Shown here: piece by piece, positions 1 to 64,000 of the stretch | Layout of the letters: each line of letters begins with the position of its first letter | Numbering within the stretch: the first letter of the stretch is position 1 | Program-made: the position numbers and the translations under genes | Virus record (IMG/VR): IMGVR_UViG_2671180984_000014 | Length of the DNA: 64,000 nt | From: a virus | Lineage: Duplodnaviria > Heunggongvirae > Uroviricota > Caudoviricetes | Reading direction: 5' to 3' (one strand) | Notes under the pieces: model-generated | Database searches by the model: none | Told to the model about the DNA's origin: nothing | What the model saw: the letters and a program-made list of their open reading frames with translations, nothing else

Positions 1-148
1 TATCCAGAATTAATCCGGTCAATTCTTCTGCAAGCAGTTTTGCTGTGTTAGCACTGTTTCGTGCCGATGTTATGGCACCAGGTGTTTTCATCCCACCGGC
101 GGCGGCCAATTTTTTATATGCGGATAACTGGTAGTCTTTTTCCAACAT
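1..148 (-). CDS. hypothetical protein, N-terminal 49 codons only (gene continues beyond window start)
   Basis: ATG at 148 preceded by AGGAG; open frame to window edge; directly downstream of and co-oriented with the PAAR-like ORF. Confidence 0.35.
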   Translation of the reverse strand, partial: MLEKDYQLSAYKKLAAAGGMKTPGAITSARNSANTAKLLAEELTGLILD

Positions 149-156
149 GATATCTC

Positions 157-441
157 CTAACTTACCTGAACCAGGCCGTCTCCGGACGCTACGGTAGATC
201 CGCATGAAACAGGGTCACCAACGCATACGATCCCTTTACCATTGACGGTAAACCATGCCCTGGTTGATATAGCTTGCCCACCGTGCGTACTGTTTCCATC
301 GGTATGCTGTGCATATTGCTTACCATCAACTAACACTTCGACTCCGTTGACTTTAAGTAGTGGTTCACTCTCTACAGGAGGCCTGGATGGGAATCCTCCG
401 TGCCCCGAACAAATGCTGTCTTTTGTTGCAATGCTTGCCAC
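157..441 (-). CDS. PAAR-like small protein (possible spike-tip protein)
   Basis: 94-aa ORF, GTG start; Gly/His-rich segments (SGHGG, STHGG) and C-terminal VCVGDPVSCGST reminiscent of PAAR-repeat proteins; weak call. Confidence 0.35.
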   Translation of the reverse strand: MASIATKDSICSGHGGFPSRPPVESEPLLKVNGVEVLVDGKQYAQHTDGNSTHGGQAISTRAWFTVNGKGIVCVGDPVSCGSTVASGDGLVQVS

Positions 442-522
442 GCCATCACCAATTATTTGCTCTGATTTTCGTTATTTTAACTTAGGTTATTTGTGGTCTG
501 TATGGCGTTTACTTATCGCAAA

Positions 523-539
523 ATTGCTCTAATAAATAT
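523..539 (+). promoter_or_regulatory. C1 repressor operator-like site
   Basis: ATTGCTCTAATAAATAT, one mismatch to the P1 C1 operator consensus ATTGCTCTAATAAATTT; in divergent intergenic region. Confidence 0.55.
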
Positions 540-610
540 TGTTTTTTATGTCGTATTTTCGGTACCATTCAGCCATCGCCCTTCAATGGGCATTTGTTTG
601 GAGTCGTCAG

Positions 611-895
611 ATGCAGATGGAGCTAATAAGCCGCAAAGAGTTCGATAGCCGTGTAACCAGCGGTGAACTCGACAACTTGCAGGCTATCAAGGTGAAAGAA
701 GGCTTTTGCCTCATTGGGAATCAGAGCGGAATAAATCGCGTTTTTATGCTTCGCCGTACGGATTTGAAGCCATTTGTCTGGAAGAACGAAATTGGTCCCA
801 GCTCATACGCTCAAACGAGGGGGTGCCACAACCTGGCCTTTTTCTACAAAGACGAGCTTTCTGTGGTTGATATTCAAGGGTTACAACATGTTTAA
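611..895 (+). CDS. hypothetical protein
   Basis: ATG at 611 with GGAG 8 nt upstream; 3' end overlaps the rdgC-like start; no recognisable motif. Confidence 0.3.
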
Positions 896-1793
896 GCACT
901 GGAAAAACATTACTATTTATAAACTTTCTCGTGAGGCGGATCTGACCGACTTAGAAGATAAAAAGAAAATGATCCTTTTCACGCCATGCGGTAGTCAGGA
1001 TATGGCCAAGTTCGGTTTTGTATCGCCATTTGGTGATAATTCTGAAGTTATCGCTATGCATGGAAATGGTTTTATCCTTGTTGAAGCAAAGCGCGAAACA
1101 AAAATTCTTCCCCCGCCGGTTATCCAGCGAGCTATTCAAGAAAAAATTGAAAAACTTGAGCAAGAACAAGCGCGTAAACTGAAGAAAACAGAGAAGGACT
1201 CCCTGAAAGACGAAGTTCTGCATTCTCTTCTGCCACGGGCTTTTTCAAAGTTTTCTGTTATCCAGGCGATCTACGACGGTTCAACTAAACGTATCTATAT
1301 CAATGCCAGCGCGCGGCAGGCAGAGGATATGCTCGCGCTTATGCGTAAGTCTCTGGGTTCTCTTCCTGCTGTTTCCCTGAGTGTTGAAAATCCCATTGAA
1401 TTAACGCTGACCGACTGGGTACGTGATGGTAGTGCTCCACAGGGATTTCAAATGGGGGATGCGGCAGAACTTAAGGCAGTGCTTGAGGATGGCGGTATTG
1501 CCCGAGTGAAAAAGCAGGATTTGGGAAGCGATGAAATTTCCACACACCTGGAAGCTGGCAAGCTCGTCACTAAGTTGGCACTCGACTGGCAGAACCGCAT
1601 TAAATTTACACTGGACCATAACTTCAGCCTTACCAGCGTCAAATTTGCGGATGAATTGCTTGAGCAGAACTCTGATATTGATAGTGAAGATGTTGCGCAG
1701 CGACTGGACGCAGATTTCTTCCTGTTGACCAGTGAAATTTCGTGCCTGGTTGATGCTCTGGTAAATGCCCTTGGCGGAGAGGCTAAGCAGTGA
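888..1793 (+). CDS. rdgC: RdgC-family recombination-associated protein
   Basis: 301-aa ORF with near full-length resemblance to enterobacterial RdgC ([38 protein letters not shown]-terminal GGEAKQ); stop overlaps GTG start of next gene (GTGA). Confidence 0.85.
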
Positions 1794-4700
1794 AAGAGCT
1801 GTGCTATGGATCTGTTTGCAGTGGAATTGAAGCCGCGAGTATTGCCTGGGAACCGTTGGGTATGCGTCCGGCGTGGTTTGCTGAAATCGAGCCTTTTCCA
1901 TCGGCCGTTCTTGCGCTCCGCTGGCCCCATGTTGCCAACCTTGGCGACATGAAAAAACTTGCCAAAAAAGTCTTGGCTGGGGAAATCGAATCCCCTGACG
2001 TGCTCGTCGGGGGAACACCATGTTTTACCGCGGGGCATATGGTTCTTTGTAAAAATGGCTATAAACCAATAGAAAATGTTTGCCCTGGTGATTACGTAGT
2101 CAGTCATCTCGGGCGGTTACAACAAGTAAAAAGAGTTGGTTCAAAAATAGCTAATACGGGGTTACTTAATGCCGTTGGGCAGCCTTTAGGTATAAGAACA
2201 ACCAATGACCATCCCTTCCTGGCTGTTCGGTGGAAAGCCCAAAACACCCGGAAAAATGGCACATATTTTAAGAGAGAGTTGTTGTCTGAACCGGAATGGC
2301 GAGCAGCATGTGATATGCCGGGATATCAATGGTGCGCTCTAACTAATTTCAATATTGCATTTCCAGATATTTGTTCTCGGTTCTTGTCTGAAGAACAGGC
2401 TATGTATCTTGCGGGCGCTTATGTTGGCGATGGATATATTAGGAGATGGAGAGGTAAATCTAAGAAGGCGGTTGTTTTTGGCATAAATTGCCAGAAATTG
2501 AGAAAGTTTCATTGCCGCATACCAGAAAACATATTTTCCGTGGCAAGCGAAATCCGAGGGAGCATCAAAGTAACCTTGAATGATACGTGTTATGCCAATT
2601 GGCTTAATGAACATTTTGGCGAGTTAAGCCATGCTAAGCGTATCCCTGCATGGGTGATGTCGCATCCATTGCGTCATGTGTTTTTACAAGGCTATCTTGA
2701 TACTGATGGGACACCAAGTGGTAAAGCGGGATTTAGAATTAATAGTGTTAGTTCTGCGCTTGCTTGGGGCGTTGCGGGGTTGTCACAGACTTGTGGTTAT
2801 GTTTCTTCGGTCAGCTTTATTGAAGTTGAGCCCAAAAAAGTGATCGAGGATCGCGTGGTAAATCAACGGAATTATTATCAGGTAACAATCTGCCCGCAGA
2901 AATTGTCACGTAAATCAAGATTGGCTCATGGAATGCTTTTACGAACAGTCAAAGAGTTTAAATCGGTAGGCCTAGATACTGTATACAACATAGAAGTCGA
3001 AGGTGATCATTCCTATATCCTCAATGGTGCGGTGGTCCATAACTGTCAGGCATTCAGTATCGCGGGATTACGTGGTGGGCTTGATGATGAGCGTGGCGCG
3101 CTAACTTTAAAGTATGTGGAGCTTGCAAATGCAATTGACGACAAACGGGCTGAGTCATTTCTCAAACCAGCCGTTATCGTCTGGGAAAATGTCCCAGGAG
3201 TCTTGTCATCGGCAGATAACGCCTTCGGATGTTTCCTTGCCGGATTGGCTGGAGAAGATGTGCCATTTGAACCAGGTGATCGACCTGAATCAGGAAAAAG
3301 CAACGCGTTCTGGCGGTGGGATGGCAAAACCGGTTGCCATGTTCCAAAGTGGCCGCAGTGTGGTTGTATTTATGGACCGCAGCGAAAAGTGGCCTGGAGA
3401 ATCCTTGATGCCCAATACTTCGGAGTGGCACAACGACGCCGACGCGTGTTTGTTGTCGCAAGTGCTCGAACAGATCTCGATCCCGCAACGGTACTTTTTG
3501 AGTTCGAAGGCGTGCGCCGGAATATTGCGCCGAGCAGAGGCGAGGGGAAGGAAACTACCAGATATACTTCAAACATCGCTATCAGAACTTGCGATGATAC
3601 AAACATAATTGCCATGGCACATGGGCAAGGAGGGGCTGAGATAAAAACCGATAATTCGGCACCAACTTTGACATGTAACCATGAAGCACCAATTGTATTG
3701 CTCGGCGACGGTAGAATGCGCCGTCTTACCCCTGTCGAATGTGAAAGGCTGCAAGGTTTTCCTGATTGGCATACGTTGATCCCTACGGAAAAGCGTAAAA
3801 AAGTTAATTCAGATGAACTGGCATATCTGCACAATCACTATCCAGATTTAAGCGAAGAAGAGGCCGCAATGCTTGCAGCTGACGGACCGCGTTACAAAGC
3901 GATCGGCAATAGTATGGCAATACCAGTAATGCGCTGGATTGGCGATCGGATTACTAAGGCCGTATGTCGGCAGAAAGAAGGAAGTGAAACAAAAGAGCGA
4001 AAAGTTAAACCAGCGGCAGAATTCGAACGGTCCATATTCAAATGGGCTGGTGGAAAATTTGGTGTTCTGGAACAAATCTTTCGCTATTTGCCAGAAGGGA
4101 AGCGCCTGATTGAACCTTTCGTTGGTGGCGGAGCTGTCTTCATGAATGCCGGATACCAGGAAAATCTGCTAAATGATGTGAATGCTGACCTGATTAACTT
4201 TTACAAGACTCTGCAACGCGAGGCGCATTCACTTATCACTCTGGCACATCGTTTCTTCCAGGACTACAACACACAGGAAGGATACCTGGCAGTACGGAAT
4301 GCGTTTAACAAACAAGTCTATGATGATTTACATCGCGCAGCGGCGTTTTTGTTCCTGAACCGACATTGTTTTAACGGATTGACGCGTTACAACCAGGCCG
4401 GTGAGTTCAATGTCGGTTATGGGAAGTATAAAACTCCGTATTTCCCATTACAGGAGATGGAAGCCTTCCTCGGTGCGGAAGGGCGGTCTGAGTTTGTATG
4501 CGGTGATTTTGCAGCGGTGATTGAAGCTGCCGGAGAAGGAGATGTCATCTTTTGCGATCCGCCGTATGAACCGCTTCCAAATACAGAGGGATTCACGAAC
4601 TATTCCGGTCATGACTTTAAGTTTGAAGAGCAAAAACGCCTGGTGTCTCTGTTGACGGATGCTCATCGTCGAGGTGCAAAGGTTCTCATTACTAACAGTG

Positions 4701-4831
4701 GCGCGCCAAACATCAGAGAGCTTTATCATGACAGTGGCTTCAGAGTGGAACCTCTTTTTGCCAGACGTTCTGTGTCTTGTAAGGGGGACACTCGAGGTGT
4801 AGCTCATGACGTTTTGGGTATATTGCTCTAA
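1790..4831 (+). CDS. dmt: bifunctional DNA methyltransferase (C5-cytosine MTase fused to Dam-family N6-adenine MTase), intein-containing precursor
   Basis: 1013-aa uninterrupted frame; C5-MTase motif I (SVCSGIEAA), split motif IV (GGTP / CQAFSIAG), motif VI (VWENVPG), VIII (QRRRRVF), X ([13 protein letters not shown]); C-terminal ~270 aa with FKWAGGK and FCDPPYEP of Dam-class MTases. Confidence 0.85.
2021..3043 (+). mobile_element. intein with LAGLIDADG homing-endonuclease domain, in frame inside C5-MTase motif IV
   Basis: 341 codons starting with Cys (CFTAGHMVL), block B TxxH (RTTNDHPF), two LAGLIDADG-like blocks ([21 protein letters not shown]), terminal VVHN followed by +1 Cys; removal restores [12 protein letters not shown]. 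Confidence 0.8.
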
Positions 4832-4849
4832 TAAATTTATTAGTGTAAT
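4822..4849. promoter_or_regulatory. C1 operator (perfect match) plus overlapping inverted degenerate copy
   Basis: ATTGCTCTAATAAATTT at 4822-4838 overlapping the dmt stop codon; inverted partial copy AAATTTATTAGTGTAAT at 4833-4849. Confidence 0.6.
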
Positions 4850-5012
4850 ATTACCTCAATGAATCGTGATTTATAGAGCGATTTAGCTGTTAGCCGCGAC
4901 AGGCGCGGCGGTAAGCATGGCTGGGCCTAGTCCTCCCAGACAAACCACCGAGTTGCCAGGTTGACCATGCGCCTAAGTGGCAACGCCGAAGTGCGTTACG
5001 AGCGTCCAGTTT

Positions 5013-5038
5013 GCCCATCTTCGGGTGGGCGTTTTTTT
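5013..5038 (+). terminator. rho-independent terminator
   Basis: GC-rich hairpin GCCCATCTTCGGGTGGGC followed by GTTTTTTT. Confidence 0.55.
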
Positions 5039-5220
5039 CAGGGTTTTCGTCATGGTTAGCGACTTTGCGGCGGTTTAGAAACTGACCATTAAAGTAAATG
5101 CAAACGATGATCTGATGATGGTAGCGGCCTAAGAAGCCAGATGCCATGGGGTATGAGTCGTCCCCCGTCAAAAAATCGACCGCAGAGTGTCCCCGTCTGT
5201 GTATTAGGGAACGGGGAGGC

Positions 5221-5300
5221 ACAACAGGTAAGGGCGCTGGTGTGATTAACCAGATGAACGAGAAGGGGCCATCTGTTGGTCAGCGTCCTTTCCTGTTGCG
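5221..5300 (+). repeat. stem-loop module, upstream member of a four-copy family
   Basis: ACAGGTAAGGGCGCTG ... CAGCGTCCTTTCCTGT imperfect inverted repeat followed by TGCGTTTTC; related to modules at 5753, 6113, 6395. Confidence 0.35.
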
Positions 5301-5503
5301 TTTTCTTTTCAGCGTAACAGCGGTGCTTAACAGCACTTTGGGTACAGTTCCACGAATTTACGGGTATATCCCGTCATGCTGAAGGCGCTAATCACGCTGG
5401 AAGCCAGGGTTATGCATCCCCTGTTACCGAATTGCAGCCAGGGCGCGGTGCGCCGAAAAGCATACGGAGGTGGAAGCCCTCGCCGGAGACGTACCCGGCA
5501 AGT

Positions 5504-5578
5504 GATGGTGTAGCTCAGCGGTAGAGCAGTTGGCTGTTAACCAACTGGTCGGTAGTTCGAATCCACCCACCATCGCCA
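5504..5578 (+). tRNA. trnA: tRNA-Asn (anticodon GTT)
   Basis: cloverleaf: acceptor GATGGTG/CACCATC, D-arm GCTC-AGCGGTA-GAGC, anticodon stem GTTGG/CCAAC with loop CTGTTAA, T-loop TTCGAAT, encoded CCA. Confidence 0.7.
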
Positions 5579-5583
5579 CTTTA

Positions 5584-5670
5584 GGGGAGTTAGTCCGTAG
5601 GGGTAGCGGGGTAGACTGTAAATCTACTGTCATTGCGACTCGGGTGGTTCGACTCCATCACTCCCCACCA
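5584..5670 (+). tRNA. tRNA-Tyr-like (anticodon GTA), long variable arm
   Basis: acceptor GGGGAGT/ACTCCCC perfectly paired, anticodon stem GTAGA/TCTAC with loop CTGTAAA, long variable arm, T-loop TTCGACT, encoded CCA; D-arm less canonical. Confidence 0.55.
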
Positions 5671-5674
5671 CATT

Positions 5675-5750
5675 GCCGATTTAGCTCAGTTGGTAGAGCA
5701 GTCGCTTTGTAAGCGAATGGTCAGCGGTTCGATCCCGTTAATCGGCACCA
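5675..5750 (+). tRNA. trnT: tRNA-Thr (anticodon TGT)
   Basis: acceptor GCCGATT/AATCGGC, D-arm GCTC-AGTTGGTA-GAGC, anticodon loop TTTGTAA, T-arm AGCGG-TTCGATC-CCGTT, encoded CCA. Confidence 0.8.
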
Positions 5751-5752
5751 AC

Positions 5753-5830
5753 ATAACAGGTAAGAGCATTCTCCCTTATGGGGCCTGGCTTAAATGCATC
5801 GAGTGCTCTTACCGTTGTGATGAAGTGCAG
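5753..5830 (+). repeat. stem-loop module, copy 1
   Basis: 10-bp inverted repeat GGTAAGAGCA ... TGCTCTTACC followed by GTTGTGATGAAGTGC. Confidence 0.45.
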
Positions 5831-6112
5831 ATCTTAGAAGCAACCAGAAGATAAGCATCTGGCTTCACAACATAAACCGCAGGAACGACCAATAAACGGT
5901 AGTCCGTATGGAGAACACCCCGTTGAGGAAGAGGCCTGGCCGGAACCGTAACCGGCGACTGGTAATGTGTGTAAATGGAGCGAAATATGTGGGCGTTTAA
6001 CGGGATACGGGTTGTAACAGCGATTATTAACGGCGAACTTAAGTATTCACGTTTCGAGACAAATGAACGTGATGGGAAATGTATTGGTGTGCGGTTAGTA
6101 AGAGAATACGCA

Positions 6113-6225
6113 TAACAACTACAACGTTGAGAACACTGGCGTAACGGGGTCATATCCCAATCTACGAATAAATGTTGCGTTGCCGCGTGACAACCAGTGT
6201 TCTCAACATTGTGGTGAATGCACAG
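6113..6225 (+). repeat. stem-loop module, copy 2
   Basis: perfect 14-bp inverted repeat GTTGAGAACACTGG ... CCAGTGTTCTCAAC; loop contains GTAACGGGGTCATATCCCAATCTAC; followed by ATTGTGGTGAATGCAC. Confidence 0.45.
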
Positions 6226-6394
6226 GCTGATGTGCCGCAACTACAGTAGTGCGCGCTTTGCGGGGCTTGCTACAACCCTGTGTCGGAGTTCAGCACCGAC
6301 CATCACAGTTTGATTCTCTGGCATGAGCATAACGCTGAAATAAGTCCAGTCTGGTGCGGTCTGATCACCCGCCGTTAGCTCCACGAAACGGAGC

Positions 6395-6485
6395 ACGTAA
6401 CAGGTAAGAGCATTCTCCTGTAACGGGTTCATATCCCAATCTACAGGTCCACCAAGAATGCTCTTTCCGTTGCGGTGAATGCGGC
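6395..6485 (+). repeat. stem-loop module, copy 3
   Basis: 14-bp inverted repeat GGTAAGAGCATTCT ... AGAATGCTCTTTCC (1 mismatch); loop contains GTAACGGGTTCATATCCCAATCTAC; followed by GTTGCGGTGAATGCGG. Confidence 0.45.
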
Positions 6486-6623
6486 TAAGCGCACGCGGGG
6501 AAATGGTTATATCTGTCCATTATTTCTCCTTGTTTCCACGTCCACGGTGGATAACCAGCCAAAGGACACCGGGAGGAACCCGGCACCGCAGCTTTTTTAT
6601 TCGTTAAATAATGGAGTGAGAGG

Positions 6624-6860
6624 ATGCAGAACAATCCGAACAAATGTCGAACGCTATGGGTGCGGTTATATATTTATGCCGTCCTCTGTTTGATTGTGTC
6701 ACTGGTTCTGTATGTTTGGCTTTTGCCAAATATGATCTCATCTAACAGCACAATACTTGTATTGTTGGGAGTCCTTCTCGCGCTCATTTACCCGGCTTTC
6801 GCAGTAGTCTTTTTTCGTGAAAAAACCAGGAAATTAATTAATGAAAAAAACGTTGATTAG
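6624..6860 (+). CDS. upl: small membrane protein upstream of plp
   Basis: 78-aa ORF with two hydrophobic helices; overlaps plp start; position matches P1 upl. Confidence 0.45.
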   Translation: MQNNPNKCRTLWVRLYIYAVLCLIVSLVLYVWLLPNMISSNSTILVLLGVLLALIYPAFAVVFFREKTRKLINEKNVD

Positions 6861-7668
6861 TGCAGCGATTATTTTGGGTTCTTTATGTCTGACCGGATGC
6901 GATCGGGTAGAGCCAGGTAACGTAGGGATCAAAGTAAATAAGCTGGGGGATGATAAAGGTATCGGTGAAGTAGTTGGCGTTGGTCGCTACTGGACAGGCT
7001 TGAATACTGAAGTTTATATCTTCCCGACCTTTAAGCAAATGAAGACATACGATGAGCCGTTCAGCTTCCAGATGAGCGACGGAACAACCATTGGTTACCA
7101 CATCGGCGTAGCCTACAAGGTTGATCCAGCAAAAGTCACAACGGTATTTCAGACCTATCGCAAAGGTGTAGATGATATTACTGATACCGATCTACGCCAG
7201 AAGGTTGCAGATGCTCTGAACCGATTAGCCAGCAAAATGACCACCGACAAATTTATCGACGGTGGCAAATCTGAATTGCTTGATGCAGCCCTTAAAGACA
7301 TTCAGGAAGAAATGACGCCAATCGGCATTCAGGTGATGAGCCTCTCTTATGTAGGTAAGCCAGAATACCCGCCAACAGTTATTGACAGTATTAACGCCAA
7401 AGTCACGGCAAACCAAAAAACCCTGCAACGCGAGCAAGAGGTCAAACAACGTGAAGCAGAGGCCAACATGCTGCGCGCGGAAGCTGCCGGACAGGCTGAT
7501 GCTATTCGCACAAAAGCCCAGGCCGAAGCTGATGCCATTCGTTTACGTGGTGAAGCTCTGCGCCAGAACCCCGGTGTTATGGACTTGGAAGCGATCAACA
7601 AATGGAACGGTACATTACCGCAGTATATGACCAGTAATACCGCTGTTCCGTTTGTTCCGGTGAAATAA
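6841..7668 (+). CDS. plp: SPFH/band-7 domain lipoprotein
   Basis: signal peptide with lipobox LTGC; prohibitin/HflC-like core and Ala/Glu-rich coiled-coil tail. Confidence 0.7.
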   Translation: MKKTLISAAIILGSLCLTGCDRVEPGNVGIKVNKLGDDKGIGEVVGVGRYWTGLNTEVYIFPTFKQMKTYDEPFSFQMSDGTTIGYHIGVAYKVDPAKVTTVFQTYRKGVDDITDTDLRQKVADALNRLASKMTTDKFIDGGKSELLDAALKDIQEEMTPIGIQVMSLSYVGKPEYPPTVIDSINAKVTANQKTLQREQEVKQREAEANMLRAEAAGQADAIRTKAQAEADAIRLRGEALRQNPGVMDLEAINKWNGTLPQYMTSNTAVPFVPVK

Positions 7669-7695
7669 AAGCGTAAGCAAAATTGGCAGTAATCC

Positions 7696-7771
7696 GGCCC
7701 TTTAGCTCAGTGGTTAGAGCTGGCGACTCATAATCGCACGGTCACCGGTTCAAGTCCGGTAGGGGCCACCA
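7696..7771 (+). tRNA. trnI: tRNA with CAT anticodon, tRNA-Ile2 (lysidine) type rather than tRNA-Met
   Basis: acceptor GGCCCTT/AGGGGCC, anticodon loop CTCATAA, T-arm ACCGG-TTCAAGT-CCGGT, encoded CCA; overall close to enterobacterial ileX as recalled. Confidence 0.75.
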
Positions 7772-8051
7772 TATTTGGTTGTAACACGGCGTCTGGCACA
7801 TGCGTCGTTAGCGGTCTGGTGACGTTAAAGGGGTAACCTTTCCCCTAGCTCAGGCAACAAACCAGGTAGCCGGAATGTGCAAGCCCCGTTCATAGCGTCG
7901 GACTGCGGATTCACCATCCTGGCGATTCGGTGTGACAGCCGGGAAGAGTCCGGCGCATTAATCCTGATTTTCTGGTGATGACTCATATCGTTAGGAGTGA
8001 TTTGAGTATGCCGATTATATCTGACATTCAGCACGCCTGGGTGGAGTGCTA

Positions 8052-9416
8052 ATGTCTGCATCCCCTCTTGAATCCATGCCAAATTCCCTTAGTGCAGAAC
8101 AAGCTGTACTTGGTGGCTTAATGCTTGATAACTGCCGCTGGGATGAAGTTGCAGATCGTATAGTTGCTGATGATTTTTATACCAGTGCTCATCGTGAAAT
8201 TTTCAGTGAGATGGAGAGGTTATTAAGTCATGGCAAACCGATTGATTTGATAACACTTGCTGAAGCACTTGAACAGAACGGTAAATTAGAACGCGCCGGT
8301 GGTTTTGCGTACCTTGCGGAGATGTCAAAGAACACGCCCAGCGCGGCAAATATTTGTGCTTATGCGGATATCGTTCGTGAACGCGCGGTTGTTCGTGAAA
8401 TGATTTCCGTCGCAAATGAAATAGCTGAAGCTGGATATGCGCAGGATGGCAGGGGCAGCAATGAATTGCTGGATATGGCCGAGCGCCGCGTTTTTGAAAT
8501 AGCTGAAAAACGACAAAAGAGCGGTAGTGGTCCAAAAGATATCGCCAGCATTCTCGATGCAACGGTATCTCGCATAGAAGAGTTGTTTCAGCGACCGCAT
8601 GATGGTGTAACGGGGCTTGATACCGGATTTACCGATCTCAATAAGAAGACGGCAGGACTTCAGGCGTCCGATCTCATTATTGTCGCCGCCCGCCCATCGA
8701 TGGGGAAGACTACGTTTGCGATGAATCTCGTCGAAAATGCCGCAGTCCGTAACGATAAGCCCGTATTGGTTTTTAGCCTTGAGATGCCGAGCCACCAACT
8801 GATGATGCGCTCACTGGCTTCTCTTGCACGCGTTGATCAGACTCGTATTCGAACAGGGCAACTTAACGACGAGGATTGGGCGCGGGTTTCTGGCGCAATG
8901 GGGATTCTGTTGGACAAGCAGAATATTTTTATTGATGACTCAAGCGCCCTAACACCTACAGAGCTTCGTTCCCGCGCTCGTCGTGTTTATAAAGAAAATG
9001 GTGGTTTGAGCATGATTATGATCGACTACCTGCAACTTATGCGCGTCCCCGAGCTGCAAGATAACCGAACGCTGGAAATTGCCGAGATTTCTCGCTCACT
9101 GAAGGCTTTGGCGAAGGAATTACAAGTACCGGTGGTGGCATTGTCACAACTTAATCGATCGCTTGAACAGCGTGCGGACAAACGACCGGTAAATTCAGAT
9201 TTACGTGAATCAGGAGCAATTGAGCAGGACGCAGACCTGATCATGTTTCTGTATCGCGACGAAGTTTATCACCCGGATAGCGAAATGAAGGGCATTGCCG
9301 AGGTAATTATCGGAAAGCAACGAAATGGCCCAATTGGCACGGTGAGATTGGCTTTTAACGGCCAATACTCACGGTTTGATAACTATGCTGGTGCTGACTG
9401 GCAAGAGGATTATTAA
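8052..9416 (+). CDS. ban: DnaB-family replicative helicase (Ban)
   Basis: 454 aa from ATG 8052 (GGAG upstream; ORF track starts at GTG 8046); near full-length similarity to E. coli DnaB incl. Walker A ARPSMGKTTFA and C-terminal GKQRNGPIGTVRL. Confidence 0.9.
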   Translation: MSASPLESMPNSLSAEQAVLGGLMLDNCRWDEVADRIVADDFYTSAHREIFSEMERLLSHGKPIDLITLAEALEQNGKLERAGGFAYLAEMSKNTPSAANICAYADIVRERAVVREMISVANEIAEAGYAQDGRGSNELLDMAERRVFEIAEKRQKSGSGPKDIASILDATVSRIEELFQRPHDGVTGLDTGFTDLNKKTAGLQASDLIIVAARPSMGKTTFAMNLVENAAVRNDKPVLVFSLEMPSHQLMMRSLASLARVDQTRIRTGQLNDEDWARVSGAMGILLDKQNIFIDDSSALTPTELRSRARRVYKENGGLSMIMIDYLQLMRVPELQDNRTLEIAEISRSLKALAKELQVPVVALSQLNRSLEQRADKRPVNSDLRESGAIEQDADLIMFLYRDEVYHPDSEMKGIAEVIIGKQRNGPIGTVRLAFNGQYSRFDNYAGADWQEDY

Positions 9417-23050: not shown

Positions 23051-23640
23051 CAATTGACTATCAGGCACTGCGAGATGCGGCAGTTGCAGTAGAAACAGAA
23101 CCTATGCATCAAAATTTTGTGGCGTTTCGTATGGCGTTCACGCCATCGGTGGCACTGGCACTACTGGATGAAATTAAGCGGCTGGAAGACACAAATATTG
23201 ATGCTATGTGCCGTATTGCAGAGCTTGAGACTAATCTCGCGGCGCTGGTGGCAGAGAACGCCGGACTGAAACACGCAATGGCCGTAACTCTTGAGCATGT
23301 GTCGGTCACGGATGCAGGGCAGGCTGGTGTTGCTGCAATGATTATCAACGATGCCCTACACCACAGCGAAACTCCAGCTACCGATGCTTTTCTGGCTGAA
23401 ATTCGTGCGGAAGCACGCAACGAGGGGATTAACTATACCGCCAGCCGTCTTGCTGCTGCGTTCAATCACGGATTTATCAATAAGTCTTTGCGTGAAGTTT
23501 TCGACGTTACACGCATGATTTTGTCAGCGAAAGAAGAGTTGGCTAATGAAGCGCATCCGATTGATGGCCTGTCTGGTGAATATGCGGAGAAATCCCTTGA
23601 AGAATGGGCGGAACAGATTCGCAAAGGAAGCAGCCAGTGA
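23038..23640 (+). CDS. Ea22-like coiled-coil protein, paralog
   Basis: N-terminal IDYQALRDAA and internal ETPATDAFLAEIRA segments shared with neighbouring genes. Confidence 0.4.
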   Translation: MARMTIDYQALRDAAVAVETEPMHQNFVAFRMAFTPSVALALLDEIKRLEDTNIDAMCRIAELETNLAALVAENAGLKHAMAVTLEHVSVTDAGQAGVAAMIINDALHHSETPATDAFLAEIRAEARNEGINYTASRLAAAFNHGFINKSLREVFDVTRMILSAKEELANEAHPIDGLSGEYAEKSLEEWAEQIRKGSSQ

Positions 23641-23927
23641 ATATCGACACGACAATAACGATCGATACGCTCCTAAATACCGGTCTGGCACTTCTCGGTT
23701 GGCTTTTCATCATGTCCCGTACATGGCGATGGCTGGGTTCCATTTTCCTAAAACAGTGGAAAAAACGGCGCAAACAGGAACTACGCCAGAAGGCATTAGA
23801 AGCGTTCTATGACGCATTTGAGCTTAGCCGCATTGAACCAGGTACAACAGCTAGGATAGCGACAAAAGGCGACCTGATGATAGTGATGTTCCGACAGGAG
23901 AGAGCAGAGAAAGGGGAATCAGCATGA
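23604..23927 (+). CDS. small membrane protein
   Basis: hydrophobic helix LLNTGLALLGWLFIM; start may be GTG 23637 overlapping upstream stop. Confidence 0.3.
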   Translation: MGGTDSQRKQPVNIDTTITIDTLLNTGLALLGWLFIMSRTWRWLGSIFLKQWKKRRKQELRQKALEAFYDAFELSRIEPGTTARIATKGDLMIVMFRQERAEKGESA

Positions 23928-24628
23928 AATTTTCCAAATTTTCTGAGTTGGTGAATCGTATTTTGTTCAACAACCACAGCCATCGTCGCGATATGGATGT
24001 AACAATCGTTGTTCATTCGCCTGGCAGCATTGGTTCAACACCCTCAGTTGAGGTTCAGTCAATTCACGCTGGTTTTGATTGGGATTCCGGGACAGTGCTG
24101 ATTTTCCCAGCACAGCCACTGACCACGCTAACACCAGAACAGATTACTGATATTACTGATAGTGTGCGCAAAGGTCAGTCCTGGCACGCATATCAGGAAT
24201 ACAAGAAGCATAAAGAGCAGTTGGAAAAATTATCGATTGAACTTGATGCCGCAAAACAGCGCATTGCAGAGCTGGAGGGTAATTGCGCGGCGCTGGCGGC
24301 GGAGAATGCGGCAATGCATGAAACTATTGAAGCCGTTCGGGGTGTTGCGGATAACTCCAGTGGAATTGCCGGATGGCATTTGAATGGCGATATCGCTACA
24401 TGGGAAGAGATTCTTCCTGAAATTAACGATATCGAAACCCCAGCCACCGATGCTTTTCTGGCTGAAGTACGTGCGCAGGGCGTGGAGATGCTGGCAAAAA
24501 ATCATCAGAGTATCGTCAATGCACTTAAGGGAGATTCTTTATTTTCTGATGGTGAATACCGACATGCAGCTATTGTTTCCGCAGCTGTATATTTCGCTGC
24601 AGAGCTTCGCAAAGGAGGCAACCAGTGA
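23924..24628 (+). CDS. Ea22-like coiled-coil protein, paralog
   Basis: shares ETPATDAFLAEVRA module and coiled-coil segment with 23038-23640. Confidence 0.4.
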   Translation: MKFSKFSELVNRILFNNHSHRRDMDVTIVVHSPGSIGSTPSVEVQSIHAGFDWDSGTVLIFPAQPLTTLTPEQITDITDSVRKGQSWHAYQEYKKHKEQLEKLSIELDAAKQRIAELEGNCAALAAENAAMHETIEAVRGVADNSSGIAGWHLNGDIATWEEILPEINDIETPATDAFLAEVRAQGVEMLAKNHQSIVNALKGDSLFSDGEYRHAAIVSAAVYFAAELRKGGNQ

Positions 24629-25281
24629 GCGAAATTAATTACCAGGCACTGCGTGAGGCGGCAGAACGTGCAACTCCAGCAATGGAACGCCTGTTAATGT
24701 TGCCAGTTGATGATGATTTGTTAAGTGAACAGGAACTTAAAGATTACGGTGTGGATATTGATGCGCTCAACGCCTTCAAATTTCTGACCGGACCAGAAAC
24801 CGTGCTGGCACTACTGGATGAACGGGAAAGAAACCAGCAATACATCAAATCACGCGACCAGGAGAACGAGGAGATTGCGCTTACGGAAGGGAAGCTGCTA
24901 ATCGAAAACGGCCGGCTTGTTGCCGATACGCTACGCCACTTAGCTGATAACGAAATCGACTCTGATTATTTTGCTATCACCTCAACGAATGAGAACGGTA
25001 CTGAAATTGATCATGAGATGGCTATTACCGATTACGCACTGCAAGCTGCCGGAACTGTAGACGAATTGGTTGCGGCGTTGGAATCCGCAGAGAATCGCAT
25101 TGCAGAACTGGAAGCACGGGAAATATCGCTCCCAGAACGTAGCAGCATGCTTCATCGAACAGATTTTCACGATGATTACCAAACGGTAATGGCATACAAA
25201 GTTTCTGAAGTCATCGCTGCAATCCGCGCCGCTGGCATTCGCATCAAAGGAGAGGAGCATGGAAATAAAACCAGAAGATGA
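24625..25281 (+). CDS. Ea22-like protein, paralog
   Basis: N-terminal INYQALREAA similar to 23038-23640; VLALLDERE repeat. Confidence 0.4.
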   Translation: MSEINYQALREAAERATPAMERLLMLPVDDDLLSEQELKDYGVDIDALNAFKFLTGPETVLALLDERERNQQYIKSRDQENEEIALTEGKLLIENGRLVADTLRHLADNEIDSDYFAITSTNENGTEIDHEMAITDYALQAAGTVDELVAALESAENRIAELEAREISLPERSSMLHRTDFHDDYQTVMAYKVSEVIAAIRAAGIRIKGEEHGNKTRR

Positions 25282-25615
25282 GTTAAGCAATATCGTTTTA
25301 TTTCCGGTAAAAGAGGATGACCCACGTAATCAGGTTAATTTTCTCTATGAGCCATCGGAAAGACCATATTGCCATCACGCCTCTGTCCGGGTTGACGAAA
25401 AAGAGCGTCAGGTCCGCTGTAAAATCTGCGGTGCAGTTGTGGAGCCATTTGACTGGATGCTCTCTGTGGCGAAAAGAGAAACCAGACTGGCAGATGATGT
25501 AAGGATCTTGCGCCAGGAGGAACGGGAAAGGCGGAGAAATATAGAAAAGCTAATTCAGATTGAGCGTAACGTGAAAGCGCGGATACGCAGGGTGACAAAA
25601 TCCAGAACTGAATAA
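25259..25615 (+). CDS. hypothetical zinc-ribbon protein
   Basis: 118 aa; CHH...CKIC Cys/His pattern. Confidence 0.3.
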   Translation: MEIKPEDELSNIVLFPVKEDDPRNQVNFLYEPSERPYCHHASVRVDEKERQVRCKICGAVVEPFDWMLSVAKRETRLADDVRILRQEERERRRNIEKLIQIERNVKARIRRVTKSRTE

Positions 25616-25663
25616 TTAAATTTAGCTCTGTTAAAAATTTAATCCTTAACCGGAGGTATATCA

Positions 25664-25876
25664 ATGTCAAACGCACAGAAAGTTATTAACGCTGAAAAAT
25701 ATAACGAGTGGGTGAAAAAGTTCTCAGAGCAGATTTTTAAAATTACTGGCGACGAGAATGCGGCAAAAAATGAATTAGAGCCGTGGACACCTGAAGGTGT
25801 CGACCCAAATTATTGCTGGTGGGATGTTGATCCAGTTGATGCTGCAAATGAAGCTATGAGTTATCACAACGATTAA
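25664..25876 (+). CDS. hypothetical protein
   Basis: 70-aa ORF with GGAG RBS. Confidence 0.3.
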   Translation: MSNAQKVINAEKYNEWVKKFSEQIFKITGDENAAKNELEPWTPEGVDPNYCWWDVDPVDAANEAMSYHND

Positions 25877-26076
25877 TGTCAGGAGGCCGCCCGAAAGGGC
25901 GGTAATGAAAAGTGACTGAATTAACCAAAGAGAAATTAATCGAAGAAGCCAAATTAAAAATAGCGATTGCGAAATGCTACCCCAATTCAGGGATGGCACG
26001 GGTATAGGGCGAGTTATTCAAAATTGCACTGGCATAGCTGGAAGCAGATCCAGTTAAACGAGTTAACTCAGATCAG

Positions 26077-26775
26077 ATGCACCGAGTCTGCTTAGAAGCT
26101 AATCGCTATTTAGATAAATATGACGCGATGGCGAAAGAGGTAAATAAGTTGCTTGGACGCATCGCCCCGCCAGCGCCAGTATTTAACGGCGAATACGGTG
26201 ACGCATATCAGGGCGCTCGTGAAGACCTGTCCATCTGGAAACGGCGAGCGCTTGAAGCTGATGAGCACGTTCGGCGACTGGAGCAAATCAATGACCACAT
26301 GGTGAAAGAGGCGCAGGGAGAATCACGCATGGGCGAGCCTGTAATACGTGAGCCAGCACCGGTAGTGCCTGAAGAAGCAACTCCGGAAAACGTAGAAATG
26401 CTCTCTGGCTATGTTTCAACGTACAAATTAACCGATAGCGAGCGCGATATTGCTGCCGAAATATGGAACGCCTGCCGCGCCGCCATGCTTCAGGCTGGAA
26501 ACTTTCGGGAAAATAAGGGTTCGTCAACCAATAATTTTCGGGAAATCTCGGAAACGTCAACCAACTATCCGGTAACTCCGGATGGTTGGATAAGCTGTAG
26601 TGAGCGAATGCCCGCTCAAGATGATTGGATTTTAATTTATTCAAAGCACGGTGAGTATATGGCAGGACAGGTGCAAGGGGAATACGTGGAGTTGAGCGAC
26701 GGCACTTTATCGTGGTTAGGGAACGCCTTGTTCTGGATGCTGCTACCAGAACCTCCCCAGGAGGCAGGTCAATGA
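26077..26775 (+). CDS. hypothetical protein
   Basis: 232-aa ORF. Confidence 0.35.
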   Translation: MHRVCLEANRYLDKYDAMAKEVNKLLGRIAPPAPVFNGEYGDAYQGAREDLSIWKRRALEADEHVRRLEQINDHMVKEAQGESRMGEPVIREPAPVVPEEATPENVEMLSGYVSTYKLTDSERDIAAEIWNACRAAMLQAGNFRENKGSSTNNFREISETSTNYPVTPDGWISCSERMPAQDDWILIYSKHGEYMAGQVQGEYVELSDGTLSWLGNALFWMLLPEPPQEAGQ

Positions 26776-26839
26776 GCTGGCCTGAAGCATTCGCAACGGT
26801 AGGAATTGTGATGGCGGCAGCACTGGGTTTGTATTCAAT

Positions 26840-27091
26840 TTGTCGCTGGTGGTAACGATGGGGAAATTAACTTTTGTAGTCGAATTTGAGGATGGTAAAG
26901 AGCCACCTGTTAGCGCCAATCTTGATGTTGCTGGTGGCAGGCTTGTTTCGGTTCTATTTGGTGACTACCGAGATGATTTCTTCCAACCAGAAGAAGTTGA
27001 TGTGGTGCGAGAGGCATTAAACGAGTTAAGTGTTGATAACGATGATGCTCATGCGGAAATCATCCAAAAAATGGAACTGCTAACTCACTAA
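26840..27091 (+). CDS. hypothetical protein
   Basis: 83-aa acidic ORF. Confidence 0.3.
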   Translation: MSLVVTMGKLTFVVEFEDGKEPPVSANLDVAGGRLVSVLFGDYRDDFFQPEEVDVVREALNELSVDNDDAHAEIIQKMELLTH

Positions 27092-27139
27092 ATTATCAAT
27101 TATGGTGCTATCACCTACGACACCGAGAGAAAATTTATA

Positions 27140-27262
27140 ATGTCAAAAGTAAATGTTTTGATTTTTTCAGCAATTGTTGGCTTTGGTTTTACTGCCGGAG
27201 TGCAGATTTATATTGCGTGGGAAAAAATCATCAACTACGCATGGAGTTGTTTTATTAAGTGA
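27140..27262 (+). CDS. 40-aa hydrophobic micro-protein
   Basis: MSKVNVLIFSAIVGFGFTAGVQIYIAWEKIINYAWSCFIK; AT-rich context; not in ORF track (below size cutoff). Confidence 0.3.
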   Translation: MSKVNVLIFSAIVGFGFTAGVQIYIAWEKIINYAWSCFIK

Positions 27263-27269
27263 GGTAAGT

Positions 27270-27563
27270 ATGTGGAGAGGTAATAGTCATGGCAAAAGCC
27301 AGATGATACTTACCGAATATAAGCTAGACCACAAAACCAATAAATCACGTTCAGTATATTTGCTTCGCCACAATAGCCGCGTAAGGAATACCGTACTGGA
27401 GCAAAATCTGACCGTTGAAATGGATAATTACGGGGGCTTCAAGCCAACAATATCGCTTGATGATTTTCCTCGTGGTTTAAGCGAAAGAGAAGCAATGCTG
27501 AAATTAGCAGAATGGCTACAAAGATTAAGCATTGCTATTGAAGATAACTGGTCTGAACCTTAA
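27270..27563 (+). CDS. hypothetical protein
   Basis: ATG 27270 with GAGG RBS; AT-rich islet. Confidence 0.35.
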   Translation: MWRGNSHGKSQMILTEYKLDHKTNKSRSVYLLRHNSRVRNTVLEQNLTVEMDNYGGFKPTISLDDFPRGLSEREAMLKLAEWLQRLSIAIEDNWSEP

Positions 27564-27569
27564 ATTTAT

Positions 27570-27944
27570 ATGATGACACTAAAACATTTTCTTGACCGCC
27601 CATTATGGGCGGCAGCCGCAGGCTATGACTTTAATTATATGGATTGCATGTCTTATACTGCCAATGCATACGACCATTCGTTCAGCCTGCTGTTTAATTC
27701 TTTAAGAATATTGCCGCAAACAGAAGTTGGAGAGCTTCATTTATGGCTATTGGGCTTTATCGCGGCTGGAGTTGGTATTGCTGTATGGCCTTTTATTTTC
27801 TGGCTGGTGGCTGTTGTAGTGTGGTTTAAGTGCAAGACGTACCGGAAAAAGTATTTCTTAGGTGATGGAATGACTGATATTGCCAAAATGAACATTGAAA
27901 AATGGACTAAGGAATGTGAAAAGAAATGGCGCAAAAAGAAATGA
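27570..27944 (+). CDS. membrane protein
   Basis: 124 aa; two hydrophobic helices (LWLLGFIAAGVGIAVWPFIFWLVAVVVWF) and Lys-rich tail. Confidence 0.4.
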   Translation: MMTLKHFLDRPLWAAAAGYDFNYMDCMSYTANAYDHSFSLLFNSLRILPQTEVGELHLWLLGFIAAGVGIAVWPFIFWLVAVVVWFKCKTYRKKYFLGDGMTDIAKMNIEKWTKECEKKWRKKK

Positions 27945-28606
27945 CTACTCTAACGACAGCATACTTACAGCAATTGGTATTTTTTGCAGGCGAGGCTACT
28001 TGTCATCCTGACGCAAACTATTTATTGGAATTTGAGAGGTTAGCGTCACCCGGTATCGTTCTGGAACTGGCCCAACAGGTGCTGGCCTTAAGACAAAAAG
28101 AGCAACATGAAAGTAATACGTGTAGATTGAATTTTGAGCAGTGGCTGGAACAGCAACGCGGAAAAATCGATGTGGACTGTGGTTGTGTGTCTACTGAAAC
28201 ATTCATGCACTGGCTGCGGGTAGCTTACGAGGCTGGCAACTATCCGGATATTCCGGATAGTTCGGTGCCAGCGCCAGGAAAGGGCGTCACCGGTGAACGT
28301 ATCCGCATTAAGCCGCATGTTTATCGCGAACTGGTTAACCGTCTCCACGATACAGCGATCAAGTGTGCAGGCACCCGGCAATTACGAGAAAAAATTAGCC
28401 GTGTTTTGGGCGACGTTATTACGCCAGATCATCATAAACAAGCCGAGAAAAGTGGCCTGGAAAGGTGTCACCTTGAGGCGGCATTAAACATTAAGCCGGG
28501 GCATACGCTTGGCATTATTGATGCACTATTGGTTCATAAGATGGCCAGGGCTTTATTGCCGCTGGTGGCTGATAAGCATGAGGCGGGCCATGCCAACGAA
28601 AGCTGA
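27926..28606 (+). CDS. Ea22-like hypothetical protein
   Basis: 226-aa ORF. Confidence 0.35.
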   Translation: MAQKEMTTLTTAYLQQLVFFAGEATCHPDANYLLEFERLASPGIVLELAQQVLALRQKEQHESNTCRLNFEQWLEQQRGKIDVDCGCVSTETFMHWLRVAYEAGNYPDIPDSSVPAPGKGVTGERIRIKPHVYRELVNRLHDTAIKCAGTRQLREKISRVLGDVITPDHHKQAEKSGLERCHLEAALNIKPGHTLGIIDALLVHKMARALLPLVADKHEAGHANES

Positions 28607-28874
28607 GTTACAGGCGCGCATAGAGATTCTTGAAAAAGAGAATGCGAGTCTAAAAGGAATGCTGGCGCGGGCGGAAAGGGAATTATCAGGCAAATTATTG
28701 CCAGAAGAACTGCCACCAGCAGATATACCAGATCGAGTGTCCCGGTGGATGAAGTCTTTTGGTTTACCGTGGGAGGCTTTTTGGTGCTACGAGCATCGCA
28801 GATGGTGTGATGAACTTGATAGCAGTTTCCCCTACTTTGCGGAAGGGAACACCTGCCCTGAGTGTAGGAGGTAG
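28590..28874 (+). CDS. hypothetical protein with coiled-coil and Cys-rich tail
   Basis: ATG 28590 with GAGG RBS; C-terminal CYEHRRWC...CPEC. Confidence 0.3.
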   Translation: MPTKAELQARIEILEKENASLKGMLARAERELSGKLLPEELPPADIPDRVSRWMKSFGLPWEAFWCYEHRRWCDELDSSFPYFAEGNTCPECRR

Positions 28875-28878
28875 CGCG

Positions 28879-29157
28879 ATGTTTCGTCCTCGTCCAATAC
28901 CGCCGAAAATAACTAATGGCTATCAGCCGAATACTCCAGAAATACAAGGGAGCGAGGGGCTTAAACCACCACCAGCACCACGTATTCCGCCTGTAGCAAG
29001 GAACGTATCATTACGACGAGAGTTAATATTAGCCTTGTCGCCCGTTCTGGCTGCCCGCCAGGATTGGGTAAGTAATGATGACCTGGCAGAAAAAATCACA
29101 TCGCTGGTGGATAAAATTCTGCAGATTGGCAATGAGATTACGCTGATCCATTGGTGA
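28879..29157 (+). CDS. Pro-rich hypothetical protein
   Basis: ATG 28879 with AGGAGG RBS. Confidence 0.3.
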   Translation: MFRPRPIPPKITNGYQPNTPEIQGSEGLKPPPAPRIPPVARNVSLRRELILALSPVLAARQDWVSNDDLAEKITSLVDKILQIGNEITLIHW

Positions 29158-29278
29158 TGAATAGTAGCAAAGCGCACAAAATCATCTGCGGTGGTTGGTG
29201 TACATAACGAGTTTGCACCAAAGGTGTCTCTTTAATGTATACTGTATAAATGAACAGTATTATTGAGGTGAAAACGCT

Positions 29279-29668
29279 ATGGGCTTCCCTTCTCCTGCGG
29301 CGGATTATGTTGAAAGCAGAATTTCTCTTGATCAGCAACTAATCAGGCATCCATCAGCGACCTACTTCATGCGGGCGGCAGACAGCCATCACCGTGAGGG
29401 AATATTGCAGGGTGCTTTGCTGGTGGTTGATTCCTCGCTTACTCCGGTTGATGGTTCGCTGCTTGTCTGCGCTATGGAGGGTGAATATCGCATAAAGAGA
29501 TACCGAAAGTATCCGCGCCAGCACCTGGAGGATTTAAGCACCGGGAAGAAAGAGGCGTTACCAGTAGATGACGATGGATACACGGGCAGTAATGCTGTTT
29601 TTGGTGTGATCACTCATGTCATCAATGATGCCCGAAGTGGGGAGTTTGATGATTGTCCGGTTATTTAA
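29279..29668 (+). CDS. humD: UmuD-like S24 peptidase (HumD)
   Basis: 129 aa; LexA/UmuD-type C-terminal domain, matches P1 humD position upstream of phd-doc. Confidence 0.75.
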   Translation: MGFPSPAADYVESRISLDQQLIRHPSATYFMRAADSHHREGILQGALLVVDSSLTPVDGSLLVCAMEGEYRIKRYRKYPRQHLEDLSTGKKEALPVDDDGYTGSNAVFGVITHVINDARSGEFDDCPVI

Positions 29669-29740
29669 GCTGCAAAGGGCTGGTGCTTTATGCCTGTTAG
29701 GTTTATAATTGTGTACACATAACGAGTACACGAGGTGTTT

Positions 29741-29962
29741 ATGCAATCCATTAACTTCCGTACCGCGCGCGGCAACCTTTCTGAAGTGCTCAACAATGTT
29801 GAAGCCGGGGAAGAGGTTGAAATCACCCGCAGAGGCCGTGAGCCAGCAGTAATTGTCAGCAAGGCTACTTTCGAAGCCTACAAAAAAGCGGCGCTGGATG
29901 CTGAATTTGCATCCCTGTTTGACACCCTGGACTCCACCAACAAGGAACTGGTTAACCGATAA
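29741..29962 (+). CDS. phd: Phd antitoxin
   Basis: 73 aa [39 protein letters not shown]... recognised as P1 Phd; stop overlaps doc start. Confidence 0.9.
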
Positions 29963-30342
29963 TGAGGCATATATCACCGGAAGAACTTATTGCGCTTCAT
30001 GATGCGAATATAAGCCGCTACGGCGGCCTGCCTGGCATGTCAGATCCGGGCAGGGCAGAGGCCATTATCGGGAGAGTTCAGGCCAGAGTTGCCTACGAAG
30101 AGATCACCGACCTTTTCGAAGTCTCCGCCACCTACCTGGTGGCTACAGCGAGAGGGCATATATTCAATGATGCCAATAAGCGTACCGCGCTAAACAGCGC
30201 GCTGCTATTTCTACGCCGTAACGGGGTGCAGGTATTTGATTCACCTGAACTGGCAGACCTTACTGTAGGCGCTGCGACTGGCGAGATATCTGTATCTTCT
30301 GTCGCCGACACGTTACGTAGATTGTATGGTTCCGCGGAGTAG
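29962..30342 (+). CDS. doc: Doc toxin (Fic-fold kinase)
   Basis: 126 aa [39 protein letters not shown]... with [11 protein letters not shown] Fic-type motif. Confidence 0.9.
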
Positions 30343-30346
30343 ATTA

Positions 30347-30526
30347 ATGGCACGTAAATACAACAAATTGTCCCGTGAAGCGTTAAAGATGCTTCTTGAT
30401 GGCGTGAGTCGCCGCGAGGTAAAGCAATACCTGGTTGGTAAGCAAATTGGTGCCAGGACCGCTATTGCTGTGTTATGCCGTCAGGAAATGGTTGTGCTTA
30501 AACAGAGAATGCCGGGCAGCAGATAA
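30347..30526 (+). CDS. hypothetical small protein (pdcA position)
   Basis: 59-aa ORF from ATG 30347 with GGAG RBS. Confidence 0.35.
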   Translation: MARKYNKLSREALKMLLDGVSRREVKQYLVGKQIGARTAIAVLCRQEMVVLKQRMPGSR

Positions 30527-30553
30527 AGCCCAATCAGTGATGAAAGGTGTGAT

Positions 30554-31597
30554 GTGAAAGCCGTAATTACTCCCTTTGTACAAAAAGAGCTTGGCGTCGC
30601 CACATTCAAAGTGGATCAGGAAGTCAGAAAGCTGGTGGAGGCTGGCCGTAAATTTATTATGGAGCCGGTGCCGCGTGAGTTAATCGAGCACATGGACGAC
30701 GGCCTCGTTGTTTCCGAGCAAACTATGGCAACAAATGAGGCGTTGCAGCCGTTTTTTAACAGCGATGAACTGTTTCGCCGTATTGGTGGAATTGACGCGC
30801 TGGTGGCGTGGTTGCGCAGGAAAGAGGGGCAATGCCAGGCCGCAGATCGTAGCTGGTGTGACAACCATATTGTCCACGCAGAACGAGACAATAGCGCGGT
30901 GTTGTTGTGCTGGCATCACGATAACCATTACCGGATGCGTGGTTTTAATGAGCTGAAAGAAACGCTGCATAATAATCGCGTTAACTGGATACTGGATGTC
31001 GCCCGTCAGGAAATGGGGCTTTCAGATGGCCATGATTTAAGTATTCAGGAACTGTGCTGGTGGGCTTTCATGCGCAACATGATGCACCTGATGCCGGAAG
31101 AAGTTTGCCGTATATCAATAAATAAGATGAAAGCCGCAACGCAGGATAGCGGACCTCTGAAAGAGGCGGATATTCGCCCGTATGACGATCGCGCTACAGC
31201 ATATGTTCAGATGATGGAAGAACGCGCCGCGCCGATGCGTGCAAAAGTATGCCCTGTGGATGTTGACTCCGACCCTGGCATGGCGCATTTCAAAATACCA
31301 AAACTGCAATCGCTAAAATTACCTGAGTACATGGACTTTGTTGCTTCCCGTCCATGCTGTGGGTGTGGAGCGGCGGGAGCTGGCGCTCACATTACGCCTT
31401 ATATCGTTCGTCATAGTCGATTATGCGCGCATGACATTTACGCAATTCCTCTGTGCCAGTCATGCCAGCGTGATATTGAGCGTGACCGCGATAATTGGGA
31501 GAAGACGCACGGTAGGCTGGCGATGCATCAACGATTGTTCTTTGATTACGCGCTTGGAGTCGGCGCTATCACAAGTCACTCGTCGAGCGTTAGATAA
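30554..31597 (+). CDS. hypothetical Cys-rich protein (pdcB position)
   Basis: 347-aa ORF, GTG start; C-terminal CCGCG...C...C cluster. Confidence 0.4.
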
Positions 31598-31614
31598 AAT
31601 TGCTCTAATGTATT
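31598..31614 (+). promoter_or_regulatory. C1 operator-like site upstream of lpa
   Basis: ATTGCTCTAATGTATTG, 3 mismatches; P1 lpa is C1-controlled. Confidence 0.45.
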
Positions 31615-31685
31615 GCGATTTCTTTAATCGAGGGTATTATATTCCACGTTGATTAGTTGACATGGGCTAATCAGTAGGTGACAGG

Positions 31686-32138
31686 ATGTTACTTAACTGG
31701 CAGGGACGCCACTTCATGGAAATAAATCACTCACGAATAACATCGTACGAGATTGCGGATTACATGATCCGCACTAAATCTCTTCTATCAGCGAAAGAAC
31801 TCGCAGCAATTCTTGAAAAGGAATACCCGCATCTGGATGTCGATAAGCGCGATGTTTATCTGCGCTTAAAGGCTATCGCTGTGTCTAAGTATTCGTCTGT
31901 TTTGATTGATGACAGTACACGCCCACGTAGATTTCAGATCCACTCTCTGAATCCTGAATTCTTTCGCCGTAGCCGCGCTCCGCGCCGGTTTGATGAAAAA
32001 CTCCAGAACGAACTCTATATGACGCAGGACGAAAAGGAACGCCGGGAGCACCAGCCTTGGGTAATGGCGCGTCAACTTTTCAATAAGGTGGCCCGTCAGC
32101 ACCGTCATTACGGTAATGCCACATCCGCACGTATCTGA
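31686..32138 (+). CDS. lpa: late promoter activator
   Basis: 150-aa ORF at conserved position between doc cluster and pacA. Confidence 0.55.
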   Translation: MLLNWQGRHFMEINHSRITSYEIADYMIRTKSLLSAKELAAILEKEYPHLDVDKRDVYLRLKAIAVSKYSSVLIDDSTRPRRFQIHSLNPEFFRRSRAPRRFDEKLQNELYMTQDEKERREHQPWVMARQLFNKVARQHRHYGNATSARI

Positions 32139-32223
32139 TTGATTGCTTGCCCGTTCCGGGCCTTTTGACATGTGACTTTCGTTACCCTCGCGTCAAAAAG
32201 AGTTTTTACGAAAGGAAGCATAA

Positions 32224-33417
32224 GTGACCTGGGACGATCACAAGAAGAATTTTGCTCGCCTGGCGCGAGATGGTGGTTACACCATCGCACAGTATGCCGC
32301 CGAGTTTAATCTTAACCCTAATACTGCACGTCGTTATCTCCGTGCCTTCAAAGAAGACACCAGGACAGCGGACAGCCGCAAGCCAAATAAGCCAGTCAGG
32401 AAGCCACTAAAAAGCATGATCATTGATCACTCTAATGATCAACATGCAGGTAATCACATTGCGGCTGAAATAGCGGAAAAACAAAGGGTTAATGCCGTTG
32501 TCAGTGCCGCAGTCGAGAATGCGAAGCGCCAAAATAAGCGCATAAATGATCGTTCTGATGATCATGACGTGATCACCCGCGCCCACCGGACCTTACGTGA
32601 TCGCCTGGAACGCGACACCCTGGATGATGATGGTGAACGCTTTGAATTCGAAGCTGGCGATTACCTGATAGATAACGTTGAAGCGCGGAAGGCCGCGCGC
32701 GCTATGTTGCGTCGGTCCGGGGCCGATGTTCTGGAAACCACTCTTCTGGAAAAGTCTCTTTCTCATCTCCTTATGCTGGAGAACGCCAGGGATACGTGTA
32801 TTCGTCTGGTGCAGGAAATGCGCGATCAGCAAAAAGACGATGATGAAGGGACTCCGCCTGAATATCGTATCGCGAGCATGCTAAACAGCTGTTCCGCGCA
32901 GATAAGCAGCCTGATCAACACCATTTACAGCATCCGGAATAACTATCGAAAAGAAAGCCGGGAGGCGGAAAAGCACGCTTTATCTATGGGGCAAGCTGGC
33001 ATTGTTAAGCTGGCATACGAACGAAAGCGTGAAAATAACTGGTCAGTGCTGGAAGCAGCTGAATTCATCGAGGCGCATGGCGGGAAAGTGCCGCCCCTGA
33101 TGCTGGAGCAAATCAAAGCCGATCTGCGTGCTCCTAAGACCAATACCGATGATGAGGAAAGGCAAACAGCCGTCGGTGGCCCTTCTCTTGAAGATCTGGA
33201 CAAAGTTGCGCGAGAACGGGCCGCCAACCGCCGCGCGGATGCCGCATTGTGGATTGAGCAGCGTAGGGAAGAAATCGCCGATATCGTTGATACAGGCGGT
33301 TATGGAGATGTTGATACTGAAGGTGCATCAAACGACCCATGGCTGGAACAAGACCTGGACGAAGACGAGGAGGAAGACGAAGAAGTTACCCGCAAGCTAT
33401 ACGGGGATGATGATTAA
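32224..33417 (+). CDS. pacA: terminase small subunit PacA
   Basis: 397 aa, GTG start with AGGAAG RBS; contains the pac hexamer cluster; acidic C-terminus; stop overlaps pacB ATG. Confidence 0.85.
32415..32580 (+). other. pac packaging site (clustered TGATCA/G hexamers)
   Basis: three TGATCA at 32417-32442 and TGATCG/TGATCA/TGATCA at 32547-32575 flanking a ~100-bp core, the arrangement described for P1 pac. Confidence 0.7.
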
Positions 33418-34901
33418 TGGCCAGAAGTTGCGTAACGGATCCACGTTGGCGCGAGCTGGTGGCGCTATATCGTTATGACTGGATTGCGGCCGCTGATGTT
33501 TTGTTCGGCAAAACACCTACCTGGCAGCAGGATCTGATTATTGAGTCTGTGCAGGAACAGGGTAGCAAGACATCTGTTTCGTCTGGTCACGGTACCGGGA
33601 AATCAGACATGACTTCTATCATGATCATGTTGTTCATAATCATGTATCCCGGTGCCCGAGCCATTATCGTTGCGAACAAAATTCAGCAGGTAATGACCGG
33701 TATATTCAAGTACATCAAGATAAACTGGGCTACTGCCACCAGCCGTTTCCCATGGCTTGCTGATTATTTTGTTCTGACAGAAACCGCTTTCTATGAGGTT
33801 ACTGGTAAAGGTGTATGGACTGTAGTACCGAAGGGCTTTCGTCTGGGAAGTGAAGAAGCTCTCGCCGGTGAACACGCAGATCATCTTCTGTATATTATCG
33901 ATGAAGCCTCCGGTGTCAGTGATAGAGCTTTCGGTATCATCACCGGTGCTCTTACCGGACAGGATAACCGCATCTTATTACTGTCACAGCCTACACGCCC
34001 AAGCGGCTATTTCTACGATACTCACCATAAACTGGCCAAGCGTCCTGGTAACCCTGATGGCGTTTATACGGCGATCACGCTTAACAGTGAGGAATCACCG
34101 CTGGTAACGCCAGCATTTATCAAAATGAAGCTGGCGGAGTACGGCGGGCGCGATAACCCTATGTACATGATTAAGGTACGCGGCCTATTCCCTAAATCAC
34201 AGGATGGCTTCCTTCTTGGACGTGATGAGGTTGAACGTGCAACGCGGCGGAAAGTCAAGATTGCAAAAGGATGGGGCTGGCTTGCATGTGTGGACGTTGC
34301 TGGTGGTACGGGACGGGATAAGTCCGTTATCAATATCATGATGGTGTCCGGCCAGCGAAATAAACGCCGTGTAATCAACTATCGAATGCTGGAATACACA
34401 GACGTTACAGAAACGCAGCTTGCCGCCAAAATTTTCGCAGAATGTAATCCTGAGCGATTCCCAAATATCACCATAGCGATAGACGGCGATGGCCTGGGTA
34501 AAGCAACGGCGGATCTGATGTACGAGTATTATGGTATTACCGTACAGCGTATACGCTGGGGTAAAAAGATGCATAGCCGTGAAGATAAGAGCCTGTACTT
34601 TGATAAACGTGCTTATGCCAACGTTCAAGCCGCAGAGGCCGTAAAATCTGGTCGTATGAGACTGGATAAGGGTAATGAAACTATTGAGGAAGCGTCGAAA
34701 ATCCCTGTAGGGATTAACTCCGCAGGTCAATGGAAAGTGATGAGTAAGGAGGATATGAAGAAAAAACTCAACCTGCACTCACCAGACCATTGGGATACAT
34801 ATTGTTTCGCTATGCTGGCTGATTATGTTCCCCAGGATGAAGTGCTTAGCGTCGAAGACGAAGCGCAGGTTGATGAAGCTCTGGCATGGCTTAATGAATG
34901 A
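33417..34901 (+). CDS. pacB: terminase large subunit PacB
   Basis: 494-aa ORF; ATPase-like N-terminus (SSGHGTGKS Walker A). Confidence 0.85.
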
Positions 34902-34904
34902 ATA

Positions 34905-34921
34905 TTTGCTCTAATAAATTG
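34905..34921 (+). promoter_or_regulatory. C1 operator-like site
   Basis: TTTGCTCTAATAAATTG, 15/17 match. Confidence 0.5.
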
Positions 34922-35262
34922 TGTTTTTTAGCTACCGATGTTACATTGAACCTGACCTCTTGCGCCTTGAGGCATTTTCGGTTTATGCTTATCAGGCACC
35001 TCATTAAAACGGGTGCCGGGATTGGCCTCCCGCTTAAGTCTAAGGCGATACAGACGCCGCTCGCGTCTTTTTTTGTATCGGCGTACACGCACACCTCTAC
35101 AATGGTGGGCTGTATGGGGCTACCTTCGGGTAGGCTGGTTACCTTGGACGCCAGTAAGGCCAACTCCGTACAGTCCACCGCCAGCAAGATTGGTCTCTTC
35201 TGCGGTGGTTACATACCAACGTCTAAGGAGGCTGCCAATATGGCTACTATCCCTACCCCAAC

Positions 35263-36575
35263 TCATCCTGAATTTATCTGGCGCTTTTACTCCTGCCAAA
35301 AACGTCACTATCACTTCGTTATTGCACCAACAGAAGATGAGGCCCGCTCTCAGCTTCCTGACGCCCCATGTATTTTCTCTGCCCGTTTTTCCACTGATTC
35401 ACGCAATTCTCTCAGTTACTGGTGCCTCCCTGTTAACGCTTCTGCTCAGGAGGGACTATGAGAACGTCATTAGTCACCCGTGAAGAGATGATCGAGGCAA
35501 TTGAACAGCACACTGCCTGTATCAGTACCAGGGATATACCAGGCGTTATTGCCAACTACTTCATGATCACCAAACAACTTTACCGGAGAAAGGACAAGAA
35601 CGCGGTTCACCGTATCCTGTTGTCTGATATCCGCGAATACCTGCTCGAACAGGGTCATCTGAATTACGCAACCGTCGCAGCCGAAGCACGCAAGGAGGCA
35701 CACAGAATGAAAGCAACTAACGTTAAATCAGAAAAAATTCATGCACCTTCAGTTCAGGAATCGGAGCTGGTGGTTGTTCAGAATCAGTCTGATGAAATTC
35801 CCGTTCTGGAATGGCAGGGAGTGCGTGTAGTGACAACCGAGACTCTTGCTAGAGGGTATGGGACAGAAACAATCCGTATTCGCCAAAATCATCATGAGAA
35901 CAAAGTACGCTTTGTTGAAGGGAAGCACTTTTTCAAAGTTGAAGGAGAATCATTGCGCGAGTTGAAGCACAGAGTAGCTTTAAACTACTCTGTAAAAATT
36001 GCTCGCAATGTTCGCTCACTCCCCTCTGGACAGAACGCGGCGCAGCCCGCCACGCTAAAATGCTCGAAACCGATCAGGCATGGGCATTCTTTGAAAAACT
36101 GGAAGACAGCTACTTCCGACAAAAAGAACAGCAACCGATCGCAATCCCCCAGACGCTTCCTGAAGCCCTACGCCTGGCTGCCGAACTGGCTGAACAAAAG
36201 CAACTTCTGGAACAGAAAGCCCACCAGCTAAATCAGCAGCTGGTGGCCGCCGCTCCTAAAGTCGATTTTGCCGACCGGGTATCAGTAGCTAAAGGGATCC
36301 TGATTGGGAATTTTGCAAAGGTTGTTGGACTTAAGCAAAACGCGCTGTTTGTCTGGTTACGGGAGAACGGCATCCTGATAGCGTCCGGTGGACGTAAAAA
36401 TGTGCCGTTCCAGCAGTACATCAACGCGGGGTATTTCACGGTGAAAGAAGTGGTGCTGGATGATGAAGATGGCTACCAGATACGGTTGACGCCTCAATTA
36501 ACGGGTAAAGGCCAGCAGTGGTTGACGCGTAAACTGCTCGATGCTGGCTTGTTAAAACCGGTGGCAGCTGAATAA
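35263..36575 (+). repeat. inverted-repeat copy A of icd-ant module (partner 53821-55142)
   Basis: about 1.3 kb near-identical to reverse complement of 53821-55142; identity begins inside icd coding sequence and ends at ant stop codon. Confidence 0.8.
35458..36575 (+). pseudogene. antirepressor ant, frameshifted copy
   Basis: same protein as intact 372-aa copy at 53821-54939 but one base missing (CACTCCCCTCTGG here vs CACTCACCCTCTGG there) splits it into 257- and 171-aa frames; no C1 operator or icd start upstream. Confidence 0.7.
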
Positions 36576-36607
36576 TGGAAGAATGCCCGGTTGATGCCGG
36601 GCATAAT

Positions 36608-37459
36608 TTATTGCGCGCTTTCGGGGGTGTCGTTTACTGGCTGCCCCTTCTTGGTTTTACGGCTGCGCGTAACTGATGCGGCTGACTTAACCTTTTTCTC
36701 TTCGCGAGTGATGGCAATTTGTTTTTTTACATTTTCAATATCTGCCAGGCGATATATTTTTGCTTGCGGCCAGCGGTCGCAGATGATCGGTTCTATGGAG
36801 TCATAAAGGCTAAATTTTGCTTTTTCGAATTCACCGTTGATGATAATTCCATCACGGAGAGTTTCATCGCAGATAAACACGCCACACAGTGGCACATGGT
36901 AACTAACTGATTTACCATCATTGTAGTTAGGGCTACTGGAAATGTAGTGGACGCGCAGCATTGTTTCGCTAAAGCCGTGTACGCGCATACGGAATTTTTC
37001 ATCCTCCGGGTACTGCTTCATTAGCTCTTTTGTTGCTTCCAGGTTCTCTATGTATTTCGCACTGTGCTCATTGATCCCCGCGCTTTTTTGGATGCGAATG
37101 TCCTTATCAATCAGATGAATAATGCGGCCAGCGGTCATGTTGACGCTGTTCACAGCTTCTGTCTGATAAGTTGTAACCTTACGCACACCGCGAAGGATGT
37201 TAGGCACTGGATATAAAATAGTCTTTGGGATATTGAGGTCTGGGTACTGTTCCAGTTCCCGCGCCATTAAAGTCCATTTATCAATTTCAGCCTGAATGCT
37301 GTCAGTTTCTTTGAACGGTAGAACGACAACCGGGCGTACAGGACGACCGTCGCTGGCTGTATCAACGTGTTGGGCGCGTGCAACAGCTTTTTTTAGAAAG
37401 AGATCCCTGAAGCTGACGAACTCCTGGTACAGTTGTTCGCCGTAGACATAATTTATCAT
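36608..37459 (-). CDS. c1: C1 repressor of lysis
   Basis: 283 aa MINYVYGEQLYQEFVSFRDLFLKKAVARAQHVD... recognised as P1 C1. Confidence 0.95.
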   Translation of the reverse strand: MINYVYGEQLYQEFVSFRDLFLKKAVARAQHVDTASDGRPVRPVVVLPFKETDSIQAEIDKWTLMARELEQYPDLNIPKTILYPVPNILRGVRKVTTYQTEAVNSVNMTAGRIIHLIDKDIRIQKSAGINEHSAKYIENLEATKELMKQYPEDEKFRMRVHGFSETMLRVHYISSSPNYNDGKSVSYHVPLCGVFICDETLRDGIIINGEFEKAKFSLYDSIEPIICDRWPQAKIYRLADIENVKKQIAITREEKKVKSAASVTRSRKTKKGQPVNDTPESAQ

Positions 37460-37553
37460 TGATCCTCCTCCAGAATTGACATGGTCAATAACGCCCGGCT
37501 GAGAAAACCGGTCATTACTGACCTATATTATAGAGGGATCAAACAAAAATAAT

Positions 37554-37570
37554 AGATTTATTAGTGCATT
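37554..37570 (-). promoter_or_regulatory. C1 operator-like site between c1 and coi
   Basis: reverse complement AATGCACTAATAAATCT, 3 mismatches. Confidence 0.45.
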
Positions 37571-37779
37571 TATTGTGAGTCTAACTGGTTAGTTGCCATG
37601 AGATATTCGATTGTGTCAGTGAGGTCATCCAGGTCGTCTTGGGTGATGCGGTACTCCTGATTGGATATCTTTGAGTAGTGTTCAGCAATGGCGCGGGCAG
37701 CGTCGGTTTCGGCAGGGTCTACAGATAAAGCGTTAGAGCAATGTCTAACGTCGTCGATGGTTGGTTGAATGAAAGCCAT
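37570..37779 (-). CDS. coi: C1 inactivator Coi
   Basis: 69-aa acidic ORF immediately upstream of c1 on same strand. Confidence 0.8.
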   Translation of the reverse strand: MAFIQPTIDDVRHCSNALSVDPAETDAARAIAEHYSKISNQEYRITQDDLDDLTDTIEYLMATNQLDSQ

Positions 37780-38017
37780 AATTATGCCTCACTGTATTGA
37801 CAACACAGAGCCTGAAGCTCTGACCTACTGTTTCACCCATGATCCATGCTGGGGTAATCTAACAACATTGCGCTGTGTGTAAGATGAGCAATGCATAGCT
37901 GTAATGCCGTTGTATAAGGTTTCCCTGTTTGCTCATTTCCTTCTGAGCCGCTCTACAACGCTGAAGACACATTAAATAGTGAATCCAAAGTCGTATTACG
38001 TAACGACGGCAAAACTA

Positions 38018-38117
38018 TAATTTATTAGAGCAATTGTCAAACAACTATGAAAAACAATCCAGTTTTTAGCTGGTGGAGTGGGATTTTTCTCTCTAAATTT
38101 ATTGCTCTAATAATTCT
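38018..38117. promoter_or_regulatory. c1 promoter region with two C1 operators
   Basis: reverse-strand ATTGCTCTAATAAATTA (38018-38034) and forward ATTGCTCTAATAATTCT (38101-38117) between coi upstream region and loxP. Confidence 0.6.
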
Positions 38118-38160
38118 TGATTTTTGTGCGCAGCTGGACGTAAACTCCTCTTCGGATCTG

Positions 38161-38194
38161 ATAACTTCGTATAGCATACATTATACGAAGTTAT
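38161..38194 (+). other. loxP: loxP recombination site
   Basis: exact ATAACTTCGTATA-GCATACAT-TATACGAAGTTAT: 13-bp inverted repeats around canonical 8-bp spacer. Confidence 0.98.
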
Positions 38195-38265
38195 CTTAAG
38201 GGTTATTGAACATGATTAATTTACCTGTAAATCCATACAGTTCAATACCTTATCAGGTCAAATAG

Positions 38266-38287
38266 TGATCACTTGATCATTTGATCA
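38266..38287 (+). promoter_or_regulatory. GATC cluster (Dam-methylation-sensitive promoter region upstream of cre operon)
   Basis: GTGATCACTTGATCATTTGATCAAGG, three GATC within 22 bp. Confidence 0.5.
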
Positions 38288-38383
38288 AGGTTGCGCTACG
38301 TAAAATCTGCGAAATGTTGGCAGTGTTAGTGCTCCAGATTTCGCGTAGCGCACTTAGCACCACCAATCAATCAGAGGTGAAAA

Positions 38384-38605
38384 ATGGGATATTCAGCTGC
38401 TAAAGTGTCCACTCATCTTGAGCTTGAGAAAAACCGTGGTTACTGGCGGGCAAAATGGTTTGAGCGTGATAGTTACCAACTGTCATTATCTCGCGGTGAA
38501 GAGAAAATAGAACGCACGCGCGGTCGCTGGCGTTTCTATGACGAGAACCATAACCAGGTAAAGGCAGAGCCAATCCTGTACACTCTGCTGAAAACAATAA
38601 TTTAA
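38384..38605 (+). CDS. hypothetical protein between loxP and cre
   Basis: 73-aa ORF with GAGGTG RBS. Confidence 0.45.
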   Translation: MGYSAAKVSTHLELEKNRGYWRAKWFERDSYQLSLSRGEEKIERTRGRWRFYDENHNQVKAEPILYTLLKTII

Positions 38606-38624
38606 CTTGATCATGAGGTGATGA

Positions 38625-39020
38625 ATGTTTAATGGCCTGACAGATGCCAAGGTAAACGCCTTACTGAACGACGCAAAACAAAAAGCTGCTAACCCTGGAA
38701 CGAATGAAAATGAACGTGCTATGGCTGTTGCAATTTGGGAGTTAGCAGAAGAAGTAAAGCGAAACCGCTTACTATACACTCGGGTTTACCAGCAATTTGA
38801 TGGTGCGAGCTGGATAGATATCGAAGAGGCTGAATATGCAACATGCAAAAAAGAAAAAAAGATTGTTCGGATTTTGCATAAAGCAGCAACCCCAATCACT
38901 GTAGAAATCCCCGATCACAGATATTTCGAGAACGATGATCTACCAGGGGATGTGATTCGAATTATTGATGAGATACTTCATGAACAAGGCTTAACTGTTA
39001 AAATCACGCATAATAAATGA
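38625..39020 (+). CDS. hypothetical protein, translationally coupled to cre
   Basis: 131-aa ORF with GAGGTG RBS; stop overlaps cre ATG (ATGA). Confidence 0.45.
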   Translation: MFNGLTDAKVNALLNDAKQKAANPGTNENERAMAVAIWELAEEVKRNRLLYTRVYQQFDGASWIDIEEAEYATCKKEKKIVRILHKAATPITVEIPDHRYFENDDLPGDVIRIIDEILHEQGLTVKITHNK

Positions 39021-40048
39021 CTAATTCGTTAACCGTTCACCAAAATTTGCCTGCATTGCCGGTCGATGCAACGAGTGATGAGGTTCGCAAGAACCTGATG
39101 GACATGTTCAGGGATCGCCAGGCGTTTTCTGATCATACCTGGAAAATGCTTCTGTCCGTTTGCCGGTCGTGGGCGGCATGGTGCAAGTTGAATAACCGGA
39201 AATGGTTTCCCGCAGAACCTGAAGATGTTCGCGATTACCTTCTATATCTTCAGGCGCGTGGTCTGGCAGTAAAAACTATCCAGCAACATTTGGGCCAGCT
39301 AAACATGCTTCATCGTCGGTCCGGGCTGCCACGACCAAGTGACAGCAATGCTGTTTCACTGGTCATGCGACGGATCCGAAAAGAAAACGTTGATGCCGGT
39401 GAGCGTGCAAAACAGGCGCTGGCGTTCGAACGCACTGATTTCGACCAGGTTCGTTCACTCATGGAAAATAGCGATCGCTGCCAGGATATACGTAATCTGG
39501 CATTTCTGGGGATTGCTTATAACACCCTGTTACGTATAGCCGAAATTTCTAGGATCAGGGTTAAAGATATCTCACGTACTGACGGTGGGAGAATGTTAAT
39601 CCATATTGGCAGAACGAAAACGCTGGTTAGCACCGCTGGTGTAGAGAAGGCACTTAGCCTGGGGGTAACTAAACTGGTTGAGCGATGGATTTCTGTCTCT
39701 GGTGTAGCTGATGATCCGAATAACTACCTGTTTTGCCGCGTCAGAAAAAATGGTGTTGCCGCGCCATCATCCACCAGCCAGCTATCAACTCGCGCCCTGG
39801 AAGGGATTTTTGAAGCAACTCACCGATTGATTTACGGGGCAAAAGATGACTCTGGTCAGCGATACCTGGCCTGGTCTGGACATAGTGCCCGTGTCGGTGC
39901 CGCGCGAGATATGGCCCGCGCCGGAGTTTCAATACCGGAGATCATGCAAGCTGGTGGCTGGACCAACGTAAATATTGTCATGAACTACATTCGTAACCTG
40001 GATAGTGAAACGGGGGCAATGGTGCGCCTGCTGGAAGATGGCGATTAG
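39017..40048 (+). CDS. cre: Cre site-specific tyrosine recombinase
   Basis: 343 aa, near-identical to P1 Cre as recalled (TVHQNLPALPVDATSDEVRKNLMDMFRDRQAFS ... RLLEDGD); adjacent to loxP. Confidence 0.97.
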   Translation: MTNSLTVHQNLPALPVDATSDEVRKNLMDMFRDRQAFSDHTWKMLLSVCRSWAAWCKLNNRKWFPAEPEDVRDYLLYLQARGLAVKTIQQHLGQLNMLHRRSGLPRPSDSNAVSLVMRRIRKENVDAGERAKQALAFERTDFDQVRSLMENSDRCQDIRNLAFLGIAYNTLLRIAEISRIRVKDISRTDGGRMLIHIGRTKTLVSTAGVEKALSLGVTKLVERWISVSGVADDPNNYLFCRVRKNGVAAPSSTSQLSTRALEGIFEATHRLIYGAKDDSGQRYLAWSGHSARVGAARDMARAGVSIPEIMQAGGWTNVNIVMNYIRNLDSETGAMVRLLEDGD

Positions 40049-40098
40049 CCGTTCATTTTTACTTGATTGCTCTAATTATTTGATATTTATGGTGACAC

Positions 40099-40410
40099 AT
40101 GCGGAAGGATTTCAAAATAGACGGAAAATATGTGGTGCTGTCTGTAAGCTCTCAAATTCAGTCACCATCTGTCATTGTCACCGTAAAATTGAGCGATAGG
40201 ATGCCTGATATCGACTCGATATCTGTTGCGTTCCCCGTTAAAAGCATGCGGAGTGCTGAACATTTTGTGATGAATGCAACGGAGGAGGAAGCGCGGCGAG
40301 GGCTTACTAGAGTGATGGCGGAATTTGGCGAACTCCTGGGTAAGGTAAACAATGCCCTTTCAATCAGTTCAGCAAGATCCAAAGCGTTAACAGCTTCCAT
40401 GATGAAATAA
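40099..40410 (+). CDS. cra: hypothetical protein downstream of cre (cra position)
   Basis: 103-aa ORF. Confidence 0.45.
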   Translation: MRKDFKIDGKYVVLSVSSQIQSPSVIVTVKLSDRMPDIDSISVAFPVKSMRSAEHFVMNATEEEARRGLTRVMAEFGELLGKVNNALSISSARSKALTASMMK

Positions 40411-40413
40411 AAA

Positions 40414-40436
40414 AGCCTGGCAAGGAGCCAGGCTGC
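40414..40436. terminator. hairpin terminator, T-run on minus strand
   Basis: GCCTGGC-aagga-GCCAGGC preceded by A-run on plus strand, i.e. oriented to stop minus-strand transcription. Confidence 0.4.
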
Positions 40437-40540
40437 ACAAAAGAGCGGGTTTGTATTCCGCATCCAATCAATCAAGAAAGAGTATAGCACACAGGTACTG
40501 AAGTGAAAAAATGTGATTCTCGATTAACAAAATATCTACC

Positions 40541-40557
40541 ATTGCTCTAATTGATTG
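40541..40557 (+). promoter_or_regulatory. C1 operator-like site upstream of ref
   Basis: ATTGCTCTAATTGATTG followed by overlapping ATTGCTATAATTGAG. Confidence 0.5.
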
Positions 40558-40655
40558 CTATAATTGAGCCGCAGTTTTTGTCAACTACGAAGACGTTGCC
40601 ATTACTTAACTCCTTGACATCATTGGCGGCCATTAGGCCGCCTTTTTTTTGCCAT

Positions 40656-41216
40656 ATGAAAACAATCGAACAAAAACTTGAACAGCGCCGCGAGTGGCAG
40701 AAGGCAGCCAGAGAACGAGCGATCGCTCGGCAACGGGAAAAGTTGGCTGACCCCGCCTGGAGAGAATCGCAATATCAGAAAATGCGGGATTCTATCGACC
40801 GCCGTATCGCTAAACAGAAAGAGCGCCCACCAGCCAGCAAAACGCGGAAAAGCGCGGTAAAAATAAAATCTCGTGGCTTGAAGGGGAGAACACCAACGGC
40901 GGAGGAACGGCGCATCGCCAATGCTCTTGGCGCTCTCCCCTGCATTGCCTGCTATATGCATGGAGTAATATCTAATGAGGTGTCTCTGCACCATATCGCC
41001 GGTCGTACCGCGCCGGGTTGTCATAAAAAGCAATTGCCACTTTGTAGATGGCACCACCAGCATGCAGCTCCGGCTGAAGTAAGAGAAAAATACCCATGGC
41101 TGGTCCCTGTTCATGCCGATGGTGTGGTTGGAGGCAAGAAAGAATTCACCTTGCTGAACAAGTCAGAGATGGAGTTACTGGCTGATGCCTATGAGATGGC
41201 AAACATCATGCACTAA
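40656..41216 (+). CDS. ref: Ref recombination-enhancement HNH endonuclease
   Basis: 186 aa from ATG 40656 (MKTIEQKLEQ); HNH-like core CIACYMHGVISNEVSLHHI...H; C1 operator upstream. Confidence 0.8.
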   Translation: MKTIEQKLEQRREWQKAARERAIARQREKLADPAWRESQYQKMRDSIDRRIAKQKERPPASKTRKSAVKIKSRGLKGRTPTAEERRIANALGALPCIACYMHGVISNEVSLHHIAGRTAPGCHKKQLPLCRWHHQHAAPAEVREKYPWLVPVHADGVVGGKKEFTLLNKSEMELLADAYEMANIMH

Positions 41217-41377
41217 TAAATATATTATTTTTAATGATAAATGATTGACAACTGACAAGTGACTTCAGTCAGAATCATCACACGCCCGGTACGGATGGAT
41301 CCCTTTTCAAATATTCCATGGACGGCACAGTCTGAGTACCGGGCGCTACCTTCAGTTGTATTGCTAAGCCGCCGCTG

Positions 41378-42046
41378 GTGGCTTTTCTTTTTTGTAGGGG
41401 CGCTATGGATAAGAAAATATGCGTTGTTTCAATGAGCGTCGGCAAACCGGCGTCAATGACTGCTGCATGGATCAACAATGAGCTGATCATGGCTGAGCGG
41501 ACCAGCTACCCTGAACGCCGCCGCGATATGGAACTCCAGCTGCTGCGCGAATTGCGAGAAAAAGAGGAAAAGGGTTTTATCGTGCTGGTGGAAGAGGAAA
41601 ACAGCTTTATTACCGGTCGAGTTGGCCAGCGTGTAAGGTTGCGTGATCCCTTCATGAACGGCAGACCGGTACTGATTGAAGCAATGCAGATTTACAAGGA
41701 ATTGGAACGCCAGAAAGCGATCAAGTTACCGCGCAAGGAATCCGGCAAATACATCCTTCACCAAAGCATCTTCGATTCCGAACACGATAAAAAAGGCGAT
41801 GAATTTTTCAACATCAACTGGAGCGAAATAACGACAGAACATGTTCTGACGTTACTATGTTGCTTTGCGACGGAATACAACAACGTTGCCAGCGCCGACT
41901 ACATCAGGGCAATGGCTGGAGAAGTTGAGGCCCGCCAGGAGCCATCGTTACTAAGCCCTCTGATTAACATAATTCGCGGAACCCAAACGCTGGCACAAAA
42001 ACGGGTGCCGAAAGGGGAATTAACAGGAAAAGGAAATTATCTATAA
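41378..42046 (+). CDS. hypothetical protein (mat position)
   Basis: 222-aa ORF downstream of ref; start uncertain (alt ATG 41405). Confidence 0.4.
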   Translation: MAFLFCRGAMDKKICVVSMSVGKPASMTAAWINNELIMAERTSYPERRRDMELQLLRELREKEEKGFIVLVEEENSFITGRVGQRVRLRDPFMNGRPVLIEAMQIYKELERQKAIKLPRKESGKYILHQSIFDSEHDKKGDEFFNINWSEITTEHVLTLLCCFATEYNNVASADYIRAMAGEVEARQEPSLLSPLINIIRGTQTLAQKRVPKGELTGKGNYL

Positions 42047-42102
42047 ACGTCAATGCATTAGGGTATACTTCTCCATAGAACTATAAGTAAATGGAGTAAG
42101 TA

Positions 42103-43410
42103 ATGAGCGAATATGTTGAGTTAGCATACGCTGCCGCTACAAGCAGGCTTTGTCTATTTACCGGGACTGGCTTTTCAAAGGCAGTCTCGAACGGCGAAGC
42201 ACCAACGTGGAAAGAACTATTAAAAAAAGTTTGCAGCAAAGTTCACAACGCCAAACAGTTGGAAGACACGTTATTCCCTGATGATAAACCACCAGCACTG
42301 AGTCTTGAAGAAGCCGCACAGATACTATCTTTGAAGCTCAACATTGAAGGCAAGTCGATTTATGATGAAATTGTTGACATCATATCTCCAATACAACTTG
42401 GCGAAGATATATCAAATATAAAGGATTTTTTTCAAAAAAGAACATTTCGTGTCATTACAACGAATTATGACAAGTTAGCTGAATACTTAACTGGAGATGA
42501 GGAGGTTCAGTCTATTACCCCAGGCTTACCTATTCCTAAATATCCCTCCAAAGTTAAAATATATCATGTCCATGGTTCTATTGACTCTCCACAAAACATG
42601 ATTGTTACATCAGAAGACTATTTTAGGTTTATAAACTCCGACACTTATTTCTCTCGAAAACTTAGCACGATGCTGCATGAAAATACAGTTGCGATATTAG
42701 GCTATTCTTTAAGCGACACGAACCTAAAAGCAATTATAAATGATTACAAAATATTCTCGAAAGGTAACGCTCTGTGCTCTAATATATTTTTCATCTCTCG
42801 CAGTGAAGTAAGTCAAGATATGAAGGATTATTATTTTTATTGTTTTGGAATACGAGTAATTGACAACACCGAAATAGACTCTTTCTTTAAGAGATTGAGC
42901 ATTAACATAATGTTAATTGAAGGCGTCATAGCAAGAGCCAGACAAAGTATAAAAAGAGTTTTATCAGGCACTTTCAACTATAAGGATGAATACCTTAGAT
43001 TAGAAGATTCATTCTATCAAATAACCTCCTCGATTATATCTGAGGGTTTCGACTGGAATGACGGACAAGTAGTTGATTTTTTCAAGAGAATAATAAAACA
43101 AAAAAGAGATTTAACAAGAGAGAGTGGTGCTTGGGAGCAATACGAGCAGCTTGCAAAATGGCTTATATATTTCGGCAGCCTTTTAGAAATTGGTGGAACT
43201 AAGTATGAAAATGAATATTTAGACGCCGTTGAATACTCAATGTCCAACATGAGCAAAGAAATGAGATTAGGTTATTCGTGGCATGCTTATAGAGCTTGGG
43301 AAACAAGATGGTCCACAATCATTGCTTCAAATCGATTAATAATAAAAAAACGCATCGAAGAAATTGGCGTACTGGAGGATGCTAATTCTATAGTAAAAGA
43401 TATAGTGTAA
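42103..43410 (+). CDS. SIR2-like domain protein with unknown C-terminal domain (candidate defence/abortive-infection effector)
   Basis: 435 aa; N-terminal ordered motifs LFTGTGFSKA, RVITTNYDKLAE, IYHVHGS characteristic of SIR2/sirtuin NAD-binding fold; AT-rich; GGAG RBS; occupies the P1 res-mod slot. Confidence 0.75.
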   Translation: MSEYVELAYAAATSRLCLFTGTGFSKAVSNGEAPTWKELLKKVCSKVHNAKQLEDTLFPDDKPPALSLEEAAQILSLKLNIEGKSIYDEIVDIISPIQLGEDISNIKDFFQKRTFRVITTNYDKLAEYLTGDEEVQSITPGLPIPKYPSKVKIYHVHGSIDSPQNMIVTSEDYFRFINSDTYFSRKLSTMLHENTVAILGYSLSDTNLKAIINDYKIFSKGNALCSNIFFISRSEVSQDMKDYYFYCFGIRVIDNTEIDSFFKRLSINIMLIEGVIARARQSIKRVLSGTFNYKDEYLRLEDSFYQITSSIISEGFDWNDGQVVDFFKRIIKQKRDLTRESGAWEQYEQLAKWLIYFGSLLEIGGTKYENEYLDAVEYSMSNMSKEMRLGYSWHAYRAWETRWSTIIASNRLIIKKRIEEIGVLEDANSIVKDIV

Positions 43411-43461
43411 TTGAAGAGCGGCAAAAATTTAACGGGCAGCTACAACTGCCCGATATATAAA

Positions 43462-43710
43462 TCAATCCGCATTCAGGAGCAATGCGTTATCTATGATGAT
43501 CTGTTCCCATTCTTCGAATGCCCGGTCGCGGACGCCCTGGGGAACGCTGTTAGTTTTGAAATCGACGACCGTCCGCCATTTCCCGTCCGGACGGTACATG
43601 CGCAGAGCTTTACTTCCCCCTTCCCTGCGCACCTCAACGTTATGCTTGTCAGCAAACTCTTGTAATGCTCGTAGCGTCCCATGCTTTACTGTGTAGTATC
43701 GCTTTTTCAA
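43462..43710 (-). CDS. lxc: Lxc/Bof C1 co-repressor
   Basis: 82-aa basic ORF at conserved position upstream of darB operon end. Confidence 0.65.
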   Translation of the reverse strand: MKKRYYTVKHGTLRALQEFADKHNVEVRREGGSKALRMYRPDGKWRTVVDFKTNSVPQGVRDRAFEEWEQIIIDNALLLNAD

Positions 43711-44147
43711 GTTTTCTCTCCAGCCTGTGCCAAGGCTTCAACTTCCAAATCGTAAGACTCAAACTCATAGTCCTGGTCGTCAACTTCTTCAGGCACTGGC
43801 AGTAAATGCCAGGCTGAGTATATCTGACCATTATCAAAACGCTCCTGGCTGTAGAGCGTCGCGGCTATGAGTGTTAGCGCCGGGCGGTCATAACGGTAAA
43901 TTTTGCGAACGTCACGGTCAACGAGACGACCGAAATTACCATAACCGCGCTCCAGTAATAATTTTTTAATTTCCGGCCAGTATGGGCCATAGCTGCGGTA
44001 CAGGCGGGGATTTTTCAGTAATCGCCCACGTAGCCCTGACAGGAAGAAATCAACGTATTCGTCTTCTGTCTTTCCTAACAACGCCGTACGCAGTACCGCC
44101 TCAAGATATGTTTTATTCGGTTTTATTGTATCAGATAGTGTGGCCAT
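43707..44147 (-). CDS. hypothetical protein upstream of lxc (ulx position)
   Basis: 146-aa ORF overlapping lxc start. Confidence 0.4.
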   Translation of the reverse strand: MATLSDTIKPNKTYLEAVLRTALLGKTEDEYVDFFLSGLRGRLLKNPRLYRSYGPYWPEIKKLLLERGYGNFGRLVDRDVRKIYRYDRPALTLIAATLYSQERFDNGQIYSAWHLLPVPEEVDDQDYEFESYDLEVEALAQAGEKT

Positions 44148-44180
44148 ATTATGCGACGCCCGGCGAACCGGGCGCTCCTG

Positions 44181-47100
44181 TTATGCGTATTGTTGGATGA
44201 CGGCCAGAACGTCCGCCACGTTGTGTTTTGTCTCGATAATCCACCAGTTACCCGGGAAATCGCTGTTCTTCGCCTTCGCTGGCAGCCAGCGAGCGCCGAA
44301 TTTCGCCTTGATTGCGTCTTTCGCACGGAAAAGAACGCCTTTCATGCCTGAGGCTTCCTGAAGCCCAAATACCTCGCCAGCGGCGAATTTTGGTGCGTAC
44401 ATCATCTTCAGGTCGGCGGTGGATACGCGATAATTCAGACCAAGAGACTGAGCTATGCTGGTGGCATCACCCTGTATTGATGATAACTCTTCTTGTTTCT
44501 CGTTTCTGGCGGCAATTTCTTCCTCCGTGATGTTGCCAAGGGCCAGGTTTATCCGATCAGCGTCGGCCTGTTTCTCTTCATCGGTGCGCCCGGCAAGAAC
44601 CGTGTTAATTCTCTGCAATATCTCCACATGATTCTTGCGCATGCTGAGCAATTCCGGCGTAACCTCGTTAAGATCCACCAGCCCAAGGATGGCAAGGTCG
44701 GAAAACATTGATACCAGGTTGTAGGTCATGCGATAGCTGAGTTGACCATAGGCTGATGGCAACTTCACCGCATCCATTTGATAGGCATCCATAAATTTAG
44801 AGCCGTCGTTTACGACATCCGCAATTGCAGGTGTGATTTTCCCTGTGGTGGCGGCCTCCCTGATTGCTGTTACCCACGATTGAGTCAGTGCGGCGACTGC
44901 ATGATTCAGATTGGCTTCCCGTTCTGCTGCGATACGCGCGCTTGCTGCGTCCATTGCCTGCTTGATCTCGGCTTTATTGCTGTAAATGCCAATGGTGCCA
45001 AACTGTGCTGTGGTGATCTCATAATCTGACGCCCGGAACTCATGGGTACCGAAAATGGCATTGGTGACCTCAAGTTCAGAATCCCCGTTACGAGTAGCCC
45101 CCTGGCTTGTTTTCTCCGGCATTCTGGCGATCGCATCCGCTATTTTCTCCTGAATTGCTTCAGGGGATAGCGTATCTCCATATGACGCGATTACATCGCC
45201 ATAATTGGAGCCAAACAGTTCAGTCAGGAATACTTCTGCCAAACGGACCTGGCGGTTATTCCCTTCAGACATCATACCAAGCACCCATTTTGCAATTGAC
45301 GACTTCAGCGCGCCGTCACGGCGATCCGGGTAAACCGCATGCTTCAGTGGGTCCGTATAGGTACCAACAAAATCAATGCTATAGCCTGACTCTGTAGTCT
45401 GAACGCCGTATGAGTCAGTGATTTTGATCATGCCGCGCTGCTGGAAACGGTAGAAATCGTCACAGGAAATGATGTCGTTAATCCCGGCGATGGAGACGCC
45501 ACCACTGATTTTCTGCATAACAGCATCTTCATCGGGAGTTACATCAACCTGTTTATCCAGCGTCTTCACATCCCAGTTACCCGATTTGGTACCTTTGAAG
45601 GTAAAGATAATCTCCACGTCTGCGCGCTGGCTGTCGAAGTCCAGCGACTTAATGCGAACGATATCACCGGCACAATCGTAGTATTGGCCTACACGCCATG
45701 AGCGATCGCCGATAATAAGGAACTCACTCGCATGGTTAACCAGGTCAGGATCAACATCCAGAATGCCTTTATTTATTGCATCCTCCACCAGCGGGCGAAG
45801 GCGTTTGATATCCGTCGCGGCCTTCTGAGTACGGTTCAATAATTTCTCATAGCGGGAGATGGCTTGAGAGATATTAGCCTTGCGCTGAATGGCGCTTTTC
45901 AACGACGCGCGATACTGTGCTAACAACGTACGGTCTGTGTGATGGACGCTACCCCAGCGGGCTTTCCAGTCTGCGTTATCAGCTGCTTTGGCCATTACCG
46001 CCTGTTTGAATTTGGCGACGTCGGCGGTGGTCTTTTCGAGTTCCGCTTTTCTTCGCTCTAATTCAGCGGTAAGCACCTCCACATCCTCACCAGCTGCGTG
46101 CTGCGCCTTGATGTAGTTCTGAAGGTCGATAGTAGCCTGTTCTTTCTGGCGAGCGCGTTGCGCGGCTTTCGCCTTATCCATTTGAACCTGCATCATTGCC
46201 AGACGTTCGCCATCATCCTTAGCGGTATACATCTGCATTTCGATCATATCGTTGGCGTCGGCGTTCTCCATTTCTGACTTATCTGAACGGAGGATATCGG
46301 AGATCCAGCCTGCTTTACGCTTCAGCGTCTTCAGTCGGTATTCATCGAAAGAACCCTTGCCGCAGTAGTAGTGAACGCGAACGCTTGCACGGTTGGAACC
46401 AACTCGGGCACCGCGACCGTTACGCTGTGCGATACTGGCTGGTGTCCATGGCAACGTCAGATGATGGATGTCAGTCGTTCCTCGATGCAGGTTGATACCC
46501 ACCTCTGCCTTTTTGTTGCAGATGATGATCGGAGTCCGGCCCTCCTGGAAGTCGGCAGCAATCTTTTCCAGCCCGCCCAGCGACATTTCATTTTGCTGCG
46601 CGATATAGGCGTCATACAGAGCCATTTGCTCGTTGTATTTCGCTATCTGTGCATCTGTTGGTTCATCCGGTAGCTCTTTCGGCGGTTTAACCGCTTTCAG
46701 TTTCTTACCGGTTTTACCTGCCTCGGCAACCGTCTGAGCATTCAGTATCCCCACCTTTGAAGGTTCAAGGTTAAGAGCATTGCAGATAATGCGCTTGAGC
46801 TTCTGGTGCTGCGTTTTTTCATCGGTGAAGATGATTTGCTTACCTTCCGGGAAAAACTCCTTCAGCGTGGCAATCAGCTTCGCGTATTTGGGCGTAACGG
46901 GGTGAGTTACGGTCTGTTCGTCAATGCCAAACCTGGCCAGGCGCTTATTCACTTCCTGCTCGAACGCTTCCGGAACCTGCAACTGAATAAACTCGCCCTT
47001 ATCTATCAGGGAGTATTGCGATTGCTGCGTGATTGAATCATCACTGTCGTCGTCTTCGCTGGTGGCTTGTTTAGGCAAACTGTCCGCCAGCTGCTGCACC

Positions 47101-50100
47101 GCATCTGCGTACTCCGGCAGGAAACGATAGGTGATCCGGCGATAGTACAGGTCCATGTCAGTACATACGCGGTCCATATCCCTGATTATTGAGAAGATCG
47201 GACGGGCTTTCTCGTGCTCAATCACGCCGTCTTCATTGACCGAGGTCGTTACGCCATTGTTGGCTTTGGCCGCCGCTTCCGCCTGCTGACGCAATTCTTC
47301 ATACGCCGCCAGTTGTTCTTCAGTAAGTGGTGCATCCTGCTGGTGTTCGTCCAGCTCCGGGATCTCCACGGTATCCTTAACGTCTTCCGCCGTTTTAAGC
47401 GTTACCCAGCGATGGAATATACCGCGCAGCGCATCAAGGTTTTCAAAGCCCACCAGCGCCATTTTTTCTTCAACTTCACCGCTGATTTTCTGTACCGTTT
47501 CCAGCCTGGTCTTGCCGAAGAATTTAACGAAGTCATCAGGACCGTAGATCCCCATCTTCTGCCAGTATTCCTTCGGCAGAACATGAGAAAGCATGTTGTA
47601 TGCATCGATCGGGGTGTTAACGACTGGCGTTGCAGTCAGGAGAACCGGCCCGCGCCCGCCATTCTTTTTCATCAGGTACGCGTTTTTGATTGCCATATCC
47701 CGCGCCGATTGCGCCACCGCGCTGGTGGGCAGATAGGCCAGTTGTGACGCTTCGCGACCATTTTTATAGCTATTGCGGTAGTTGTGACCTTCGTCGGCGA
47801 TCACACTATCGAAGCCCATATCCTCAAAGTACGGATACTTCTCTGCTTTTTCGGTACCGGTATCTGAATACTCCGACAATACCCAGCGACGCGCCGCCTC
47901 TTTACGATGGGAGTCGGAATCCATTGCGCTGGCTACGCGCCCGGCGGCAACGAAGTCATAAAGCATGTCTTGTGCATGCTCATCTACGGTGTCATCACGT
48001 AGCGGAATGCGGGCGTATTGTTCTTTGGTAAACACGACTGCACGGTAATTTGAGTGCGGGATCGCGTTCATCCGCGCCGTGATAGTGGCTTCATCTGCCA
48101 GCTTAAGAGCATCGCGCATAACTGGAGTGCCATCAGTACCAAGAACAGGTTTACCGTTCTCATCGAGCACCGGCACCTGGCGAATCTGATCGCCATCCAT
48201 CAGCACATCAAGACCGACGAACAGGTAGTTACTGAATGCCTCTTCACTCAGGAACTCTTTTGCTTCGTAATACCAGTTTTCCAGCACTGCTTTAGGCACT
48301 ACATAAGCAGTACGGGTGGAGCGACCGTTCTCATAGTTGAACGCCTCAAGCGCCAGCGCGGTCGTGGTTTTACCCAGCCCGGTGCCGAAGCCCAGGATGC
48401 CGCGCCCATCTTCGGACAGTCGGCGCACCTCGCTATTCTGGTAATCAAATGGCTGGCGCTTACCGCTTAATCCCTTCAACCCAAGCGGATCGCCAGAGTG
48501 TTCATACGGGATATTGCTATTGAACACATCGTTGTATTTGGCAACCAGCTCATCGTAGCGATCGTGCGTCTTGATCCACTTATTGAACTGGTCCTCAAGC
48601 AGTGCCATCTGCTCGCGGTAGCCGTTCGCCGTCGCGCTATCTTTGCCACCGATACGCGCACCATTGAGATACTTTTCCAGCTGTGCCGGGAACCCGGTCG
48701 CGTTTTCACCTGATTTACGGTCCCACTCGTAGCGGATCTCGCCTGTTTCTTTATCCTTGCGCTGGACGACACCGTATCGGTGCCCGACGAACAGACCATC
48801 ACCACCGTGATAGGTGTCAGAAACCATTTCGTCGCCTTCCAGCTGCACTGACTGCACATAGCGCAGATCCGGATAGCCGTTTTCCTGCAAAAACTCCAGA
48901 ATGACGGAGCGGTCGAACCAACGGCTATTGAGCTTAAAGCGGATATTCTCTGCTGGCGTCTTGATGCGCTTCTCTTCGATCGCTGCCAGCTGATTAAGGA
49001 CGTTGTTCTTTACTGGACCGTCGGGGAGCGTGGCGAGGAATTCCTGTTTTGGAGCCACTATCTCGTTAATGTCGCCGCTGGTGGCGCGGGCGAACGGAAC
49101 AATCCCGCCATACGGTGAAACCGCAATGCCAGGGGTGCTGGCCAATAAATTAAGCAACTCATCATCACTGGCTGGCAGTTCGCCGGTAAACGCAAGGCGG
49201 AAATCATCGAGCTGGATTGGATCGCGAGTGAGATCACTGTAGAGATAACGCAGGGTGTCCTGATAGCTGGTGGAGTCATAACTGGCGCTGGAATCATGCG
49301 TAACCAGTTTTCCTGTCAGCTCGTCAGAAATAGTGCCATCCAGCTTAATTGCACCACGGAAAGCAAACCAGGCGCGCGCACCGCTCCCCGATAATTTCGC
49401 TATCGGACCGCGACCGGGGTTACCAAAACGGTCAATCTCTGCCTGCAAACGGGATACCAGAGAAAGGCGCTGCTGTTCGATTTGTTCAGCACTATGCCCG
49501 GCGGCCTTCATGTCCTGATATTCAATTAACATCCGGCCAATCATCGCCCCGCGATACAAGCGTTCACGGTATTTTTCAGGCTGGCTGTTAATCCAGTCCA
49601 CCAGCTGCACCATATCGTCGCTGATTGATGTGGTGTACTTATCGCGGACATTTGCCATCTGGGTAAATGTCATGCCGAGACGGCCTTCTGTTGTAGTCAG
49701 GTTACGCTGAAGAGCCTCCCAGCTATCCGCGCCATAACTGGCAGCATCGATCTTAAGTTCCTTCCCGGCATCAGCTTCAATCCAGCGACCACCAGCATAT
49801 TTTTGCCATACGCCATTAATCAGGCGCATTTCCCCTTCACCAACAACGTCTGCGGTCGGTGACGGTTCAGCCATATCGAGCAAAGACCAGTCGATACGGC
49901 TTTCGAAACGATGAATCAGCTTCGCTTTAAGAGCCTGGTTATCAATCTGACCGTCGGCACGAACCTCAATACGCCCCCGGAAGCCCTTTTCTTGGGTGCC
50001 ATGAACAAACCGGCGGCCATCCTTTTCAAACCACTTGCCAGAAATAAACGTTGGCCAAAGCACATTTGCTGATTCAAGAGTGCTTTCATCCACCAGGGGG

Positions 50101-50948
50101 ATTTTCTCAGCCATCTCTGCCGGATGTTTGCGCATCAGCACCACATCTACGACCGTACTGGTCCCGTTTGCGTCAAAAGTACCGGTAGGCAAGCGGTGGG
50201 CACCAAGAAATTCTGCTTTCCGTGATAGGCGCAGGCGTAACCGCTTCATGTTTGAACCTGAAACAATGGACGGCGGCACAATCACGCACATGAATCCGCC
50301 TGGCTTTATCTTGTCCAGCATGCGGAGCATGAAGTAAGAACCCATGTCCGTTTCTTCTGCGTAAGGCTTATCGATGTTGCGTGTGTTATCACGACCGCCG
50401 AACGGAACGTTACCCACAACATGGTCGAATGAATCGTTAGGTGTGCTTATAGCCAGCTGTTCGAACGGGGAAATCTGTACGCTGTCTTCCGGGTGTAACA
50501 ACTGGTTTATACGACCGGAAACACTGCTGATCTCAGTCGCAGTCATCACCGTACCAACCGGTTTTGTCTCATTAAAAACGCCGGTGCCCGCCGATGGTTC
50601 CAGAGTGTTACCTACGTCCGCGCCGTAGAGCTTCATGATCTCCCAGACACCTTCAGCGATCGGCTTTGGTGTGTAATATTCGGAGACGGACCCGCCAATG
50701 CCGCCTTCACCGGTGTACCCAGCCAGGATCTGGCGCTGTTCATCTGTCAGTGTCGCGCCGTCCACCAGTGAATTAAGCAAATCTATCGCCTTCTGATTCG
50801 CCTCCCGGCGCAGTCGGTCATAGCTTTTGCCTTCCACCTTTTCCACGCCGTATTTAATCGGCGCTCGGTGAGATGTTATTGCCCTAATGTATTTCAATAT
50901 TTCGCTGACACTTGAACAGCGAAACACCCCCATAGATAGCTTGTTCAT
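44181..50948 (-). CDS. darB: DarB antirestriction protein (methyltransferase-helicase)
   Basis: 2255-aa ORF; N-terminal N6-MTase-like NVPFGG motif, helicase motifs GTGLGKTTTA and VIADEGHNYRN; size equals P1 DarB. Confidence 0.9.
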   Translation of the reverse strand: MNKLSMGVFRCSSVSEILKYIRAITSHRAPIKYGVEKVEGKSYDRLRREANQKAIDLLNSLVDGATLTDEQRQILAGYTGEGGIGGSVSEYYTPKPIAEGVWEIMKLYGADVGNTLEPSAGTGVFNETKPVGTVMTATEISSVSGRINQLLHPEDSVQISPFEQLAISTPNDSFDHVVGNVPFGGRDNTRNIDKPYAEETDMGSYFMLRMLDKIKPGGFMCVIVPPSIVSGSNMKRLRLRLSRKAEFLGAHRLPTGTFDANGTSTVVDVVLMRKHPAEMAEKIPLVDESTLESANVLWPTFISGKWFEKDGRRFVHGTQEKGFRGRIEVRADGQIDNQALKAKLIHRFESRIDWSLLDMAEPSPTADVVGEGEMRLINGVWQKYAGGRWIEADAGKELKIDAASYGADSWEALQRNLTTTEGRLGMTFTQMANVRDKYTTSISDDMVQLVDWINSQPEKYRERLYRGAMIGRMLIEYQDMKAAGHSAEQIEQQRLSLVSRLQAEIDRFGNPGRGPIAKLSGSGARAWFAFRGAIKLDGTISDELTGKLVTHDSSASYDSTSYQDTLRYLYSDLTRDPIQLDDFRLAFTGELPASDDELLNLLASTPGIAVSPYGGIVPFARATSGDINEIVAPKQEFLATLPDGPVKNNVLNQLAAIEEKRIKTPAENIRFKLNSRWFDRSVILEFLQENGYPDLRYVQSVQLEGDEMVSDTYHGGDGLFVGHRYGVVQRKDKETGEIRYEWDRKSGENATGFPAQLEKYLNGARIGGKDSATANGYREQMALLEDQFNKWIKTHDRYDELVAKYNDVFNSNIPYEHSGDPLGLKGLSGKRQPFDYQNSEVRRLSEDGRGILGFGTGLGKTTTALALEAFNYENGRSTRTAYVVPKAVLENWYYEAKEFLSEEAFSNYLFVGLDVLMDGDQIRQVPVLDENGKPVLGTDGTPVMRDALKLADEATITARMNAIPHSNYRAVVFTKEQYARIPLRDDTVDEHAQDMLYDFVAAGRVASAMDSDSHRKEAARRWVLSEYSDTGTEKAEKYPYFEDMGFDSVIADEGHNYRNSYKNGREASQLAYLPTSAVAQSARDMAIKNAYLMKKNGGRGPVLLTATPVVNTPIDAYNMLSHVLPKEYWQKMGIYGPDDFVKFFGKTRLETVQKISGEVEEKMALVGFENLDALRGIFHRWVTLKTAEDVKDTVEIPELDEHQQDAPLTEEQLAAYEELRQQAEAAAKANNGVTTSVNEDGVIEHEKARPIFSIIRDMDRVCTDMDLYYRRITYRFLPEYADAVQQLADSLPKQATSEDDDSDDSITQQSQYSLIDKGEFIQLQVPEAFEQEVNKRLARFGIDEQTVTHPVTPKYAKLIATLKEFFPEGKQIIFTDEKTQHQKLKRIICNALNLEPSKVGILNAQTVAEAGKTGKKLKAVKPPKELPDEPTDAQIAKYNEQMALYDAYIAQQNEMSLGGLEKIAADFQEGRTPIIICNKKAEVGINLHRGTTDIHHLTLPWTPASIAQRNGRGARVGSNRASVRVHYYCGKGSFDEYRLKTLKRKAGWISDILRSDKSEMENADANDMIEMQMYTAKDDGERLAMMQVQMDKAKAAQRARQKEQATIDLQNYIKAQHAAGEDVEVLTAELERRKAELEKTTADVAKFKQAVMAKAADNADWKARWGSVHHTDRTLLAQYRASLKSAIQRKANISQAISRYEKLLNRTQKAATDIKRLRPLVEDAINKGILDVDPDLVNHASEFLIIGDRSWRVGQYYDCAGDIVRIKSLDFDSQRADVEIIFTFKGTKSGNWDVKTLDKQVDVTPDEDAVMQKISGGVSIAGINDIISCDDFYRFQQRGMIKITDSYGVQTTESGYSIDFVGTYTDPLKHAVYPDRRDGALKSSIAKWVLGMMSEGNNRQVRLAEVFLTELFGSNYGDVIASYGDTLSPEAIQEKIADAIARMPEKTSQGATRNGDSELEVTNAIFGTHEFRASDYEITTAQFGTIGIYSNKAEIKQAMDAASARIAAEREANLNHAVAALTQSWVTAIREAATTGKITPAIADVVNDGSKFMDAYQMDAVKLPSAYGQLSYRMTYNLVSMFSDLAILGLVDLNEVTPELLSMRKNHVEILQRINTVLAGRTDEEKQADADRINLALGNITEEEIAARNEKQEELSSIQGDATSIAQSLGLNYRVSTADLKMMYAPKFAAGEVFGLQEASGMKGVLFRAKDAIKAKFGARWLPAKAKNSDFPGNWWIIETKHNVADVLAVIQQYA

Positions 50949-51014
50949 TGGTAATCCTTAACAAGTGACTAGTGTTAAATTCCGTTCAAACACGATGCGA
51001 ATTATTCTAATTAA

Positions 51015-53745
<2,731 letters not shown>

Positions 53746-53756
53746 CCACCAAAAAT

Positions 53757-53815
53757 AACCCCGGCGGCTGCCGGGGTATCTGAAATCACTGGCGGCCGAA
53801 AGGCCGCCTTTTTAA
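53757..53815. terminator. bidirectional terminator region (two hairpins)
   Basis: CCCCGGCGGCTGCCGGGG and GGCGGCCGAAAGGCCGCC-TTTTTAA between convergent pro and ant. Confidence 0.6.
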
Positions 53816-53820
53816 TTTAA

Positions 53821-54939
53821 TCACTCAGCCGCTACTGGTTTTAACAAACCAGCATCAAGTAGCTTGCGAGTTAACCACTGCTGGCCTTTACCCGTTAATT
53901 GGGGCGTCAGCCGTATCTGGTAACCATCTTCATCATCCAGCACCACTTCTTTCACCGTGAAATACCCGGCGTTGATGTATTGCTGGAACGGCACATTTTT
54001 ACGTCCACCGGACGCTATCAGGATGCCGTTCTCCCGTAACCAGGCAAACAACGCGTTTTGCTTAAGCCCAACAACCTTTGCAAAATTTCCAATCAGGATC
54101 CCCTTGGCCACTGATACCCGGTCGGCAAAATCGACCTTAGGAGCGGCGGCCACCAGCTGCTGATTTAGCTGGTGGGCTTTCTGTTCCAGAAGTTGCTTTT
54201 GTTCAGCCAGTTCGGCAGCCAGGCGCAGAGCTTCTGGAAGCGTCTGGGGGATTGCAACCGGTTGCTGTTCTTTTTGCCGGAAGTAGCTGTCTTCCAGTTT
54301 TTCAAAGAATGCCCATGCCTGATCGGTTTCGAGCATTTTAGCGTGGCGGGCTGCGCCGCGTTCTGTCCAGAGGGTGAGTGAGCGAACATTGCGAGCAATT
54401 TTTACAGAGTAGTTTAAAGCTACTCTGTGCTTCAACTCGCGCAATGATTCTCCTTCAACTTTGAAAAAGTGCTTCCCTTCAACAAAGCGTACTTTGTTCT
54501 CATGATGATTTTGGCGAATACGGATTGTTTCTGTCCCATACCCTCTCGCAAGAGTCTCGGTTGTCACTACACGCACTCCCTGCCATTCCAGAACGGGAAT
54601 TTCATCAGACTGATTCTGAACAACCACCAGCTCCGATTCCTGAACTGAAGGTGCATGAATTTTTTCTAATTTAACGTTATTTGCTTTCATTCTGTGTGCC
54701 TCCTTGCGTGCTTCGGCTGCGACGGTTGCGTAATTCAGATGACCCTGTTCGAGCAGGTATTCGCGGATATCAGACAACAGGATACGGTGAACCGCGTTCT
54801 TGTCCTTTCTCCGGTAAAGTTGTTTGGTGATCATGAAGTAGTTGGCAATAACGCCAGGTATATCCCTGGTGCTGATACAGATTGTGTGCTGTTCAATTGC
54901 CTCGATCATCTCTTCACGGGTGACTAATGACGTTCTCAT
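53821..54939 (-). CDS. ant: antirepressor Ant (immI), intact copy
   Basis: 372 aa; N-terminal ORF6N/Bro-like and C-terminal KilA-C/antirepressor-like segment (KVDFADRVSVAKGILIGNFAKVVGLKQN); preceded by icd and C1 operators. Confidence 0.75.
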   Translation of the reverse strand: MRTSLVTREEMIEAIEQHTICISTRDIPGVIANYFMITKQLYRRKDKNAVHRILLSDIREYLLEQGHLNYATVAAEARKEAHRMKANNVKLEKIHAPSVQESELVVVQNQSDEIPVLEWQGVRVVTTETLARGYGTETIRIRQNHHENKVRFVEGKHFFKVEGESLRELKHRVALNYSVKIARNVRSLTLWTERGAARHAKMLETDQAWAFFEKLEDSYFRQKEQQPVAIPQTLPEALRLAAELAEQKQLLEQKAHQLNQQLVAAAPKVDFADRVSVAKGILIGNFAKVVGLKQNALFAWLRENGILIASGGRKNVPFQQYINAGYFTVKEVVLDDEDGYQIRLTPQLTGKGQQWLTRKLLDAGLLKPVAAE

Positions 54940-55142
54940 AGTCCCTCCTGAGCAGAAGCGTTAACAGGGAGGCACCAGTAACTGAGAGAATTGCGTGAAT
55001 CAGTGGAAAAACGGGCAGAGAAAATACATGGGGCGTCAGGAAGCTGAGAGCGGGCCTCATCTTCTGTTGGTGCAATAACGAAGTGATAGTGGCGTTTCTG
55101 GCAGGAGTAAAAGCGCCAGATAAATTCAGGGCGTGCGCAAGG
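53821..55142 (-). repeat. inverted-repeat copy B of icd-ant module (partner 35263-36575)
   Basis: reverse complement near-identical to 35263-36575. Confidence 0.8.
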
Positions 55143-55157
55143 ATTGGCATTAACCAT
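54936..55157 (-). CDS. icd: Icd-like small protein, translationally coupled to ant
   Basis: 73-aa ORF whose stop overlaps ant start; lies between C1 operator pair and ant as in P1 immI. Confidence 0.5.
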   Translation of the reverse strand: MVNANPCARPEFIWRFYSCQKRHYHFVIAPTEDEARSQLPDAPCIFSARFSTDSRNSLSYWCLPVNASAQEGL

Positions 55158-55458
55158 AGTTACGGCCTCACAATCAGGTTTAACAACCTGCTACCCGCTG
55201 TCAAACAGGTGGCAGGACGTGACAGGGTTGACAGACTGGCGATTGTGAAACCAGCAGGCCGAAGCCTCCCCATCACGCCCCACCATAATTTGGGCGTAAC
55301 GCGGTTTAACGGACACAAAAATACCGCAATATCGGAAATCTGCGGTTGTCCGCACAATCATTCAGGCTGTCAAACCTGGTCGCAGAATTTGCTACGACGG
55401 CGGAACTATAAGCCTGAACGACGATGAGATCAATAGAGCCGTGTTCGATGGTAGGTTA

Positions 55459-55491
55459 TTTGCTCTAATAAATCAAATTTATTAGAGCAAT
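55459..55491. promoter_or_regulatory. inverted pair of C1 operators (immI operator)
   Basis: TTTGCTCTAATAAATCA (55459-55475) and perfect reverse-strand ATTGCTCTAATAAATTT (55475-55491). Confidence 0.65.
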
Positions 55492-55501
55492 AATGGTTAA
55501 A

Positions 55502-55753
55502 TCATCTTCGCCTGCGTGCCATATATTTGCGCACCGCGCGGCGTGGACAATCTGAAGCGGTTTCTTTCTGCTGCATCAATCTCGCAGCCATGCTCAAAAA
55601 AGTCAGGCACAGCCGAAGCCCGGCATACAATAGCGGTTCCAGTGGCCACGTCTCATTGAGCACATATACCGCCATGAAAATCGAGTCGAAAACTATCGCC
55701 GCCAGCGATAACTTCATTGTCGAAAGTCGGCGGAGCTGCCGGAGTTTATTCAT
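55502..55753 (-). CDS. small membrane protein downstream of lyz
   Basis: 83-aa ORF overlapping lyz stop; hydrophobic segments and Arg-rich tail. Confidence 0.3.
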   Translation of the reverse strand: MNKLRQLRRLSTMKLSLAAIVFDSIFMAVYVLNETWPLEPLLYAGLRLCLTFLSMAARLMQQKETASDCPRRAVRKYMARRRR

Positions 55754-56303
55754 TAACCAGTCCCGTCAGGCAAAGCTGGCGTTCTTTTTCACGGCGAATC
55801 TTTAAACCTCGCAGGGGCACGCCGTTACTGTTCACGAAATCAGGGAGATGGTTACACATATTCACCCATTCCCCTTTCTGCGCCCACTTGTGGATGGACG
55901 TTTCTACTCGCATGCCTCGCGCTTTGCTGTAGTAGGTCCGTAAGCTATTGCATCCCATATTGAATGCCGCGCTTGTCATTGCACTGAAGGCATTATCGGG
56001 CATGTCTTTGCCCCGGAAGTGCTGATTAATACAGCGTTCAGCGATCAGGATATTCTTTTCCCAATCAGCGGCGATTTGCTGGTCGGTTTTTCGCACGCCT
56101 GGCGTTACCCCGTGTGTATTACCAATCCCGTCAGTCCATACACCCGCCGGGCACATGTATGGATCACGTCGGCAACCTTCAGCGTTACCAATCAGCTCAA
56201 GCCCCGCCTGGTTGGTTCGCACATTGCCATTACCCATCACGATGGTAATCATCACCGCGATAGCGCAAATTGCACCGCCTCCTGCGGCTGTTTTTCCCTT
56301 CAT
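55746..56303 (-). CDS. lyz: SAR endolysin (T4-lysozyme family)
   Basis: 185 aa from MKGKTAAGGGAICAIAVMITIVMG (signal-anchor-release N-terminus); ELIGNAEGCRRDPYMCPAGVWTDGIGNTHG lysozyme core. Confidence 0.9.
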   Translation of the reverse strand: MKGKTAAGGGAICAIAVMITIVMGNGNVRTNQAGLELIGNAEGCRRDPYMCPAGVWTDGIGNTHGVTPGVRKTDQQIAADWEKNILIAERCINQHFRGKDMPDNAFSAMTSAAFNMGCNSLRTYYSKARGMRVETSIHKWAQKGEWVNMCNHLPDFVNSNGVPLRGLKIRREKERQLCLTGLVNE

Positions 56304-56436
56304 AAAGACCTCATAAGCGAATTTTTTACGCTCCAGGACAAACACCCATTCACAGCCAATACCGACTGACTCGATCCCTTTAGAAGGCACAGGATAATGC
56401 AAATCACTTGTTAGCTACGTTTCAAAGATATACATT

Positions 56437-56453
56437 ATTGCTCTAATTAATTT
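56437..56453 (+). promoter_or_regulatory. C1 operator upstream of ssb
   Basis: ATTGCTCTAATTAATTT, 1 mismatch. Confidence 0.6.
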
Positions 56454-56472
56454 ATTTTATTAGGTGAGATAA

Positions 56473-56961
56473 GTGGCACAACGCGGTGTAAATAAAGTCA
56501 TCCTGATAGGTACCCTGGGACAAGACCCAGATATCAGGTATATACCAAATGGCGGAGCAGTCGGAAGACTCAGCATCGCAACGAATGAATCATGGCGCGA
56601 CAAGCAAACAGGCCAACAGAAAGAGCAAACAGAATGGCATAAAGTCGTTTTGTTCGGAAAAATTGCTGAAATTGCGAGTGAGTATTTACGAAAAGGTTCT
56701 CAGGTCTACATCGAAGGGAAACTTAAAACCCGTAAGTGGACAGATGACGCCGGTGTAGAACGTTACACGACGGAAATTATCGTCAGCCAGGGCGGCACCA
56801 TGCAAATGATCGGCGCTCGCCGCGACGATTCACAGTCCTCAAATGGCTGGGGGCAGTCAAACCAACCTCAAAACCACCAGCAATACAGCGGTGGTAGCAA
56901 ACCTCAGAGCAGCGCCAATAACGAACCTCCAATGGACTTTGAAGACGATATTCCGTTTTAG
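56473..56961 (+). CDS. ssb: single-stranded DNA-binding protein
   Basis: 162 aa, GTG start; OB-fold N-terminus ([18 protein letters not shown]), Gly/Gln-rich linker and acidic C-terminal DFEDDIPF tail. Confidence 0.95.
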
Positions 56962-57163
56962 AGTTTATGAGTAAAAAACGACTGAAAGAAAAGCGGTGGT
57001 CCAAACGCCAACAAAAGCACGAACTCGCTAAAAAACGCCAAAGTTGGCAATGGAACGCGTTTTTAACGAACAGAACACCCCGAGATATTGCTTTCGCTGG
57101 TGGGAAAACATTCCTGACCCACCTGAAGGCGCAATACATCAGTTTTTAAGCAGAGAAAAGACT

Positions 57164-57952
57164 ATGGCAGCACAAAATACTAAAACAATTCAATACCGCC
57201 TGCGTAATGGCCAGAGTGTCGAAGTGACCATCAATAATGATGGTGTACCTGGCGAAAAGGTTTCTATCTCCGATCTGGCTATCGAAAAAACCATCATGTG
57301 CCACCTTGGCTTTACTGAAGAAGTGAGCAAAAAGCATGGTGTAGCAATCTGGAGCGCAATGGATACTGGTATGCGCAAATTCATTACTGCTCGTACCCCA
57401 GGGATGACCATGATGGACCTCATGCAGATTGCGCCGCTGTTTGAATGTGAGCCTTTAGATGTATTCAGCAATCCAGCTATCTGCCAGCAGTTATATGGTG
57501 AGGTGAAACTCGCGGTTACCCCCATTGTGCTGCATGAAGGATCGCTTGCTGGCGTGTGGAAAGTGGAGCGTATTTCAAGCTACATGCCTTTCCATGTCAA
57601 CGGCGTAATCACTGGTGAAAATCAACCTGTTTCCGTTATAAAGTCAGACCTCAAGCGCGCAATTCTTGAAGCAAGTTGTCGAGTTATCGGCCTAGGCAAA
57701 CAGTCTTATGTTTCCTTCCCGGCTGGCCCTGAAGGCCCGGCAGAAATTCTGATTATGGATGCCGATCTGCTCTGGCAAATACAGTTTCTAATTGGCAAAA
57801 GCATCATCCGAGCTGAAGAGCTCGATCAGTACATTACCTGCACGATGACGGATGAAGTCAAAAGTGTGGCTATAGCCAATGCCAGGAACCTATGTCGTGC
57901 TACATTGGCAGAACCGCAAGAAAACATTCCAGAAGAAACAGAAAGTGACTAA
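57164..57952 (+). CDS. hypothetical protein
   Basis: 262 aa from ATG 57164 (ORF track begins 57044); followed by hairpin CCCCGTCAGTTGGCGGGG. Confidence 0.4.
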   Translation: MAAQNTKTIQYRLRNGQSVEVTINNDGVPGEKVSISDLAIEKTIMCHLGFTEEVSKKHGVAIWSAMDTGMRKFITARTPGMTMMDLMQIAPLFECEPLDVFSNPAICQQLYGEVKLAVTPIVLHEGSLAGVWKVERISSYMPFHVNGVITGENQPVSVIKSDLKRAILEASCRVIGLGKQSYVSFPAGPEGPAEILIMDADLLWQIQFLIGKSIIRAEELDQYITCTMTDEVKSVAIANARNLCRATLAEPQENIPEETESD

Positions 57953-58149
57953 TAAAAACCCCGTCAGTTGGCGGGGAACTCCACGTTAAATGACCAATTA
58001 TTATGTTAGCTAGCAGTTAAAGCGCCTAGTCATTATCTCTTAAAGAAGTCTTTTTAACTTATCTAAATTAGTGACACCTCCCGTTTTGCTTGCTATGGTA
58101 TGCATTCATAAACCTATTCATTAATCTATTCACAACAGTAATTAAAACT

Positions 58150-59454
58150 ATGGCTACACATGCAACAACAATCCGTAGCTTGCTCAATCAAGGGCCTATG
58201 ACACCAAGACAATTGGTTGAAAAACTCAGTGTTAGCCAACCAACGATATCTAGAGCATTAAGAGAACTTGGTGATGAAATCGTTAGGATCGGAAATGGAA
58301 GATCTATTCAATATGCTTTACGAGACTCTTTTAGAGGATTCGAATCAGTCCCCATTTATCGTATAACTGAAGAGGGGTGTATTTGCGTTCTTGGTACTCT
58401 CATTCCGGTGAGGCCAGAAGGCTATGTTATGGTTGAGGATGGGAAAAATAACAGGCATAGCGATGGGTTACCTTGGTGGTTATTTGATATGCGTCCACAA
58501 GGCTTCCTTGGAAGAGCATATGCATCAGCATATGCTCTTGAACTTAACCTTCCCTCAAATCCAGAGCAATGGTCAGATACTGATGTGATCAAAGCCTTAC
58601 TTAAGCATGGGCATGATGTTGTTGGTAATTTGTTAATTGGAGAGCAAGCGCGCACGCATTTTTTAGAGATGCAGCCTCCTGTTCCTGTTAATCGTGAAAT
58701 TGAATATCCTGTATTAGCTTTAGCCGCTGGTGAAGGTGATGTGCCAGGTTCATCTGCTGGAGGTGAACAACCCAAATTTTGTACTTTCACAGAGCGTGGA
58801 CATGTATTAGTGAAATTCTCTGCGCCTAACGACACCCCTATAAGTGAGCGCTGGAGAGATCTCTTGTTTGCTGAACATCTCGCATTAAAAGTTCTGGGGG
58901 TAGAAACAGAAGTTTTTGATTATAACGGTCAGAGATTCTTGGAAATTCCCCGATTTGATCGTGTTGGTCAACTCGGTCGGGTAGGTGTATTCTCACTTCG
59001 TGCACTTGATGCAGAATTTGTTGGTAATGCAAGAGCAACATGGCCCTTGCTGGTTAAAGAGTTGGTAAAAAATAAGTGCGTCCATCCTGATGCGATTATT
59101 ATAGCAACAAGGCTATGGTCTTTTGGTGTGCTAATAGGCAATACCGATATGCATAATGGCAACCTATCGTTTATTAGTAGCCACGGACGCCCATATCATA
59201 TTGCTCCAGCCTATGACATGTTACCTATGGGTTTTGCCCCACGCTCTGGGGGAGCAATGTCTAATGAGCTTAGAAAAACAGCACTACCAGACTTTGTAAG
59301 TCGAAAAATATGGGATGAATCTCTTGAATTAGCTGAAAAATTTTATGCATTGGCCTGTGAGGCCGACAAATTCTCAGCTAACTTTACTCCATGTTTAGAA
59401 GCACTACGCATCCACCTAGATGATTGTAAAATACGCATAGCCCGCCTGGCATAA
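58150..59454 (+). CDS. HipA-family Ser/Thr kinase with fused N-terminal HTH (YjjJ-like architecture)
   Basis: 434 aa from ATG 58150; HTH (MTPRQLVEKLSVSQPTISRALREL); HipA motifs SSAGGEQPKF, LIGNTDMHNGNLSF, APAYDMLP; AT-rich relative to flanks. Confidence 0.7.
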   Translation: MATHATTIRSLLNQGPMTPRQLVEKLSVSQPTISRALRELGDEIVRIGNGRSIQYALRDSFRGFESVPIYRITEEGCICVLGTLIPVRPEGYVMVEDGKNNRHSDGLPWWLFDMRPQGFLGRAYASAYALELNLPSNPEQWSDTDVIKALLKHGHDVVGNLLIGEQARTHFLEMQPPVPVNREIEYPVLALAAGEGDVPGSSAGGEQPKFCTFTERGHVLVKFSAPNDTPISERWRDLLFAEHLALKVLGVETEVFDYNGQRFLEIPRFDRVGQLGRVGVFSLRALDAEFVGNARATWPLLVKELVKNKCVHPDAIIIATRLWSFGVLIGNTDMHNGNLSFISSHGRPYHIAPAYDMLPMGFAPRSGGAMSNELRKTALPDFVSRKIWDESLELAEKFYALACEADKFSANFTPCLEALRIHLDDCKIRIARLA

Positions 59455-59457
59455 ACA

Positions 59458-59488
59458 AGAAATCCCGCCAATCGGCGGGATTTCTTCA
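59458..59488. terminator. bidirectional rho-independent terminator
   Basis: AAGAAATCCCGCC-aatc-GGCGGGATTTCTT between convergent genes. Confidence 0.7.
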
Positions 59489-59794
59489 ATATACGATCTG
59501 GTCTACATGATCACCAAAATCATCGTCGTCGTCCTCATCGCCACCCTCTACTGCTGGCCAATCAACAAACCAGCCAGCGTAAAGATGCAGCGTTCGGAGA
59601 ACATCACTTGCGGGAGCATCAAGGGTGTTAACGAATCCCATATAGCTATTGGGATTTGCCCCAGCTATGGCTTCAGCGATCATGTCCTCGGTAATGTCAC
59701 CGGAGATAATGCTTAAACGCCCGGAAACTTCTTCATTATCATCAAATTCGATAATGGCATCTCCGCCTAATGGCGCTGCGATTTTAATCTGCAT
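59486..59794 (-). CDS. acidic hypothetical protein
   Basis: 102-aa ORF with poly-Asp tract; overlaps stop of upstream large gene. Confidence 0.4.
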   Translation of the reverse strand: MQIKIAAPLGGDAIIEFDDNEEVSGRLSIISGDITEDMIAEAIAGANPNSYMGFVNTLDAPASDVLRTLHLYAGWFVDWPAVEGGDEDDDDDFGDHVDQIVY

Positions 59795-62771
59795 TATTTA
59801 GCTCCTTTGCCACACCTAATAACAGTTCCAGCAATCCGTCACCATTCATCAGTGATGCGGCAGCGGCCTCTTTATCATGATACAACTGAAGAGCCATAGA
59901 GAATACTTCCGTTGCTGACGTTTTGGAAATAGTCGGTGATTTCTGCCGAATTTTCCCGGTGTTACTTACTGAGGCTGGCGGGTATACCTTCGCCATATAA
60001 ATATTACTCAATCGAGATCTGAAGCACCATTCAGGCTTGCCACGCCCACCGATATTGACGAAAGATGGCTTATCCCCTTCAACATTGGCCTTCAGGAATG
60101 ACCGGGCTTTCTCTAACAAACCAGGGTTACTGTACTCAAGATGATGACCCAGCTCGTGCCACAGTGCGCTCGCATTTTCATCGTTCAAATTGACAGCAAC
60201 AACACCATTTAGATTTGCATATGCCCTTCCCTGGTGGTGAACTACCTTTGATAAGGTCGATATTTTCCCGCCGGTCAGGCGATAAATATCAGCAAGTTCC
60301 TTGCGCAGGTCTATCCCACCATTCTGTCCAGCGCGGGCTTCTTCCACTTCTTCTGTGATAAAAGAGTCGGCCCACTCAAGAGCTTTTTCTTCAGATACGG
60401 ATGAGTTTGCGATCGCACTGTTCATGGCAGATAACACTTTCTCGTGGACCGAACCCATACTTCGCTGATTCATTTGCCAGCGTGTCTGCGGGTTATATGA
60501 GAATCGCTTAAGTAGTTGGTCAAGCTGCTCAAGTTCTTCTTCACTGACATACTTTTTAGCCTCACCAATAATGCCAGGGAGAATATTGCCGTTAGGATTA
60601 AACGCTCGCGAAAGGAAGAGTTTCAGCGCCCCCATGCCCTCCGATGCTTCTATATCACCAATAACCCGGTTAACAATGGCCGCACTCTTCGGATTAGCAT
60701 CCGCCAACGCTCTGGCTACGATTTGCAGGGACGATACGACCTCACGCTGCATATCAGTCCTGATCTCATCAATAAACTCTGGCGTTATGCCGTGCTCTTT
60801 AAGGATATCCCGGCCTTCCGCCGTTACCCCATCGATATCACCGACATGTTTATTAACACGACTTTGCAATGCCTTAAATGCCTTCAGAATTCCACGGGCA
60901 TCATCCGCTTTACTAACGGCCTTCCTGAATGCTGGCAAGAAGTCTGAGTTAACCTCATTTTGTTGATCGGCCCACTGAATGGAGGCTTCTTTCATCTCGT
61001 CCAGAGTCAGATCACCCAACGCGGTATGGTCTGTGAATATGAGCGACAACCTCTGAACCATTTCTGCCAATGGTGATGCCGAATGCGCCGCGCTAAGGAA
61101 TGCTTTCACCCTGGTTGGGCGAATGGAAAACCAGTCAATAGCTGGTGGCATATCTCCGTTTTTTATCGCCTGCGCTATCTCGTCAAAGCCATCGCGCCCA
61201 AGGGAGGATGCGTGATTTAACAAGCCGCGAAGTAACGAATTGCTGATACCGAATAATCGGCACCATTTTTTCACGTCGGCAACAGGCATTCGAACAAAAT
61301 GCGCAAGCACTTGTACAAGCTGTTCATCCTGGGGATCTTTACGGGAAAGCAGCCTGATCAGATGAATAATGTCTTTGATGCCGGATGCTCGATGTAATAG
61401 CAAACTGGTATATGGAGCAACACCGTTGTAACTACCGCCGGAAGCTGACTCGAAAAGACCGCCGGATATCCCTTGCATACCTTCGTTTTCCAGTTCCTGA
61501 GACACCTGGCGAAGGATATCCTGTAACGACACATCACCACCGCCAAACATATCCCCCAGCGCCTGGCCCTGGTGCTGTAACTCATCATTGATACGTTGAG
61601 CCATCAACTTAAAGGCGGTGGCCATACGCTTCGCGCTACGGTTATTCGCGACGATGAACAACGCGAGTGCTTTCACTTCCGGGGCCGTTTCGCTGAACAT
61701 ATCCCCCTGAGCAATAACATCGGTAATATGCTGGCCTGACTCCTTCGATTGCCTTACCAGGTCTACCGCATCTTTCAATGCCGCCAGCGCCTTTTTATCG
61801 AGGCTATCCGCTGTCTCAATGCCATCAACAATAGTTGTCACAGCCTGCTTGTGCGCTTCTCCTGATAAAGCCTGCATCTGGACAAAATCATTGGCTGCCG
61901 CATTAAGCGCCGTCAGAACATTACGCATATCCGGATCAGGTTCTTCTGCAACCATCCTTACCAGGCGCGCATCCTTATATGCCTTGGCAAAGATCGCGTT
62001 TTGTATACGGTCAACAAGTTGCCGCGTTGGTCGCCCATCTTCCGTTACAAGGCCAGCCGCCTGTGTGGCACCAACTTGCGTCATAAATCCGCGAATAAAC
62101 GCGTCATTACTGCGGCTAAGCAGATCTCCGCTTTCTGACGGGTTAAAAAGCGCCATCATCGCCGGTGTTATGCTGTCGGCATCAACAAAAGCCTTTTCAC
62201 TGGCTGCCATTTCCTGAAGATCAGAAATATTTGAGTCCTTGGCAAACTGAACGCGGTCAACCTTGGTTAACCGGCGGCGCACCAGTACCGGAGCCGTCAT
62301 TGATTCAACCTTTTCAGGTCGTATGCCGAATTCGGTCGCATGATCAATCAGGTACTCACGATACCGATCCGCATTGCCGTCCTGATAGGCTTTGATGATC
62401 CCCATGGTCCGTCCATTACCTGACTCAACGGCATTGTCCTCACCAATTATCGGCGCACCATGGCTGGATAAACCGGAATCAGTAAGCTGAGCAGGCCGCA
62501 AATCTTTGGATATCTGGTTAACCTGAAGAAGGCTGGATGCGCGGGTCCGGTCGCGCGGCTGAAGTTCCTGGGGATAGTCAGGATTAATTTTCCCATCCAG
62601 AGTATTGGATACCAAAAGAGCTGAGGCATCGACGATATCAAACGCTGTTTTTACCTCGTCTCCCTTCGCTGTCACCACATACGAAACCCGCCCATAATCG
62701 GGCAGGTTCTTTAGCAGCTCGATCAGCGTTTCTATGCTGGTGGCCATTACCACCTGATCGCTTAAGCTCAT
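59784..62771 (-). CDS. large hypothetical protein with HExxH motif (possible virion-associated dar-operon protein)
   Basis: 995-aa ORF; C-terminal LWHELGHHLEY zincin-like motif; assignment to a named P1 gene not secure. Confidence 0.4.
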   Translation of the reverse strand: MSLSDQVVMATSIETLIELLKNLPDYGRVSYVVTAKGDEVKTAFDIVDASALLVSNTLDGKINPDYPQELQPRDRTRASSLLQVNQISKDLRPAQLTDSGLSSHGAPIIGEDNAVESGNGRTMGIIKAYQDGNADRYREYLIDHATEFGIRPEKVESMTAPVLVRRRLTKVDRVQFAKDSNISDLQEMAASEKAFVDADSITPAMMALFNPSESGDLLSRSNDAFIRGFMTQVGATQAAGLVTEDGRPTRQLVDRIQNAIFAKAYKDARLVRMVAEEPDPDMRNVLTALNAAANDFVQMQALSGEAHKQAVTTIVDGIETADSLDKKALAALKDAVDLVRQSKESGQHITDVIAQGDMFSETAPEVKALALFIVANNRSAKRMATAFKLMAQRINDELQHQGQALGDMFGGGDVSLQDILRQVSQELENEGMQGISGGLFESASGGSYNGVAPYTSLLLHRASGIKDIIHLIRLLSRKDPQDEQLVQVLAHFVRMPVADVKKWCRLFGISNSLLRGLLNHASSLGRDGFDEIAQAIKNGDMPPAIDWFSIRPTRVKAFLSAAHSASPLAEMVQRLSLIFTDHTALGDLTLDEMKEASIQWADQQNEVNSDFLPAFRKAVSKADDARGILKAFKALQSRVNKHVGDIDGVTAEGRDILKEHGITPEFIDEIRTDMQREVVSSLQIVARALADANPKSAAIVNRVIGDIEASEGMGALKLFLSRAFNPNGNILPGIIGEAKKYVSEEELEQLDQLLKRFSYNPQTRWQMNQRSMGSVHEKVLSAMNSAIANSSVSEEKALEWADSFITEEVEEARAGQNGGIDLRKELADIYRLTGGKISTLSKVVHHQGRAYANLNGVVAVNLNDENASALWHELGHHLEYSNPGLLEKARSFLKANVEGDKPSFVNIGGRGKPEWCFRSRLSNIYMAKVYPPASVSNTGKIRQKSPTISKTSATEVFSMALQLYHDKEAAAASLMNGDGLLELLLGVAKELNNAD

Positions 62772-62870
62772 CCCTGTTACGCCTTATCCAATGTGCCGCC
62801 CCCTACGCTCCTCATAGTGGGGATATAAGGCACAGTTTTCCTCCCGGCTATTTTTGCTTAAAATAGTGAC

Positions 62871-64000
62871 ATGAAACAACAGGTGTCATTCAAATTCCGG
62901 TTAAAACCAGATGGTCAACAGGAGCGTCAAATGAGGCGCTTTGCCGGAGCTTGTCGTTTCGTTTTCAACCGTGCTCTGGCGCTTCAGAATGAGAATCATG
63001 AGGCCGGTAAAAAATACATCCCTTACACGAAAATGGCTTCCTGGTTGGTTGAGTGGAAAAAAGACACTGAAACCGAATGGCTTAAAGATTCTCCCTCACA
63101 GCCATTGCAACAGTCACTGAAAGACCTTGAGCGGGCTTACAAAAACTTCTTCCAGAATCGGGCAGCTTTTCCCCGATTCAAAAAGCGGGGACAGAATGAT
63201 GCATTCCGCTACCCGCAGGGTGTTAAGCTCGATCAGGAAAACAGCCGTATTTTTCTGCCGAAACTTGGCTGGATGCGCTACCGGAATAGCCGTCAGGTCA
63301 CGGGTATTGTGAAAAATGTTACTGTCAGCCAGTCCTGCGGTAAGTGGTACATCAGTATTCAGACAGAAAGAGAGGTATCCACTCCTGTTCACCCTTCAGC
63401 ATCAATGGTCGGACTGGATGCTGGCGTGGCTAAACTCGCCACGCTGTCAGATGGCACAGTCTTTGAACCTGTAAATAGTTTTCAGAAAAACCAGAAGAAG
63501 CTGGCGAGACTTCAGCGACAGTTAAGCCGCAAGGTCAAATTCAGCAACAACTGGCAGAAGCAGAAACGCAAAATACAGCGACTGCATTCCCGTATCGCAA
63601 ATATCCGCAGGGACTACCTTCACAAAGTCACAACGACCGTCAGCAAAAACCACGCAATGATTGTCATTGAGGATTTGAAGGTTAAATACATGTCAAAGTC
63701 AGCGGCGGGAACGATAAGTCATCCGGGTCGCAATGTCCGGGCAAAATCAGGTTTAAACCGTTCGATACTGGATCAGGGCTGGTATGAAATGCGCCGCCAG
63801 CTTGAGTACAAGCAGCTCTGGCGTGGCGGTCAGGTGCTTGCTGTTCCGCCAGCGTACACAAGCCAGCGTTGCGCGTGCTGTGGTCATACAGCGAAAGAAA
63901 ATCGCCTGTCACAAAGTAAATTCAGATGCCAGGTATGTGGATATACAGCGAACGCCGATGTAAACGGCGCTCGTAACATTTTAGCGGCGGGGCACGCCGT
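62871..64000 (+). CDS. tnpB: IS200/IS605-family TnpB (OrfB) RuvC-like nuclease, 3' end outside window
   Basis: ATG 62871, open to window end (not in ORF track because no stop); [22 protein letters not shown], zinc finger CACCGH...[15 protein letters not shown] RuvC-III. Confidence 0.8.

What the first reader, a model, noticed from the sequence alone, without database searches (positions are those of the whole stretch)
2021..3043. Homing-endonuclease intein splitting the catalytic PCQ motif of the Dmt cytosine methyltransferase
The 1013-aa methyltransferase frame reads GGTP, then 341 residues beginning CFTAGHMVL and ending VVHN, then CQAFSIAG. Removing the 341 residues recreates the canonical C5-MTase motif IV ([12 protein letters not shown]), so the +1 nucleophile of the intein is the catalytic Cys of the enzyme. 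The insert has intein block A (Cys1), block B TxxH (RTTNDHPF), two LAGLIDADG blocks ([21 protein letters not shown]) and terminal HN. Inteins are rare in enterobacterial phages, and an intein gating a phage antirestriction/epigenetic enzyme would make methylase activity conditional on protein splicing.
Basis: seen in the sequence. Interest (0 to 1): 0.85.

Follow-up and report, generated by a model that had tools for sequence, protein, structure and literature searches.

The report
Mobile intein in phage P1 methyltransferase
The DNA methyltransferase gene (dmt) of this P1-like phage is interrupted, exactly at the enzyme's catalytic cysteine, by a real self-splicing intein that carries its own homing endonuclease; it is a textbook kind of selfish element, but at a site and in a model phage where I found no published description.

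Summary
Window 2021-3043 is a 341-aa in-frame insert in the 1013-aa dmt ORF (1790-4831), reading GGTP|CFTAGH…VVHN|CQAFSIAG. P7 Dam, the P1 reference Dmt and eight other fetched alleles lack exactly these 1023 nt and read [10 protein letters not shown].

The insert has Cys1, TNDH (block B), two LAGLIDADG motifs with their aspartates (D137, D229), block F, a terminal HN and a +1 Cys. The AlphaFold model (pLDDT 90.9) matches PI-SceI and the Tli/Pho VMA, PI-PfuI and PI-PkoII inteins (E down to 4e-18).

The intein is in about 25-32% of natural P1-type dmt alleles and in three TRD backgrounds. Its synonymous diversity is 3-8 times lower than that of the host gene. One synonymous marker next to the junction (CCA vs CCT) is perfectly linked to intein presence. 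These are signatures of spread by homing.

It belongs to a large family: 129 of 141 full-length representative clusters sit at the same Pro|Cys site of C5 methyltransferases, mostly uncharacterised and some phage-borne.

Splicing and DNA cleavage were not tested. The idea that the intein "gates" the enzyme as regulation is speculation. It is a new member of a known kind, of moderate interest.

The parts
1790..4831 (+). dmt ORF (1013-aa precursor): N-terminal C5-cytosine methyltransferase domain interrupted by the intein, C-terminal Dam-type N6-adenine methyltransferase domain
   Evidence: ORF; PF00145 7e-30, PF02086 2e-56; TIGR00571 6e-74, above cut-off; 100% identical to the dmt of NC_013370.1
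1790..2020 (+). N-extein (77 aa) ending GGTP, the first half of motif IV
2021..3043 (+). Intein, 341 aa (38.3 kDa), 42.7% GC against 49.1% for the exteins
2021..2023 (+). Cys1 (block A nucleophile)
   Evidence: invariant in 141/141 family representatives
2201..2212 (+). Block B TxxH (T61-N-D-H64)
   Evidence: T in 138/141 and H in 141/141
2381..2890 (+). Nested LAGLIDADG homing-endonuclease domain (about residues 121-290; boundaries approximate, taken from the model's secondary structure)
   Evidence: PF14528 3e-8; helix-strand pattern in the model; Foldseek hits to I-DmoI and I-SceI for this part
2408..2434 (+). LAGLIDADG motif 1, LAGAYVGDG (catalytic Asp137)
   Evidence: D in 132/141 and G in 141/141
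2684..2710 (+). LAGLIDADG motif 2, LQGYLDTDG (catalytic Asp229)
   Evidence: D in 139/141 and G in 137/141
2981..3043 (+). Blocks F and G: [21 protein letters not shown] (D329, H330, H340, N341)
   Evidence: TIGR01443 above cut-off; aligned to the Spl DnaX mini-intein C-terminus; N341 in 141/141, H340 in 127/141
3044..3067 (+). +1 Cys, which is also the catalytic Cys of motif IV, and the rest of the motif (CQAFSIAG)
   Evidence: +1 Cys in 137/141
1997..2020 (+). Upstream half of the presumed homing site. The last base (2020, third position of Pro77) is A in all 11 intein-bearing alleles and T in all 10 empty alleles
3539..3718 (+). Variable target-recognition region of the C5 domain (the short variant here). 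Other alleles carry cassettes longer by 246, 405 or 570 nt
4025..4816 (+). Dam-type N6-adenine methyltransferase domain (residues about 746-1009), not interrupted

Best explanation
Window 2021-3043 encodes a class-1 intein with a nested, monomeric two-motif LAGLIDADG homing endonuclease. It is inserted between Pro77 and the catalytic Cys of motif IV (GGTP|CQAFSIAG) in the C5-cytosine methyltransferase domain of the bifunctional P1-type Dmt.

Inferred mechanism, by analogy with characterised class-1 inteins. The 113-kDa precursor undergoes an N-S acyl shift at Cys1. The +1 Cys then carries out trans-thioesterification, Asn341 cyclises (assisted by His340), and an S-N shift follows. The products are a 74.7-kDa Dmt with motif IV restored and a free 38.3-kDa intein. 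Before splicing the C5 domain cannot be active, because its Pro-Cys dipeptide is separated by 341 residues. The C-terminal Dam domain is uninterrupted and probably works either way.

The endonuclease domain is inferred to cut intein-less dmt alleles at the TPCQ-coding site when two P1-like elements meet in one cell. Repair of the break from the intein-bearing copy then copies the intein plus a short flanking tract (homing).

Shown here: the anatomy, the fold, the precise empty-site alleles, family-wide conservation of the catalytic residues, and the population signatures. Inferred: actual splicing, actual cleavage, and that the Dam domain is independent of splicing.
For: Anatomy and junctions.

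Precise presence/absence: P7 Dam and the P1 reference Dmt lack exactly the 341 aa. All 11 fetched intein-bearing alleles have intact ORFs with identical junctions, and all 10 empty alleles read TPCQAFSIA.

Profiles: LAGLIDADG_3 3e-8, intein_Cterm TIGR01443 above cut-off, Hint_2 at the cut-off.

Fold: AF2 model with pLDDT 90.9 and pTM 0.88. Top Foldseek hits are PI-SceI 4e-18, TliVMA 1e-16, PI-PfuI 1e-11, PhoVMA and PI-PkoII, followed by the free LAGLIDADG enzymes I-DmoI and I-SceI.

Family: 186 representative clusters at E<=1e-30. Of 141 full-length matches, 129 are inserted at xP|C…N|C and 110 read HN|CQ. Conservation: C1 100%, H64 100%, N341 100%, +1 Cys 97%, D137 94%, D229 99%.

Selection: dN/dS is 0.11 and 0.17 for the N- and C-terminal splicing parts. 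The exteins of intein-bearing alleles are as constrained (0.13-0.18) as those of empty alleles (0.13-0.16).

Mobility: the intein occurs with three TRD types. Intein pS is 0.016, against 0.097, 0.047 and 0.122 for the N-extein, proximal C-extein and Dam part of the same 11 alleles. The base next to the junction is perfectly linked to intein presence, and L010 switches to the P1/P7 haplotype within 24 nt downstream. Intein-bearing and empty alleles interleave on the Dam-part tree. Intein GC is 42.7% against 49.1%.
Against: There is no experimental evidence for splicing or cleavage. Pfam Hint_2 (28.1 vs 28.4 bits) and Intein_splicing (21.7 vs 35.8 bits) fall below their gathering scores.

About 70% of alleles remain uninvaded although their target sequence is conserved, so the endonuclease could be weak, inactive or rarely given the opportunity. 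dN/dS in the endonuclease part is higher (0.58), but this rests on 11 polymorphic codons and is not significant (Fisher p=0.22).

P1-like genomes are mosaic, so ordinary homologous recombination could produce part of the patchy distribution. The population sample is 21 alleles chosen for diversity, not a random sample.
Confidence: 0.85

Rival explanations
1. It is a splicing-competent intein whose endonuclease is no longer active in P1-like elements. It persists by vertical inheritance, and its patchy distribution comes from ordinary homologous recombination between mosaic P1-like genomes, not from homing.
For: About 70% of alleles are empty despite a conserved target. dN/dS of the endonuclease part is 0.58 against 0.11-0.17 for the splicing parts. 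The C5 and Dam parts of dmt give different trees, so recombination within the gene is frequent anyway. Across the wider family, intein identity correlates with extein identity (r=0.64).
Against: Both catalytic aspartates and the glycines of the LAGLIDADG motifs are intact in all 11 alleles, and none of the 11 amino-acid polymorphisms touches them. The dN/dS difference is not significant (p=0.22). Intein synonymous diversity is 3-8 times lower than that of the flanks. Recombination breakpoints lie within 24-47 nt of the intein in L010. Both points fit targeted transfer better than random recombination.
Confidence: 0.25
2. It is a dead insertion. The intein no longer splices, the C5 domain is permanently inactivated, and the gene is kept only for its C-terminal Dam activity, which P1 needs for packaging in Dam-minus hosts (PMC12707154).
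For: The Dam domain is uninterrupted. The C5 function of Dmt is annotated only as 'perhaps' in the P1 and P7 records. Decayed copies of the family do exist: the Mannheimia prophage copy has a broken C-extein.
Against: All splicing residues are intact in 11 of 11 alleles, and the splicing parts have dN/dS of 0.11-0.17. The C5 exteins of intein-bearing alleles are under the same purifying selection as those of empty alleles (0.13-0.16). There were no frameshifts or stops in the sampled alleles, and the exact protein is seen on at least 1000 contigs.
Confidence: 0.06
3. The intein has been co-opted as a switch. Splicing is conditional (for example on redox state through a Cys1/Cys+1 disulfide, or on DNA or SAM binding), so cytosine methylation turns on only in particular phases of the phage-plasmid life cycle.
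For: Both nucleophiles are cysteines and the +1 Cys is the enzyme's active-site residue. Conditional splicing has been reported for other inteins, such as mycobacterial DnaB (PMC6195587, PMC7360933) and RadA (PMC5238726). The intein is kept at intermediate frequency, about 30%.
Against: Nothing in the sequence data speaks to regulation. Insertion at a catalytic residue is the usual consequence of homing endonucleases targeting conserved DNA. Intermediate frequency and low diversity are what a selfish homing cycle predicts.
Confidence: 0.08
4. The segment is an ordinary methyltransferase insertion (a target-recognition or accessory domain) and not a mobile element.
For: C5 methyltransferases do carry variable domains, and this gene has a separate variable TRD cassette.
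Against: The segment is precisely absent from most alleles. It has a Hint plus LAGLIDADG fold. It splits the invariant Pro-Cys dipeptide, which cannot tolerate a 341-aa insertion. The real TRD lies about 500 nt downstream.
Confidence: 0.01

Closest known systems
PI-SceI (Saccharomyces VMA1 intein) and the archaeal VMA, PI-PfuI and PI-PkoII inteins
   Same: Class-1 intein with Cys1, a terminal HN and a +1 Cys. It has a Hint splicing domain with a nested two-motif LAGLIDADG endonuclease. These are the best structural matches (Foldseek E 4e-18 to 2.5e-9, TM 0.53-0.64).
   Different: Sequence identity is only 11-17%. The P1 intein is smaller (341 against 360-540 aa), and whether it has the extra DNA-recognition region of PI-SceI was not analysed. 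The host protein and insertion site are unrelated. Activity has been shown for those inteins but not for this one.
Inteins in actinophage DNA methylases (mycobacteriophage DNMT-1/2, Kelley et al. 2016, PMC5050341; Dorothy gp75 family, Gosselin et al. 2023, PMC9957025)
   Same: A LAGLIDADG-containing intein in an orphan phage DNA methyltransferase. It has a patchy distribution among related phages and shows evidence of transfer between divergent host alleles.
   Different: Those hosts are N6/N4 (amino) methyltransferases of actinophages. This one is a C5-cytosine methyltransferase of an enterobacterial phage-plasmid, inserted at the catalytic Pro-Cys. Sequence relatedness to those inteins was not tested here.
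Uncharacterised 'Hint domain-containing' / 'DOD-type homing endonuclease' C5 methyltransferases in databases (e.g. the Mannheimia haemolytica prophage protein P0010, and metagenomic P0037-P0183)
   Same: The same intein family at the same insertion site (xP|C…HN|CQ), 27-56% identical, with the same catalytic residues. At least two are phage or prophage borne.
   Different: Only automated names exist for these proteins. Some copies are decayed (P0010 has a broken C-extein, P0020 is a remnant) or are mini-inteins lacking the endonuclease (P0019). The P1-type copy is fused to a Dam domain and sits in a genetically tractable model phage.

Membership tests
Class-1 intein (Hint-fold protein-splicing element) | Nucleophile (Cys/Ser) at intein position 1 | tested here: met
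   Cys1 at 2021-2023; 141/141 in the family
Class-1 intein (Hint-fold protein-splicing element) | Block B TxxH | tested here: met
   T61-N-D-H64; T 98%, H 100%
Class-1 intein (Hint-fold protein-splicing element) | C-terminal His-Asn followed by a +1 Cys/Ser/Thr | tested here: met
   VVHN|C; TIGR01443 above cut-off; N 100%, H 90%, +1 Cys 97%
Class-1 intein (Hint-fold protein-splicing element) | Hint fold | tested here: met
   AF2 model pLDDT 90.9; Foldseek matches to PI-SceI, TliVMA, PI-PfuI and Prp8 inteins. Pfam Hint_2 scores 28.1 bits, just under its 28.4 cut-off
Class-1 intein (Hint-fold protein-splicing element) | In-frame insertion in a conserved host-protein motif, with homologues that lack it precisely | tested here: met
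   10 empty alleles read TPCQAFSIA; the length difference is exactly 1023 nt
Class-1 intein (Hint-fold protein-splicing element) | Autocatalytic excision with ligation of the exteins | not testable with these tools
   Needs expression and SDS-PAGE/MS (113 kDa giving 74.7 + 38.3 kDa). Indirect support: purifying selection on the splicing parts and on the exteins
LAGLIDADG homing endonuclease (monomeric, two-motif) | Two LAGLIDADG motifs, each ending in an acidic residue followed by Gly | tested here: met
   LAGAYVGDG and LQGYLDTDG; PF14528 3e-8, above cut-off; D137 94%, D229 99%
LAGLIDADG homing endonuclease (monomeric, two-motif) | Two-lobed alpha/beta LAGLIDADG fold | tested here: met
   Foldseek hits of the central part to I-DmoI, I-SceI, I-AniI and I-OnuI (E 4e-5 to 3e-3); alternating helix and strand pattern at residues 124-292
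LAGLIDADG homing endonuclease (monomeric, two-motif) | Site-specific cleavage of the intein-less allele | not testable with these tools
   The candidate target is conserved in the empty alleles: GGGGGWACRCCT|TGTCAGGCATTCAGTATCGC
LAGLIDADG homing endonuclease (monomeric, two-motif) | Population signature of homing (patchy distribution, low diversity of the element relative to the host gene, co-converted flanks) | tested here: met
   Caveat: the 21 alleles were not sampled at random, and general recombination is not excluded
C5-cytosine DNA methyltransferase (host protein, PF00145) | Motif IV Pro-Cys restored after removal of the insert, plus the other conserved motifs | tested here: met
   PF00145 7e-30 in four stretches; [17 protein letters not shown] and QRRRR are visible in the alignment. 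TIGR00675 scores 95.5, just below its 100.65 cut-off, for the interrupted protein
Dam family N6-adenine methyltransferase (C-terminal domain) | Match to the Dam family model above its cut-off | tested here: met
   TIGR00571 249 bits against a cut-off of 114.85; PF02086 2e-56

The most novel reading that the evidence does not exclude
The intein is not merely selfish but has been co-opted by P1-like phage-plasmids as a post-translational switch. Because Cys+1 is both the splicing nucleophile and the methyltransferase's catalytic residue, and because the Dam domain is uninterrupted, conditional splicing (redox-, DNA- or SAM-dependent) would let the element keep GATC methylation constitutive while turning m5C methylation on only in certain hosts or life-cycle phases. 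The roughly 30% allele frequency would then reflect balancing selection, for example against hosts that carry m5C-dependent type IV restriction.
Probability: 0.08. Interest if true: 0.75.

Novelty: new member of a known kind. Interest (0 to 1): 0.45.

Why it matters
P1 is one of the oldest model phages, and P1-like phage-plasmids are common carriers of resistance genes in E. coli and Salmonella. About a quarter to a third of natural dmt alleles carry an intein, including one laboratory 'P1' stock (OP279344). Databases label the protein only as 'Dam family methyltransferase'.

This has three practical consequences. Gene and protein sizes and domain annotations for Dmt are misleading. Lab P1 stocks differ at this locus. 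And E. coli gains a ready-made, genetically tractable system for studying intein homing and its cost in a temperate phage, with natural empty-site and filled-site alleles, and for asking whether splicing limits m5C methylation.

The work also shows that the Pro|Cys site of C5 methyltransferases is a recurrent intein insertion site: 129 of the 141 full-length representative clusters examined (50% identity clusters) sit there. I could not find this described in the searchable literature.

Tried and rejected
1. Nine full-text literature searches found nothing on a P1, Dmt or C5-methyltransferase intein. They covered intein combined with P1, P1-like, phage-plasmid, Dmt, cytosine methyltransferase, cytosine-5 and OP279344. 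The 'intein' hits in the BASEL paper and the plasmid-mobility review were irrelevant. Subscription-only papers and intein databases could not be searched, so an earlier listing cannot be excluded.

2. A PDB sequence search gave only weak hits: Spl DnaX mini-intein 1.5e-3 and PI-PkoII 0.024. The fold search was needed for a clear answer.

3. I tested for relaxed selection on the endonuclease domain. The trend (dN/dS 0.58) is not significant (Fisher p=0.22), so I make no claim about endonuclease decay.

4. My first script failed because the locus files hold several records each. It was rerun successfully.

5. I considered and rejected a TRD or accessory-domain insertion (precisely absent in most alleles). 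I rejected a group I intron because the reading frame is continuous and the product has a Hint fold. I rejected a bacterial intein-like (BIL) domain because the segment has a conserved +1 nucleophile, a nested endonuclease and empty-site alleles.

6. My count of representatives that also carry a Dam domain used too strict a filter and returned 0, although P0037 clearly covers the Dam part. That number should be ignored.
Full report
**Observation.** The window holds a 1013-aa ORF at 1790..4831 on the + strand. Reading the DNA places Pro77 at 2018-2020, a Cys codon at 2021-2023, the string …VVHN ending at 3043, and a second Cys codon at 3044-3046 followed by QAFSIAG. The insert is therefore exactly 2021-3043 (1023 nt, 341 aa), and removing it gives [12 protein letters not shown].

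**What the locus is.** The gene is dmt of a P1-like phage-plasmid. It is 100% identical to the dmt of plasmid NC_013370.1 from E. coli O111:H- strain 11128 and 96-99% identical, outside the insert, to dmt/dam of P1, P7, RCS47, SJ46 and others. It follows hrdC/rdgC and precedes a tRNA cluster, as in P1. Pfam and NCBIfam find an N-terminal C5-cytosine methyltransferase (PF00145, in four stretches because it is interrupted) and a C-terminal Dam domain (PF02086 2e-56; TIGR00571 249 bits against a cut-off of 115).

**The insert is an intein.**
- Empty-site alleles exist. P7 dam spans 2019 bp, which is 3042 minus 1023, and a protein alignment shows the 341 aa missing between P77 and the Cys in both P7 Dam and the P1 reference Dmt.
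- In 21 alleles fetched for diversity, all 11 intein-bearing alleles have intact ORFs, a 341-aa insert and identical junctions. All 10 empty alleles read TPCQAFSIA.
- Profiles: LAGLIDADG_3 E=3e-8 and the intein C-terminal model TIGR01443 pass their cut-offs. Hint_2 sits at its cut-off (28.1 against 28.4 bits). Intein_splicing is sub-threshold.
- Fold: an AlphaFold2 model built from an alignment of homologues is confident (pLDDT 90.9, pTM 0.88). Its best PDB matches are all inteins with nested LAGLIDADG endonucleases: PI-SceI 4e-18, TliVMA 1e-16, PI-PfuI 1e-11, PhoVMA 4e-11 and PI-PkoII 2.5e-9. Free LAGLIDADG enzymes (I-DmoI, I-SceI) and mini-inteins (Prp8) follow.
- The PDB sequence search alone was weak.

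**A site-specific family.**
- The word-indexed protein search returned 20 proteins, every one carrying PF00145 (C5 methyltransferase) or a fragment of the intein. Those that span the N-terminal junction have the intein at the same site.
- The exhaustive search of 1.84 billion cluster representatives found 4287 proteins at E<=1e-3 and 186 at E<=1e-30.
- Of the best 150, 141 cover the whole intein. Of these, 129 are inserted as xP|C…N|C, 110 read HN|CQ, and 116 have an ENV/ENS motif just downstream.
- Across these 141 sequences (27-56% identical to the query, apart from one near-identical representative) the functional residues are almost invariant: C1 100%, T61 98%, H64 100%, D137 94%, G138 100%, D229 99%, block-F Asp 93%, H340 90%, N341 100%, +1 Cys 97%. 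Both the splicing and the endonuclease chemistry are therefore under long-term selection in the family.
- Intein identity tracks identity of the C5 extein (r=0.64). The closest non-P1 relative, P0037, is a Dmt-like C5-Dam fusion with a 56%-identical intein in a 59%-identical C5 domain. This points to a long association with this gene family.
- At least two distant members are phage-borne: a Mannheimia haemolytica prophage copy whose C-extein is broken, and a mini-intein without endonuclease on a phage-like 61-kb contig.

**Frequency and mobility within P1-like elements.**
- The intein DNA is found in 129 PLSDB plasmids and in 152 of 5426 complete E. coli genomes, always inside dmt. The 3' part of dmt is found in 480 genomes, and dmt matches 498 plasmid records, of which 126 carry the intein. 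That is about 25-32% of alleles.
- The intein occurs with three of at least four TRD cassettes. Intein-bearing genes span 3042, 3288 or 3447 bp; empty genes span 2019, 2265, 2424 or 2589 bp.
- Among the 11 intein-bearing alleles, synonymous diversity of the intein (pS 0.016) is far below that of the same alleles' N-extein (0.097), proximal C-extein (0.047) and Dam part (0.122).
- The third base of the Pro codon next to the junction is A in all 11 intein-bearing alleles and T in all 10 empty ones. It is the only perfectly linked flanking site.
- L010 (third TRD type) carries the intein-associated haplotype upstream of the junction but switches to the P1/P7 haplotype within 24 nt downstream.
- On a tree of the Dam part, intein-bearing and empty alleles interleave. 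On a tree of the C5 flanks, the intein-bearing alleles cluster, except L010.
- The intein is also AT-richer than its host gene (42.7% against 49.1% GC; profile).
- Together these are the expected footprints of homing with short co-conversion tracts. The sample is small and was not drawn at random, P1-like genomes recombine freely, and no cleavage was shown.

**Selection.** dN/dS is 0.11 for the N-terminal splicing part and 0.17 for the C-terminal one. The C5 and Dam exteins are equally constrained in intein-bearing (0.13-0.18) and empty (0.13-0.16) alleles. This argues against a dead insertion that has killed the C5 domain. The endonuclease part has a higher ratio (0.58), but it rests on 7 nonsynonymous and 4 synonymous polymorphic codons and is not significantly different from the splicing parts (Fisher p=0.22). 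None of the 11 amino-acid polymorphisms touches a catalytic residue.

**Mechanism (inferred).** Standard class-1 splicing would use Cys1 and the +1 Cys, with Asn341 cyclisation. It would convert a 113.0-kDa precursor into 74.7-kDa Dmt plus a 38.3-kDa intein. The C5 domain must be inactive until splicing, because its Pro-Cys catalytic dipeptide is split. The Dam domain, which P1 needs for pac-site methylation in Dam-minus hosts (PMC12707154), is not interrupted, and this may lower the cost of carrying the intein. Insertion at the catalytic residue is the usual outcome of endonucleases targeting the most conserved DNA. It does not by itself indicate regulation, and conditional splicing remains an untested possibility.

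**Comparison with what is known.** Structurally this is an ordinary PI-SceI-type intein. Inteins in phage DNA methylases have been described, but in N6/N4 methyltransferases of actinophages (PMC5050341, PMC9957025). Nine full-text searches found no description of an intein in P1, Dmt or any C5-cytosine methyltransferase. Database names for this protein mention only Dam. Relatives carry automated 'Hint domain' or 'DOD-type homing endonuclease' labels. Subscription journals and intein databases were not searchable, so prior listing cannot be excluded.

**Verdict.** This is a new member, at a new host protein and insertion site, of a well-known kind of element. Interest is moderate.

Noticed in passing
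window 3539-3718 (dmt residues about 584-643): The target-recognition region of the C5 domain is a swappable cassette. At least four variants exist among P1-like elements: the short one here and in P7, plus forms longer by 246 nt (P1 reference), 405 nt and 570 nt. They combine freely with presence or absence of the intein. The methylation specificity of each is unknown.
   Followed up: partly
L004 (AF234172.1, P1 reference) dmt codon 74; equivalent to window 2009-2011: The sequenced laboratory P1 (mod749::IS5 c1.100) reads VWGTPCQ where all 20 other alleles examined read VGGTPCQ. This is a Gly-to-Trp change inside motif IV. It might impair the C5 activity of the reference strain and could explain why that activity is annotated only as 'perhaps'.
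   Followed up: no
L001 (OP279344.1, 'Escherichia phage P1 isolate del res del mod'): A laboratory P1 stock used in Argonaute studies (bioRxiv 10.1101/2022.09.09.507302) carries the intein and the short TRD, unlike the P1 reference genome. Lab 'P1' stocks are therefore not uniform at dmt.
   Followed up: partly
window 5504-5750 and 7696-7771: The tRNA cluster downstream of dmt has Asn(gtt), Tyr(gta) and Thr(tgt), plus a tRNA-Met(cat) further on. The P1 and P7 annotations list only Asn and Thr in the stretches I looked at. The extra tRNA-Tyr is shared with phage vB_EcoM-Ro157c2YLVW.
   Followed up: no
window 6841-7668 (+): A 275-aa ORF with a lipoprotein-like N-terminus is an SPFH/Band 7 family protein (PF01145, 1e-30). 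It lies between the tRNA cluster and tRNA-Met. I did not compare it with the corresponding P1 region.
   Followed up: partly
L021 8001-10321 (Mannheimia haemolytica CP151240.1 prophage): A 47%-identical copy of the intein sits in a prophage C5 methyltransferase whose C-extein is broken straight after the junction (HN|CQSDKGG…). It is followed by a separate methyltransferase fragment and a free-standing HNH (I-HmuI-like) endonuclease gene, so two kinds of homing element appear to have piled up in one decaying gene.
   Followed up: partly
L023 8001-8921 (P0019, phage-like 61-kb contig JAMQYI010913998.1): A mini-intein of the same family, at the same Pro|Cys site but with no endonuclease domain, occurs in a C5 methyltransferase on a phage-like contig. 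This is the endonuclease-loss stage of the homing cycle.
   Followed up: no
window 157-441 (-): A 94-aa ORF upstream of the uhr/hrdC/dmt operon matches the position of P1 upfC. The P1 record notes similarity of upfC to T4 gp5.4. I did not examine it.
   Followed up: no

Follow-up and report, generated by a model that had tools for sequence, protein, structure and literature searches.

Stem-loop RNA modules of a P1-type ban operon leader and their relatives in lambda and other prophages

RNase III, which requires about two helical turns of double-stranded RNA and shows little sequence specificity, cleaves hairpins in the lambda N leader, in sib, in the T7 early RNA, and just 3′ of metY (tRNA-fMet2) in metY-nusA-infB; these hairpins (R1–R5 in T7) punctuate polycistronic RNA, free stable RNAs or tRNA, and set mRNA stability. 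Co-transcribed inverted repeats that RNase III or RNase E cleaves include the Correia repeats of Neisseria and the enterobacterial ERIC repeats, and some mRNAs mimic tRNA arms, for example in the thrS operator. The late leader of lambda is reported to undergo RNase III processing (Daniels, Subbarao, Blattner, and Lozeron, Virology 1988, as cited in reference 49 of PMC7547250), and the STnc100/PasD small RNAs sit in prophage leaders (bioRxiv 10.64898/2026.05.13.724894; PMC12370729).

Here, four related hairpin modules (M1–M4) are described that lie around the tRNA cluster of a P1-type ban operon. They are best explained as paralogues of a single structured RNA module, which is repeated along the long, untranslated leader of this C1-repressed operon. 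The hairpins most likely fit a known kind, the RNase III leader sites, with an initiator-tRNA-like cap as an intriguing extra.

Layout of the leader and anatomy of the modules

The window analyzed here is a stretch of 64,000 nucleotides of phage DNA; for the C1-repressed Pban leader, the + strand is the sense strand. The elements follow each other in the order dmt, Pban, dicF-like RNA, M1, three tRNAs, M2, M3, M4, and terminator. The Pban promoter with its C1 operator, an Op72-type palindrome (4820–4851, +), was recovered as inverted repeat I2 and is homologous to P1ban/P2ban/Obanab of P1; the leader transcript bearing all of the modules starts there. The dicF-like region (4946–5047, +) ends in a hairpin with a T-run and matches the P1 misc_feature “dicF-like region” position for position with 98% identity; the Rfam DicF model gave no match to it. 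The tRNA cluster (5504–5750, +), identified by ARAGORN, Rfam, and comparison with P1, comprises tRNA-Asn(GTT) at 5504–5578, tRNA-Tyr(GTA) at 5584–5670, which is absent from P1, and tRNA-Thr(TGT) at 5675–5750. The cargo of the operon downstream of the leader (6624–7771, +) occupies the place of P1 tciABC-trnI and includes a 78-aa membrane ORF, an SPFH/Band_7 lipoprotein gene (6841–7668), and a tRNA(CAT) gene (7696–7771). The stretch with the modules was initially characterized as ORF-poor, and it does contain only short ORFs, none of which matched a Pfam family.

In general, the arms of a module (ACAACAGGTAAGAGCA / TGCTCTTNCCGTTGTG) form a stem of 19–25 bp, often with a bulged A and a 1 × 1 mismatch, on top of which sits a variable apical insert. 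Conserved arms with a stem of at least 17 bp are fully present in M2 and M4, and M1 and M3 match with divergent arms. In the divergent module M1 (5213–5307, +), the conserved 5′ arm CACAACAGGTAAGGGC pairs with the 3′ arm GCGTCCTTTCCTGTTGCG in a hairpin of about 30 bp. M2 (5749–5822, +; arms CATAACAGGTAAGAGCATTC / GAGTGCTCTTACCGTTGTG) begins at the 3′ end of tRNA-Thr, and its apical insert lacks an anticodon-arm-like hairpin; a homologue of M2 with the same insert was found on another contig (L202). M3 (6118–6215, +) is a three-way-junction module with a 22-bp base stem (ACTACAACGTTGAGAACACTGG / CCAGTGTTCTCAACATTGTGGT), an arm capped by GGGGTCATATCCC (6146–6158), and a second hairpin. M4 (6396–6474, +) has arms AACAGGTAAGAGCATT / TGCTCTTTCCGTTG identical to those of a lambda hairpin and an apical arm CCTGTA..TACAGG capped by GGGTTCATATCCC (6425–6437).

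The four stem-loops are real and non-random. The 5′-arm motif AACAGGTAAGRGC occurs three times in the window (5223, 5755, and 6399), where 0.04 occurrences are expected by chance, and the module arms are found at the module sites only. The inverted repeats of M2, M3, and M4 were recovered by the repeat tool (I8, I1, and I5, respectively). The + strand fold energies were −46.3 kcal/mol for M1 (z −5.3), −33.9 for M2 (z −4.5), −50.2 for M3 (z −6.7), and −35.9 for M4 (z −4.3), and the minus strand folded more weakly in each case. All four elements lie at approximately the positions given in the preliminary description. The stems, however, measure about 19–30 bp with their flanks, not 10–14 bp as was then supposed, which corresponds to the roughly two helical turns of RNase III substrates (at least 20 bp, internal loops tolerated). 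Similarly, the shared 25-mer GTAACGGGKTCATATCCCAATCTAC lies in the third and fourth copies (6141–6165 in M3 and 6420–6444 in M4), not in the second and third. The conserved tail GTTGYGRTGAAKGC described at the same time does follow M2, M3, and M4, whereas M1 retains only GTTGCG and then a U-rich tract that belongs to its own stem. The tail motif alone is weakly significant in the window, with 5 matches against 1.8 expected; the match at 40265 was rejected as a module because the surrounding stretch has no inverted repeat.

Relatives in P1, lambda, and prophages

The modules are not specific to this plasmid. Phage P1 has the same four copies, which lie beneath the annotated minus-strand ORFs plp and upl, so that the earlier idea of a replaced P1 segment does not hold. 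Identity to P1 amounts to 98% over 4800–5578, 82% over 5645–5956 (M2 and the domain D2 behind it), and 97.5% over 6118–6598. The differences are the additional tRNA-Tyr, the genes downstream of 6600, and a 161-nt insertion (5957–6117, +) that carries a 46-aa ORF (5975–6115) and stands outside the module family.

In lambda, a single copy is located at 44,785–44,865, directly after tR′; its arms are identical to those of M4 and M2, and it is the only hairpin of at least 19 bp between tR′ and S. The module was also found in many lambdoid and ST64B/SfV-type prophages. A covariance model (R1) built from the prophage copies alone, without any P1 sequence, matched M4 at 6385–6478 (36.9 bits, E 8e-9), M3 at 6109–6219 (31.0 bits, E 6e-7), the lambda copy (23.5 bits), and the HK629 copy (21.9 bits). 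The match to M2 was marginal (13.8 bits, on both strands), and R1 did not detect M1. The put antiterminator RNA of HK022 was compared via the R1 model only and was rejected as a relative, as R1 had no match in HK022 23,000–40,751.

The base stem covaries: among 49 distinct copies, 94.1% of the cells were paired, compared with 87.9% in shuffles, none of 500 of which reached this value, and with 36–60% in slid controls; compensatory changes were observed in 10 of the 17 pairs. In the three-way junction, 8 of 32 pairs showed compensatory changes. The palindromic arms match both strands, and therefore the statistics of ORF orientation were meaningless until the tail fixed the strand of each module. 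With the strand assigned by the tail, the downstream ORF lay on the strand of the module in 73 of 78 cases (73 against 5), and a T-run was present at most 22 nt upstream of the module in 59 of 92. The annotated contexts are all operon leaders, namely P1 Pban, the interval between tR′ and S in lambda and HK629, the Klebsiella Q-tRNAs-holin arrangement, and the position after cI in ST64B-type prophages. These five contexts are phage or prophage leaders; elsewhere, the matches fall under no annotation or a hypothetical protein.

One subclass of the module is present in 46% of complete E. coli genomes (2,493 of 5,426; 3,329 places in all), with a median of one copy per genome and mostly 95–100% identity between copies. 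The DLP12, Qin, and CPS-53 prophage regions of E. coli K-12, a strain with published RNase III maps, contained no module; the region upstream of yfdP is rearranged in the K-12 comparison. A scan of genome contigs with a 15-mer of the tail returned nearly all chance matches and one real E. coli copy, and thus gave no taxonomic information.

The module is a very common structured RNA, yet one without an Rfam family. Rfam 15, applied at gathering and relaxed thresholds to the window and 20 related loci, had no family covering the hairpins; the relaxed scan gave microRNA-type matches, which reflect generic long hairpins, and STnc100 below threshold downstream of M4. The E. coli, lambda, and P1 records inspected have no ncRNA annotation of the module. 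A literature search on the hairpin sequence, the P1 ban operon, and tRNA mimics, with the P1 genome and 1988 lambda papers outside its range, yielded nothing on these hairpins.

Downstream domains and proposed processing of the leader

The 3′ tail (GUUGYGGUG in the RNA) contributes the 5′ strand to a second, long-range helix, whose CACCRCAAC-type partner strand lies downstream of M2, M3, and M4. This helix encloses a downstream STnc100-type domain in each case (D2, D3, and D4). In D2 (5814–5871, +), the M2 tail GUUGUGAUG (5814–5822) pairs with CUUCACAAC (5863–5871), and a homologous 58-nt domain with a compensatory change from G-C to A-U was found at a related locus (L010). In D3 (6208–6309, +), the M3 tail AUUGUGGUG (6208–6216) pairs with CAUCACAGU (6301–6309); the domain holds GCACAGGCUGAUGUGC and UCGGAGUUCAGCACCGA hairpins that resemble those of lambdoid late leaders. 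D4 (6469–6599, +) is closed by a 9-bp helix of GUUGCGGUG (6469–6477) and CACCGCAGC (6584–6592), which is directly followed by a run of six T at 6593–6598. By sequence and predicted fold, D4 is therefore terminator-like, in agreement with the first impression of a terminator at the end of the region. The 5′ strand of its closing helix overlaps the outer stem of M4, so alternative pairing is possible.

D4 shares with STnc100 (RF02076) the closing helix UGGUG...CACCA and a CCGGGAGGCACCCGG hairpin. The Rfam match at 6471–6590 scored 38 bits against a gathering score of 47 (E 3e-6) and covered model positions 31–147 of 206, so that D4 lacks positions 1–30 and 148–206; D2 and D3 are more divergent. 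ST64B shows the same STnc100 match, whereas no hairpin module lies upstream of the true STnc100 in 933W. The initial proposal of processed small RNAs thus retains some ground for the segment downstream of M4, as a sub-threshold relative of STnc100. Through the modules and their domains, the P1 ban leader is connected with the late leader of lambda and with the STnc100/PasD small RNAs of prophages.

Among the candidates named at the outset, an RNase or tRNA-processing signal is the best supported: the modules offer 19–25 bp of double-stranded RNA, they lie on the sense strand of a leader that contains tRNAs, and their arms are those of the hairpin in the lambda late leader, for which RNase III sites are reported. 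We give about an even chance to the modules being RNase III processing and stability hairpins of the leader RNA. Once Pban is active, the leader would be dissected by RNase III cleavage in the two-turn stems. This would free the tRNA cluster and the STnc100-like RNAs and would determine where the downstream mRNA, including ban, begins, how stable it is, and how strongly it is expressed. If so, processing would account for the release of tRNAs and small RNAs from long phage leaders and would show how leaky read-through past tR′-type terminators is handled.

The closest counterpart is the lambda late-leader hairpin, which resembles M4 and M2 in its arms, its bulged A, its sense orientation within an operon leader, and its downstream-pairing tail. 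We infer that the lambda RNase III sites of 1988, as far as they can be judged from the citation, fall within the hairpin at 44,785–44,865. The lambda copy is single, stands directly after a terminator, and has no tRNAs beside it, whereas the four P1 copies are interleaved with tRNAs; unlike M3 and M4, its insert contains no anticodon-arm-like hairpin. The T7 R1–R5, lambda N leader, sib, and metY-nusA-infB sites are likewise paralogous hairpins of about two turns with internal loops, but they have no sequence similarity to the modules, no conserved cap, and no coupled downstream domain. Because RNase III is hardly sequence-specific, processing by this enzyme leaves the conservation of the arms from P1 to lambda and the near-invariant prophage cap unexplained. 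In addition, the tail can pair either with its own 5′ arm or with the downstream partner, which makes the arrangement more attenuator-like and counts against the RNase III reading.

Accordingly, the modules might be an attenuator/antiterminator switch that tunes read-through into ban rather than directing cleavage, a possibility that we consider rather unlikely. The outer stem CACAAC...GUUGUG would compete with the closing helix of the next domain, GUUGUGGUG...CACCACAAC, and, since the closing helix of D4 has a T-run, formation of M4 would block termination. The overlapping pairings in M4/D4 and in lambda (I2 versus I4/I5), the U6 at the end of D4, and the covariation of the closing helix (GUGCUG/CAGCAC in lambda, GUUGCG/CGCAAC in P1, and GAUG/CUUC in D2) are consistent with such a switch. 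However, a U-rich tract follows just 6 of 98 tail–partner pairs and does not follow that of lambda, and there is no known ligand or factor to set the switch. The D-domain examples were, moreover, chosen for complementarity, which makes the pairing evidence partly circular. A count of tail–partner complementarity with G-U pairs allowed is uninformative, as shuffled sequence already reaches 8.1 of 9. An attenuator switch and RNase III processing are compatible with each other and not exclusive.

The anticodon-arm-like cap and readings outside leader processing

A GGG-YUCAUAW-CCC hairpin, with a Y-U-CAU-A-W loop closed by three G-C pairs, is present in M3, M4, and the prophage subclass. This small hairpin had been described as T-arm-like; an anticodon arm fits better, as the loop starts with C across the wider family and the equivalent of T-loop A58 is U in the P1 copies. 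In the prophage subclass, the cap has a contiguous 14-nt identity (CGGGCTCATAACCC), the three G-C pairs included, to the anticodon arm of E. coli metZ tRNA-fMet. The P1 loops, UUCAUAU and GUCAUAU, differ from CUCAUAA at positions 32 and 38.

The stem could thus be only a processing cassette, with a functional apical insert that acts as a decoy or ligand for a reader of the initiator-tRNA anticodon arm; this we regard as doubtful, with a low probability. Candidate targets would be a VapC-type nuclease, the 30S P site with IF3, and MetRS. Besides the identity to metZ, TCATAA is kept in 47 of 48 distinct copies of the subclass, which were retrieved without reference to the hairpin and in which P1, P3, and the stems vary. 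U33 and CAU are invariant in the P1, Klebsiella, and ST64B variants, other inserts contain T-arm look-alikes, and real tRNA genes occur in the same leaders. Nevertheless, in a viable P1-like phage, Ro157c2YLVW (99.3% identical), a clean deletion of 13 nt removes this small hairpin from M4, and the rest of the module is not tRNA-like. Most inserts, including those of M1, M2, and lambda, have no tRNA-like part, and the P1 loops depart from CUCAUAA. Conservation of the cap could also reflect recent spread, because most E. coli copies are 95–100% identical. In a combined version, to which we assign a very small probability, the stems would be RNase III cassettes that excise small cargo RNAs from phage leaders; the cargo that recurs in M3, in M4, and in the subclass of 46% of E. 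coli genomes would imitate the anticodon arm of the initiator tRNA as a decoy or ligand for a host factor that reads this arm. The factor might be MetRS, the 30S P site with IF3, or a VapC-type initiator-tRNA nuclease serving in defence, and the mimic would complement the real tRNA genes of the same leaders. As a lead, the initiator-tRNA-like cap could be tested cheaply.

Decayed tRNA genes or remnants of tRNA flanks without a present function, suggested in the preliminary description, are very unlikely. It is true that modules adjoin tRNA genes (M2 at the end of tRNA-Thr, the Klebsiella copy directly after tRNA-Arg) and that some inserts hold look-alikes of the anticodon and T arms. However, neither ARAGORN, with or without introns, nor the Rfam tRNA model (E < 10 in the window and E < 1 at five related loci) found a cloverleaf in M1–M4 or in 50 delimited modules. 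The compensatory substitutions in the stems point to selection on pairing, and the anticodon arm of P1 trnI (GGCGACTCATAATCGC) is not the source of the motif.

An element acting at the DNA level, such as a MITE or Correia-like repeat, an attC-like site, a linker at mosaic boundaries, or a palindromic protein-binding site, is highly improbable, although the terminal inverted repeats of about 20 bp, the size of 70–180 bp, the variable center, and the occurrence at module boundaries of unrelated phage types would suit it. Correia and ERIC repeats are of similar size, with inverted-repeat ends, and form long hairpins within transcripts. The modules, unlike them, are not dispersed over the chromosome and show no sign of transposition; many near-identical copies at dispersed unrelated loci were not found, and the MITE/Correia-like class was rejected. 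By sequence inspection, the ends GCACAAC...GTTGTGC each deviate by one mismatch from the attC core RYYYAAC...GTTRRRY, and neither a transposase nor an integron integrase lies near the modules in the contexts inspected; the integron attC class was rejected on these grounds. Further evidence against a DNA element includes the strand-dependent structure (G-U pairs, the more stable + strand), the fixed 73:5 orientation to downstream genes, arms that covary instead of staying conserved in sequence, and the median of one copy per E. coli genome, with the five contexts examined all being phage or prophage leaders.

It is most improbable that Plp and Upl are encoded on the minus strand of this region and that the hairpins are incidental. 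These proteins are in the P1 annotation, and the window has the ORFs 5809–6240(−) and 6241–6432(−). However, no Pfam family matches either ORF, and the 161-nt insertion shifts the frame, so that Plp has only its first 41 aa in common with P1. Moreover, the homologues of this DNA in lambda and other phages are non-coding leaders, and its covariation is that of a + strand RNA. The P1 ORFs plp and upl are probably spurious, and a conserved RNA architecture replaces these two doubtful genes.

The hairpin modules and their place in the ban leader

The window represents a P1-type phage-plasmid, with 100% identity to several E. coli plasmids and 99.3% identity to phage vB_EcoM-Ro157c2YLVW. On the basis of homology with the annotated P1 genome, positions 4,830-8,010 are predicted to be the untranslated leader of the ban operon: dmt ends at 4831, and the C1-controlled promoters P1ban/P2ban with operator Op72 occupy 4820-4851. 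Downstream of these promoters lie a "dicF-like region," tRNA-Asn and tRNA-Thr, and about 700 nt that in P1 carry the minus-strand ORFs plp and upl, followed there by tciABC, trnI, and ban. This layout places four hairpin modules, M1 (5213-5307), M2 (5749-5822), M3 (6118-6215), and M4 (6396-6474), in sense orientation on a single transcript under repressor control.

Analysis confirmed the four elements noticed in the preliminary description. In 64 kb, the 5'-arm motif AACAGGTAAGRGC has three occurrences, all in the module region (0.04 expected); the inverted repeats were recovered by a repeat tool; and M1-M4 fold into long hairpins (-46.3, -33.9, -50.2, and -35.9 kcal/mol, respectively) with z-scores of -4.3 to -6.7 against shuffled controls. 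The reverse strand folds more weakly in every case, which indicates that the RNA is probably read from the + strand. The description was thus largely right, with corrections of detail: the stems measure 19-30 bp rather than 10-14 bp, the common 25-mer belongs to copies 3 and 4 rather than 2 and 3, and the conserved 3' tail is mostly missing from M1, the tail motif by itself being only weakly over-represented (5 matches against 1.8 expected). The idea of a replaced P1 segment did not survive alignment with P1, which has the four elements too, at identities of 98% across 4800-5578, 82% across 5645-5956, and 97.5% across 6118-6598.

Three differences from P1 were found. A tRNA-Tyr(GTA) gene (5584-5670) lies between tRNA-Asn and tRNA-Thr; a 161-nt insertion (5957-6117) contains a 46-aa ORF (5975-6115) with no Pfam match; and a 78-aa membrane ORF and an SPFH/Band_7 lipoprotein (6624-7668) stand in place of tciABC. 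In the interval from M1 to the tRNAs, CCACGAATTTACGGGTATATCCCGT (5340-5380) is similar both to the GCTCCACGAAACGGAGC hairpin before M4 and to the ACGGG..CCC cap; it may be the decayed remains of another unit. A perfect 12-nt long-range complement, GAAGCCAGATGC / GCATCTGGCTTC (5133-5144 / 5855-5866), encloses M1, the tRNA cluster, and M2, and its chance expectation is roughly 0.1 in the 1.9-kb stretch; both arms are kept in P1 relatives, with one uncompensated variant. The upstream dmt gene (1790-4831) encodes 1013 aa against 754 aa in P1. Its product contains an intein (Pfam Hint_2, LAGLIDADG_3, Intein_splicing) that includes a LAGLIDADG homing-endonuclease domain and interrupts the PCQ catalytic motif in the C5-methyltransferase half (GGTP|C...VVHN|CQAFS).

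A module family in phage and prophage leaders

BLAST and pattern scans demonstrated that the module is not confined to P1. In its common form, GCACAACAGGTAAGAGCATTG and CAGTGCTCTTTCCGTTGTGGTGAATGC enclose a variable insert (31-176 nt, median 53), a small hairpin follows, and a terminator T-run often lies 6-10 nt upstream. Four kinds of leader carry it: between Q/pR' and the holin gene in lambdoid phages such as HK629; directly 3' of a four-tRNA cluster in Klebsiella phages; after a cI-like repressor gene and before a yfdP-yfdQ-yfdR-type operon in ST64B/SfV/CPS-53-type prophages; and immediately after tR' in lambda (44,785-44,865). A covariance model built from 22 prophage copies, with P1 sequence excluded, folds as a three-way junction with compensatory changes in 8 of 32 pairs. 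It matched M4 (36.9 bits, E 8e-9) and M3 (31.0 bits, E 6e-7) as well as the P1, Klebsiella, HK629, and lambda copies; M2 was marginal, and M1 was not detected by this model. In a two-arm alignment of 49 distinct copies, M1-M4 and lambda included, 94.1% of cells are paired; shuffles give 87.9%, with none of 500 as high as the observed value, and slid partners give 36-60%. Compensatory changes affect 10 of 17 base-stem pairs; one stem position is unpaired in 26 of 49 copies, and a bulged A occurs in 26 of 49. Among 5,426 complete E. coli genomes, 2,493 carry one subclass, at 3,329 places in total, where it is annotated as "hypothetical protein" at most. The module family is very widespread and unannotated.

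With module strand fixed by the tail beforehand, the next downstream ORF was co-oriented in 73 cases versus 5. Of 92 distinct modules, 59 have a T-run no more than 22 nt upstream. Modules are often situated just past a terminator, so that only read-through or antiterminated transcripts would carry them, a placement that counts in favor of RNase III processing (below).

In one ST64B-type leader (L040, 9729-9763), a hairpin is followed by a perfect rrn-type boxA (GCTCTTTAACAA) soon after the promoter and operators, which suggests that Nus-factor antitermination may act upstream of modules. Just 5' of ban (7925-7957), GGCGATTCGGTGTGACAGCCGGGAAGAGTCCGGCGCA resembles a hairpin preceding modules in two lambdoid contigs (L173, L174); this likeness suggests that the whole ban leader could be a patchwork of lambdoid leader RNA pieces.

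Domains closed by the module tail

The Rfam scan proposed earlier assigned no Rfam 15 family to the hairpins, and gave a sub-threshold STnc100 match downstream of M4 (6471-6590; 38 bits, E 3e-6, where the gathering score is 47; model positions 31-147). The alignment pairs the M4 tail (UGCGGUG) with CACCGCA at 6584-6590, and ST64B gives the same match. Folding yielded a 9-bp closing helix (6469-6477 / 6584-6592) with T6 directly after it, so this domain, D4, looks terminator-like. Similar domains follow M3, where AUUGUGGUG (6208-6216) pairs with CAUCACAGU (6301-6309), and M2, where GUUGUGAUG (5814-5822) pairs with CUUCACAAC (5863-5871). Lambdoid leaders have the same arrangement of tail, first hairpin, variable middle, CCGG...CCGG hairpin, and partner strand. 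Tail and partner covary between lambda (GUUGUGCUG / CAGCACAAC) and P1-type copies (GUUGCGGUG / CACCGCAAC), and the closing helix after M2 has A-U for G-C relative to its homologue in L010; since the examples were chosen for complementarity, weight is placed only on these covariations and the constant partner position. This recurrent arrangement makes module plus domain the repeating unit.

STnc100 belongs, like its relative PasD, to the prophage sRNAs, and Hfq dependence is documented for PasD (PMC8550237; bioRxiv 10.64898/2026.05.13.724894; PMC12370729). In phage 933W, no module lies upstream of the genuine STnc100. A 131-nt domain on the minus strand of another locus (L160) looks tRNA-like inside its closing helix GTTGTGGTG/CACCACAAC, with a D-arm (GCTC-AACGGC-GAGC) and a canonical T-arm (GTGGTTCGACTCCAC), and drew no ARAGORN call.

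Proposed RNase III processing and alternative readings

The elements are homologues of the lambda late-leader hairpin coupled to STnc100-like domains, which classes them with phage leader processing hairpins. RNase III processing is the best-supported mechanism: the enzyme would cut the module stems, whose dsRNA spans about two helical turns interrupted by a bulge and an internal mismatch, and cutting of the long sense-strand leaders would free tRNAs and sRNA-like domains. Well-known parallels are found at the T7 early sites, in the lambda N leader and sib, and in the metY-nusA-infB operon at the hairpins that follow metY. The arms of the lambda copy are identical to those of M4, and this copy is the sole hairpin of at least 19 bp between tR' and S. 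RNase III sites are reported in the lambda late leader by a 1988 study, as cited in PMC7547250 (reference 49); we infer that they lie in this hairpin. Our confidence in RNase III processing is intermediate because conserved arm sequence, conserved cap, and alternative pairing are left unaccounted for.

The alternative pairing concerns GUUGUG, which can pair with its own module's 5' arm or with the downstream partner. Competition between the two could form an attenuator, a possible though rather improbable reading that is compatible with RNase III processing.

The apical arm of M3 and M4 is capped by GGG-(G/U)UCAUAU-CCC, and that of the prophage subclass by CGGGCUCAUAACCC, which is identical over 14 nt, three G-C pairs included, to the anticodon stem-loop of the E. 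coli initiator tRNA (metZ). Three G-C pairs in the anticodon stem are a mark of initiator tRNAs. The phage's own tRNA(CAT) has a different anticodon arm. Since the first module collection had been selected on the cap motif, retrieval was repeated with the 3' arm and tail only; the exact motif was present in 38 of 48 distinct modules and TCATAA in 47, among varying base stems and third arms. Other inserts are unrelated, and a few contain T-arm-like hairpins. Carriage of a tRNA-arm mimic as cargo in the apical insert is unlikely, and derivation from functionless tRNA remnants slightly more so. An essential role of the cap is disfavored by a clean 13-nt deletion that removes its hairpin from M4 in Ro157c2YLVW. 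The initiator-tRNA look-alike remains the unexplained feature of the module family.

A repeat acting at the DNA level is quite improbable. Least probable of all is that plp and upl are real genes: the ORFs have no Pfam match, and the 161-nt insertion shifts the frame, so that Plp agrees between the window and P1 in its first 41 residues only.

Elsewhere in the window, two C4 antisense-RNA genes were found, one on the + strand (35098-35185), preceded by an isrK-like RNA (34996-35073), and one on the minus strand (55205-55290), accompanied by an a1/b1 target element (55359-55411).

Follow-up and report, generated by a model that had tools for sequence, protein, structure and literature searches.

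A phage-type tRNA-Tyr gene in the ban-operon tRNA set of a temperate phage-plasmid, possibly supporting lytic growth against tRNA-depleting defences

The window studied here, i.e., the whole 64-kb stretch of DNA that was analysed, carries in its putatively C1-controlled ban operon a tRNA-Tyr gene that P1 lacks and that, on sequence grounds, is a member of a horizontally shared phage family and not a duplicated host gene. We give roughly even chances to the reading that in lytic growth this gene adds to the supply of tRNA-Tyr, possibly to counter host defences that deplete tRNA, as part of a C1-controlled ban-operon module. The gene itself is already in the databases; what the present analysis adds is the context of its family and of the lytic operon. 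T5-type and T6-type virulent phages have been shown to use members of this tRNA-Tyr family to counter Retron-Eco7 and Septu; in the window, a member lies within the lytic operon of a temperate phage-plasmid.

ARAGORN, which the original prediction had named as a check, called four tRNA genes and no more in the window, each of them on the + strand; all four passed the gathering score (29 bits) of the Rfam tRNA model RF00005:

5504-5578, + strand: tRNA-Asn(GUU) (ARAGORN; Rfam, 69.9 bits)
5584-5670, + strand: tRNA-Tyr(GUA), class II, with a long variable arm and an encoded CCA, absent from P1 (ARAGORN; Rfam, 41.9 bits; family model R1, 107.8 bits, a self score that matches by construction, R1 having been built from 13 family sequences including this gene)
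5675-5750, + strand: tRNA-Thr(UGU) (ARAGORN; Rfam, 67.8 bits)
7696-7771, + strand: tRNA-Ile2(CAU), labelled Met(cat) by ARAGORN (ARAGORN; Rfam, 64.7 bits)

These calls bear out the predicted set of Asn, Tyr, Thr and Ile-CAU at the predicted coordinates, as well as the claim that tRNA-Tyr is extra relative to P1 (NC_005856), which has no Tyr gene and in which the gap between trnA and trnT is 2 nt and empty. With RF00005 the Tyr gene reached an E-value of 1.7e-5 over the whole window. The pseudogene that the original prediction had allowed for is not what RefSeq reports: the gene is labelled tRNA-Tyr in 270 of 5,426 complete E. coli genomes (5%), and its homologue in the Punavirus NC_050153 is annotated likewise, by a resource whose PGAP pipeline uses tRNAscan-SE. 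The Asn-Tyr-Thr plus Ile set is not new, being already annotated in the Punavirus vB_EcoM-Ro157c2YLVW (99.5% identical). Because the gene with the CAT anticodon is 100% identical to P1 trnI, annotated as tRNA-ile2 in NC_005856, and 89% identical to E. coli ileY, a tRNA-Ile(CAU), its sequence identifies it as tRNA-Ile2(CAU) and not as Met or fMet, with lysidine-dependent reading of AUA predicted.

The predicted details of the Tyr gene hold as well. It is 87 nt long, starts 5 nt past Asn and ends 4 nt ahead of Thr; its 7-bp acceptor stem (GGGGAGU/ACUCCCC) is paired throughout, and its 7-nt anticodon loop, CUGUAAA, with the GUA anticodon, U33 and A37, is the same as that of E. coli tyrU. ARAGORN, Infernal and the family pair counts together draw a cloverleaf with a 7-bp acceptor stem, a 5-bp anticodon stem, a 5-bp T stem and a T loop of the UUCGA type, whereas the D stem is drawn by ARAGORN as a weak helix of 2 bp only. 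The variable region comprises 15 nt with a covarying 3-bp stem, the discriminator is A73, and position 1-72 is G-C in 15 of 15 distinct family members. A long variable arm, A73 and G1-C72 are identity elements for bacterial TyrRS.

The connector between the acceptor and the D stem is 4 nt long (UAGU) instead of the canonical 2, Infernal aligning 'gu' as an insertion, and this accounts for the Rfam score of the Tyr gene being the lowest of the four. Throughout the phage tRNA-Tyr family the connector measures 4-5 nt, against 2 nt in 55 other viral tRNA-Tyr genes sampled, and we read it as an atypical architecture which gives no ground to reject tRNA identity. In an alignment of 16 family members from unrelated phages, fitted to model R1, standard pairs fill 99.4% of the cells, both partners have changed in 17 of the 24 pairs, and each of the five helices has compensatory changes; none of 500 shuffles reached any of the measures, and sliding the 3' partner by 1-3 columns in the same alignment brought pairing down to 43-56%. 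Even the D stem covaries (CCG/CGG, CUG/CAG, UCG/CGA), and further variants (CGG/CCG, CCC/GGG) were found in additional IMG/VR contigs. The T loop, the anticodon loop, A73 and CCA are all intact. Judged by these patterns, the gene is a real tRNA-Tyr under structural constraint, not a pseudogene, and its charging is predicted.

Members of the family were detected in 1,530 phage records spanning many genera (T-even-like, rV5-like, T5-like, FelixO1-like and others), largely virulent ones. The window gene is 92% identical to that of Tequatrovirus Sf22 (92-93% over Sf22 and Vequintavirus LL12 together) and 78% identical to that of the T5-like chee24, which scores 102 bits on model R1, but only 63% to E. 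coli tyrU; the variable stem-loop GUC-AUUGC-GAC is the same in the window gene, chee24 and Sf22. Among complete E. coli genomes, 273 of the 275 places of the Tyr gene are on plasmids, and a P1-type leader followed by Asn and Tyr is present in 101 genomes. By rough subtraction, about a sixth of the P1-like plasmids in these genomes carry the gene, which must therefore be dispensable.

The surroundings of the tRNA genes are as follows:

4822..4849, + strand: Oban (formerly Op72), the bipartite C1 operator, which overlaps with promoters P1ban/P2ban at the head of the ban operon with the tRNA genes (identity to P1)
5012..5031, + strand: GC hairpin resembling a terminator, with a T7 run after it, where the 'dicF-like region' ends, between Pban and tRNA-Asn (terminator scan)
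5751..6620, no strand assigned: spacer from the tRNA triplet to the downstream genes, mostly homologous to the P1 plp/upl region (blastn against P1, 96-98% identity)
6841..7668, + strand: SPFH/Band-7 lipoprotein gene (Pfam Band_7, E = 9.7e-31; lipoprotein/SPFH at this position in RefSeq)
8046..9416, + strand: ban, DnaB-like replicative helicase, distal gene of the operon (ORF; homologue annotated in NC_050153 and P1)

Over the 730 bp upstream of the tRNA genes (4780-5510), in which the C1 operator lies, identity to P1 is 99%, and the operator stretch ATTGCTCTAATAAATTT ATTAGTGTAAT matches, letter for letter, features annotated in P1 NC_005856, from whose annotation C1 control of the window operator would follow. 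Since the tRNA genes lie downstream of what in P1 biology is a C1-repressed ban promoter and operator, their expression would be expected in lytic growth. The terminator-like hairpin at 5012-5031 is also kept in P1; the tRNAs therefore need either read-through or a promoter that the scan did not recognise, and their expression is uncertain. No consensus sigma-70 promoter was found in 4780-8100 by a scan that missed the annotated Pban as well. A small membrane ORF lies upstream of the SPFH gene, and the two stand in place of P1 tciA-tciB-tciC. As a matter of context outside tRNA function, the spacer holds three related hairpin units (5751-5827, 6110-6225 and 6395-6482) and a 157-bp insert (5961-6117).

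The lytic, possibly counter-defensive role proposed above would run through three steps. Relief of C1 repression would lead to an operon transcript that is processed into four mature tRNAs; the host TyrRS, given G1-C72, A73, GUA and the long variable arm, would be expected to charge the Tyr tRNA; and the added tRNA-Tyr would top up the pool, so that phage translation could continue if the tRNA-Tyr of the host is depleted by defences such as Septu or Retron-Eco7 (PtuAB). Relief from Septu or Retron-Eco7 has been reported for T5-like phages, KpP_HS106 and T6 (PMC11555353; PMC13096335), and the window gene is homologous in sequence and structure to the T5-like and T-even-like genes. Under Retron-Eco7, phage is rescued by a T5-like tRNA-Tyr, the rescue is lost on changing the anticodon, and the escape of T5 is credited to a very strong promoter (PMC11555353). 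Under Septu, the T6 tRNA-Tyr rescues phage when overexpressed, T4, having no tRNA-Tyr gene, is unable to escape, and the protection of T6 needed amplification by SegB (PMC13096335). As Septu cuts T6-type and host tRNA-Tyr alike (PMC13096335), protection from it depends on dose alone. In vitro, tRNA-Tyr was left uncut by purified PtuAB (PMC12819146), which leaves the mode of tRNA-Tyr depletion by these systems unsettled. T6 has SegB amplification of tRNA-Tyr, whereas neither SegB nor amplification was seen in the window; with the hairpin at 5012-5031, no consensus promoter found, and the escape of T5 put down to a very strong promoter, the tRNA dose may be too low here. The anticodon loop of the Tyr gene being identical to that of the host, evasion of anticodon nucleases is not indicated.

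The strongest alternative, possible but clearly behind the counter-defensive role, is classical supply matching: all four tRNAs would raise the supply for codons or amino acids overused by phage genes, hastening late protein synthesis or offsetting the loss of host tRNA, with no link to defence. With identical scoring of the window ORFs and a sample of E. coli K-12, all the relevant classes are indeed raised in the window (per 1000: AUA, 12.1 vs. 3.9; ACA, 12.6 vs. 5.6; Asn, 45.3 vs. 35.7; Tyr, 30.4 vs. 26.4), the tRNA set belongs to an operon switched on in lytic growth, and the Ile2 gene is host-like. As the phage uses ACA and AUA 2-3 times more than E. coli does (2.25-fold and 3.1-fold, respectively), the Thr(UGU) and Ile2(CAU) tRNAs more plausibly serve their classical decoding. 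For Tyr, however, codon demand is a weak explanation: the enrichment is merely 1.15-fold, the host tRNA-Tyr is not a rare species, E. coli having three genes for it (tyrU, tyrT and tyrV), P1 and most P1-like plasmids manage with similar genomes and no Tyr gene, and the allele is of the phage type rather than a host copy.

The Asn and Thr neighbours of the Tyr gene are themselves mosaic. tRNA-Asn is 99% identical to that of plasmid pGMI17-003_2, 95% to that of the N4-like 3HA13, 88% to P1 trnA and 59% to E. coli asnT, and tRNA-Thr is 92% identical to pGMI17-003_2, 83% to P1 trnT and 78% to E. coli thrU. A chimeric Arg(UCU) tRNA, an identical Tyr gene and the P1-type Thr allele occur together on plasmid NZ_CP027309. 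In this lineage the first block is Asn-Tyr-Thr instead of the Asn-Thr of P1, and in our preferred reading the Tyr gene came to its slot by recombination within a mosaic tRNA cassette. A bolder scenario, which we regard as rather doubtful, holds that P1-like and other enterobacterial phage-plasmids carry an exchangeable cassette of three slots (Asn or Arg; none, Ser or Tyr; Thr), drawn from a pool shared with N4-like, T-even-like and T5-like virulent phages, that its Tyr version is selected for lytic growth in hosts with tRNA-Tyr-depleting defences (Septu, Retron-Eco7), and that the 4-5-nt connector is an adaptation changing how the tRNA is viewed by nucleases or host tRNA surveillance. If the Tyr gene works as its T5-type and T6-type relatives do, the middle slot (none, Ser, Tyr) and the first slot (Asn, Arg) of a P1-like plasmid would mark the host defences it has met.

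The queuosine tRNAs (Tyr, His, Asn and Asp) are substrates of colicin E5, and the Asn and Tyr genes, placed side by side, might thus be thought a matched pair, serving as decoys or replacements against anticodon-cutting toxins of this kind. Homology-based annotation labels the genes neighbouring the tRNAs in P1 'tellurite or colicin resistance', and phage tRNA-Lys resisting PrrC or PARIS is documented (PMC11555353; PMC11464382). Nevertheless, we hold this to be quite improbable for the window: in Asn (CUGUUAA), Tyr (CUGUAAA) and Ile (CUCAUAA) the loop does not differ from that of the host, so an enzyme reading the anticodon loop should cut the window tRNAs too, and the tci genes are absent, the SPFH gene standing in their stead. 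The Thr loop is the only one of the four unlike that of the host, with U32 instead of C32.

Equally unlikely is the idea of the original prediction that the tRNA set helps express AT-rich accessory genes, such as these two, both identified by their domains:

42103-43410: SIR2 gene (SIR2_2 domain), AT-rich
58090-59454: HipA-like gene (HipA_C domain), AT-rich

The five AT-rich ORFs (GC below 0.43) do use the codons in question more (per 1000: AUA, 31.4; ACA, 18.9; UAU, 29.1; Tyr, 37.7), but they make up 6.9% of the window codons and only 7-18% of the demand (Asn, 7%; Tyr, 9%; ACA, 10%; AUA, 18%), and the ordinary ORFs are already rich in ACA and AUA (12.1 and 10.6 per 1000, vs. 5.6 and 3.9 in E. 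coli K-12), Tyr being barely enriched. Among PLSDB plasmids, the SIR2 gene occurs in 59 (7 at 99% or more), far fewer than the roughly 237 with the Asn-Tyr-Thr cassette, and the phage records with the same tRNA-Tyr are without such cargo. Furthermore, Asn, Thr and Ile tRNA genes are already present in P1 (a comparison of tRNA genes, not of cargo), and defence cargo should presumably act in the lysogen, while the tRNAs belong to a C1-repressed lytic operon. The distribution data thus largely refute the cargo idea, and phage tRNA sets should be read with caution as codon-usage helpers for cargo genes.

Hardly credible, finally, is a non-functional passenger, i.e., a decaying tRNA pseudogene or recombination scar carried with the cassette: the low Rfam score, the non-canonical connector, single-sequence folding no better than shuffles (z = -0.67), the PG7 and KEN16 homologues missed by ARAGORN and the names 'tRNA-Pseudo-GTA' or 'tRNA-OTHER' for homologues in some GenBank records speak for it, but at the family level the pseudogene reading is rejected by helices that are all intact with compensatory changes in each, by the conserved loops, A73 and CCA, and by family members that work in vivo and whose rescue is abolished by an altered anticodon (PMC11555353).

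The supply of tRNA-Tyr in lytic growth, possibly as a counter-defence, therefore remains our preferred reading, and if the gene acts as its T5-like and T6-type relatives do, tRNA-based counter-defence would extend to widespread E. coli phage-plasmids. With P1 (NC_005856) the window shares the locus between dmt and ban, the leader (99% identical) and trnI (100%), i.e., the ban-operon location, but not the gene content or the alleles: P1 has no Tyr gene, its Asn and Thr are other alleles, and its tciA-tciB-tciC give way here to the small membrane ORF and the SPFH gene, so that we regard the locus as a variant of the P1 module. The N4-like Enquatrovirus vB_EcoP_3HA13, a virulent podovirus, has Asn-Ser(UGA)-Thr in the same order and with the same 5-nt and 4-nt spacers, its middle slot being filled by a class-II Ser(UGA) where the window has Tyr(GUA).

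E. coli tyrU and the phage type share GUA, the CUGUAAA loop, G1-C72, A73, the class-II architecture and the T-loop motif; tyrU has a 2-nt connector, a 9-nt D loop and a shorter variable loop, whereas the phage type has a 4-nt connector and a 7-nt D loop, which add up to the same length, and a variable loop of 5 nt (AUUGC). For T6 and T5, Sf22 and chee24 served as stand-ins from the same genera. The T5-like tRNA-Tyr (chee24) has the same 4-nt UA+NN connector, D arm and variable stem-loop as the window gene, with acceptor and anticodon stems that differ through compensatory changes; the T5 copy lies in a large tRNA-rich region, while the window copy is one of three in the putatively C1-controlled operon of a temperate phage-plasmid. 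In the T-even-type Sf22 the Tyr gene likewise adjoins Thr(UGU), Ile(CAU) and Asn tRNAs, ordered Thr-Ile-Tyr-Asn as against Asn-Tyr-Thr ... Ile in the window, and C48, the reported Septu cleavage site, occupies the same place in the variable stem of both.

In the 64-kb window as a whole, ARAGORN located four tRNA genes. They all lie on the plus strand, and each exceeded the gathering score of the Rfam tRNA model (29 bits):

5504-5578, plus strand, tRNA-Asn(gtt), 69.9 bits with the Rfam tRNA model
5584-5670, plus strand, tRNA-Tyr(gta), 41.9 bits
5675-5750, plus strand, tRNA-Thr(tgt), 67.8 bits
7696-7771, plus strand, tRNA-Met/Ile(cat), 64.7 bits

The four-tRNA set proposed in the original prediction was thus borne out, in place as well as in content, by both tools. 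The Tyr gene was also rightly described as an 87-nt gene with a perfect 7-bp acceptor stem, a CUGUAAA anticodon loop and a long variable arm, lying 5 nt after the end of tRNA-Asn and 4 nt before the start of tRNA-Thr; in addition, CCA is encoded in the gene. The CAT gene is correctly labelled Ile-CAU, because it matches P1 trnI at 100% identity and the E. coli tRNA-Ile(CAU) gene ileY at 89%. The Tyr gene is indeed extra relative to P1, since in NC_005856 trnA (Asn) and trnT (Thr) stand 2 nt apart without any Tyr gene between them. The finding is accurate, but the feature has already been annotated: the Punavirus vB_EcoM-Ro157c2YLVW (NC_050153) is 99.5% identical over 5300-8000 and carries the same four annotated tRNAs.

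As an object, the Tyr gene is already known and not new. Its relatives were found in 1,530 phage records, with identities to the window gene of 93% in Vequintavirus, 92% in Tequatrovirus and Karamvirus, about 91% in Mosigvirus, 86% in Jiaodavirus, 78-80% in T5-like phages, 78% in FelixO1-like phages and 79% in Enterococcus Herelleviridae. RefSeq tRNA annotations were taken as a proxy for tRNAscan-SE calls: of 5,426 complete E. coli genomes, 270 have the gene under the label tRNA-Tyr, and 273 of its 275 places are on plasmids. The P1-type leader, Asn and Tyr occur together in 101 complete E. coli genomes; by subtraction, the remaining genomes (about 169) should mostly carry another family of phage-plasmids, 106-113 kb in size and exemplified by pGMI17-003_2, in which Asn-Tyr-Thr is followed by Ser. 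The Asn-Tyr-Thr block was present in about 237 of 715 matching PLSDB plasmids. Among the papers available to our literature search, nothing relevant turned up on tRNA-Tyr variation in P1-like elements or on phage Ro157c2YLVW.

Most likely, the Tyr gene would top up tRNA-Tyr during lytic growth and thereby buffer its depletion by systems of the Septu and Retron-Eco7 type. The main alternative, possible yet less probable, is general supply matching, in which the tRNAs simply serve the phage's own genes. Codon use per 1000 codons, obtained with one ORF method for the window and for a 50-kb sample of E. coli K-12, bears on both.

Codon use per 1000 codons (window, all ORFs; window, ORFs that are not AT-rich; E. 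coli K-12 sample)
AUA: 12.1; 10.6; 3.9
ACA: 12.6; 12.1; 5.6
Asn: 45.3; 45.2; 35.7
Tyr: 30.4; 29.8; 26.4

AUA and ACA are frequent in the ORFs that are not AT-rich as well, and therefore it is the ordinary phage genes that create the demand for these two codons. Supply matching accordingly fits Thr and Ile well, and for Thr(UGU) and Ile2(CAU) a classical codon-supply role is the more likely one; it fits Tyr poorly, Tyr codons being hardly enriched in the window over the E. coli K-12 sample. The suggestion that the tRNA set supports the expression of acquired AT-rich cargo was not supported. The cargo itself was confirmed, with a SIR2_2 domain in the ORF at 42103-43410 and HipA_C and HTH domains in the ORF at 58090-59454; nevertheless, the five AT-rich ORFs make up 6.9% of the window codons and contribute only 7% of the Asn, 9% of the Tyr, 10% of the ACA and 18% of the AUA codons. 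The idea is weakened further by the distribution of the SIR2 gene, which occurs in 59 plasmids while the Asn-Tyr-Thr cassette is present in about 237, and by the timing to be expected from the P1 annotation, according to which the tRNAs would lie in a C1-repressed, lytically induced operon whereas the defence cargo would act in the lysogen.

A protective role against toxins that cut the anticodon, colicin E5 for example, is unlikely, given that the anticodon loops of Asn, Tyr and Ile are identical to those of the host and Thr alone differs (U32). Targeting of tRNA-Asn or tRNA-Thr by PARIS was dropped as well, since tRNA-Lys was the only one found on searching the text of PMC11464382.

For the family, covariation rules out that the Tyr gene is a pseudogene or a passenger, despite several weak-looking signals that its unusual architecture explains: its Rfam score is the lowest of the four, ARAGORN draws only a feeble D stem, and its minimum free energy fold is cloverleaf-like, yet not superior to the folds of shuffles (z = -0.67). 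As single-sequence folding is uninformative either way, we turned to covariation, building a covariance model on 13 members of the family (the window gene and 12 relatives) and realigning 16 sequences to it. Standard pairs occupied 99.4% of the alignment cells, and both sides had changed in 17 of 24 pairs, spread over all five helices, although an alignment fitted to the model's structure somewhat favours that structure. None of 500 shuffles reached the observed values, and sliding the 3' partner by 1-3 columns lowered pairing to 43-56%. The D stem covaries as CCG/CGG, CUG/CAG and UCG/CGA in the alignment, with CGG/CCG and CCC/GGG in additional IMG/VR contigs. With covariation in all five helices and a conserved expanded connector, the pseudogene reading was therefore rejected.

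The unusual architecture concerns the connector, the unpaired nucleotides that separate the acceptor stem from the D stem. In the Infernal alignment a 2-nt insertion after U8-A9 yields a 4-nt connector, UAGU (5591-5594), followed by a normal D arm of CCGU/GCGG with the GG-containing loop AGGGGUA. This arm covaries and is Infernal's choice, so the D arm drawn by ARAGORN (2-nt connector, two D-stem pairs, 3-nt bulge) was discarded. Throughout the tRNA-Tyr clade, across unrelated phage groups and including the T5 and T6 members for which activity is reported, the connector comprises 4-5 unpaired nucleotides (UA plus NN or NNN), and a shorter D loop offsets it, leaving total length unchanged; 55 other viral tRNA-Tyr genes of the same sample have the canonical 2-nt connector. 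A longer D stem, with connector base 11 pairing with the base after the D stem, was rejected because it forms in some members only: by eye, the pair is U-A in chee24, PNJ1902 and KEN16 and a mismatch in Sf22, LL12, KpV477, POP18, fjerdesal, PG7 and Stitch. An 8- or 9-bp acceptor stem like that of tRNA-Sec is ruled out by the sequence of the gene. Some homologues are labelled 'tRNA-Pseudo-GTA' or 'tRNA-OTHER' in GenBank, and ARAGORN missed the PG7 and KEN16 copies; the odd connector therefore confuses annotation tools. No discussion of it was found in the literature searched here.

Concerning origin, the window matches P1 at 99% identity over the 730 bp upstream of the cassette, a stretch that contains the bipartite C1 operator Oban/Op72 together with the Pban promoters (4822-4849, placed from the P1 annotation). 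Asn and Thr are only 88% and 83% identical to the P1 alleles, with compensatory changes in both anticodon stems. The idea that Tyr was simply inserted between the Asn and Thr genes of P1 was therefore rejected, the flanking tRNAs being different alleles, and so was a copy from the host, as the gene shares only 63% identity with E. coli tyrU. In the N4-like phage vB_EcoP_3HA13 (L136 1501-1750), Asn-Ser(UGA)-Thr is spaced like Asn-Tyr-Thr in the window, by 5 nt and 4 nt, and the Asn gene is 95% identical to that of the window; a virulent podovirus and temperate phage-plasmids thus have one three-slot cassette in common. A single swap of the whole cassette is too simple, since plasmid NZ_CP027309.1 pairs an identical Tyr gene with a P1-type Thr allele. 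Its first slot (L140 2746-2822) holds a chimeric tRNA, annotated as tRNA-Arg in RefSeq, that has exactly the acceptor stem and T arm of the window's tRNA-Asn but an anticodon arm for Arg(UCU) and an altered D loop (…GUAGGAUA…), a combination that looks like remoulding through recombination between tRNA genes. Judged by the P1-like flanks and trnI, the divergent Asn and Thr, the 3HA13 spacing and the NZ_CP027309 combination, the module is a mosaic, built slot by slot from a tRNA pool that it has in common with virulent phages.

D6, the 109-kb plasmid family and NZ_CP027309 have, 300-500 nt downstream of Thr, an 87-nt tRNA whose anticodon is UGA (Ser) (relatives' sequences L135 4488-4574, L003 2264-2350 and L140 3430-3516); the window lacks it. 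Records label this gene either tRNA-Ser or tRNA-OTHER and note that tRNAscan-SE called no amino acid. No remnant of the D6 / pGMI17-003_2 tRNA-Ser(UGA) was detected by ARAGORN or Rfam within 5751-6620, a stretch homologous to P1 plp/upl.

Several further features surround the module. Between the C1-controlled Pban and the tRNA genes, a strong terminator-like hairpin followed by T7 (5012-5031, plus strand), conserved in P1, closes the 'dicF-like region'; no consensus promoter was found in 4780-8100 by a promoter scan that also missed the annotated Pban, so expression of the tRNAs may be low. Three related long hairpin units (5751-5827, 6110-6225, 6395-6482) overlap the P1 plp/upl region, on the minus strand in the P1 annotation, and a similar one precedes tRNA-Asn at about 5224-5305. 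The three units begin with AACAGGTAAGAGC… or CAACGTTGAGAAC… and finish with …GTTGYGRTGAAKG, and in two of them the apex is GGGKTCATATCCC, similar to a T loop. Such units may serve in RNA processing or mark where tRNA cassettes recombine. A 157-bp insertion relative to P1 (5961-6117), inside the stretch homologous to plp, would disrupt or alter that reading frame. A partial match to the Rfam sRNA STnc100 (6471-6590, plus strand; model positions 31-147 of 206) scored 38 bits, below the gathering score of 47, immediately 5' of a small membrane ORF and an SPFH/Band-7 lipoprotein gene that replace P1 tciA-tciB-tciC at 6620-7668; Stx-converting phages, P88 and phiP27 have similar SPFH genes, at about 86% identity. 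Elsewhere in the window there are two separate C4 antisense RNA genes, one within 34996-35185 (plus strand, 75.9 bits), preceded by an isrK-like sRNA (34996-35073), and one within 55205-55411 (minus strand, 68.4 bits), accompanied by an a1/b1 target element (55359-55411); one element thus carries two immunity-type antisense loci. In NZ_CP027309.1 a gene for a 'Thoeris anti-defense Tad2 family protein' follows tRNA-Ile (L140 5491-5514 onward), at about the position of the window's ban, which fits the idea of the locus as a collector of counter-defence functions.

The interest of the gene lies in its context, namely a phage tRNA-Tyr of counter-defence type, with a conserved non-canonical connector, in a mosaic cassette of a common E. 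coli phage-plasmid. We favour the top-up of tRNA-Tyr because of published experiments on family members and an identical variable stem-loop. Retron-Eco7 depletes host tRNA-Tyr through its effector PtuAB; the T5-like tRNA-Tyr rescues phage from this system, and the rescue requires the anticodon and high expression (PMC11555353); purified PtuAB left tRNA-Tyr uncut in vitro (PMC12819146). Septu cuts tRNA-Tyr at C48/A49 in the variable stem; overexpressed T6 tRNA-Tyr overcomes it, and T4, without a tRNA-Tyr gene, is unable to escape (PMC13096335). Since the T6-type tRNA-Tyr is cut by Septu as well, protection there is dose-dependent. T5 tRNA-Tyr is stated to resist Retron-Eco7 cleavage owing to its distinctive variable loop (PMC13096335). 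With T5 and T6 compared through members of the same genera, the variable stem-loop of the window gene, GUC-AUUGC-GAC, is identical to those of the T5-like chee24 and the Tequatrovirus Sf22.

Follow-up and report, generated by a model that had tools for sequence, protein, structure and literature searches.

Immunity in bacteriophage P1 involves the immI locus, in which the operator Op51/Oc4, the promoters P51a/b, the a1 and b1 boxes, the antisense RNA gene c4, the a2 and b2 boxes, icd, and ant1/ant2 follow one another. The mechanism by which immI of P1 and P7 acts is established, and the textbook picture is of a single immI locus with two heteroimmune alleles, those of P1 and P7. P1 also possesses a C segment that is inverted by Cin acting on short cix sites, and the resulting isomers are readily seen. 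In Salmonella, the isrK-orf45-anrP unit of Gifsy-1 consists of a terminated leader small RNA, a short open reading frame (ORF), and a translationally silent antirepressor gene (Hershko-Shalev et al. 2016, PMC4825925). Trans-activation of read-through mRNA translation by the short IsrK isoform, and Hfq binding, are known only for Gifsy-1 (PMC4825925). An 'ant inserted between pacB and c1' was reported for RCS47 and pTZ20_1P (Venturini et al. 2019, PMC6906374). In the literature searched, extra ant or c4-icd regions receive just passing mention, and an analysis of their keys was not found.

The window analyzed here is the whole 64,000-nt stretch of DNA of IMG/VR virus record IMGVR_UViG_2671180984_000014 (Caudoviricetes), and it very likely derives from a P1-like phage-plasmid with extra immI-type antirepressor cassettes besides the canonical locus. 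A preliminary description had placed a second, inverted icd-ant copy beside c1, on which repeat search and alignment agree. The repeat search of the window returned two inverted pairs, 35267-36024 with 54373-55130 (758 nt, 99%) and 36022-36576 with 53820-54374 (555 nt, 94%), the second abutting the first with a 1-base offset. Globally aligned, the left arm and the reverse complement of the right arm are about 96.8% identical, with 41 substitutions and one 1-nt indel. The match to 53821-55142 in the preliminary description was real, the partner ends at 55130, and 'near-identical' was an overstatement; identity is also uneven, at about 99% in the 5′ part and about 94% in the 3′ part. Similarity does stop at the ant stop codon, as had been said, and its start lies just 3′ of the segment on which C4 specificity depends. 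The bracketed genes were confirmed as listed (c1, coi, loxP, cre, ref, SIR2, darB, prt, and pro). The repeat is, with high probability, the shared icd-ant part of two complete, differently keyed P1-type antirepressor cassettes, here called A and B (Table 1), and not a truncated duplicate or an error. The key of a cassette denotes the recognition loops of its C4 RNA.

Table 1. Features of the two cassettes and of the inverted repeat, in window coordinates.
Feature	Position	Strand	Evidence or remark
Cassette A, complete immI-type module	34902..36607 (about 34900-36608)	+	Between pacB stop and c1 stop
C1 operator-like site, head of cassette A, TTTGCTCTAATAAATTG	34905..34921	+	2 mismatches to 17-bp consensus
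IsrK-like leader RNA, cassette A	34996..35073	+	Rfam RF01394, 60.8 bits (gathering score 50)
C4-A antisense RNA (predicted)	35098..35185	+	Rfam RF01695, 75.9 bits (gathering score 45), full-length model
a2 / b2, predicted C4-A targets	35190..35231	+	a2 35190-35196 TTGGTCT; b2 35221-35228 GTCTAAGG
icd-A, full length, 73 aa	35240..35461	+	Translation; same 73-aa Icd-like protein annotated in RefSeq records
Repeat, left arm	35267..36576	+	icd codon 10 to ant stop; repeat search, alignment
ant-A, broken	35458..36575	+	1-nt deletion after 36021 (codon 188)
Inter-arm segment, 17.2 kb	36577..53819	.	c1, coi, loxP, cre, ref, SIR2-like, lxc-like, darB, prt, pro
Terminator-like hairpin, ant-A stop to c1 stop	36583..36604	+	Terminator scan; inside inserted cassette
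loxP	38161-38194		Exact match
Cassette B, complete immI-type module	53778..55505	-	Between pro terminator and lydD/E stop
GC-rich terminator hairpin 3′ of ant-B	53791..53808	.	Arrived with cassette B (scan and empty-site alignment)
Repeat, right arm	53820..55130	-	Repeat search, alignment
ant-B, intact, 372 aa	53821..54939	-	Pfam: ORF6N 116-202, KilAC 260-361
icd-B, 73 aa	54936..55157	-	ORF translation
a2 / b2, predicted C4-B targets	55168..55204	-	a2 55198-55204 TTGACAG; b2 55168-55175 GATTGTGA
C4-B antisense RNA (predicted)	55205..55290	-	Rfam RF01695, 68.4 bits (gathering score 45), full-length model
a1/b1 element, cassette B	55359..55411	-	Rfam RF03163, 56 bits (gathering score 46.7)
Sigma-70 promoter-like site TTGATC-17-TATAGT	55405..55433	-	Promoter scan; aligns with P1 promoter P1c4/P51b
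Bivalent palindromic C1 operator, head of cassette B	55459..55491	.	Perfect 17-mer 55475-55491 (-) and overlapping inverted partner 55459-55475 (+)

Phage phiW39, in which the pacB|c1 site is empty, was aligned to set the boundaries of cassette A, whose insertion replaces 27 bp of that site. Matches to the C1 operator number 19 in the window, against 0.32 expected by chance. The leader contains a1/b1-like boxes (TTGGCCT and GTCTAAGG) that, read from the sequence, are complementary to the C4-A loops, and the terminator scan places an intrinsic hairpin at its end (35052-35068), followed by a T run. Promoter candidates for cassette A are weak consensus matches, and the scan of this leader gave no site above threshold; a putative promoter is placed by position, with P1 P51a and the transcription start of IsrK as models. 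From its fold and loops, C4-A has the key a′ AAGGCCAA and b′ UACCUUGGAC, and its sequence is 100% identical in all nine window-type A cassettes examined. The b2 box, GTCTAAGG(AGG), overlaps the icd Shine-Dalgarno sequence GGAGG. Codons 1-9 of icd-A are unique, codons 10-73 specify the same protein as in icd-B, and in both cassettes the icd stop overlaps the ant start (ATGA). Copy A had been described as truncated, with operator, leader, and icd start missing; the operator, the IsrK-like leader, the C4 RNA, and the 73-aa icd are all present.

Cassette B was delimited by alignment to the empty site in NZ_AP027178.1, about 19 bp of which are replaced. Its C4-B key combines an a′ of P1 type (CUGUCAA) with a b′ of P7 type (CACAAUC), and its b2 box, GATTGTGA(GG), adjoins the icd Shine-Dalgarno sequence. 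In ant-B an N-terminal region precedes the ORF6N domain, and an internal Shine-Dalgarno sequence with an ATG at codon 84 forms a nested start that aligns with the P1 Ant2 start. Both C4 RNA genes are putative, being predicted from Rfam matches that lie outside the repeat.

The proposed operation of these cassettes draws on that of P1 and P7 immI. Each is laid out, as interpreted, in the order C1 operator, promoter(s), a1/b1 leader, C4, a2/b2 over the icd ribosome-binding site, icd, coupled ant, and terminator. In a lysogen, the a′ and b′ loops of C4 would pair with a2 and b2 and block icd translation, and this block would extend to ant expression through translational coupling. Should a cassette be expressed while the matching C4 is absent, the predicted Ant would inactivate the C1 repressor, an activity that for an ORF6N-type Ant is putative and modeled on the known system. 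As they stand in the window, cassette B encodes an intact ORF6N-KilAC Ant, and cassette A retains operator, C4, and icd with a broken ant. The repeat also provides a substrate for homologous exchange between the cassettes.

The loops of each C4 are complementary to the targets of its own cassette, and both loops and targets differ between A and B. In a loop-only duplex cross matrix, which is crude, cognate pairs are the strongest, and C4-A discriminates by just a few kcal/mol because its b′ loop pairs with any Shine-Dalgarno sequence as well. Prediction of duplexes between whole C4 molecules and leaders was uninformative, as it unfolds C4, and was set aside for the loop-only comparisons. Each C4 should, from these complementarities, control its own cassette alone. 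Counted as lower bounds by a pattern search of IMG/VR, where isolate-derived contigs are redundant, at least 120 cassettes with a P1-type C4 scaffold carry at least 12 keys, and A-type cassettes carry five further keys with matching targets in each. The recovered a1, b1, a2, and b2 boxes (four targets checked per locus) match their own a′ and b′ across loci, with one exception. By this sequence count, the C4 keys of P1-like elements number 17 or more, each with targets to match, and a single contig holds as many as five cassettes. Among seven contigs with 2 to 4 cassettes, all 14 within-contig pairs differ in key, a result with a chance probability of about 0.14 and not significant. A counter-example to such co-resident difference is NZ_AP038984.1, in which cassette B and the canonical immI have the same key, and extra cassettes therefore do not always bring a new specificity.

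Both insertions are clean and occupy otherwise intact intergenic sites, as judged against the empty sites of phiW39 and NZ_AP027178.1. Neither lies between sim and kilA-repL, A being at pacB/c1 and B at pro/lydD/E. Cassette A occupies the 3′ end of the pacAB operon and cassette B that of lyz-lydD/E, both of which the P1 record gives as late operons dependent on Lpa. Each cassette is co-oriented with its host operon, and A and B therefore face each other.

Cassette A was found in 246 of 816 P1-like plasmids and in phages RCS47, JL22, and vB_EcoM-673R5. Of 821 P1-like plasmids, 11 carry cassette B, and the 28 matching phage records all lack it; as an insertion it is rare, and it is distinct from the canonical immI. 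Close relatives keep a canonical c4-icd-ant-kilA-repL locus at a separate place. Placed as in those relatives, the canonical immI would fall outside the window. These distributions bear on the proposal that a rearrangement moved immI beside pro and left copy A behind as a decaying, truncated duplicate of the immI icd-ant. The frameshift in the ant of copy A and the 96.8% identity of the arms would suit such an origin, which is nevertheless very improbable: an operator, a leader, a C4 RNA, targets, and an entire icd are all present in copy A itself, ant is intact in nearly all other A cassettes, A is the common insertion and B the rare one, and the closest relatives still have the canonical immI upstream of kilA-repL. 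The divergence of the two ant genes, given below, also speaks of long separation as working genes. The suggestion that the repeat is the footprint of a rearrangement that moved immI gains no support from the retained canonical locus or from the clean insertion of A and B.

Comparison of the ant copies of A and B gives a dN/dS of 0.05, with dS at 0.03 in the 5′ half and 0.25 in the 3′ half. Because the differences are mostly synonymous, A and B are, to judge from their coding sequences, diverged functional alleles that were long separated as working genes. The leader of cassette B matches that of the canonical NZ_AP038984.1 immI at 100%, its core matches the A alleles of plasmids NZ_CP013030.1 and NZ_CP027575.1 at up to 100%, and the last 100 nt of its ant match the canonical sequence at 99%. 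Cassette B is evidently a patchwork of canonical-type and A-type segments, and patchwise exchange between cassettes is apparent from these matches. What the two cassettes have in common, and can exchange, is the icd-ant coding part that makes up the 1.3-kb inverted repeat.

The ORF list and the alignment both bear out the single-base deletion said to split ant into frames of 257 and 171 aa. Copy A is without the 'A' found at 54375 in copy B, just after 36021 (CACTCCCCTCTGG versus CACTCACCCTCTGG), and the frameshift parts ORF6N from KilAC: the N-terminal ORF (35458-36231) has a truncated ORF6N domain and the C-terminal ORF (36060-36575) the KilAC domain. Seven independent complete assemblies, which come from the USA, Belgium, and Japan and have O157, O26, and O103 strains as hosts, match cassette A at 100% through the deletion site, which is not within a pre-existing homopolymer. 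The -1 frameshift is real, recent, and rare. On these facts, the reading of the repeat as a collapsed or duplicated assembly and of the frameshift as a sequencing error, raised in the preliminary description, has a negligible probability. Apart from the risk inherent in any repeat, nothing favors it, and it is refuted by the 42 positions at which the arms differ (mainly synonymous, with a codon-position pattern), by the unique flanks of each arm, which match independent records, and by the A+B architecture of at least six independent complete assemblies.

Damage to cassettes of this type is uncommon. A second, independent frameshift (-2 nt) is present in pO26_10153_1, where C4 is intact, and in pO111_2 an insertion sequence (IS1203) took out c4-icd and left ant. 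Direct translation identifies only these two and the window allele as truly damaged; 42 of 43 A cassettes in IMG/VR and the majority of plasmids have an intact ant. Further ant pseudogenes that had been guessed from absent or short PLSDB annotations were wrong, direct translation giving intact ORFs of 371-372 aa in L001 and L011-L014. It is conceivable, if unlikely, that in this lineage C4-A is a defence-only unit, its antirepressor dead and its C4 silencing incoming A-keyed cassettes of competitors. Such a role would fit a broken ant beside a C4-A, operator, and icd that are intact and 100% conserved, the spread of the frameshift allele over seven assemblies and three serogroups, and the state of pO26_10153_1. 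Loss of ant is not a general trend, however, given the intact genes just counted; perfect conservation of C4 over 88 nt is weak evidence of constraint where background identity is 98-99%; and pO111_2 shows the opposite outcome.

The inverted arrangement had also been taken to permit recA-dependent inversion of the 17-kb segment, and this is physically possible. It is improbable, although less so than a moved immI, that the repeat acts as a RecA/Ref-dependent switch of the c1-lox-cre-defence-pro segment between two isomers, or regularly brings such a switch about. The longest perfect-identity tracts in the aligned arms reach 208 bp, Ref, a RecA-dependent nuclease, is encoded inside the segment, and the mosaic cassette B shows that cassettes exchange sequence. 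When the annotation of relatives is considered, the segment also has gene 3′ ends, with terminators, at both borders, and inversion would break no operon. Against this, no record covers a synthetic inverted junction to 80% or more, either among 817 from PLSDB or among 998 drawn from 5,426 complete E. coli genomes, a search whose power is limited by the dozen or so deposited A+B elements and by assemblies reporting only the majority isomer. In each of the six A+B plasmids inspected the segment lies in the parental orientation, and site-specific recombinase sites are absent from the arm ends. One orientation in the records, arms of coding sequence, and no dedicated invertase are not the marks of a programmed invertible segment.

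If the repeat is taken as the common part of two cassettes, a wider role can be put forward tentatively, as something short of an even prospect: orthogonally keyed C4-Icd-Ant cassettes at the ends of late operons may form a combinatorial repertoire that serves as both weapon and shield between plasmid prophages. An incoming element would then beat the C1 immunity of a resident through any cassette key that the resident lacks, and the resident would be shielded against every key for which it makes a C4. The interchangeable a′ and b′ loops would supply the natural keys, at least 17 of them, with up to five cassettes per element. Swapping of payloads and keys by homologous exchange would yield inverted repeats of the present kind as a by-product, and a cassette such as A, with a dead ant and a live C4, would be a pure shield.

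Natural P1-like plasmids abound in pathogenic and in drug-resistant E. coli, and they often have several complete cassettes with different antisense-RNA keys, which offers a testable account of how P1-like elements invade and resist one another. The multi-cassette picture also explains why icd-ant sequences occur at several sites. Genome annotation calls the C4 RNA an 'ash family protein' or leaves it out, and with the RNA genes hidden the cassettes pass for stray or truncated copies of ant. The 1.3-kb repeat needs no special explanation and involves no error.

Among known systems, P1 immI agrees with the cassettes in part order, the 73-aa icd, the ATGA overlap of icd and ant, the nested Ant2 start, and the KilAC C-terminus, which in A is cut off by the frameshift, and the leader of cassette B aligns with it base for base. 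It differs in that here neither is kilA-repL found next nor sim ahead. P1 Ant1 and ant-B are 56% identical, with conserved ends and a replaced middle, and ORF6N is absent from P1 Ant1. Cassette A departs from P1 immI in its C4 scaffold and its IsrK-type leader, and cassette B in its bivalent operator.

The insertion between pacB and c1 that was reported in RCS47 and pTZ20_1P is cassette A. That account gives two short hypothetical ORFs and ant, and the C4 RNA, operator, targets, and key differences are absent from it (Venturini et al. 2019, PMC6906374). The icd-ant homologues of pSvP1 RD-1 have the A/B-type core at 97%. Another published plasmid prophage, of a different lineage, resembles the present one in having more than one c4-icd region, which were described without analysis of keys, payloads, or inverted arrangement. 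The leader of cassette A shares with Gifsy-1 isrK its match to the Rfam model and its terminator. In cassette A, unlike Gifsy-1, a C4-family RNA and icd follow the IsrK-like element, and the setting is a C1-controlled P1-type plasmid prophage; trans-activation of the IsrK kind by this leader is putative and suggested by analogy. The P1 C segment, like the segment studied here, is flanked by inverted repeats, but the present arms consist of coding sequence 1.3 kb long, a dedicated recombinase is lacking, and databases show no isomers. The closest parallel in specificity is P1/P7 heteroimmunity, which resides in the a′/b′ loops and matching targets as it does here. With CUGUCAA/CACUAAC as the P1 key and CUGCUAA/CACAAUC as the P7 key, cassette B joins the a′ of one to the b′ of the other, and the key of cassette A is unrelated to either. 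Two keys are classical, as against the larger set counted here, several of which can coexist in one element.

Each of the two icd-ant copies of this P1-like element belongs to a complete immI-type c4-icd-ant cassette, cassette A on the plus strand between pacB and c1 and cassette B on the minus strand between pro and lydD/lyz. The inverted icd-ant repeat that links them was found both by repeat search, as two pairs that abut with a one-base offset, and by global alignment, which counts 41 substitutions and one indel over 35267-36576, the indel being an A at 54375 of copy B that is missing from copy A. The 1.3-kb arms of the preliminary description therefore exist, but their identity is 96.8% rather than near-complete, and the B arm extends to 55130, short of the 55142 first given. 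Gene content between the arms is as described, including an exact loxP and genes for Cre, Ref and a SIR2-like protein identified by Pfam. The SIR2-like gene (SIR2_2, 42103-43410) lies in the variable region that follows cre-ref and that holds res-mod in P1; it is likely anti-phage defence cargo.

Features of cassettes A and B and of the repeat that joins them
Feature	Position	Strand	Details
C1 operator match, cassette A	34905-34921		17-bp operator; three bases past pacB stop
IsrK-like RNA, upstream of copy A	34996-35073		Rfam, 60.8 bits
C4-A antisense RNA	35098-35185	+	Rfam, 75.9 bits (gathering score 45); outside repeat
icd-A	35240-35461		full 73-aa ORF
ant-A 5' ORF	35458-36231		257 aa; ORF list
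ant-A 3' ORF	36060-36575		171 aa; ORF list
Inverted repeat pair 1	35267-36024 / 54373-55130		758 nt, 99%; repeat search
Inverted repeat pair 2	36022-36576 / 53820-54374		555 nt, 94%; repeat search
loxP	38161-38194		exact match, between arms
ant-B	53821-54939		intact, 372 aa
icd-B	54936-55157		73 aa
C4-B antisense RNA	55205-55290	-	Rfam, 68.4 bits (gathering score 45); outside repeat
c4-a1b1 element, upstream of copy B	55359-55411		Rfam
C1 operator palindromic pair, head of cassette B	55459-55491		17-bp operator matches

Copy A had been read as truncated, lacking operator, leader and icd start, but it has its own operator, IsrK-like leader, C4 gene and full-length icd. Because operator, RNA genes and first icd codons lie outside the repeat, the similarity of the cassettes begins directly 3' of the C4-specificity region; the nine starting codons of icd-A and icd-B are unlike, and the rest encode an identical protein. 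A 187-aa ORF from the pacB stop into icd was rejected, as it only reflects that the RNA genes contain no in-frame stop. The C4 RNA of cassette A carries no annotation in RefSeq relatives, and a CDS of about 39 aa called 'ash family protein' by RefSeq/PGAP lies atop its gene (35098-35221 in the window; in relatives, for example, 10782-10901 of database locus L001), representing either a miscalled RNA gene or a counterpart of Gifsy-1 orf45.

The one-base deletion reported to split ant-A into two frames is evident in the ORF list, and the product would keep residues 1-187, followed by 70 that are out of frame, and lack KilAC. Exactly four PLSDB records have this -1 allele, the other 56 listed records being intact at that site, and in seven complete RefSeq assemblies a 1,877-nt stretch spanning the deletion matches cassette A at 100% identity. 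These seven represent O157:H7, O26 and O103:H2 strains with cattle, beef and human sources in the USA, Belgium and Japan. Being shared by independent assemblies and present in few PLSDB records, the frameshift is heritable and real but rare; ant is open in 42 of 43 IMG/VR A-type cassettes having enough sequence. The STEC plasmid pO26_10153_1 (NZ_AP027192.1) carries a second, separate inactivation of ant-A, a 2-nt deletion with a stop at codon 56, and its C4-A is 100% conserved. In pO111_2 (NC_013370.1) cassette A kept ant but lost its operator, C4 and icd to an IS1203 insertion, and at IMG/VR locus L187 unrelated coding sequence without C4 stands in front of the ribosome-binding site of the A-type icd; to judge from their sequences, both cassettes have lost antisense control.

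Assembly artefact, raised earlier as a source of the paired copies, is contradicted by the seven -1-allele assemblies and by several independent records that hold A and B together in the same relative orientation (pNJS001-1, pAUSMDU00014361_02, the 2012C-4227 and 2013C-4081 plasmids, and NZ_AP038984.1). The pacB-A-c1 arrangement occurs in 246 of 816 matching PLSDB plasmids and in phages RCS47, JL22 and vB_EcoM-673R5; pro-B-lyz occurs in 11 of 821 PLSDB plasmids and in no matching phage record.

A rearrangement that moved immI had also been proposed. The immI operon of P1 maps between sim and kilA-repL, a region beyond the window, and icd-ant-kilA-repL, each with its own C4, is kept at this canonical place in NZ_AP027178.1, the closest backbone (99.7% identity over 93% of a 23.6-kb query), and in NZ_AP038984.1, the nearest record to hold the entire A...B structure (98.6% over 100%). 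The lineage therefore has three cassettes, and A and B are insertions into empty sites rather than a displaced immI. Cassette A (about 34900-36608) replaces 27 bp of the phiW39 interval between the pacB and c1 stops, and cassette B (53778-55505) takes the place of about 19 bp in the NZ_AP027178.1 interval that separates the pro terminator from the lydD/E stop; neither target duplications nor IS ends were found in these empty-site alignments. In relatives a hok/sok toxin-antitoxin locus adjoins repL, downstream of canonical immI-kilA-repL (database loci L003, 10409-10583, and L007, 10151-10325); it is not known to be a P1 feature. In the P1 record pacAB is under the late promoter LPpac and lyz-lydD/E under LPlyz. 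Cassettes A and B sit at the 3' ends of these operons, co-directional with them, and are mutually inverted because each points along its own late operon.

Inversion of the 17-kb segment by recA-dependent recombination, as suggested earlier, has plausible substrates, with perfect-identity tracts of up to 208 bp in the global alignment; gene 3' ends bound the segment, so the inverted isomer should be viable, and the element encodes Ref. A post-inversion junction (pacB end, cassette A to the ant stop, then the reversed pro side) was nevertheless recovered at 80% coverage or more in 0/817 PLSDB records and 0/998 from 5,426 complete E. coli genomes, assemblies that could miss minority isomers within a culture. 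The top matches were the two parental junctions (78% and 73% coverage).

The ant genes, with ant-A repaired in silico, differ by 32 synonymous and 6 non-synonymous changes (dN/dS 0.05), a pattern indicating that copies A and B are diverged working alleles. Their dS is 0.03 over codons 1-188 and 0.25 over codons 189-372. In sliding comparisons the cassette B leader (55406-55139) matches canonical immI of NZ_AP038984.1 at 100% and the central icd-ant of B reaches 100% identity to NZ_CP013030.1 A alleles; over its final 100 nt, ant-B agrees with canonical/P1 ant at 99% and with ant-A at 91%. Since B is such a patchwork, and a further Ant middle segment occurs in NZ_CP013030.1 cassette B, the cassettes swap segments through homologous recombination. 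Ant of both (frameshifted for A in the window) comprises ORF6N (116-202) and KilAC (260-361) domains by Pfam, and shares with P1 Ant1 the N-terminal 85 and C-terminal 145 residues but not the middle. The lyz gene of the window has a longest ORF of 218 aa with a TTG start (55746-56402) and is annotated as 185 aa (558 nt) in RefSeq relatives; in the ORF list the start has probably been placed too far 5'.

The C4 recognition loops a' and b', here called the key, and their targets a1/b1 in the leader and a2/b2 at icd were defined from the P1 annotation and compared between cassettes.

Keys of the compared cassettes
Cassette	a'	b'
P1	CUGUCAA	CACUAAC
P7, also NZ_AP027178.1 canonical immI	CUGCUAA	CACAAUC
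Window B	CUGUCAA	CACAAUC
NZ_CP013030.1 B	CUGUCAA	CAUUCGU
pSvP1 RD-1	CUGCUAA	CGUAAGU
Window A	AAGGCCAA	ACCUUGGAC
pNJS001-1 A	AGUCUCAA	CCUUUGAC

Every cassette compared has matching changes in its own targets, and the diagonal is strongest in a loop-only C4/target duplex matrix. The window B key combines the a' loop of P1 with the b' loop of P7 and is that of canonical immI in NZ_AP038984.1. An IMG/VR scan with the P1-type scaffold and free key positions returned at least 120 loci with at least 12 keys, built from at least two a' and seven b' variants; among the matches listed, the recovered targets (four per locus) fit their own a'/b' with a single exception. One natural cassette among L018-L137, the scanned loci, combines b' AUUCGU with a P1-type b2 GTTAGT, a site closed to pairing with its own C4; this may be a fresh recombinant or an antirepressor cassette that is naturally unlocked and partly constitutive. 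The listed P1-scaffold matches lie at the canonical site (many keys), at lyz/lydD (at least five loci) and downstream of ref (at least two). The 61 loci recovered by a further scan, for A-type cassettes, are mostly between pacB and c1 and fall into two scaffolds, the window type with one key only and the second with four (b' UUUGAC or UUUUGC with a' UUCC or UCUC) and matching targets. At least seven contigs hold two to four P1-scaffold cassettes whose keys always differ within a contig, a tendency that is not statistically significant; the 97-kb P1-like contig IMGVR_UViG_2703718869_000013 has four with four keys (L137, L115, L067, L032) and one A-type cassette. On the contig of locus L151, two A-type cassettes stand in tandem 1.5 kb apart.

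In P1 and P7, C4 is cut out of its own operon's transcript and pairs at a2/b2, stopping translation of icd and hence of the coupled ant, and C1 is bound by Ant1/Ant2. Each cassette would be controlled autonomously, through C1 at the operator and through the cassette's own C4, with no cross-reaction expected between C4-A and C4-B. Cassette B could deliver an intact ORF6N-type Ant, and cassette A may still produce C4-A and Icd; its truncated Ant is, from its sequence, probably inactive. The terminator-ended IsrK-like leader of A, with a1/b1 boxes complementary to C4-A, could compete as a C4 partner, a speculation modelled on the IsrK activator of Gifsy-1. Placement at late-operon ends may permit late read-through or offer a harmless parking site. 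The C1 operator consensus has 19 window matches at three or fewer mismatches versus 0.32 expected, with close or overlapping pairs including 4822-4849, 18909-18974 and 38018-38117; these matches would map the C1 regulon of the element. The window also has four tRNA genes (Rfam; 5504-5575, 5584-5667, 5675-5747, 7696-7768), the P1-type cluster with one tRNA more than is known for P1.

Venturini et al. (PMC6906374) place icd-ant homologues in another pSvP1 region and an ant insertion between pacB and c1 in RCS47, and a study of a D6-like plasmid notes a second c4-icd region. No paper on complete, separately keyed immI cassettes, or on keys beyond P1/P7, was found among the open-access papers searched. 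The observation of two copies stands, and the truncated-relic, moved-immI and artefact readings do not. Should a competitive 'keys and shields' reading prove true by experiment, the multi-cassette finding, otherwise of moderate interest, would gain in weight. Cassette multiplicity, key diversity, the IsrK-type leader and the ORF6N-type payload are under-described, and the A/B arrangement is a multi-cassette variant, ordinary in mechanism, of a well-known regulatory system.

Follow-up and report, generated by a model that had tools for sequence, protein, structure and literature searches.

A 435-residue SIR2-solenoid protein in the mat-lxc slot of a P1-like phage-plasmid: a putative single-protein NADase defence

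The interval between the core genes mat and lxc of this P1-like element holds a single gene, whose 435-aa product joins an N-terminal SIR2 domain to a C-terminal α-solenoid, and we propose, with a probability of roughly 0.6, that the cassette is an autonomous, trigger-activated single-protein NADase abortive-infection defence, putatively a compact DSR-like variant. In the lysogen the SIR2-solenoid protein would be present at a low level and held inactive; the C-terminal α-solenoid would sense a sign of infection, in all likelihood a protein made by a superinfecting phage, and this would alter the protein’s oligomeric state, upon which the SIR2 domain could hydrolyse NAD+ using Asn121 and His157, and the resulting loss of NAD+ in the cell would halt replication of the invader. 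The mat-lxc hotspot takes various immunity cargoes that can replace one another, and the cassette would be one of them. The features discussed below are listed here with their positions in the window, by which we mean the whole 64-kb stretch of DNA analysed.

41405-42046, plus strand: mat, left flank, a P1 core gene (‘maturation control protein’ annotation in homologous records)
42047-43461, plus strand: exchangeable cassette, running from just after the mat stop codon (42044-42046) up to the lxc stop (43462)
42047-42102, plus strand: 56-nt leader that contains a GGAG ribosome-binding site at 42093-42096, from reading of the sequence
42103-43410, plus strand: 435-aa SIR2-α-solenoid gene (ORF; full-length match to phrog_7567, 762 bits)
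42103-42867, plus strand: SIR2_2 (immune sirtuin) NADase-type domain, residues 1-255
42163-42171, plus strand: Gly loop, G21-G23
42463-42465, plus strand: Asn121 codon
42571-42573, plus strand: His157 codon
42773-42789, plus strand: C1-operator-like 14/17 match within the SIR2-solenoid ORF, TGTGCTCTAATATATTT
42868-43407, plus strand: C-terminal α-solenoid (HEAT/ARM-like), family-specific, residues 256-435, putative sensor/regulatory domain
43433-43452, minus strand: G+C-rich hairpin within the cassette, terminator-like for convergent lxc, CGGGCAGTTGTAGCTGCCCG then TTAAATTTTT on the minus strand
43462-43710, minus strand: lxc, right flank, a convergent P1 core gene (ORF translation is Lxc)

The edges of the cassette are sharp. 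In alignments with RCS47, whose site is empty, and with SJ46 and P1, homology breaks at 42046 and returns at 43462, and since the backbone is interrupted precisely between these positions we define 42047-43461 as the cassette. The ATG-initiated ORF is the sole gene between the mat and lxc stop codons, so the slot does hold one 435-aa ORF, as an earlier note on this DNA had claimed, and a perfect 34-mer loxP at 38161-38194 fixes the loxP-lxc distance at 5.3 kb, the short spacing also given there. Both flanks are those of the P1 backbone: mat is 94.7% identical to the matching flank in every plasmid carrying another allele, and the lxc product has the same sequence as the Lxc ORF of phage MH422554, with the WP_000747846 annotation in 3/3 plasmid records. 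P1 itself (NC_005856) carries res and mod, with an IS5, between mat (ending at 3468) and lxc (ending at 9750), and alignment with P1, SJ46 and RCS47 bears out the proposal that the gene occupies the EcoP1I res-mod slot.

In other P1-like elements the same slot carries a type III restriction-modification (RM) system, CapRelSJ46, DUF2971/PDC-S31 or PIN/PDC-S34, or is empty; occupants lie in either orientation, and the mat-lxc cargo varies between backbones that are otherwise about 95-98% identical, as befits a hotspot. The SJ46 occupant is identical over 373 aa to PDB 7ZTB, that is, to CapRelSJ46, a fused toxin-antitoxin whose anti-phage activity is validated (PMC9712102), and PDC-S31 and PDC-S34 are PADLOC candidate defence families; together with RM, these occupants substantiate the description of the slot as a phage-plasmid defence hotspot. 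A 2026 preprint on nucleoid-associated proteins, considered as a source on the slot gene, names SJ46 solely as the origin of CapRel. Across the elements examined, the mat-lxc interval behaves like a single slot for immunity genes in P1-like phage-plasmids, and the variety of its contents (RM, CapRel, SIR2, DUF2971, PIN or nothing) makes it a place to mine for single-gene defences.

The SIR2 assignment of the N-terminal part is confirmed on several counts. The protein carries, in order, FTGTGFSK (G21-T-G23), TTNYD (N121) and HVHGS (H157), with the Gly loop, N121 and H157 invariant in 56/56 homologues, and residues 117-252 match Pfam SIR2_2 (PF13289) at 83.6 bits against a cutoff of 24.5. The significant matches in a profile search of PDB sequences are defence NADases only (DSR2, ThsA and KomC), and alignment places the catalytic N121 and H157 in register with DSR2 N133 and H171, mutation of which reduces NADase activity (PMC10981675). 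The AF2 model of the whole protein has a pLDDT of 88 and a pTM of 0.75; the folds nearest to the SIR2 part are the defence NADases KomC, ThsA and Avs5, so that the domain falls on the ThsA-like, NADase side and further from SIRT-like deacetylases, and the 435-aa sequence lacks a CxxC zinc-ribbon (Cys4) motif. The chemistry of the protein is thus probably NAD+ hydrolysis and not deacylation.

Residues 256-435 (180 aa) form a confidently modelled all-helical α-solenoid of HEAT/ARM-like type, which finds no Pfam match even at E values up to 10 and over which no match in the PDB profile search extends. The earlier note’s helical C-terminus of ~180 aa matching nothing nameable is therefore right as to the helices and to Pfam, but the region can be described as a HEAT/ARM-like α-solenoid. 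Among 1.84 billion representative proteins searched, this domain occurs solely fused to SIR2_2, a dedicated search for it in other architectures finding none, and the two-domain layout is fixed. It is also strongly conserved, with a mean column identity of 63% across proteobacterial classes and five invariant Trp. The solenoid may well be the sensor, by analogy with DSR2, which detects the tail tube of its phage through its own C-terminal domain (PMC10981675). It is important to note, however, that this conservation, with dN/dS well below 1, is unusually high for a sensor of fast-evolving phage proteins and counts against such sensing.

The same conservation, five invariant Trp included, is easier to reconcile with a conserved ligand or partner than with variable phage proteins, and it speaks for an alternative that we consider rather unlikely, namely that the protein acts as the effector in a system of several components. 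Its partner would be encoded elsewhere, by the host or by P1, or would be a small-molecule signal of the Thoeris or Kongming kind, with the C-terminal domain binding that ligand or partner and performing no direct phage sensing. KomC and ThsA, the nearest folds, are indeed signal-activated effectors. The gene neighbourhoods point the other way: in all-against-all ORF clustering every neighbour family is limited to at most 4 of the 50 species-level loci and none holds a fixed position, only the SIR2-solenoid gene recurs in the seven loci inspected by hand, and no TIR, SLOG, KomA/B, HerA, SMC or pAgo gene lies beside it in the window, in keeping with the claim that no partner is evident. Also against such a partner, the one-gene cassette moves between unrelated mobile elements. 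Its E. coli homologues adjoin a prophage integrase, one Klebsiella homologue sits within a P4-satellite-like element, and others are found beside dGTPase, RT-TIR, AriA, type I RM, retron RT, NERD-UvrD, PD-T7-5 and DUF2971 genes; at chromosomal loci many neighbours are ordinary housekeeping genes. As candidate partners, a 207-aa gene that precedes the Pseudoalteromonas homologue and the genes adjoining the Halomonas and Paracidovorax homologues were rejected, having no informative domains.

By its composition the SIR2-solenoid gene is foreign and imported. Its GC content is 0.359 (GC3 0.333), whereas cre, ref, mat, lxc, ulx and darB lie at 0.48-0.52; the cassette as a whole has 0.33-0.37 against 0.45-0.53 in its flanks, and the block 42001-43000 is the GC minimum of the window, with 0.36 in the ORF against about 0.50. 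ATA and TAT reach 5.7 and 4.1 codons per 100, compared with ~1 in the core genes, so that the reported richness in ATA, AAT and TAT stands for the first and the last but not for AAT, which is not enriched. The gene has, as claimed, its own GGAG ribosome-binding site, ending six bases ahead of the ATG, and the leader that contains it shows one variable position across three alleles whose divergence is otherwise 13-17%. A G+C-rich stem downstream (43433-43452) is preserved in 3/3 alleles, but a T-run follows it only on the minus, lxc strand, the sole direction in which the scan calls a terminator, and the plus-strand tail, ATATATAAAT, is not T-rich; the hairpin said to be common to the gene and convergent lxc is thus real and conserved, yet terminator-like for lxc only.

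How the gene is expressed bears on a second alternative. No strong σ70 promoter was found in the leader by a consensus promoter scan, which is weak evidence, nor was a terminator detected between mat and the ORF; P1 mat (NC_005856) is C1-repressed and has an operator, Omat, and a late promoter, LPmat. The SIR2-solenoid gene may be transcribed by read-through from mat, and read-through from a C1-repressed or late promoter would argue against expression in lysogens. The gene would then be a lytic-cycle accessory of P1 and no lysogen immunity, co-transcribed with mat and serving, for example, host NAD remodelling, modification of host or phage proteins, or exclusion of competitors only after induction. 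Its orientation, shared with mat, and its start 56 nt downstream agree with this, as does a C1-operator-like site: the statement that there is no C1 operator holds upstream of the gene but not within the ORF, where 42773-42789 gives a 14/17 match whose core, CTGTGCTCTAATAT, is unchanged in three alleles, yet codes for the conserved S226 and N227. We nevertheless judge the lytic-accessory reading unlikely, in that prophages, the satellite-like element and chromosomal islands carry homologues of 52-60% identity with no mat, and the other slot occupants are lysogen-expressed defences (RM; CapRelSJ46, PMC9712102) that lie in either orientation.

Between alleles, dS is 0.5-1.4, a deep divergence, and dN/dS is 0.12-0.14, within an overall range of 0.05-0.16; under such purifying selection the SIR2-solenoid gene is taken to be functional. 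Three family members, at loci L053, L060 and L062, are split or truncated. We judge it unlikely that the gene product is a sirtuin that modifies proteins (as a deacylase or ADP-ribosyltransferase) and no anti-phage NADase, that it aids plasmid maintenance through addiction or an anti-plasmid effect, or that the gene is a silenced passenger with no present role. In favour of these readings are the RefSeq name, ‘SIR2 family NAD-dependent protein deacylase’, the possibility that a gene so rich in AT and rare codons is poorly expressed or perhaps H-NS-silenced, and the three broken members. Against them, that RefSeq name is a generic one, NADases and not deacetylases have the nearest folds, there is no zinc module, a dN/dS of about 0.12 over dS 0.5-1.4 speaks for function, and the context is defence-like. 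At the protein level the C-terminal half evolves 4-6 times faster than the SIR2 half, and the alleles, 100% identical at the 5′ end, share only 63-78% at the 3′ end, a drop expected if recombination exchanges sensor halves; a dN/dS of 0.14-0.16 in the sensor half rules out positive selection across that domain. We tentatively entertain, as a possibility somewhat short of an even chance, that the SIR2-solenoid family is an undescribed, autonomous one-protein immune system of ~435 aa. Its small, strongly conserved solenoid would respond to an equally invariable infection cue, and alleles in the mat-lxc slot of P1-like phage-plasmids would be diversified by the swapping of sensor halves.

The family is widespread. 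The exact 435-aa protein is present in at least 1000 contigs, and the family, PHROG 7567, comprises 705 clusters at 90% identity, in Proteobacteria and beyond, under a database label that reads merely ‘SIR2 family protein’. Among complete genomes, about 1% of E. coli carry the gene, and the cassette is found in 64/699 lxc-ulx-positive E. coli genomes, that is, in ~9% of P1-like elements, which agrees with its not being a conserved core gene at the P1 position. The suggestion in the earlier note of a possibly undescribed single-gene module is borne out insofar as we found no functional study of or experiment on the family in the searchable literature, but the sequence is common and already annotated. 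PADLOC v2, NCBIfam and Pfam hold no full-length model of the family, and annotation pipelines therefore likely under-call it. If active, the protein would be among the smallest self-contained sensor-plus-NADase defence proteins, and its small size would make it tractable for learning how a helical domain of ~180 aa gates a SIR2 active site; being frequent in clinical and STEC E. coli via P1-like plasmids, it could also influence host range in phage therapy.

Among known systems, several share only the SIR2 part. Thoeris ThsA ends in a SLOG/STALD domain where our protein has an α-solenoid, its HMM matches within residues 14-241, the SIR2 part, and the gene is flanked by mat and lxc with no adjacent TIR ThsB, nor is ThsB recurrent beside the gene in the 50 loci examined. 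Kongming KomC is a SIR2 NADase of 264-278 aa without a C-terminal domain, whose solved complexes include KomB and which is activated in the KomBC filament, whereas the SIR2-solenoid gene has no conserved partner gene. PDC-S25 is the best PADLOC match (E 2e-27), again over the SIR2 part only, with profile positions 128-286 of 517 matched, which excludes membership. Lamassu LmuA (PDLC03856), with a length of 433, is collinear over residues 13-222, likewise the SIR2 part only, and we reject membership since no LmuB/SMC or LmuC is adjacent and SMC_N occurs in only 2/146 neighbours. SIR2-HerA (Nezha) is set aside for want of an adjacent HerA (DUF87) ATPase, and short pAgo/SPARSA because no Argonaute lies beside the gene, none recurs in the 50 loci and PADLOC gives no pAgo/APAZ match. 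pFR88, a different solo SIR2 from a P4 hotspot that was cloned by Rousset et al. 2022 but is missing from the seven systems they describe as active, has an unrelated N-terminus, and the Sir2 homologue of Vassallo 2022 belongs to other systems.

Two comparisons go further. CapRelSJ46 occupies the identical mat-lxc slot as a one-gene cassette that couples an N-terminal toxic enzyme to a C-terminal regulatory domain; its enzyme is of the RelA/SpoT toxSAS type and not SIR2, so that the likeness is one of design and location only. DSR1 and DSR2 resemble the present protein in their N-terminal SIR2_2 domain, equivalent catalytic Asn and His, helical-repeat C-terminal region and single-gene organization, and DSR2 is the top Foldseek PDB match, with a target-normalised TM of about 0.71 over the SIR2 domain. 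They are larger, at about 1000-1260 aa, and have a long sensor region in the middle and C-terminal parts, where the present protein has 435 aa and a C-terminal domain of 180 aa; membership proper is excluded by NF041818 and NF041819, whose scores of 25.8 and 23 bits, with only ~100 residues aligned, fall far below the cutoff of 1400. The C-terminal region of DSR2 is described, in two reports, as an α-solenoid or HEAT-repeat structure (PMC11850899, PMC11263360), and since the C-terminal solenoid is of the fold type thus reported for the DSR2 sensor, the SIR2-solenoid protein is best regarded as a compact variant of a known design and not as a new kind.

The window belongs to a P1-like phage-plasmid. 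Two of its segments were compared with E. coli 2013C-4081 plasmid unnamed2, the SIR2 gene (1308 nt) and lxc-ulx (686 nt), and both are 100% identical to it. Locally, loxP is followed by cra, an additional 131-aa ORF, cre, c8, ref, mat, the 435-aa ORF, lxc, ulx and darB, with the following landmarks:

38161-38194, loxP
39017-40048, cre
41405-42046, mat
42103-43410, + strand, the 435-aa ORF
43462-43710, lxc, convergent with the 435-aa ORF

Junction alignment against phages RCS47, SJ46 and P1 sets the cassette edges: homology ends at the mat stop codon and restarts at the lxc stop codon, and the interval singled out in the earlier note, 42047-43461, is therefore exactly the exchangeable cassette. 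The 131-aa ORF (38625-39020, + strand), inserted between cra and cre and overlapping the cre start by 4 nt, is missing in P1 and pSJ_98, where cra abuts cre; it has a local GC of ~0.40 and no match in a Pfam search (best E 0.09), and represents a second, small piece of variable cargo adjoining loxP. Elsewhere, a tRNA cluster (5504-5750 and 7696-7771) comprises Asn(GTT), Tyr(GTA, 87 nt), Thr(TGT) and a CAU-anticodon tRNA; three tRNAs (Asn, Thr, Ile) are described for P1, relative to which the tRNA-Tyr may be an extra.

Occupants of the mat-lxc slot, with matches to each cargo or marker among 5426 complete E. coli genomes (exact position checked in representative records)
P1: EcoP1I res and mod, plus IS5; EcoP1I-like res, 88 genomes, 57 places on plasmids
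The window: SIR2 cassette, 64 genomes
MH422554 (a 'Punavirus P1' record): 346-aa DUF2971 ORF, 1146-2186, - strand, PADLOC PDC-S31; 62 genomes
JL22: 316-aa PIN protein, partial PDC-S34 match; 30 genomes
SJ46: 373-aa RelA/SpoT protein; CapRel, 14 genomes
RCS47: empty, mat-lxc gap of 39 bp
lxc-ulx marker: 699 genomes

The slot is thus the res-mod slot of P1, as first proposed, and its range of occupants (restriction-modification, CapRelSJ46, PDC-S31, a partial PDC-S34 protein or nothing) bears out its description as a defence hotspot. The SJ46 protein is full-length identical to CapRelSJ46 (PDB 7ZTB), a fused toxin-antitoxin that senses capsid and is validated as a defence (PMC9712102), and the DUF2971 gene, left unannotated in GenBank record MH422554.1, lies almost always on plasmids in complete E. 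coli genomes. Because of these differing occupants and the genome counts (64 for the SIR2 cassette vs. 699 for lxc-ulx), the SIR2 gene is common variable cargo and not a conserved core gene.

Residues 1-255 are a member of the immune SIR2_2 clade, as indicated by concordant domain, profile, catalytic-residue and fold matches together with the lack of zinc-ribbon Cys pairs in the 435-aa sequence. Pfam SIR2_2 matches residues 117-252 with 83.6 bits (cutoff 24.5), and the only solved structures reached with significant E-values by a profile of 56 homologues are defence NADases, namely DSR2, ThsA, KomC and a 278-aa chain of KomBC-complex entries (PDB 9v0g), all matched via the SIR2 part. Asn121 (TTNYD) and His157 (HVHGS), which together with the G21-x-G23 loop do not vary among the 56 homologues, align to DSR2 N133 and H171, whose mutation reduces NADase activity (PMC10981675); a confident AlphaFold model (pLDDT 88, pTM 0.75) again has DSR2 as its top Foldseek match. 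The SIR2 assignment initially read from the motifs holds. Known immune SIR2_2 members are NAD+ hydrolases, often activated when their oligomeric state changes (PMC12700824).

Residues 256-435 have no match in Pfam and, modelled alone, form an all-helical alpha-solenoid (pLDDT 89) with five tryptophans (344, 353, 393, 399 and 403) invariant in the 56 homologues. Among 1.84 billion representative proteins, a profile built on the domain alone returns only 96 matches, which are either fragments or place the domain at ~256-435 of proteins of ~430-480 aa, and SIR2_2 precedes it in 9/9 of the more distant full-size matches checked; the SIR2_2-plus-solenoid architecture is therefore fixed and family-defining.

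Three SIR2 allele groups (100%, ~87% and ~83% nucleotide identity) occupy the same slot between flanks that are 95-98% identical, with the leader and first 60 nt the same save for a single leader difference in the 87% allele. Compared with two plasmids carrying the other alleles (L002 and L003; window 42047-42340), identity is ≥95% over the first ~240 nt and then 63-78% in the 3' half, a pattern that points to breakpoints of recombination within the SIR2 domain; the C-terminal halves look to have been swapped in this way with those of old, diverged alleles. With dS of 0.5-1.4 and dN/dS of 0.05-0.09 in the SIR2 half and 0.14-0.16 in the C-terminal half (where dN is 4-6 times higher), the gene is, on substitution patterns, functional and under purifying selection. 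The C-terminal exchange fits specificity variation and is no demonstration of positive selection.

The family is real, widespread and unannotated by function. It comprises 705 clusters at 90% identity, with full-length members in ~50 species of Gamma-, Beta- and Alphaproteobacteria, one Desulfobacter, an actinobacterial MAG and a Caenarcaniphilales-type MAG; PHROGs lists it as family 7567, 'unknown function', RefSeq labels it 'SIR2 family (NAD-dependent protein deacylase)', and we found no paper on it in literature outside subscription journals. Truncated or split genes in an Erythrobacter MAG, Pseudomonas mangiferae and Nitratireductor aquimarinus (L053, L060 and L062) are likely pseudogenes or assembly errors. 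The gene's solitary status stands up to comparative genomics: when all ORFs within 5 kb were clustered across 50 loci, no neighbour family recurred beyond four loci or kept a fixed position. Homologue contexts are mobile or defence-like, including a homologue (59% identical) in E. coli chromosomes that follows directly on the integrase gene of a prophage, close to its edge, a Klebsiella oxytoca copy between primase and a P2-type capsid-associated gene of a P4-satellite-like element, and Halomonas and Stutzerimonas copies among HNH, HSDR_N, DUF87, NERD-UvrD and DUF2971 genes. PADLOC on the 146 nearest neighbours recovers dGTPase, RT-TIR, AriA, type I RM, retron RTs, PD-T7-5, AbiLi and others; part of the neighbours are plain housekeeping genes.

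The gene is AT-rich as noted before (GC 0.359 and GC3 0.333 vs. 0.48-0.52 in its neighbours) and falls on the window's lowest-GC kilobase; ATA (~5x enriched) and TAT are high as claimed, AAT is not enriched, and AGA and TTA are likewise high. Two further low-GC kilobases, 27001-28000 (0.392) and 58001-59000 (0.415; backbone ~0.48-0.53), may be other acquired cargo. The gene has its own RBS, with GGAG six bases 5' of the ATG, and the hairpin described as shared with lxc (43433-43452) is real and part of the cassette but scores as a terminator on the lxc strand alone. A terminator-like hairpin at 41366-41384 (+; AAGCCGCCGCTGGTGGCTT, then a T-run) lies between the equivalent of P1 Pmat/LPmat and the mat ATG (41405), within mat as annotated in P1, where that ORF is longer, and could act as an attenuator ahead of mat and the SIR2 gene. 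Within the SIR2 ORF, 42773-42789 (+; TGTGCTCTAATATATTT) matches the P1 C1-operator consensus at 14/17 positions; its core, CTGTGCTCTAATAT, stays unchanged in three alleles otherwise 13-17% different but codes for S226 and N227, which are conserved residues, so that the site could be a chance match or regulatory.

What is shown here is anatomy, conservation and context, and we put at roughly 0.6 the probability that the 435-aa protein is a self-contained abortive-infection NADase. For its chemistry, trigger, oligomerisation and expression we infer that it would be held inactive in the lysogen, sense a superinfecting-phage cue via the solenoid, alter its assembly state and then hydrolyse NAD+ through the SIR2 domain. 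Three points weaken this reading, and three rivals are kept. The gene may instead be a lytic-cycle accessory, since a promoter scan found no clear promoter 5' of it and transcripts from mat, which in P1 is C1-repressed and late-activated, could read through into it. It may also encode an effector whose partner or signal is unlinked, its C-terminal domain being more conserved than typical phage-structural-protein sensors, so that a conserved ligand or host partner is conceivable. The third weak point is that another solo SIR2, which Rousset et al. tested, is absent from their described active systems; the third rival is a non-defence sirtuin or silent passenger.

The gene lends itself well to a simple experimental test. 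The observation in the earlier note is confirmed, and its interpretation was largely right but over-rated the locus: the family is not a categorically new mechanism and is, in our analysis, best seen as a compact variation on the known theme of single-protein SIR2-NADase defence, located in a genuine P1 immunity hotspot. Dsr1/Dsr2 membership is rejected (equivalog scores of 23-26 bits vs. a cutoff of 1400, at less than half their length), as are Thoeris (no SLOG domain, no TIR neighbour), Lamassu, SIR2-HerA, Kongming and SPARSA (partner genes absent) and PDC-S25 (only the SIR2 part of the model matches). DSR-type single-protein sirtuin defences, of which the protein is not a member, are the closest in working: DSR2 likewise joins a SIR2 effector to a C-terminal sensor region, and CapRelSJ46, from the very same slot, shares the design, a toxic enzyme that carries its sensing domain at the C-terminus.

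Follow-up and report, generated by a model that had tools for sequence, protein, structure and literature searches.

Between the head-processing gene pro and the lysis gene lydD, the window (the whole 64,000-nt stretch of the Caudoviricetes record IMGVR_UViG_2671180984_000014) carries a minus-strand module in which a C1 operator, a predicted promoter, a leader with a c4 antisense RNA gene and its target sites, icd and ant follow one another in the order and spacing of P1 immI (Op51, P51a/b, a1/b1, c4, a2/b2, icd, ant1/ant2; Table 1). A sequence-only reading of this DNA had proposed two C1 operator copies, one perfect and the other degenerate and inverted, and both were recovered: the perfect 17-mer (ATTGCTCTAATAAATTT) at 55475-55491 on the minus strand and the inverted copy, matching at 14 of 17 positions, at 55459-55475 on the plus strand. 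Operator matches with up to three mismatches numbered 19 across the window, versus 0.32 expected by chance. The overlap between the two copies is 1 bp at this module and 6 bp in the window's other bivalent operator. P1 immI has a monovalent Op51 together with P51a, whereas the 33-bp bivalent operator of the pro-lydD module is without a clear overlapping promoter. A promoter scan returned the P51b-like promoter, which aligns with the annotated P1 P1c4/P51b, as the sole promoter-like match in the region, and no sigma-70 promoter overlapping the bivalent operator (the P51a equivalent) passed that scan. A weak TTGATT-17-TACCAT arrangement at the bivalent operator is readable by eye only.

Table 1. 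Features of the pro-lydD module and of the second immI-type module of the window.
Feature	Position	Strand	Remarks
Bivalent C1 operator	55459-55491	.	33-bp near-palindrome; two copies sharing 1 bp
P51b-like sigma-70 promoter (predicted)	55405-55433	-	TTGATC, 17-nt spacer, TATAGT
Upstream c4 target sites a1/b1	55352-55373	-	Rfam c4-a1b1; positions homologous to annotated P1 a1/b1
a1	55367-55373	-	TTGACAG
b1	55352-55359	-	GATTGTGC
isrK-like leader hairpin, then U-run	55314-55346	-	Between a1/b1 and c4; read from sequence
c4 antisense RNA	55208-55284	-	77 nt by homology to P1 c4
b' of c4	55241-55248	-	TCACAATC
a' of c4	55228-55234	-	CTGTCAA
Downstream c4 target sites a2/b2	55166-55204	-	Exact complements of the module's own a'/b'
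a2	55198-55204	-	TTGACAG
b2	55168-55175	-	GATTGTGA
icd	54936-55157	-	73 aa; 82% identical to P1 Icd; phrog_1426, E = 7e-47
ant (Ant1-like)	53821-54939	-	372 aa; phrog_63 'anti-repressor Ant', E = 5e-131
Ant2-like in-frame start (M84)	54688-54690	-	AAGGAGG just before; conserved
Insert 3' end	53758-53808	.	Two hairpins: one insert-borne, one native
GC hairpin brought by insert	53791-53808		T-run on plus strand
Native pro/lydE bidirectional terminator hairpin	53758-53777
Second accessory immI-type module	34905-36575	+	Between pacB and c1; a1/b1 and a2/b2 present; isrK 60.8 bits (a1/b1 segment plus hairpin)
C1 operator of pacB-c1 module	34905-34921
Divergent c4 of pacB-c1 module	35104-35179	+	Rfam C4 75.9 bits
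icd of pacB-c1 module	35240-35461	+

From the operator to the icd ATG the leader measures 317 nt. The same reading had placed c4 in an untranslated leader of ~300 bp, and the leader was matched above the gathering score by the Rfam C4 RNA model (RF01695; 55205-55290, minus strand; 68.4 bits against 45; full length, 1-87) as well as by the c4-a1b1 motif (RF03163; 55359-55411, minus strand; 56 bits against 46.7). The MFE fold of the leader reproduces the C4 structure (z = -5.9): b' occupies a hairpin loop, and a' lies in the single-stranded junction. Complementarity between c4 and its targets, for which the reading had suggested a search, was found at the module's own a1/b1 and a2/b2: a' pairs with a2 at 7/7 positions and b' with b2 at 8/8, and a1 is paired at 7/7 and b1 at 7/8, the same as in P1. 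The b2 site overlaps the icd Shine-Dalgarno sequence (GAGG, 55166-55169). Within the C4 clan of prophage RNAs (Rfam CL00128), the a1/b1 segment and the terminator-like hairpin that follows it resemble isrK (RF01394); the hairpin is present in the MFE fold, but the isrK model scored 43 bits in the leader, under its gathering score of 50, and the downstream genes are icd and ant.

The two reading frames were assigned as proposed, a 73-aa icd-like frame and a 372-aa antirepressor whose start overlaps the icd stop. The overlap takes the form ATGA, for which translational coupling is predicted, and both it and the nested Ant2 start are kept as in P1 immI. The antirepressor matches Pfam ANT (E = 1e-31). 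It is 56% identical overall to P1 Ant1, with a P1-Ant-like N-terminal 90 aa and a near-identical C-terminal third, and contains the Pfam domains ORF6N (residues 116-202) and KilAC (260-361). The centre of P1 Ant1 has no Pfam match, whereas in the pro-lydD Ant the central third is taken up by ORF6N.

Relative to P1, P7 and 17 other P1-like phage records, the module forms a 1.7-kb insert (window 53778-55499, minus strand) bounded by the pro terminator and the lydD stop codon. All 19 records, including P1, P7, SJ46 and RCS47, match the flanks only, and the flanks are contiguous there, which answers the synteny comparison that the sequence-only reading had called for. About 17 nt were replaced by the insert, and the P1 lydE-like frame loses its 3' end. 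That reading had put the module between pro and lyz, at a position suspected to be non-canonical. The second part stands, since P1 immI lies between sim and kilA-repL, where the pro-lydD module does not, and no sim genes adjoin it; the first needs refinement, as the module is not directly beside lyz and its site is pro-lydD. In P1, pro and lyz are not adjacent, as the reading had supposed; lydE and lydD sit between them. The sim/kilA-repL location belongs to the reference phage rather than to the mechanism. P7 immI differs from the pro-lydD module in position, operator and Ant type, as P1 immI does.

At the pro-lydD locus, the two closest complete plasmids, NZ_CP045829 and NZ_CP114131, share a 2.3-kb stretch with the window at 100% identity. 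Three icd/ant pairs are annotated in each, and Rfam C4 RNA matches number two in the window and three in NZ_CP045829, the closest. The canonical sim-immI-kilA-repL region falls outside the 64-kb window, so that the insert might be taken for the primary immI, a sole antirepressor switch moved from sim/kilA to pro-lydD. This is very improbable: a second module is already present in the window between pacB and c1, and both closest plasmids also keep an intact canonical icd-ant, with its own C4 RNA, beside kilA-repL on the sim/kilA side. The pro-lydD module is a supernumerary copy rather than a relocated one. We read the region as a third, accessory copy of P1 immI, acquired by one insertion in an ancestor of a lineage that is in the minority among P1-like phage-plasmids, and place the probability of this reading at roughly 70%.

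Extra cassettes of this kind have precedents. An accessory ant between pacB and c1 is known in pTZ20_1P and RCS47, and icd-ant1/2 homologues occur in RD-1 of pSvP1 (Venturini et al. 2019, PMC6906374); these are of the same kind as the pro-lydD module, and the window has a pacB-c1 module as well. That paper makes no mention of the pro-lydD site, nor of c4 genes, codes or matching targets in the extra modules. In the openly accessible literature, neither an immI module at pro-lydD nor the presence of several c4 codes in one genome was found described. The mat-proximal module of vB_EcoM-Ro157c2YLVW has the same bivalent operator, and its leader is 92.9% identical to that of the pro-lydD module. 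The c4 genes are absent from current annotations of the plasmids considered here.

Of 819 matching PLSDB plasmids, 11 have the pro-lydD arrangement, as do 16 of the 545 complete E. coli genomes that matched. Its junction is common to plasmids of E. coli and E. albertii whose identity has dropped to 91-94%. The operator sequence and the lydD junction were identical in all pro-lydD modules examined (five from IMG/VR and three from PLSDB), while the c4 codes at this site vary among loci (ACAAUC, AUUCGU, ACAAGU); a single old insertion is suggested by a junction and operator that are identical across loci despite differing codes. At this site there have been at least two exchanges of the code, and in each of them all four targets were exchanged as well.

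These observations bear on a further reading, in which the module is a neutral or decaying duplicate, a by-product of recombination between P1-like plasmids with no function of its own. Extra modules can indeed decay, as the ant of the pacB-c1 module is broken in the window by a 1-nt deletion near 36022; that module is fragmentary in NZ_CP114131, and in one IMG/VR module (L047) b2 is no longer complementary to its own c4. Between the two window modules, identity over icd-ant is 96.5-96.9%, which fits recent duplication or gene conversion. At pro-lydD, however, icd and ant are under purifying selection: none of the copies examined has lost the integrity of either gene, and dN/dS of ant was 0.09-0.31, with 0.2-0.3 against orthologues at the site. 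With the junction persisting across the diverged E. coli and E. albertii plasmids and the codes always exchanged together with their four targets, we consider a decaying duplicate unlikely.

A swapped central domain means that the target of Ant could differ from C1. An ORF6N-type Ant might be aimed at the repressor of other resident prophages or might itself regulate by binding DNA, making the module a device for cross-induction or interference under c4 and C1 control. ORF6N is found in many antirepressors of lambdoid phages, and both accessory modules carry an ORF6N-type Ant while the canonical module retains the P1/P7 type; short stretches of the module that match DNA of Yersinia phages and of Stx/lambdoid phages also accord with such a target. 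Nevertheless, a clear likeness to P1 Ant persists in the first 90 aa and in the C-terminal KilAC domain, the internal Ant2 start is conserved, P1 Ant and the ORF6N-type Ant both fall in phrog_63, and control by a C1 operator links expression to the P1 circuit. A target elsewhere is thus rather improbable.

In P1 immI, c4 is released by RNase P processing, Ant inactivates C1, and icd and ant are interdependent. The heteroimmunity of P1 and P7 is a textbook case of immunity specificity set by antisense RNA, and has been viewed as a matter of two alleles of a single locus. The c4 of the pro-lydD module agrees with P1 c4 at 75 of 77 nt, with both differences in b'. Its leader is near-identical to that of P1 from P51b to icd, and a' and a1/a2 are identical, but the dinucleotide swap of P7 is present in b', b1 and b2. 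Conversely, b' (UCACAAUC), b1 and b2 of P7 are identical to those of the module and the P7 leader is 89.6% identical, whereas a' and a1/a2 are of the CU type in P7 and of the UC (P1) type in the module, which has one further c4 substitution. The code is therefore a hybrid, with a' as in P1 and b' as in P7, matched by all four target sites. Neither the P1 nor the P7 immunity class fits, as no reference phage shares both a' and b'.

Under the accessory-copy reading, the working of the module would follow that of P1 immI (Citron & Schuster 1990, 1992; Heinrich et al. 1994), which is summarised in PMC8546580 and PMC8201110. The P51b-like promoter would drive the leader transcript, from which c4 would be cut out; a' and b' would then pair with a2/b2 and occlude the icd ribosome-binding site, and a lysogen would make no Ant since ant would depend on icd translation through ATGA coupling and polarity. 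C1 bound to the bivalent operator may further limit transcription into the module, including read-through from lyz-lydD. In an infected cell without the cognate c4, Icd and Ant1/Ant2 would be made, and Ant would antagonise C1. By homology with P1, c4 processing, repression and Ant-C1 binding are thus all predicted for this module. More speculatively, it may act as an independent immunity channel, its code being unlike those of the other two modules of the same genome type: a prophage with the module would silence incoming ant operons of the same code, and a superinfecting phage with it would be held only by a resident that also supplied the module's c4.

The diversity of such codes was surveyed by a pattern scan of IMG/VR that yielded 120 c4 loci. 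Twelve a'/b' combinations were found among them, with the hybrid code of the module in 11 of the 120. All four target sites were exactly complementary in 112 of the 120 loci, and seven of the eight exceptions were cut or unparsed loci. Among 22 distinct representatives, pairing of c4 with a2/b2 was 100% (slid controls, 27-48%); changes on both sides had occurred in 8 of 15 pairs, and one-sided changes in none. Outside the recognition nucleotides the leader hardly varies, a pattern suggestive of diversifying selection on those nucleotides.

Predicted b'-b2 duplex energies were -11 to -14 kcal/mol for cognate pairs. Against the module, the values were -4.9 kcal/mol for P1 c4 and -3.4 kcal/mol for the canonical c4 of the same plasmid type. 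These energies are limited to the b-loop, as RNAduplex with the short a' was non-discriminating owing to alternative pairings in the target region. A P7-type c4 matches the module b2 perfectly (-11.7 kcal/mol), and independence from P7-type immunity is therefore uncertain, resting on two mismatches in a. The canonical module of the same genome type has an a' of P7 type and the b' GUAAGU, and the c4 of the pacB-c1 module has a different scaffold from that of the pro-lydD module. Co-resident c4 codes differed in all seven multi-c4 IMG/VR contigs, but random draws give the same result 15% of the time, so that orthogonality is not statistically established. The claim that co-resident codes are always distinct was dropped on this ground (random expectation 0.15, or 0.11 with two plasmids added).

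A broader proposal, to which we give somewhat less than even odds, is that P1-like phage-plasmids stack two to four c4-icd-ant cassettes per genome, each with a different RNA lock-and-key, at a few sites. The candidate sites may be sim/kilA, pro-lydD, pacB-c1 and the mat-proximal position, and the lock-and-key may be built combinatorially from an a code (two variants seen) and a b code (seven variants seen). Recombination seems to carry codes from one site to another, and the icd-ant part can become uniform in a genome whose codes nonetheless remain different. If stacking is true, it would amount to a superinfection arms race in which each added orthogonal module widens what a prophage can silence and narrows the set of residents able to hold a superinfecting phage.

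The survey suggests a natural system larger than the P1/P7 pair, with at least 12 codes on one scaffold, perfectly compensated targets and several cassettes per genome. Should the codes be orthogonal, they would form a ready-made set of orthogonal antisense-RNA/target pairs and would help to explain which P1-like plasmids coexist or displace each other; many such plasmids carry resistance or virulence genes.

Beyond the immunity modules, no darB-sized gene is annotated between prt and ref in NZ_CP114131, NZ_CP045829 is without window positions 42042-50805, and the closest relatives carry cnf3.

The sequence-only reading had described a complete immI-like module between pro and lyz, hereafter the pro-lydD module: a C1 operator with an inverted degenerate copy, a leader encoding c4 RNA, a 73-aa icd and a 372-aa ant whose start overlaps the icd stop. 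That observation was confirmed in every detail, since operator excess, Rfam matches and leader fold agree. A scan of the whole window gave 19 C1 operator matches against 0.32 expected by chance, and the perfect 17-mer and its 14/17 copy were located at 55459-55491. Rfam, whose gathering scores are 45 bits for C4 RNA and 46.7 for the c4-a1b1 motif, scored the former at 68.4 bits (55205-55290(-)) and the latter at 56 bits (55359-55411(-)). The predicted leader fold was far better than that of shuffled controls (z = -5.9); it puts b' in the loop of a hairpin and a' in a single-stranded junction, in agreement with the family consensus. A terminator-like hairpin at 55314-55346(-) stands upstream of c4 inside c4's own leader, and could give a short RNA carrying a1/b1.

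Features of the pro-lydD module and of the second accessory module, in window coordinates
Feature	Position	Strand	Remark
Whole pro-lydD module	55491 to 53821	minus	C1 operator to ant
Perfect C1 operator, ATTGCTCTAATAAATTT	55475-55491	minus	motif scan
Inverted C1 operator copy, 14/17	55459-55475		tail-to-tail with perfect operator, 1 bp in common
Promoter-like TTGATC-17-TATAGT	55433-55405	minus	
a1, TTGACAG	55373-55367	minus	
b1, GATTGTGC	55359-55352	minus	
Hairpin and U-run	55346-55314	minus	between a1/b1 and c4; IsrK sRNA-like, 43 bits, under gathering score
c4 homologue, 77 nt	55284-55208	minus	
a2, TTGACAG	55204-55198	minus	
b2, GATTGTGA	55175-55168	minus	overlaps GAGG ahead of icd ATG
icd, 73 aa	55157-54936	minus	
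ant, 372 aa	54939-53821	minus	ATG overlaps icd stop as ATGA
Second accessory module	34905-36575	plus	operator-a1/b1-c4-a2/b2-icd-ant, between pacB and c1

The window belongs to a P1-like (Punavirus) phage-plasmid. Local gene order in P1 is prt, pro, then convergent lydE/lydD, lyz and then ssb; the immediate neighbor of the module is lydD, not lyz. The suspected non-canonical position was borne out by synteny comparison, as 19 phage records matching the flanks only (including P1, P7, SJ46, RCS47, JL22 and phi456) have them contiguous, and P1 carries its own immI between sim and kilA-repL rather than between pro and lyz. Aligned to P1, the insert lies between the terminator hairpin of pro and the stop codon of lydD; it takes the place of ~17 nt of P1 sequence and cuts off the lydE-like frame of P1 at its 3' end. 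The lydE-equivalent frame, 55497-55649(-), is shortened by the insertion to 50 aa and has lost its original C-terminus; P1 lydE is a putative antiholin of 71 aa.

Genomic position excepted, the module has every sequence feature by which an immI operon is defined, in support of the immI-like reading. Its operator is bivalent, whereas that of P1 immI is monovalent; in phage vB_EcoM-Ro157c2YLVW, the mat-proximal module shares the bivalent-operator leader at 92.9% identity. Overall identity to the P1 proteins is 82% for Icd and 56% for Ant (against Ant1). The first ~90 aa of Ant are similar to those of Ant1 and the KilAC C-terminus is near-identical, but the central third is an ORF6N domain in place of the P1 sequence, which has none. 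Both proteins fall in phrog_63, and the Ant2-type internal start is kept (M84 with AAGGAGG).

On sequence comparison, the pro-lydD module is an extra copy and not a displaced immI. The canonical site falls outside the window; the closest complete plasmids, NZ_CP045829 (human E. coli isolate, Australia) and NZ_CP114131 (pig, China), share with the window 2.3 kb of identical sequence at the pro-lydD locus, and in both icd-ant also adjoins kilA-repL. Besides the pro-lydD c4, Rfam detected a C4 RNA of 75.9 bits at 35098-35185(+). It belongs to the pacB-c1 module, whose c4 scaffold is divergent, with its own matching a/b targets and an Rfam isrK match of 60.8 bits. A 1-nt deletion near 36022 interrupts the ant of that module; in NZ_CP045829, which has exactly three Rfam C4 matches, this ant is intact. 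The icd-ant DNA of the two window modules (53821-55130 and 35267-36571) is 96.5-96.9% identical, and the pro-lydD Ant protein is 98% identical to its intact pacB-c1 counterpart in NZ_CP045829, against 84-90% for same-site Ants in other plasmids; the c4 leaders of the two window modules are unrelated. Because icd-ant is closer between modules than to same-site copies elsewhere, these comparisons suggest gene conversion within the genome, sparing the specificity region.

Eleven of the 819 PLSDB plasmids that matched, from E. coli or E. albertii and at 91-100% identity, have the pro-[module]-lydD arrangement. So do 16 of the 545 complete E. coli genomes that matched, among them several O111:H8 strains, one O103:H2 strain and several of bovine origin, and 5 of 120 IMG/VR c4 loci among the matches listed. 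All eight further copies examined have the same lydD-side junction and the same 33-bp operator palindrome, which indicates a single ancestral insertion. In all eight, ant and icd were intact, and pairwise ant dN/dS was 0.09-0.31.

For comparison of recognition codes, a1, b1, c4, a2 and b2 were defined from the P1 annotation. The P1 code is a' CUGUCAA, b' UCACUAAC and the P7 code a' CUGCUAA, b' UCACAAUC. The pro-lydD module in the window combines P1 a' with P7 b' and, as the proposed complementarity check required, its targets match its own code (a1/a2 P1-type, b1/b2 P7-type); the hybrid is thus self-consistent. In the closest plasmids, the canonical module joins P7 a' to a third b' (UCGUAAGU), and its targets match as well. 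IMG/VR was scanned with the invariant c4 scaffold, code positions left free, giving at least 120 loci. Among the 120 listed there were at least 12 a'/b' combinations (7 b codes, 2 a codes), and all four targets were exactly complementary to the code in 112; seven of the eight exceptions were cut at a contig end or unparsed. The one genuine b2 mismatch, L047 (IMGVR_UViG_2565956613_000015, c4 ~4760-4806), is a canonical-site module with b' AUUCGU, matching b1 and a P1-type b2 (GUUAGU); it could have arisen by recombination, leaving an ant beyond the control of its own c4. Pairs were counted on 22 distinct representatives, where c4-to-a2/b2 pairing was 100%, a figure partly circular because these were selected from loci with matching targets, which does not affect the 112/120 count. 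Eight of 15 pairs were changed on both sides and 0 of 15 on one side only, slid controls paired at 27-48%, and the leader was nearly invariant apart from code nucleotides. Three different b codes share one junction at the pro-lydD site; therefore, codes appear to move between modules along with their targets. A 97-kb contig, IMGVR_UViG_2703718869_000013, carries four P1-scaffold c4 genes (L126, L104, L056, L021) with four different codes, two differing in a' only (AUGUAC+UC, AUGUAC+CU).

The original work behind the P1 immI mechanism is reportedly that of Citron and Schuster in 1990 and 1992 and Heinrich and colleagues in 1994. In P1, c4 pairing with a2/b2 blocks icd and hence ant (summarized in PMC8546580, PMC8201110). 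The parts of the pro-lydD module, their complementarity and their conservation are observed directly; its c4 processing, repression and C1 binding we infer by homology to P1 immI. In the module, c4 would be cut out of the leader transcript and would pair with a2/b2, blocking translation of icd and with it expression of ant; where cognate c4 is absent, Icd and Ant would be made and Ant would antagonize C1. From code differences, b-loop energies and within-contig distinctness we infer that the extra copy may act as an independent immunity channel, with the caveat that a P7-type c4 matches its b2 perfectly. The window's genome type carries three modules, each with a code of its own. Predicted b-loop duplex energies were -11 to -14 kcal/mol where c4 and target are cognate, and -3.4 to -5.5 kcal/mol for non-cognate pairs of the pro-lydD module with P1, canonical or pacB-c1 codes. 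Codes were distinct within all 7 multi-c4 IMG/VR contigs among the loci listed; a second caveat is that chance alone would give this result 15% of the time.

Additional insertions of ant or icd-ant were already noted in P1-like plasmids between pacB and c1 and in the res-mod region (PMC6906374). In the searchable literature outside subscription journals, neither the pro-lydD site nor c4 in extra modules was found, nor were hybrid or multiple c4 codes or stacking of modules. The pro-lydD sequences are public, with icd and ant annotated by PGAP; no c4 gene is listed in the gene tables of PLSDB, from which RNA genes are omitted. The underlying mechanism is textbook; the extension lies in code, multiplicity and covariation. 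Hybrid code, module multiplicity and clean covariation over at least 12 codes extend P1/P7 heteroimmunity in an apparently undescribed way, and the possible stacking of cassettes under a combinatorial RNA code is the more interesting, and testable, lead.

Elsewhere in the window, a second bivalent C1 operator at 4822-4849 consists of a perfect 17-mer and an inverted copy with 2 mismatches, overlapping by 6 bp versus 1 bp at 55459-55491. An 8.7-kb stretch (42042-50805) is absent from the otherwise collinear NZ_CP045829; here lie a P1 darB-sized ORF of 2255 aa (44181-50948, minus) and a 435-aa ORF (42103-43410), a possible defense gene in the res-mod hot spot, with a SIR2_2 domain (Pfam E = 2e-23). 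Both closest relatives carry cnf3 (cytotoxic necrotizing factor 3) on the phage-plasmid beside IS elements, in a region outside the window (L004, 12895-15933, in NZ_CP045829; L131, 688-3726, in NZ_CP114131).
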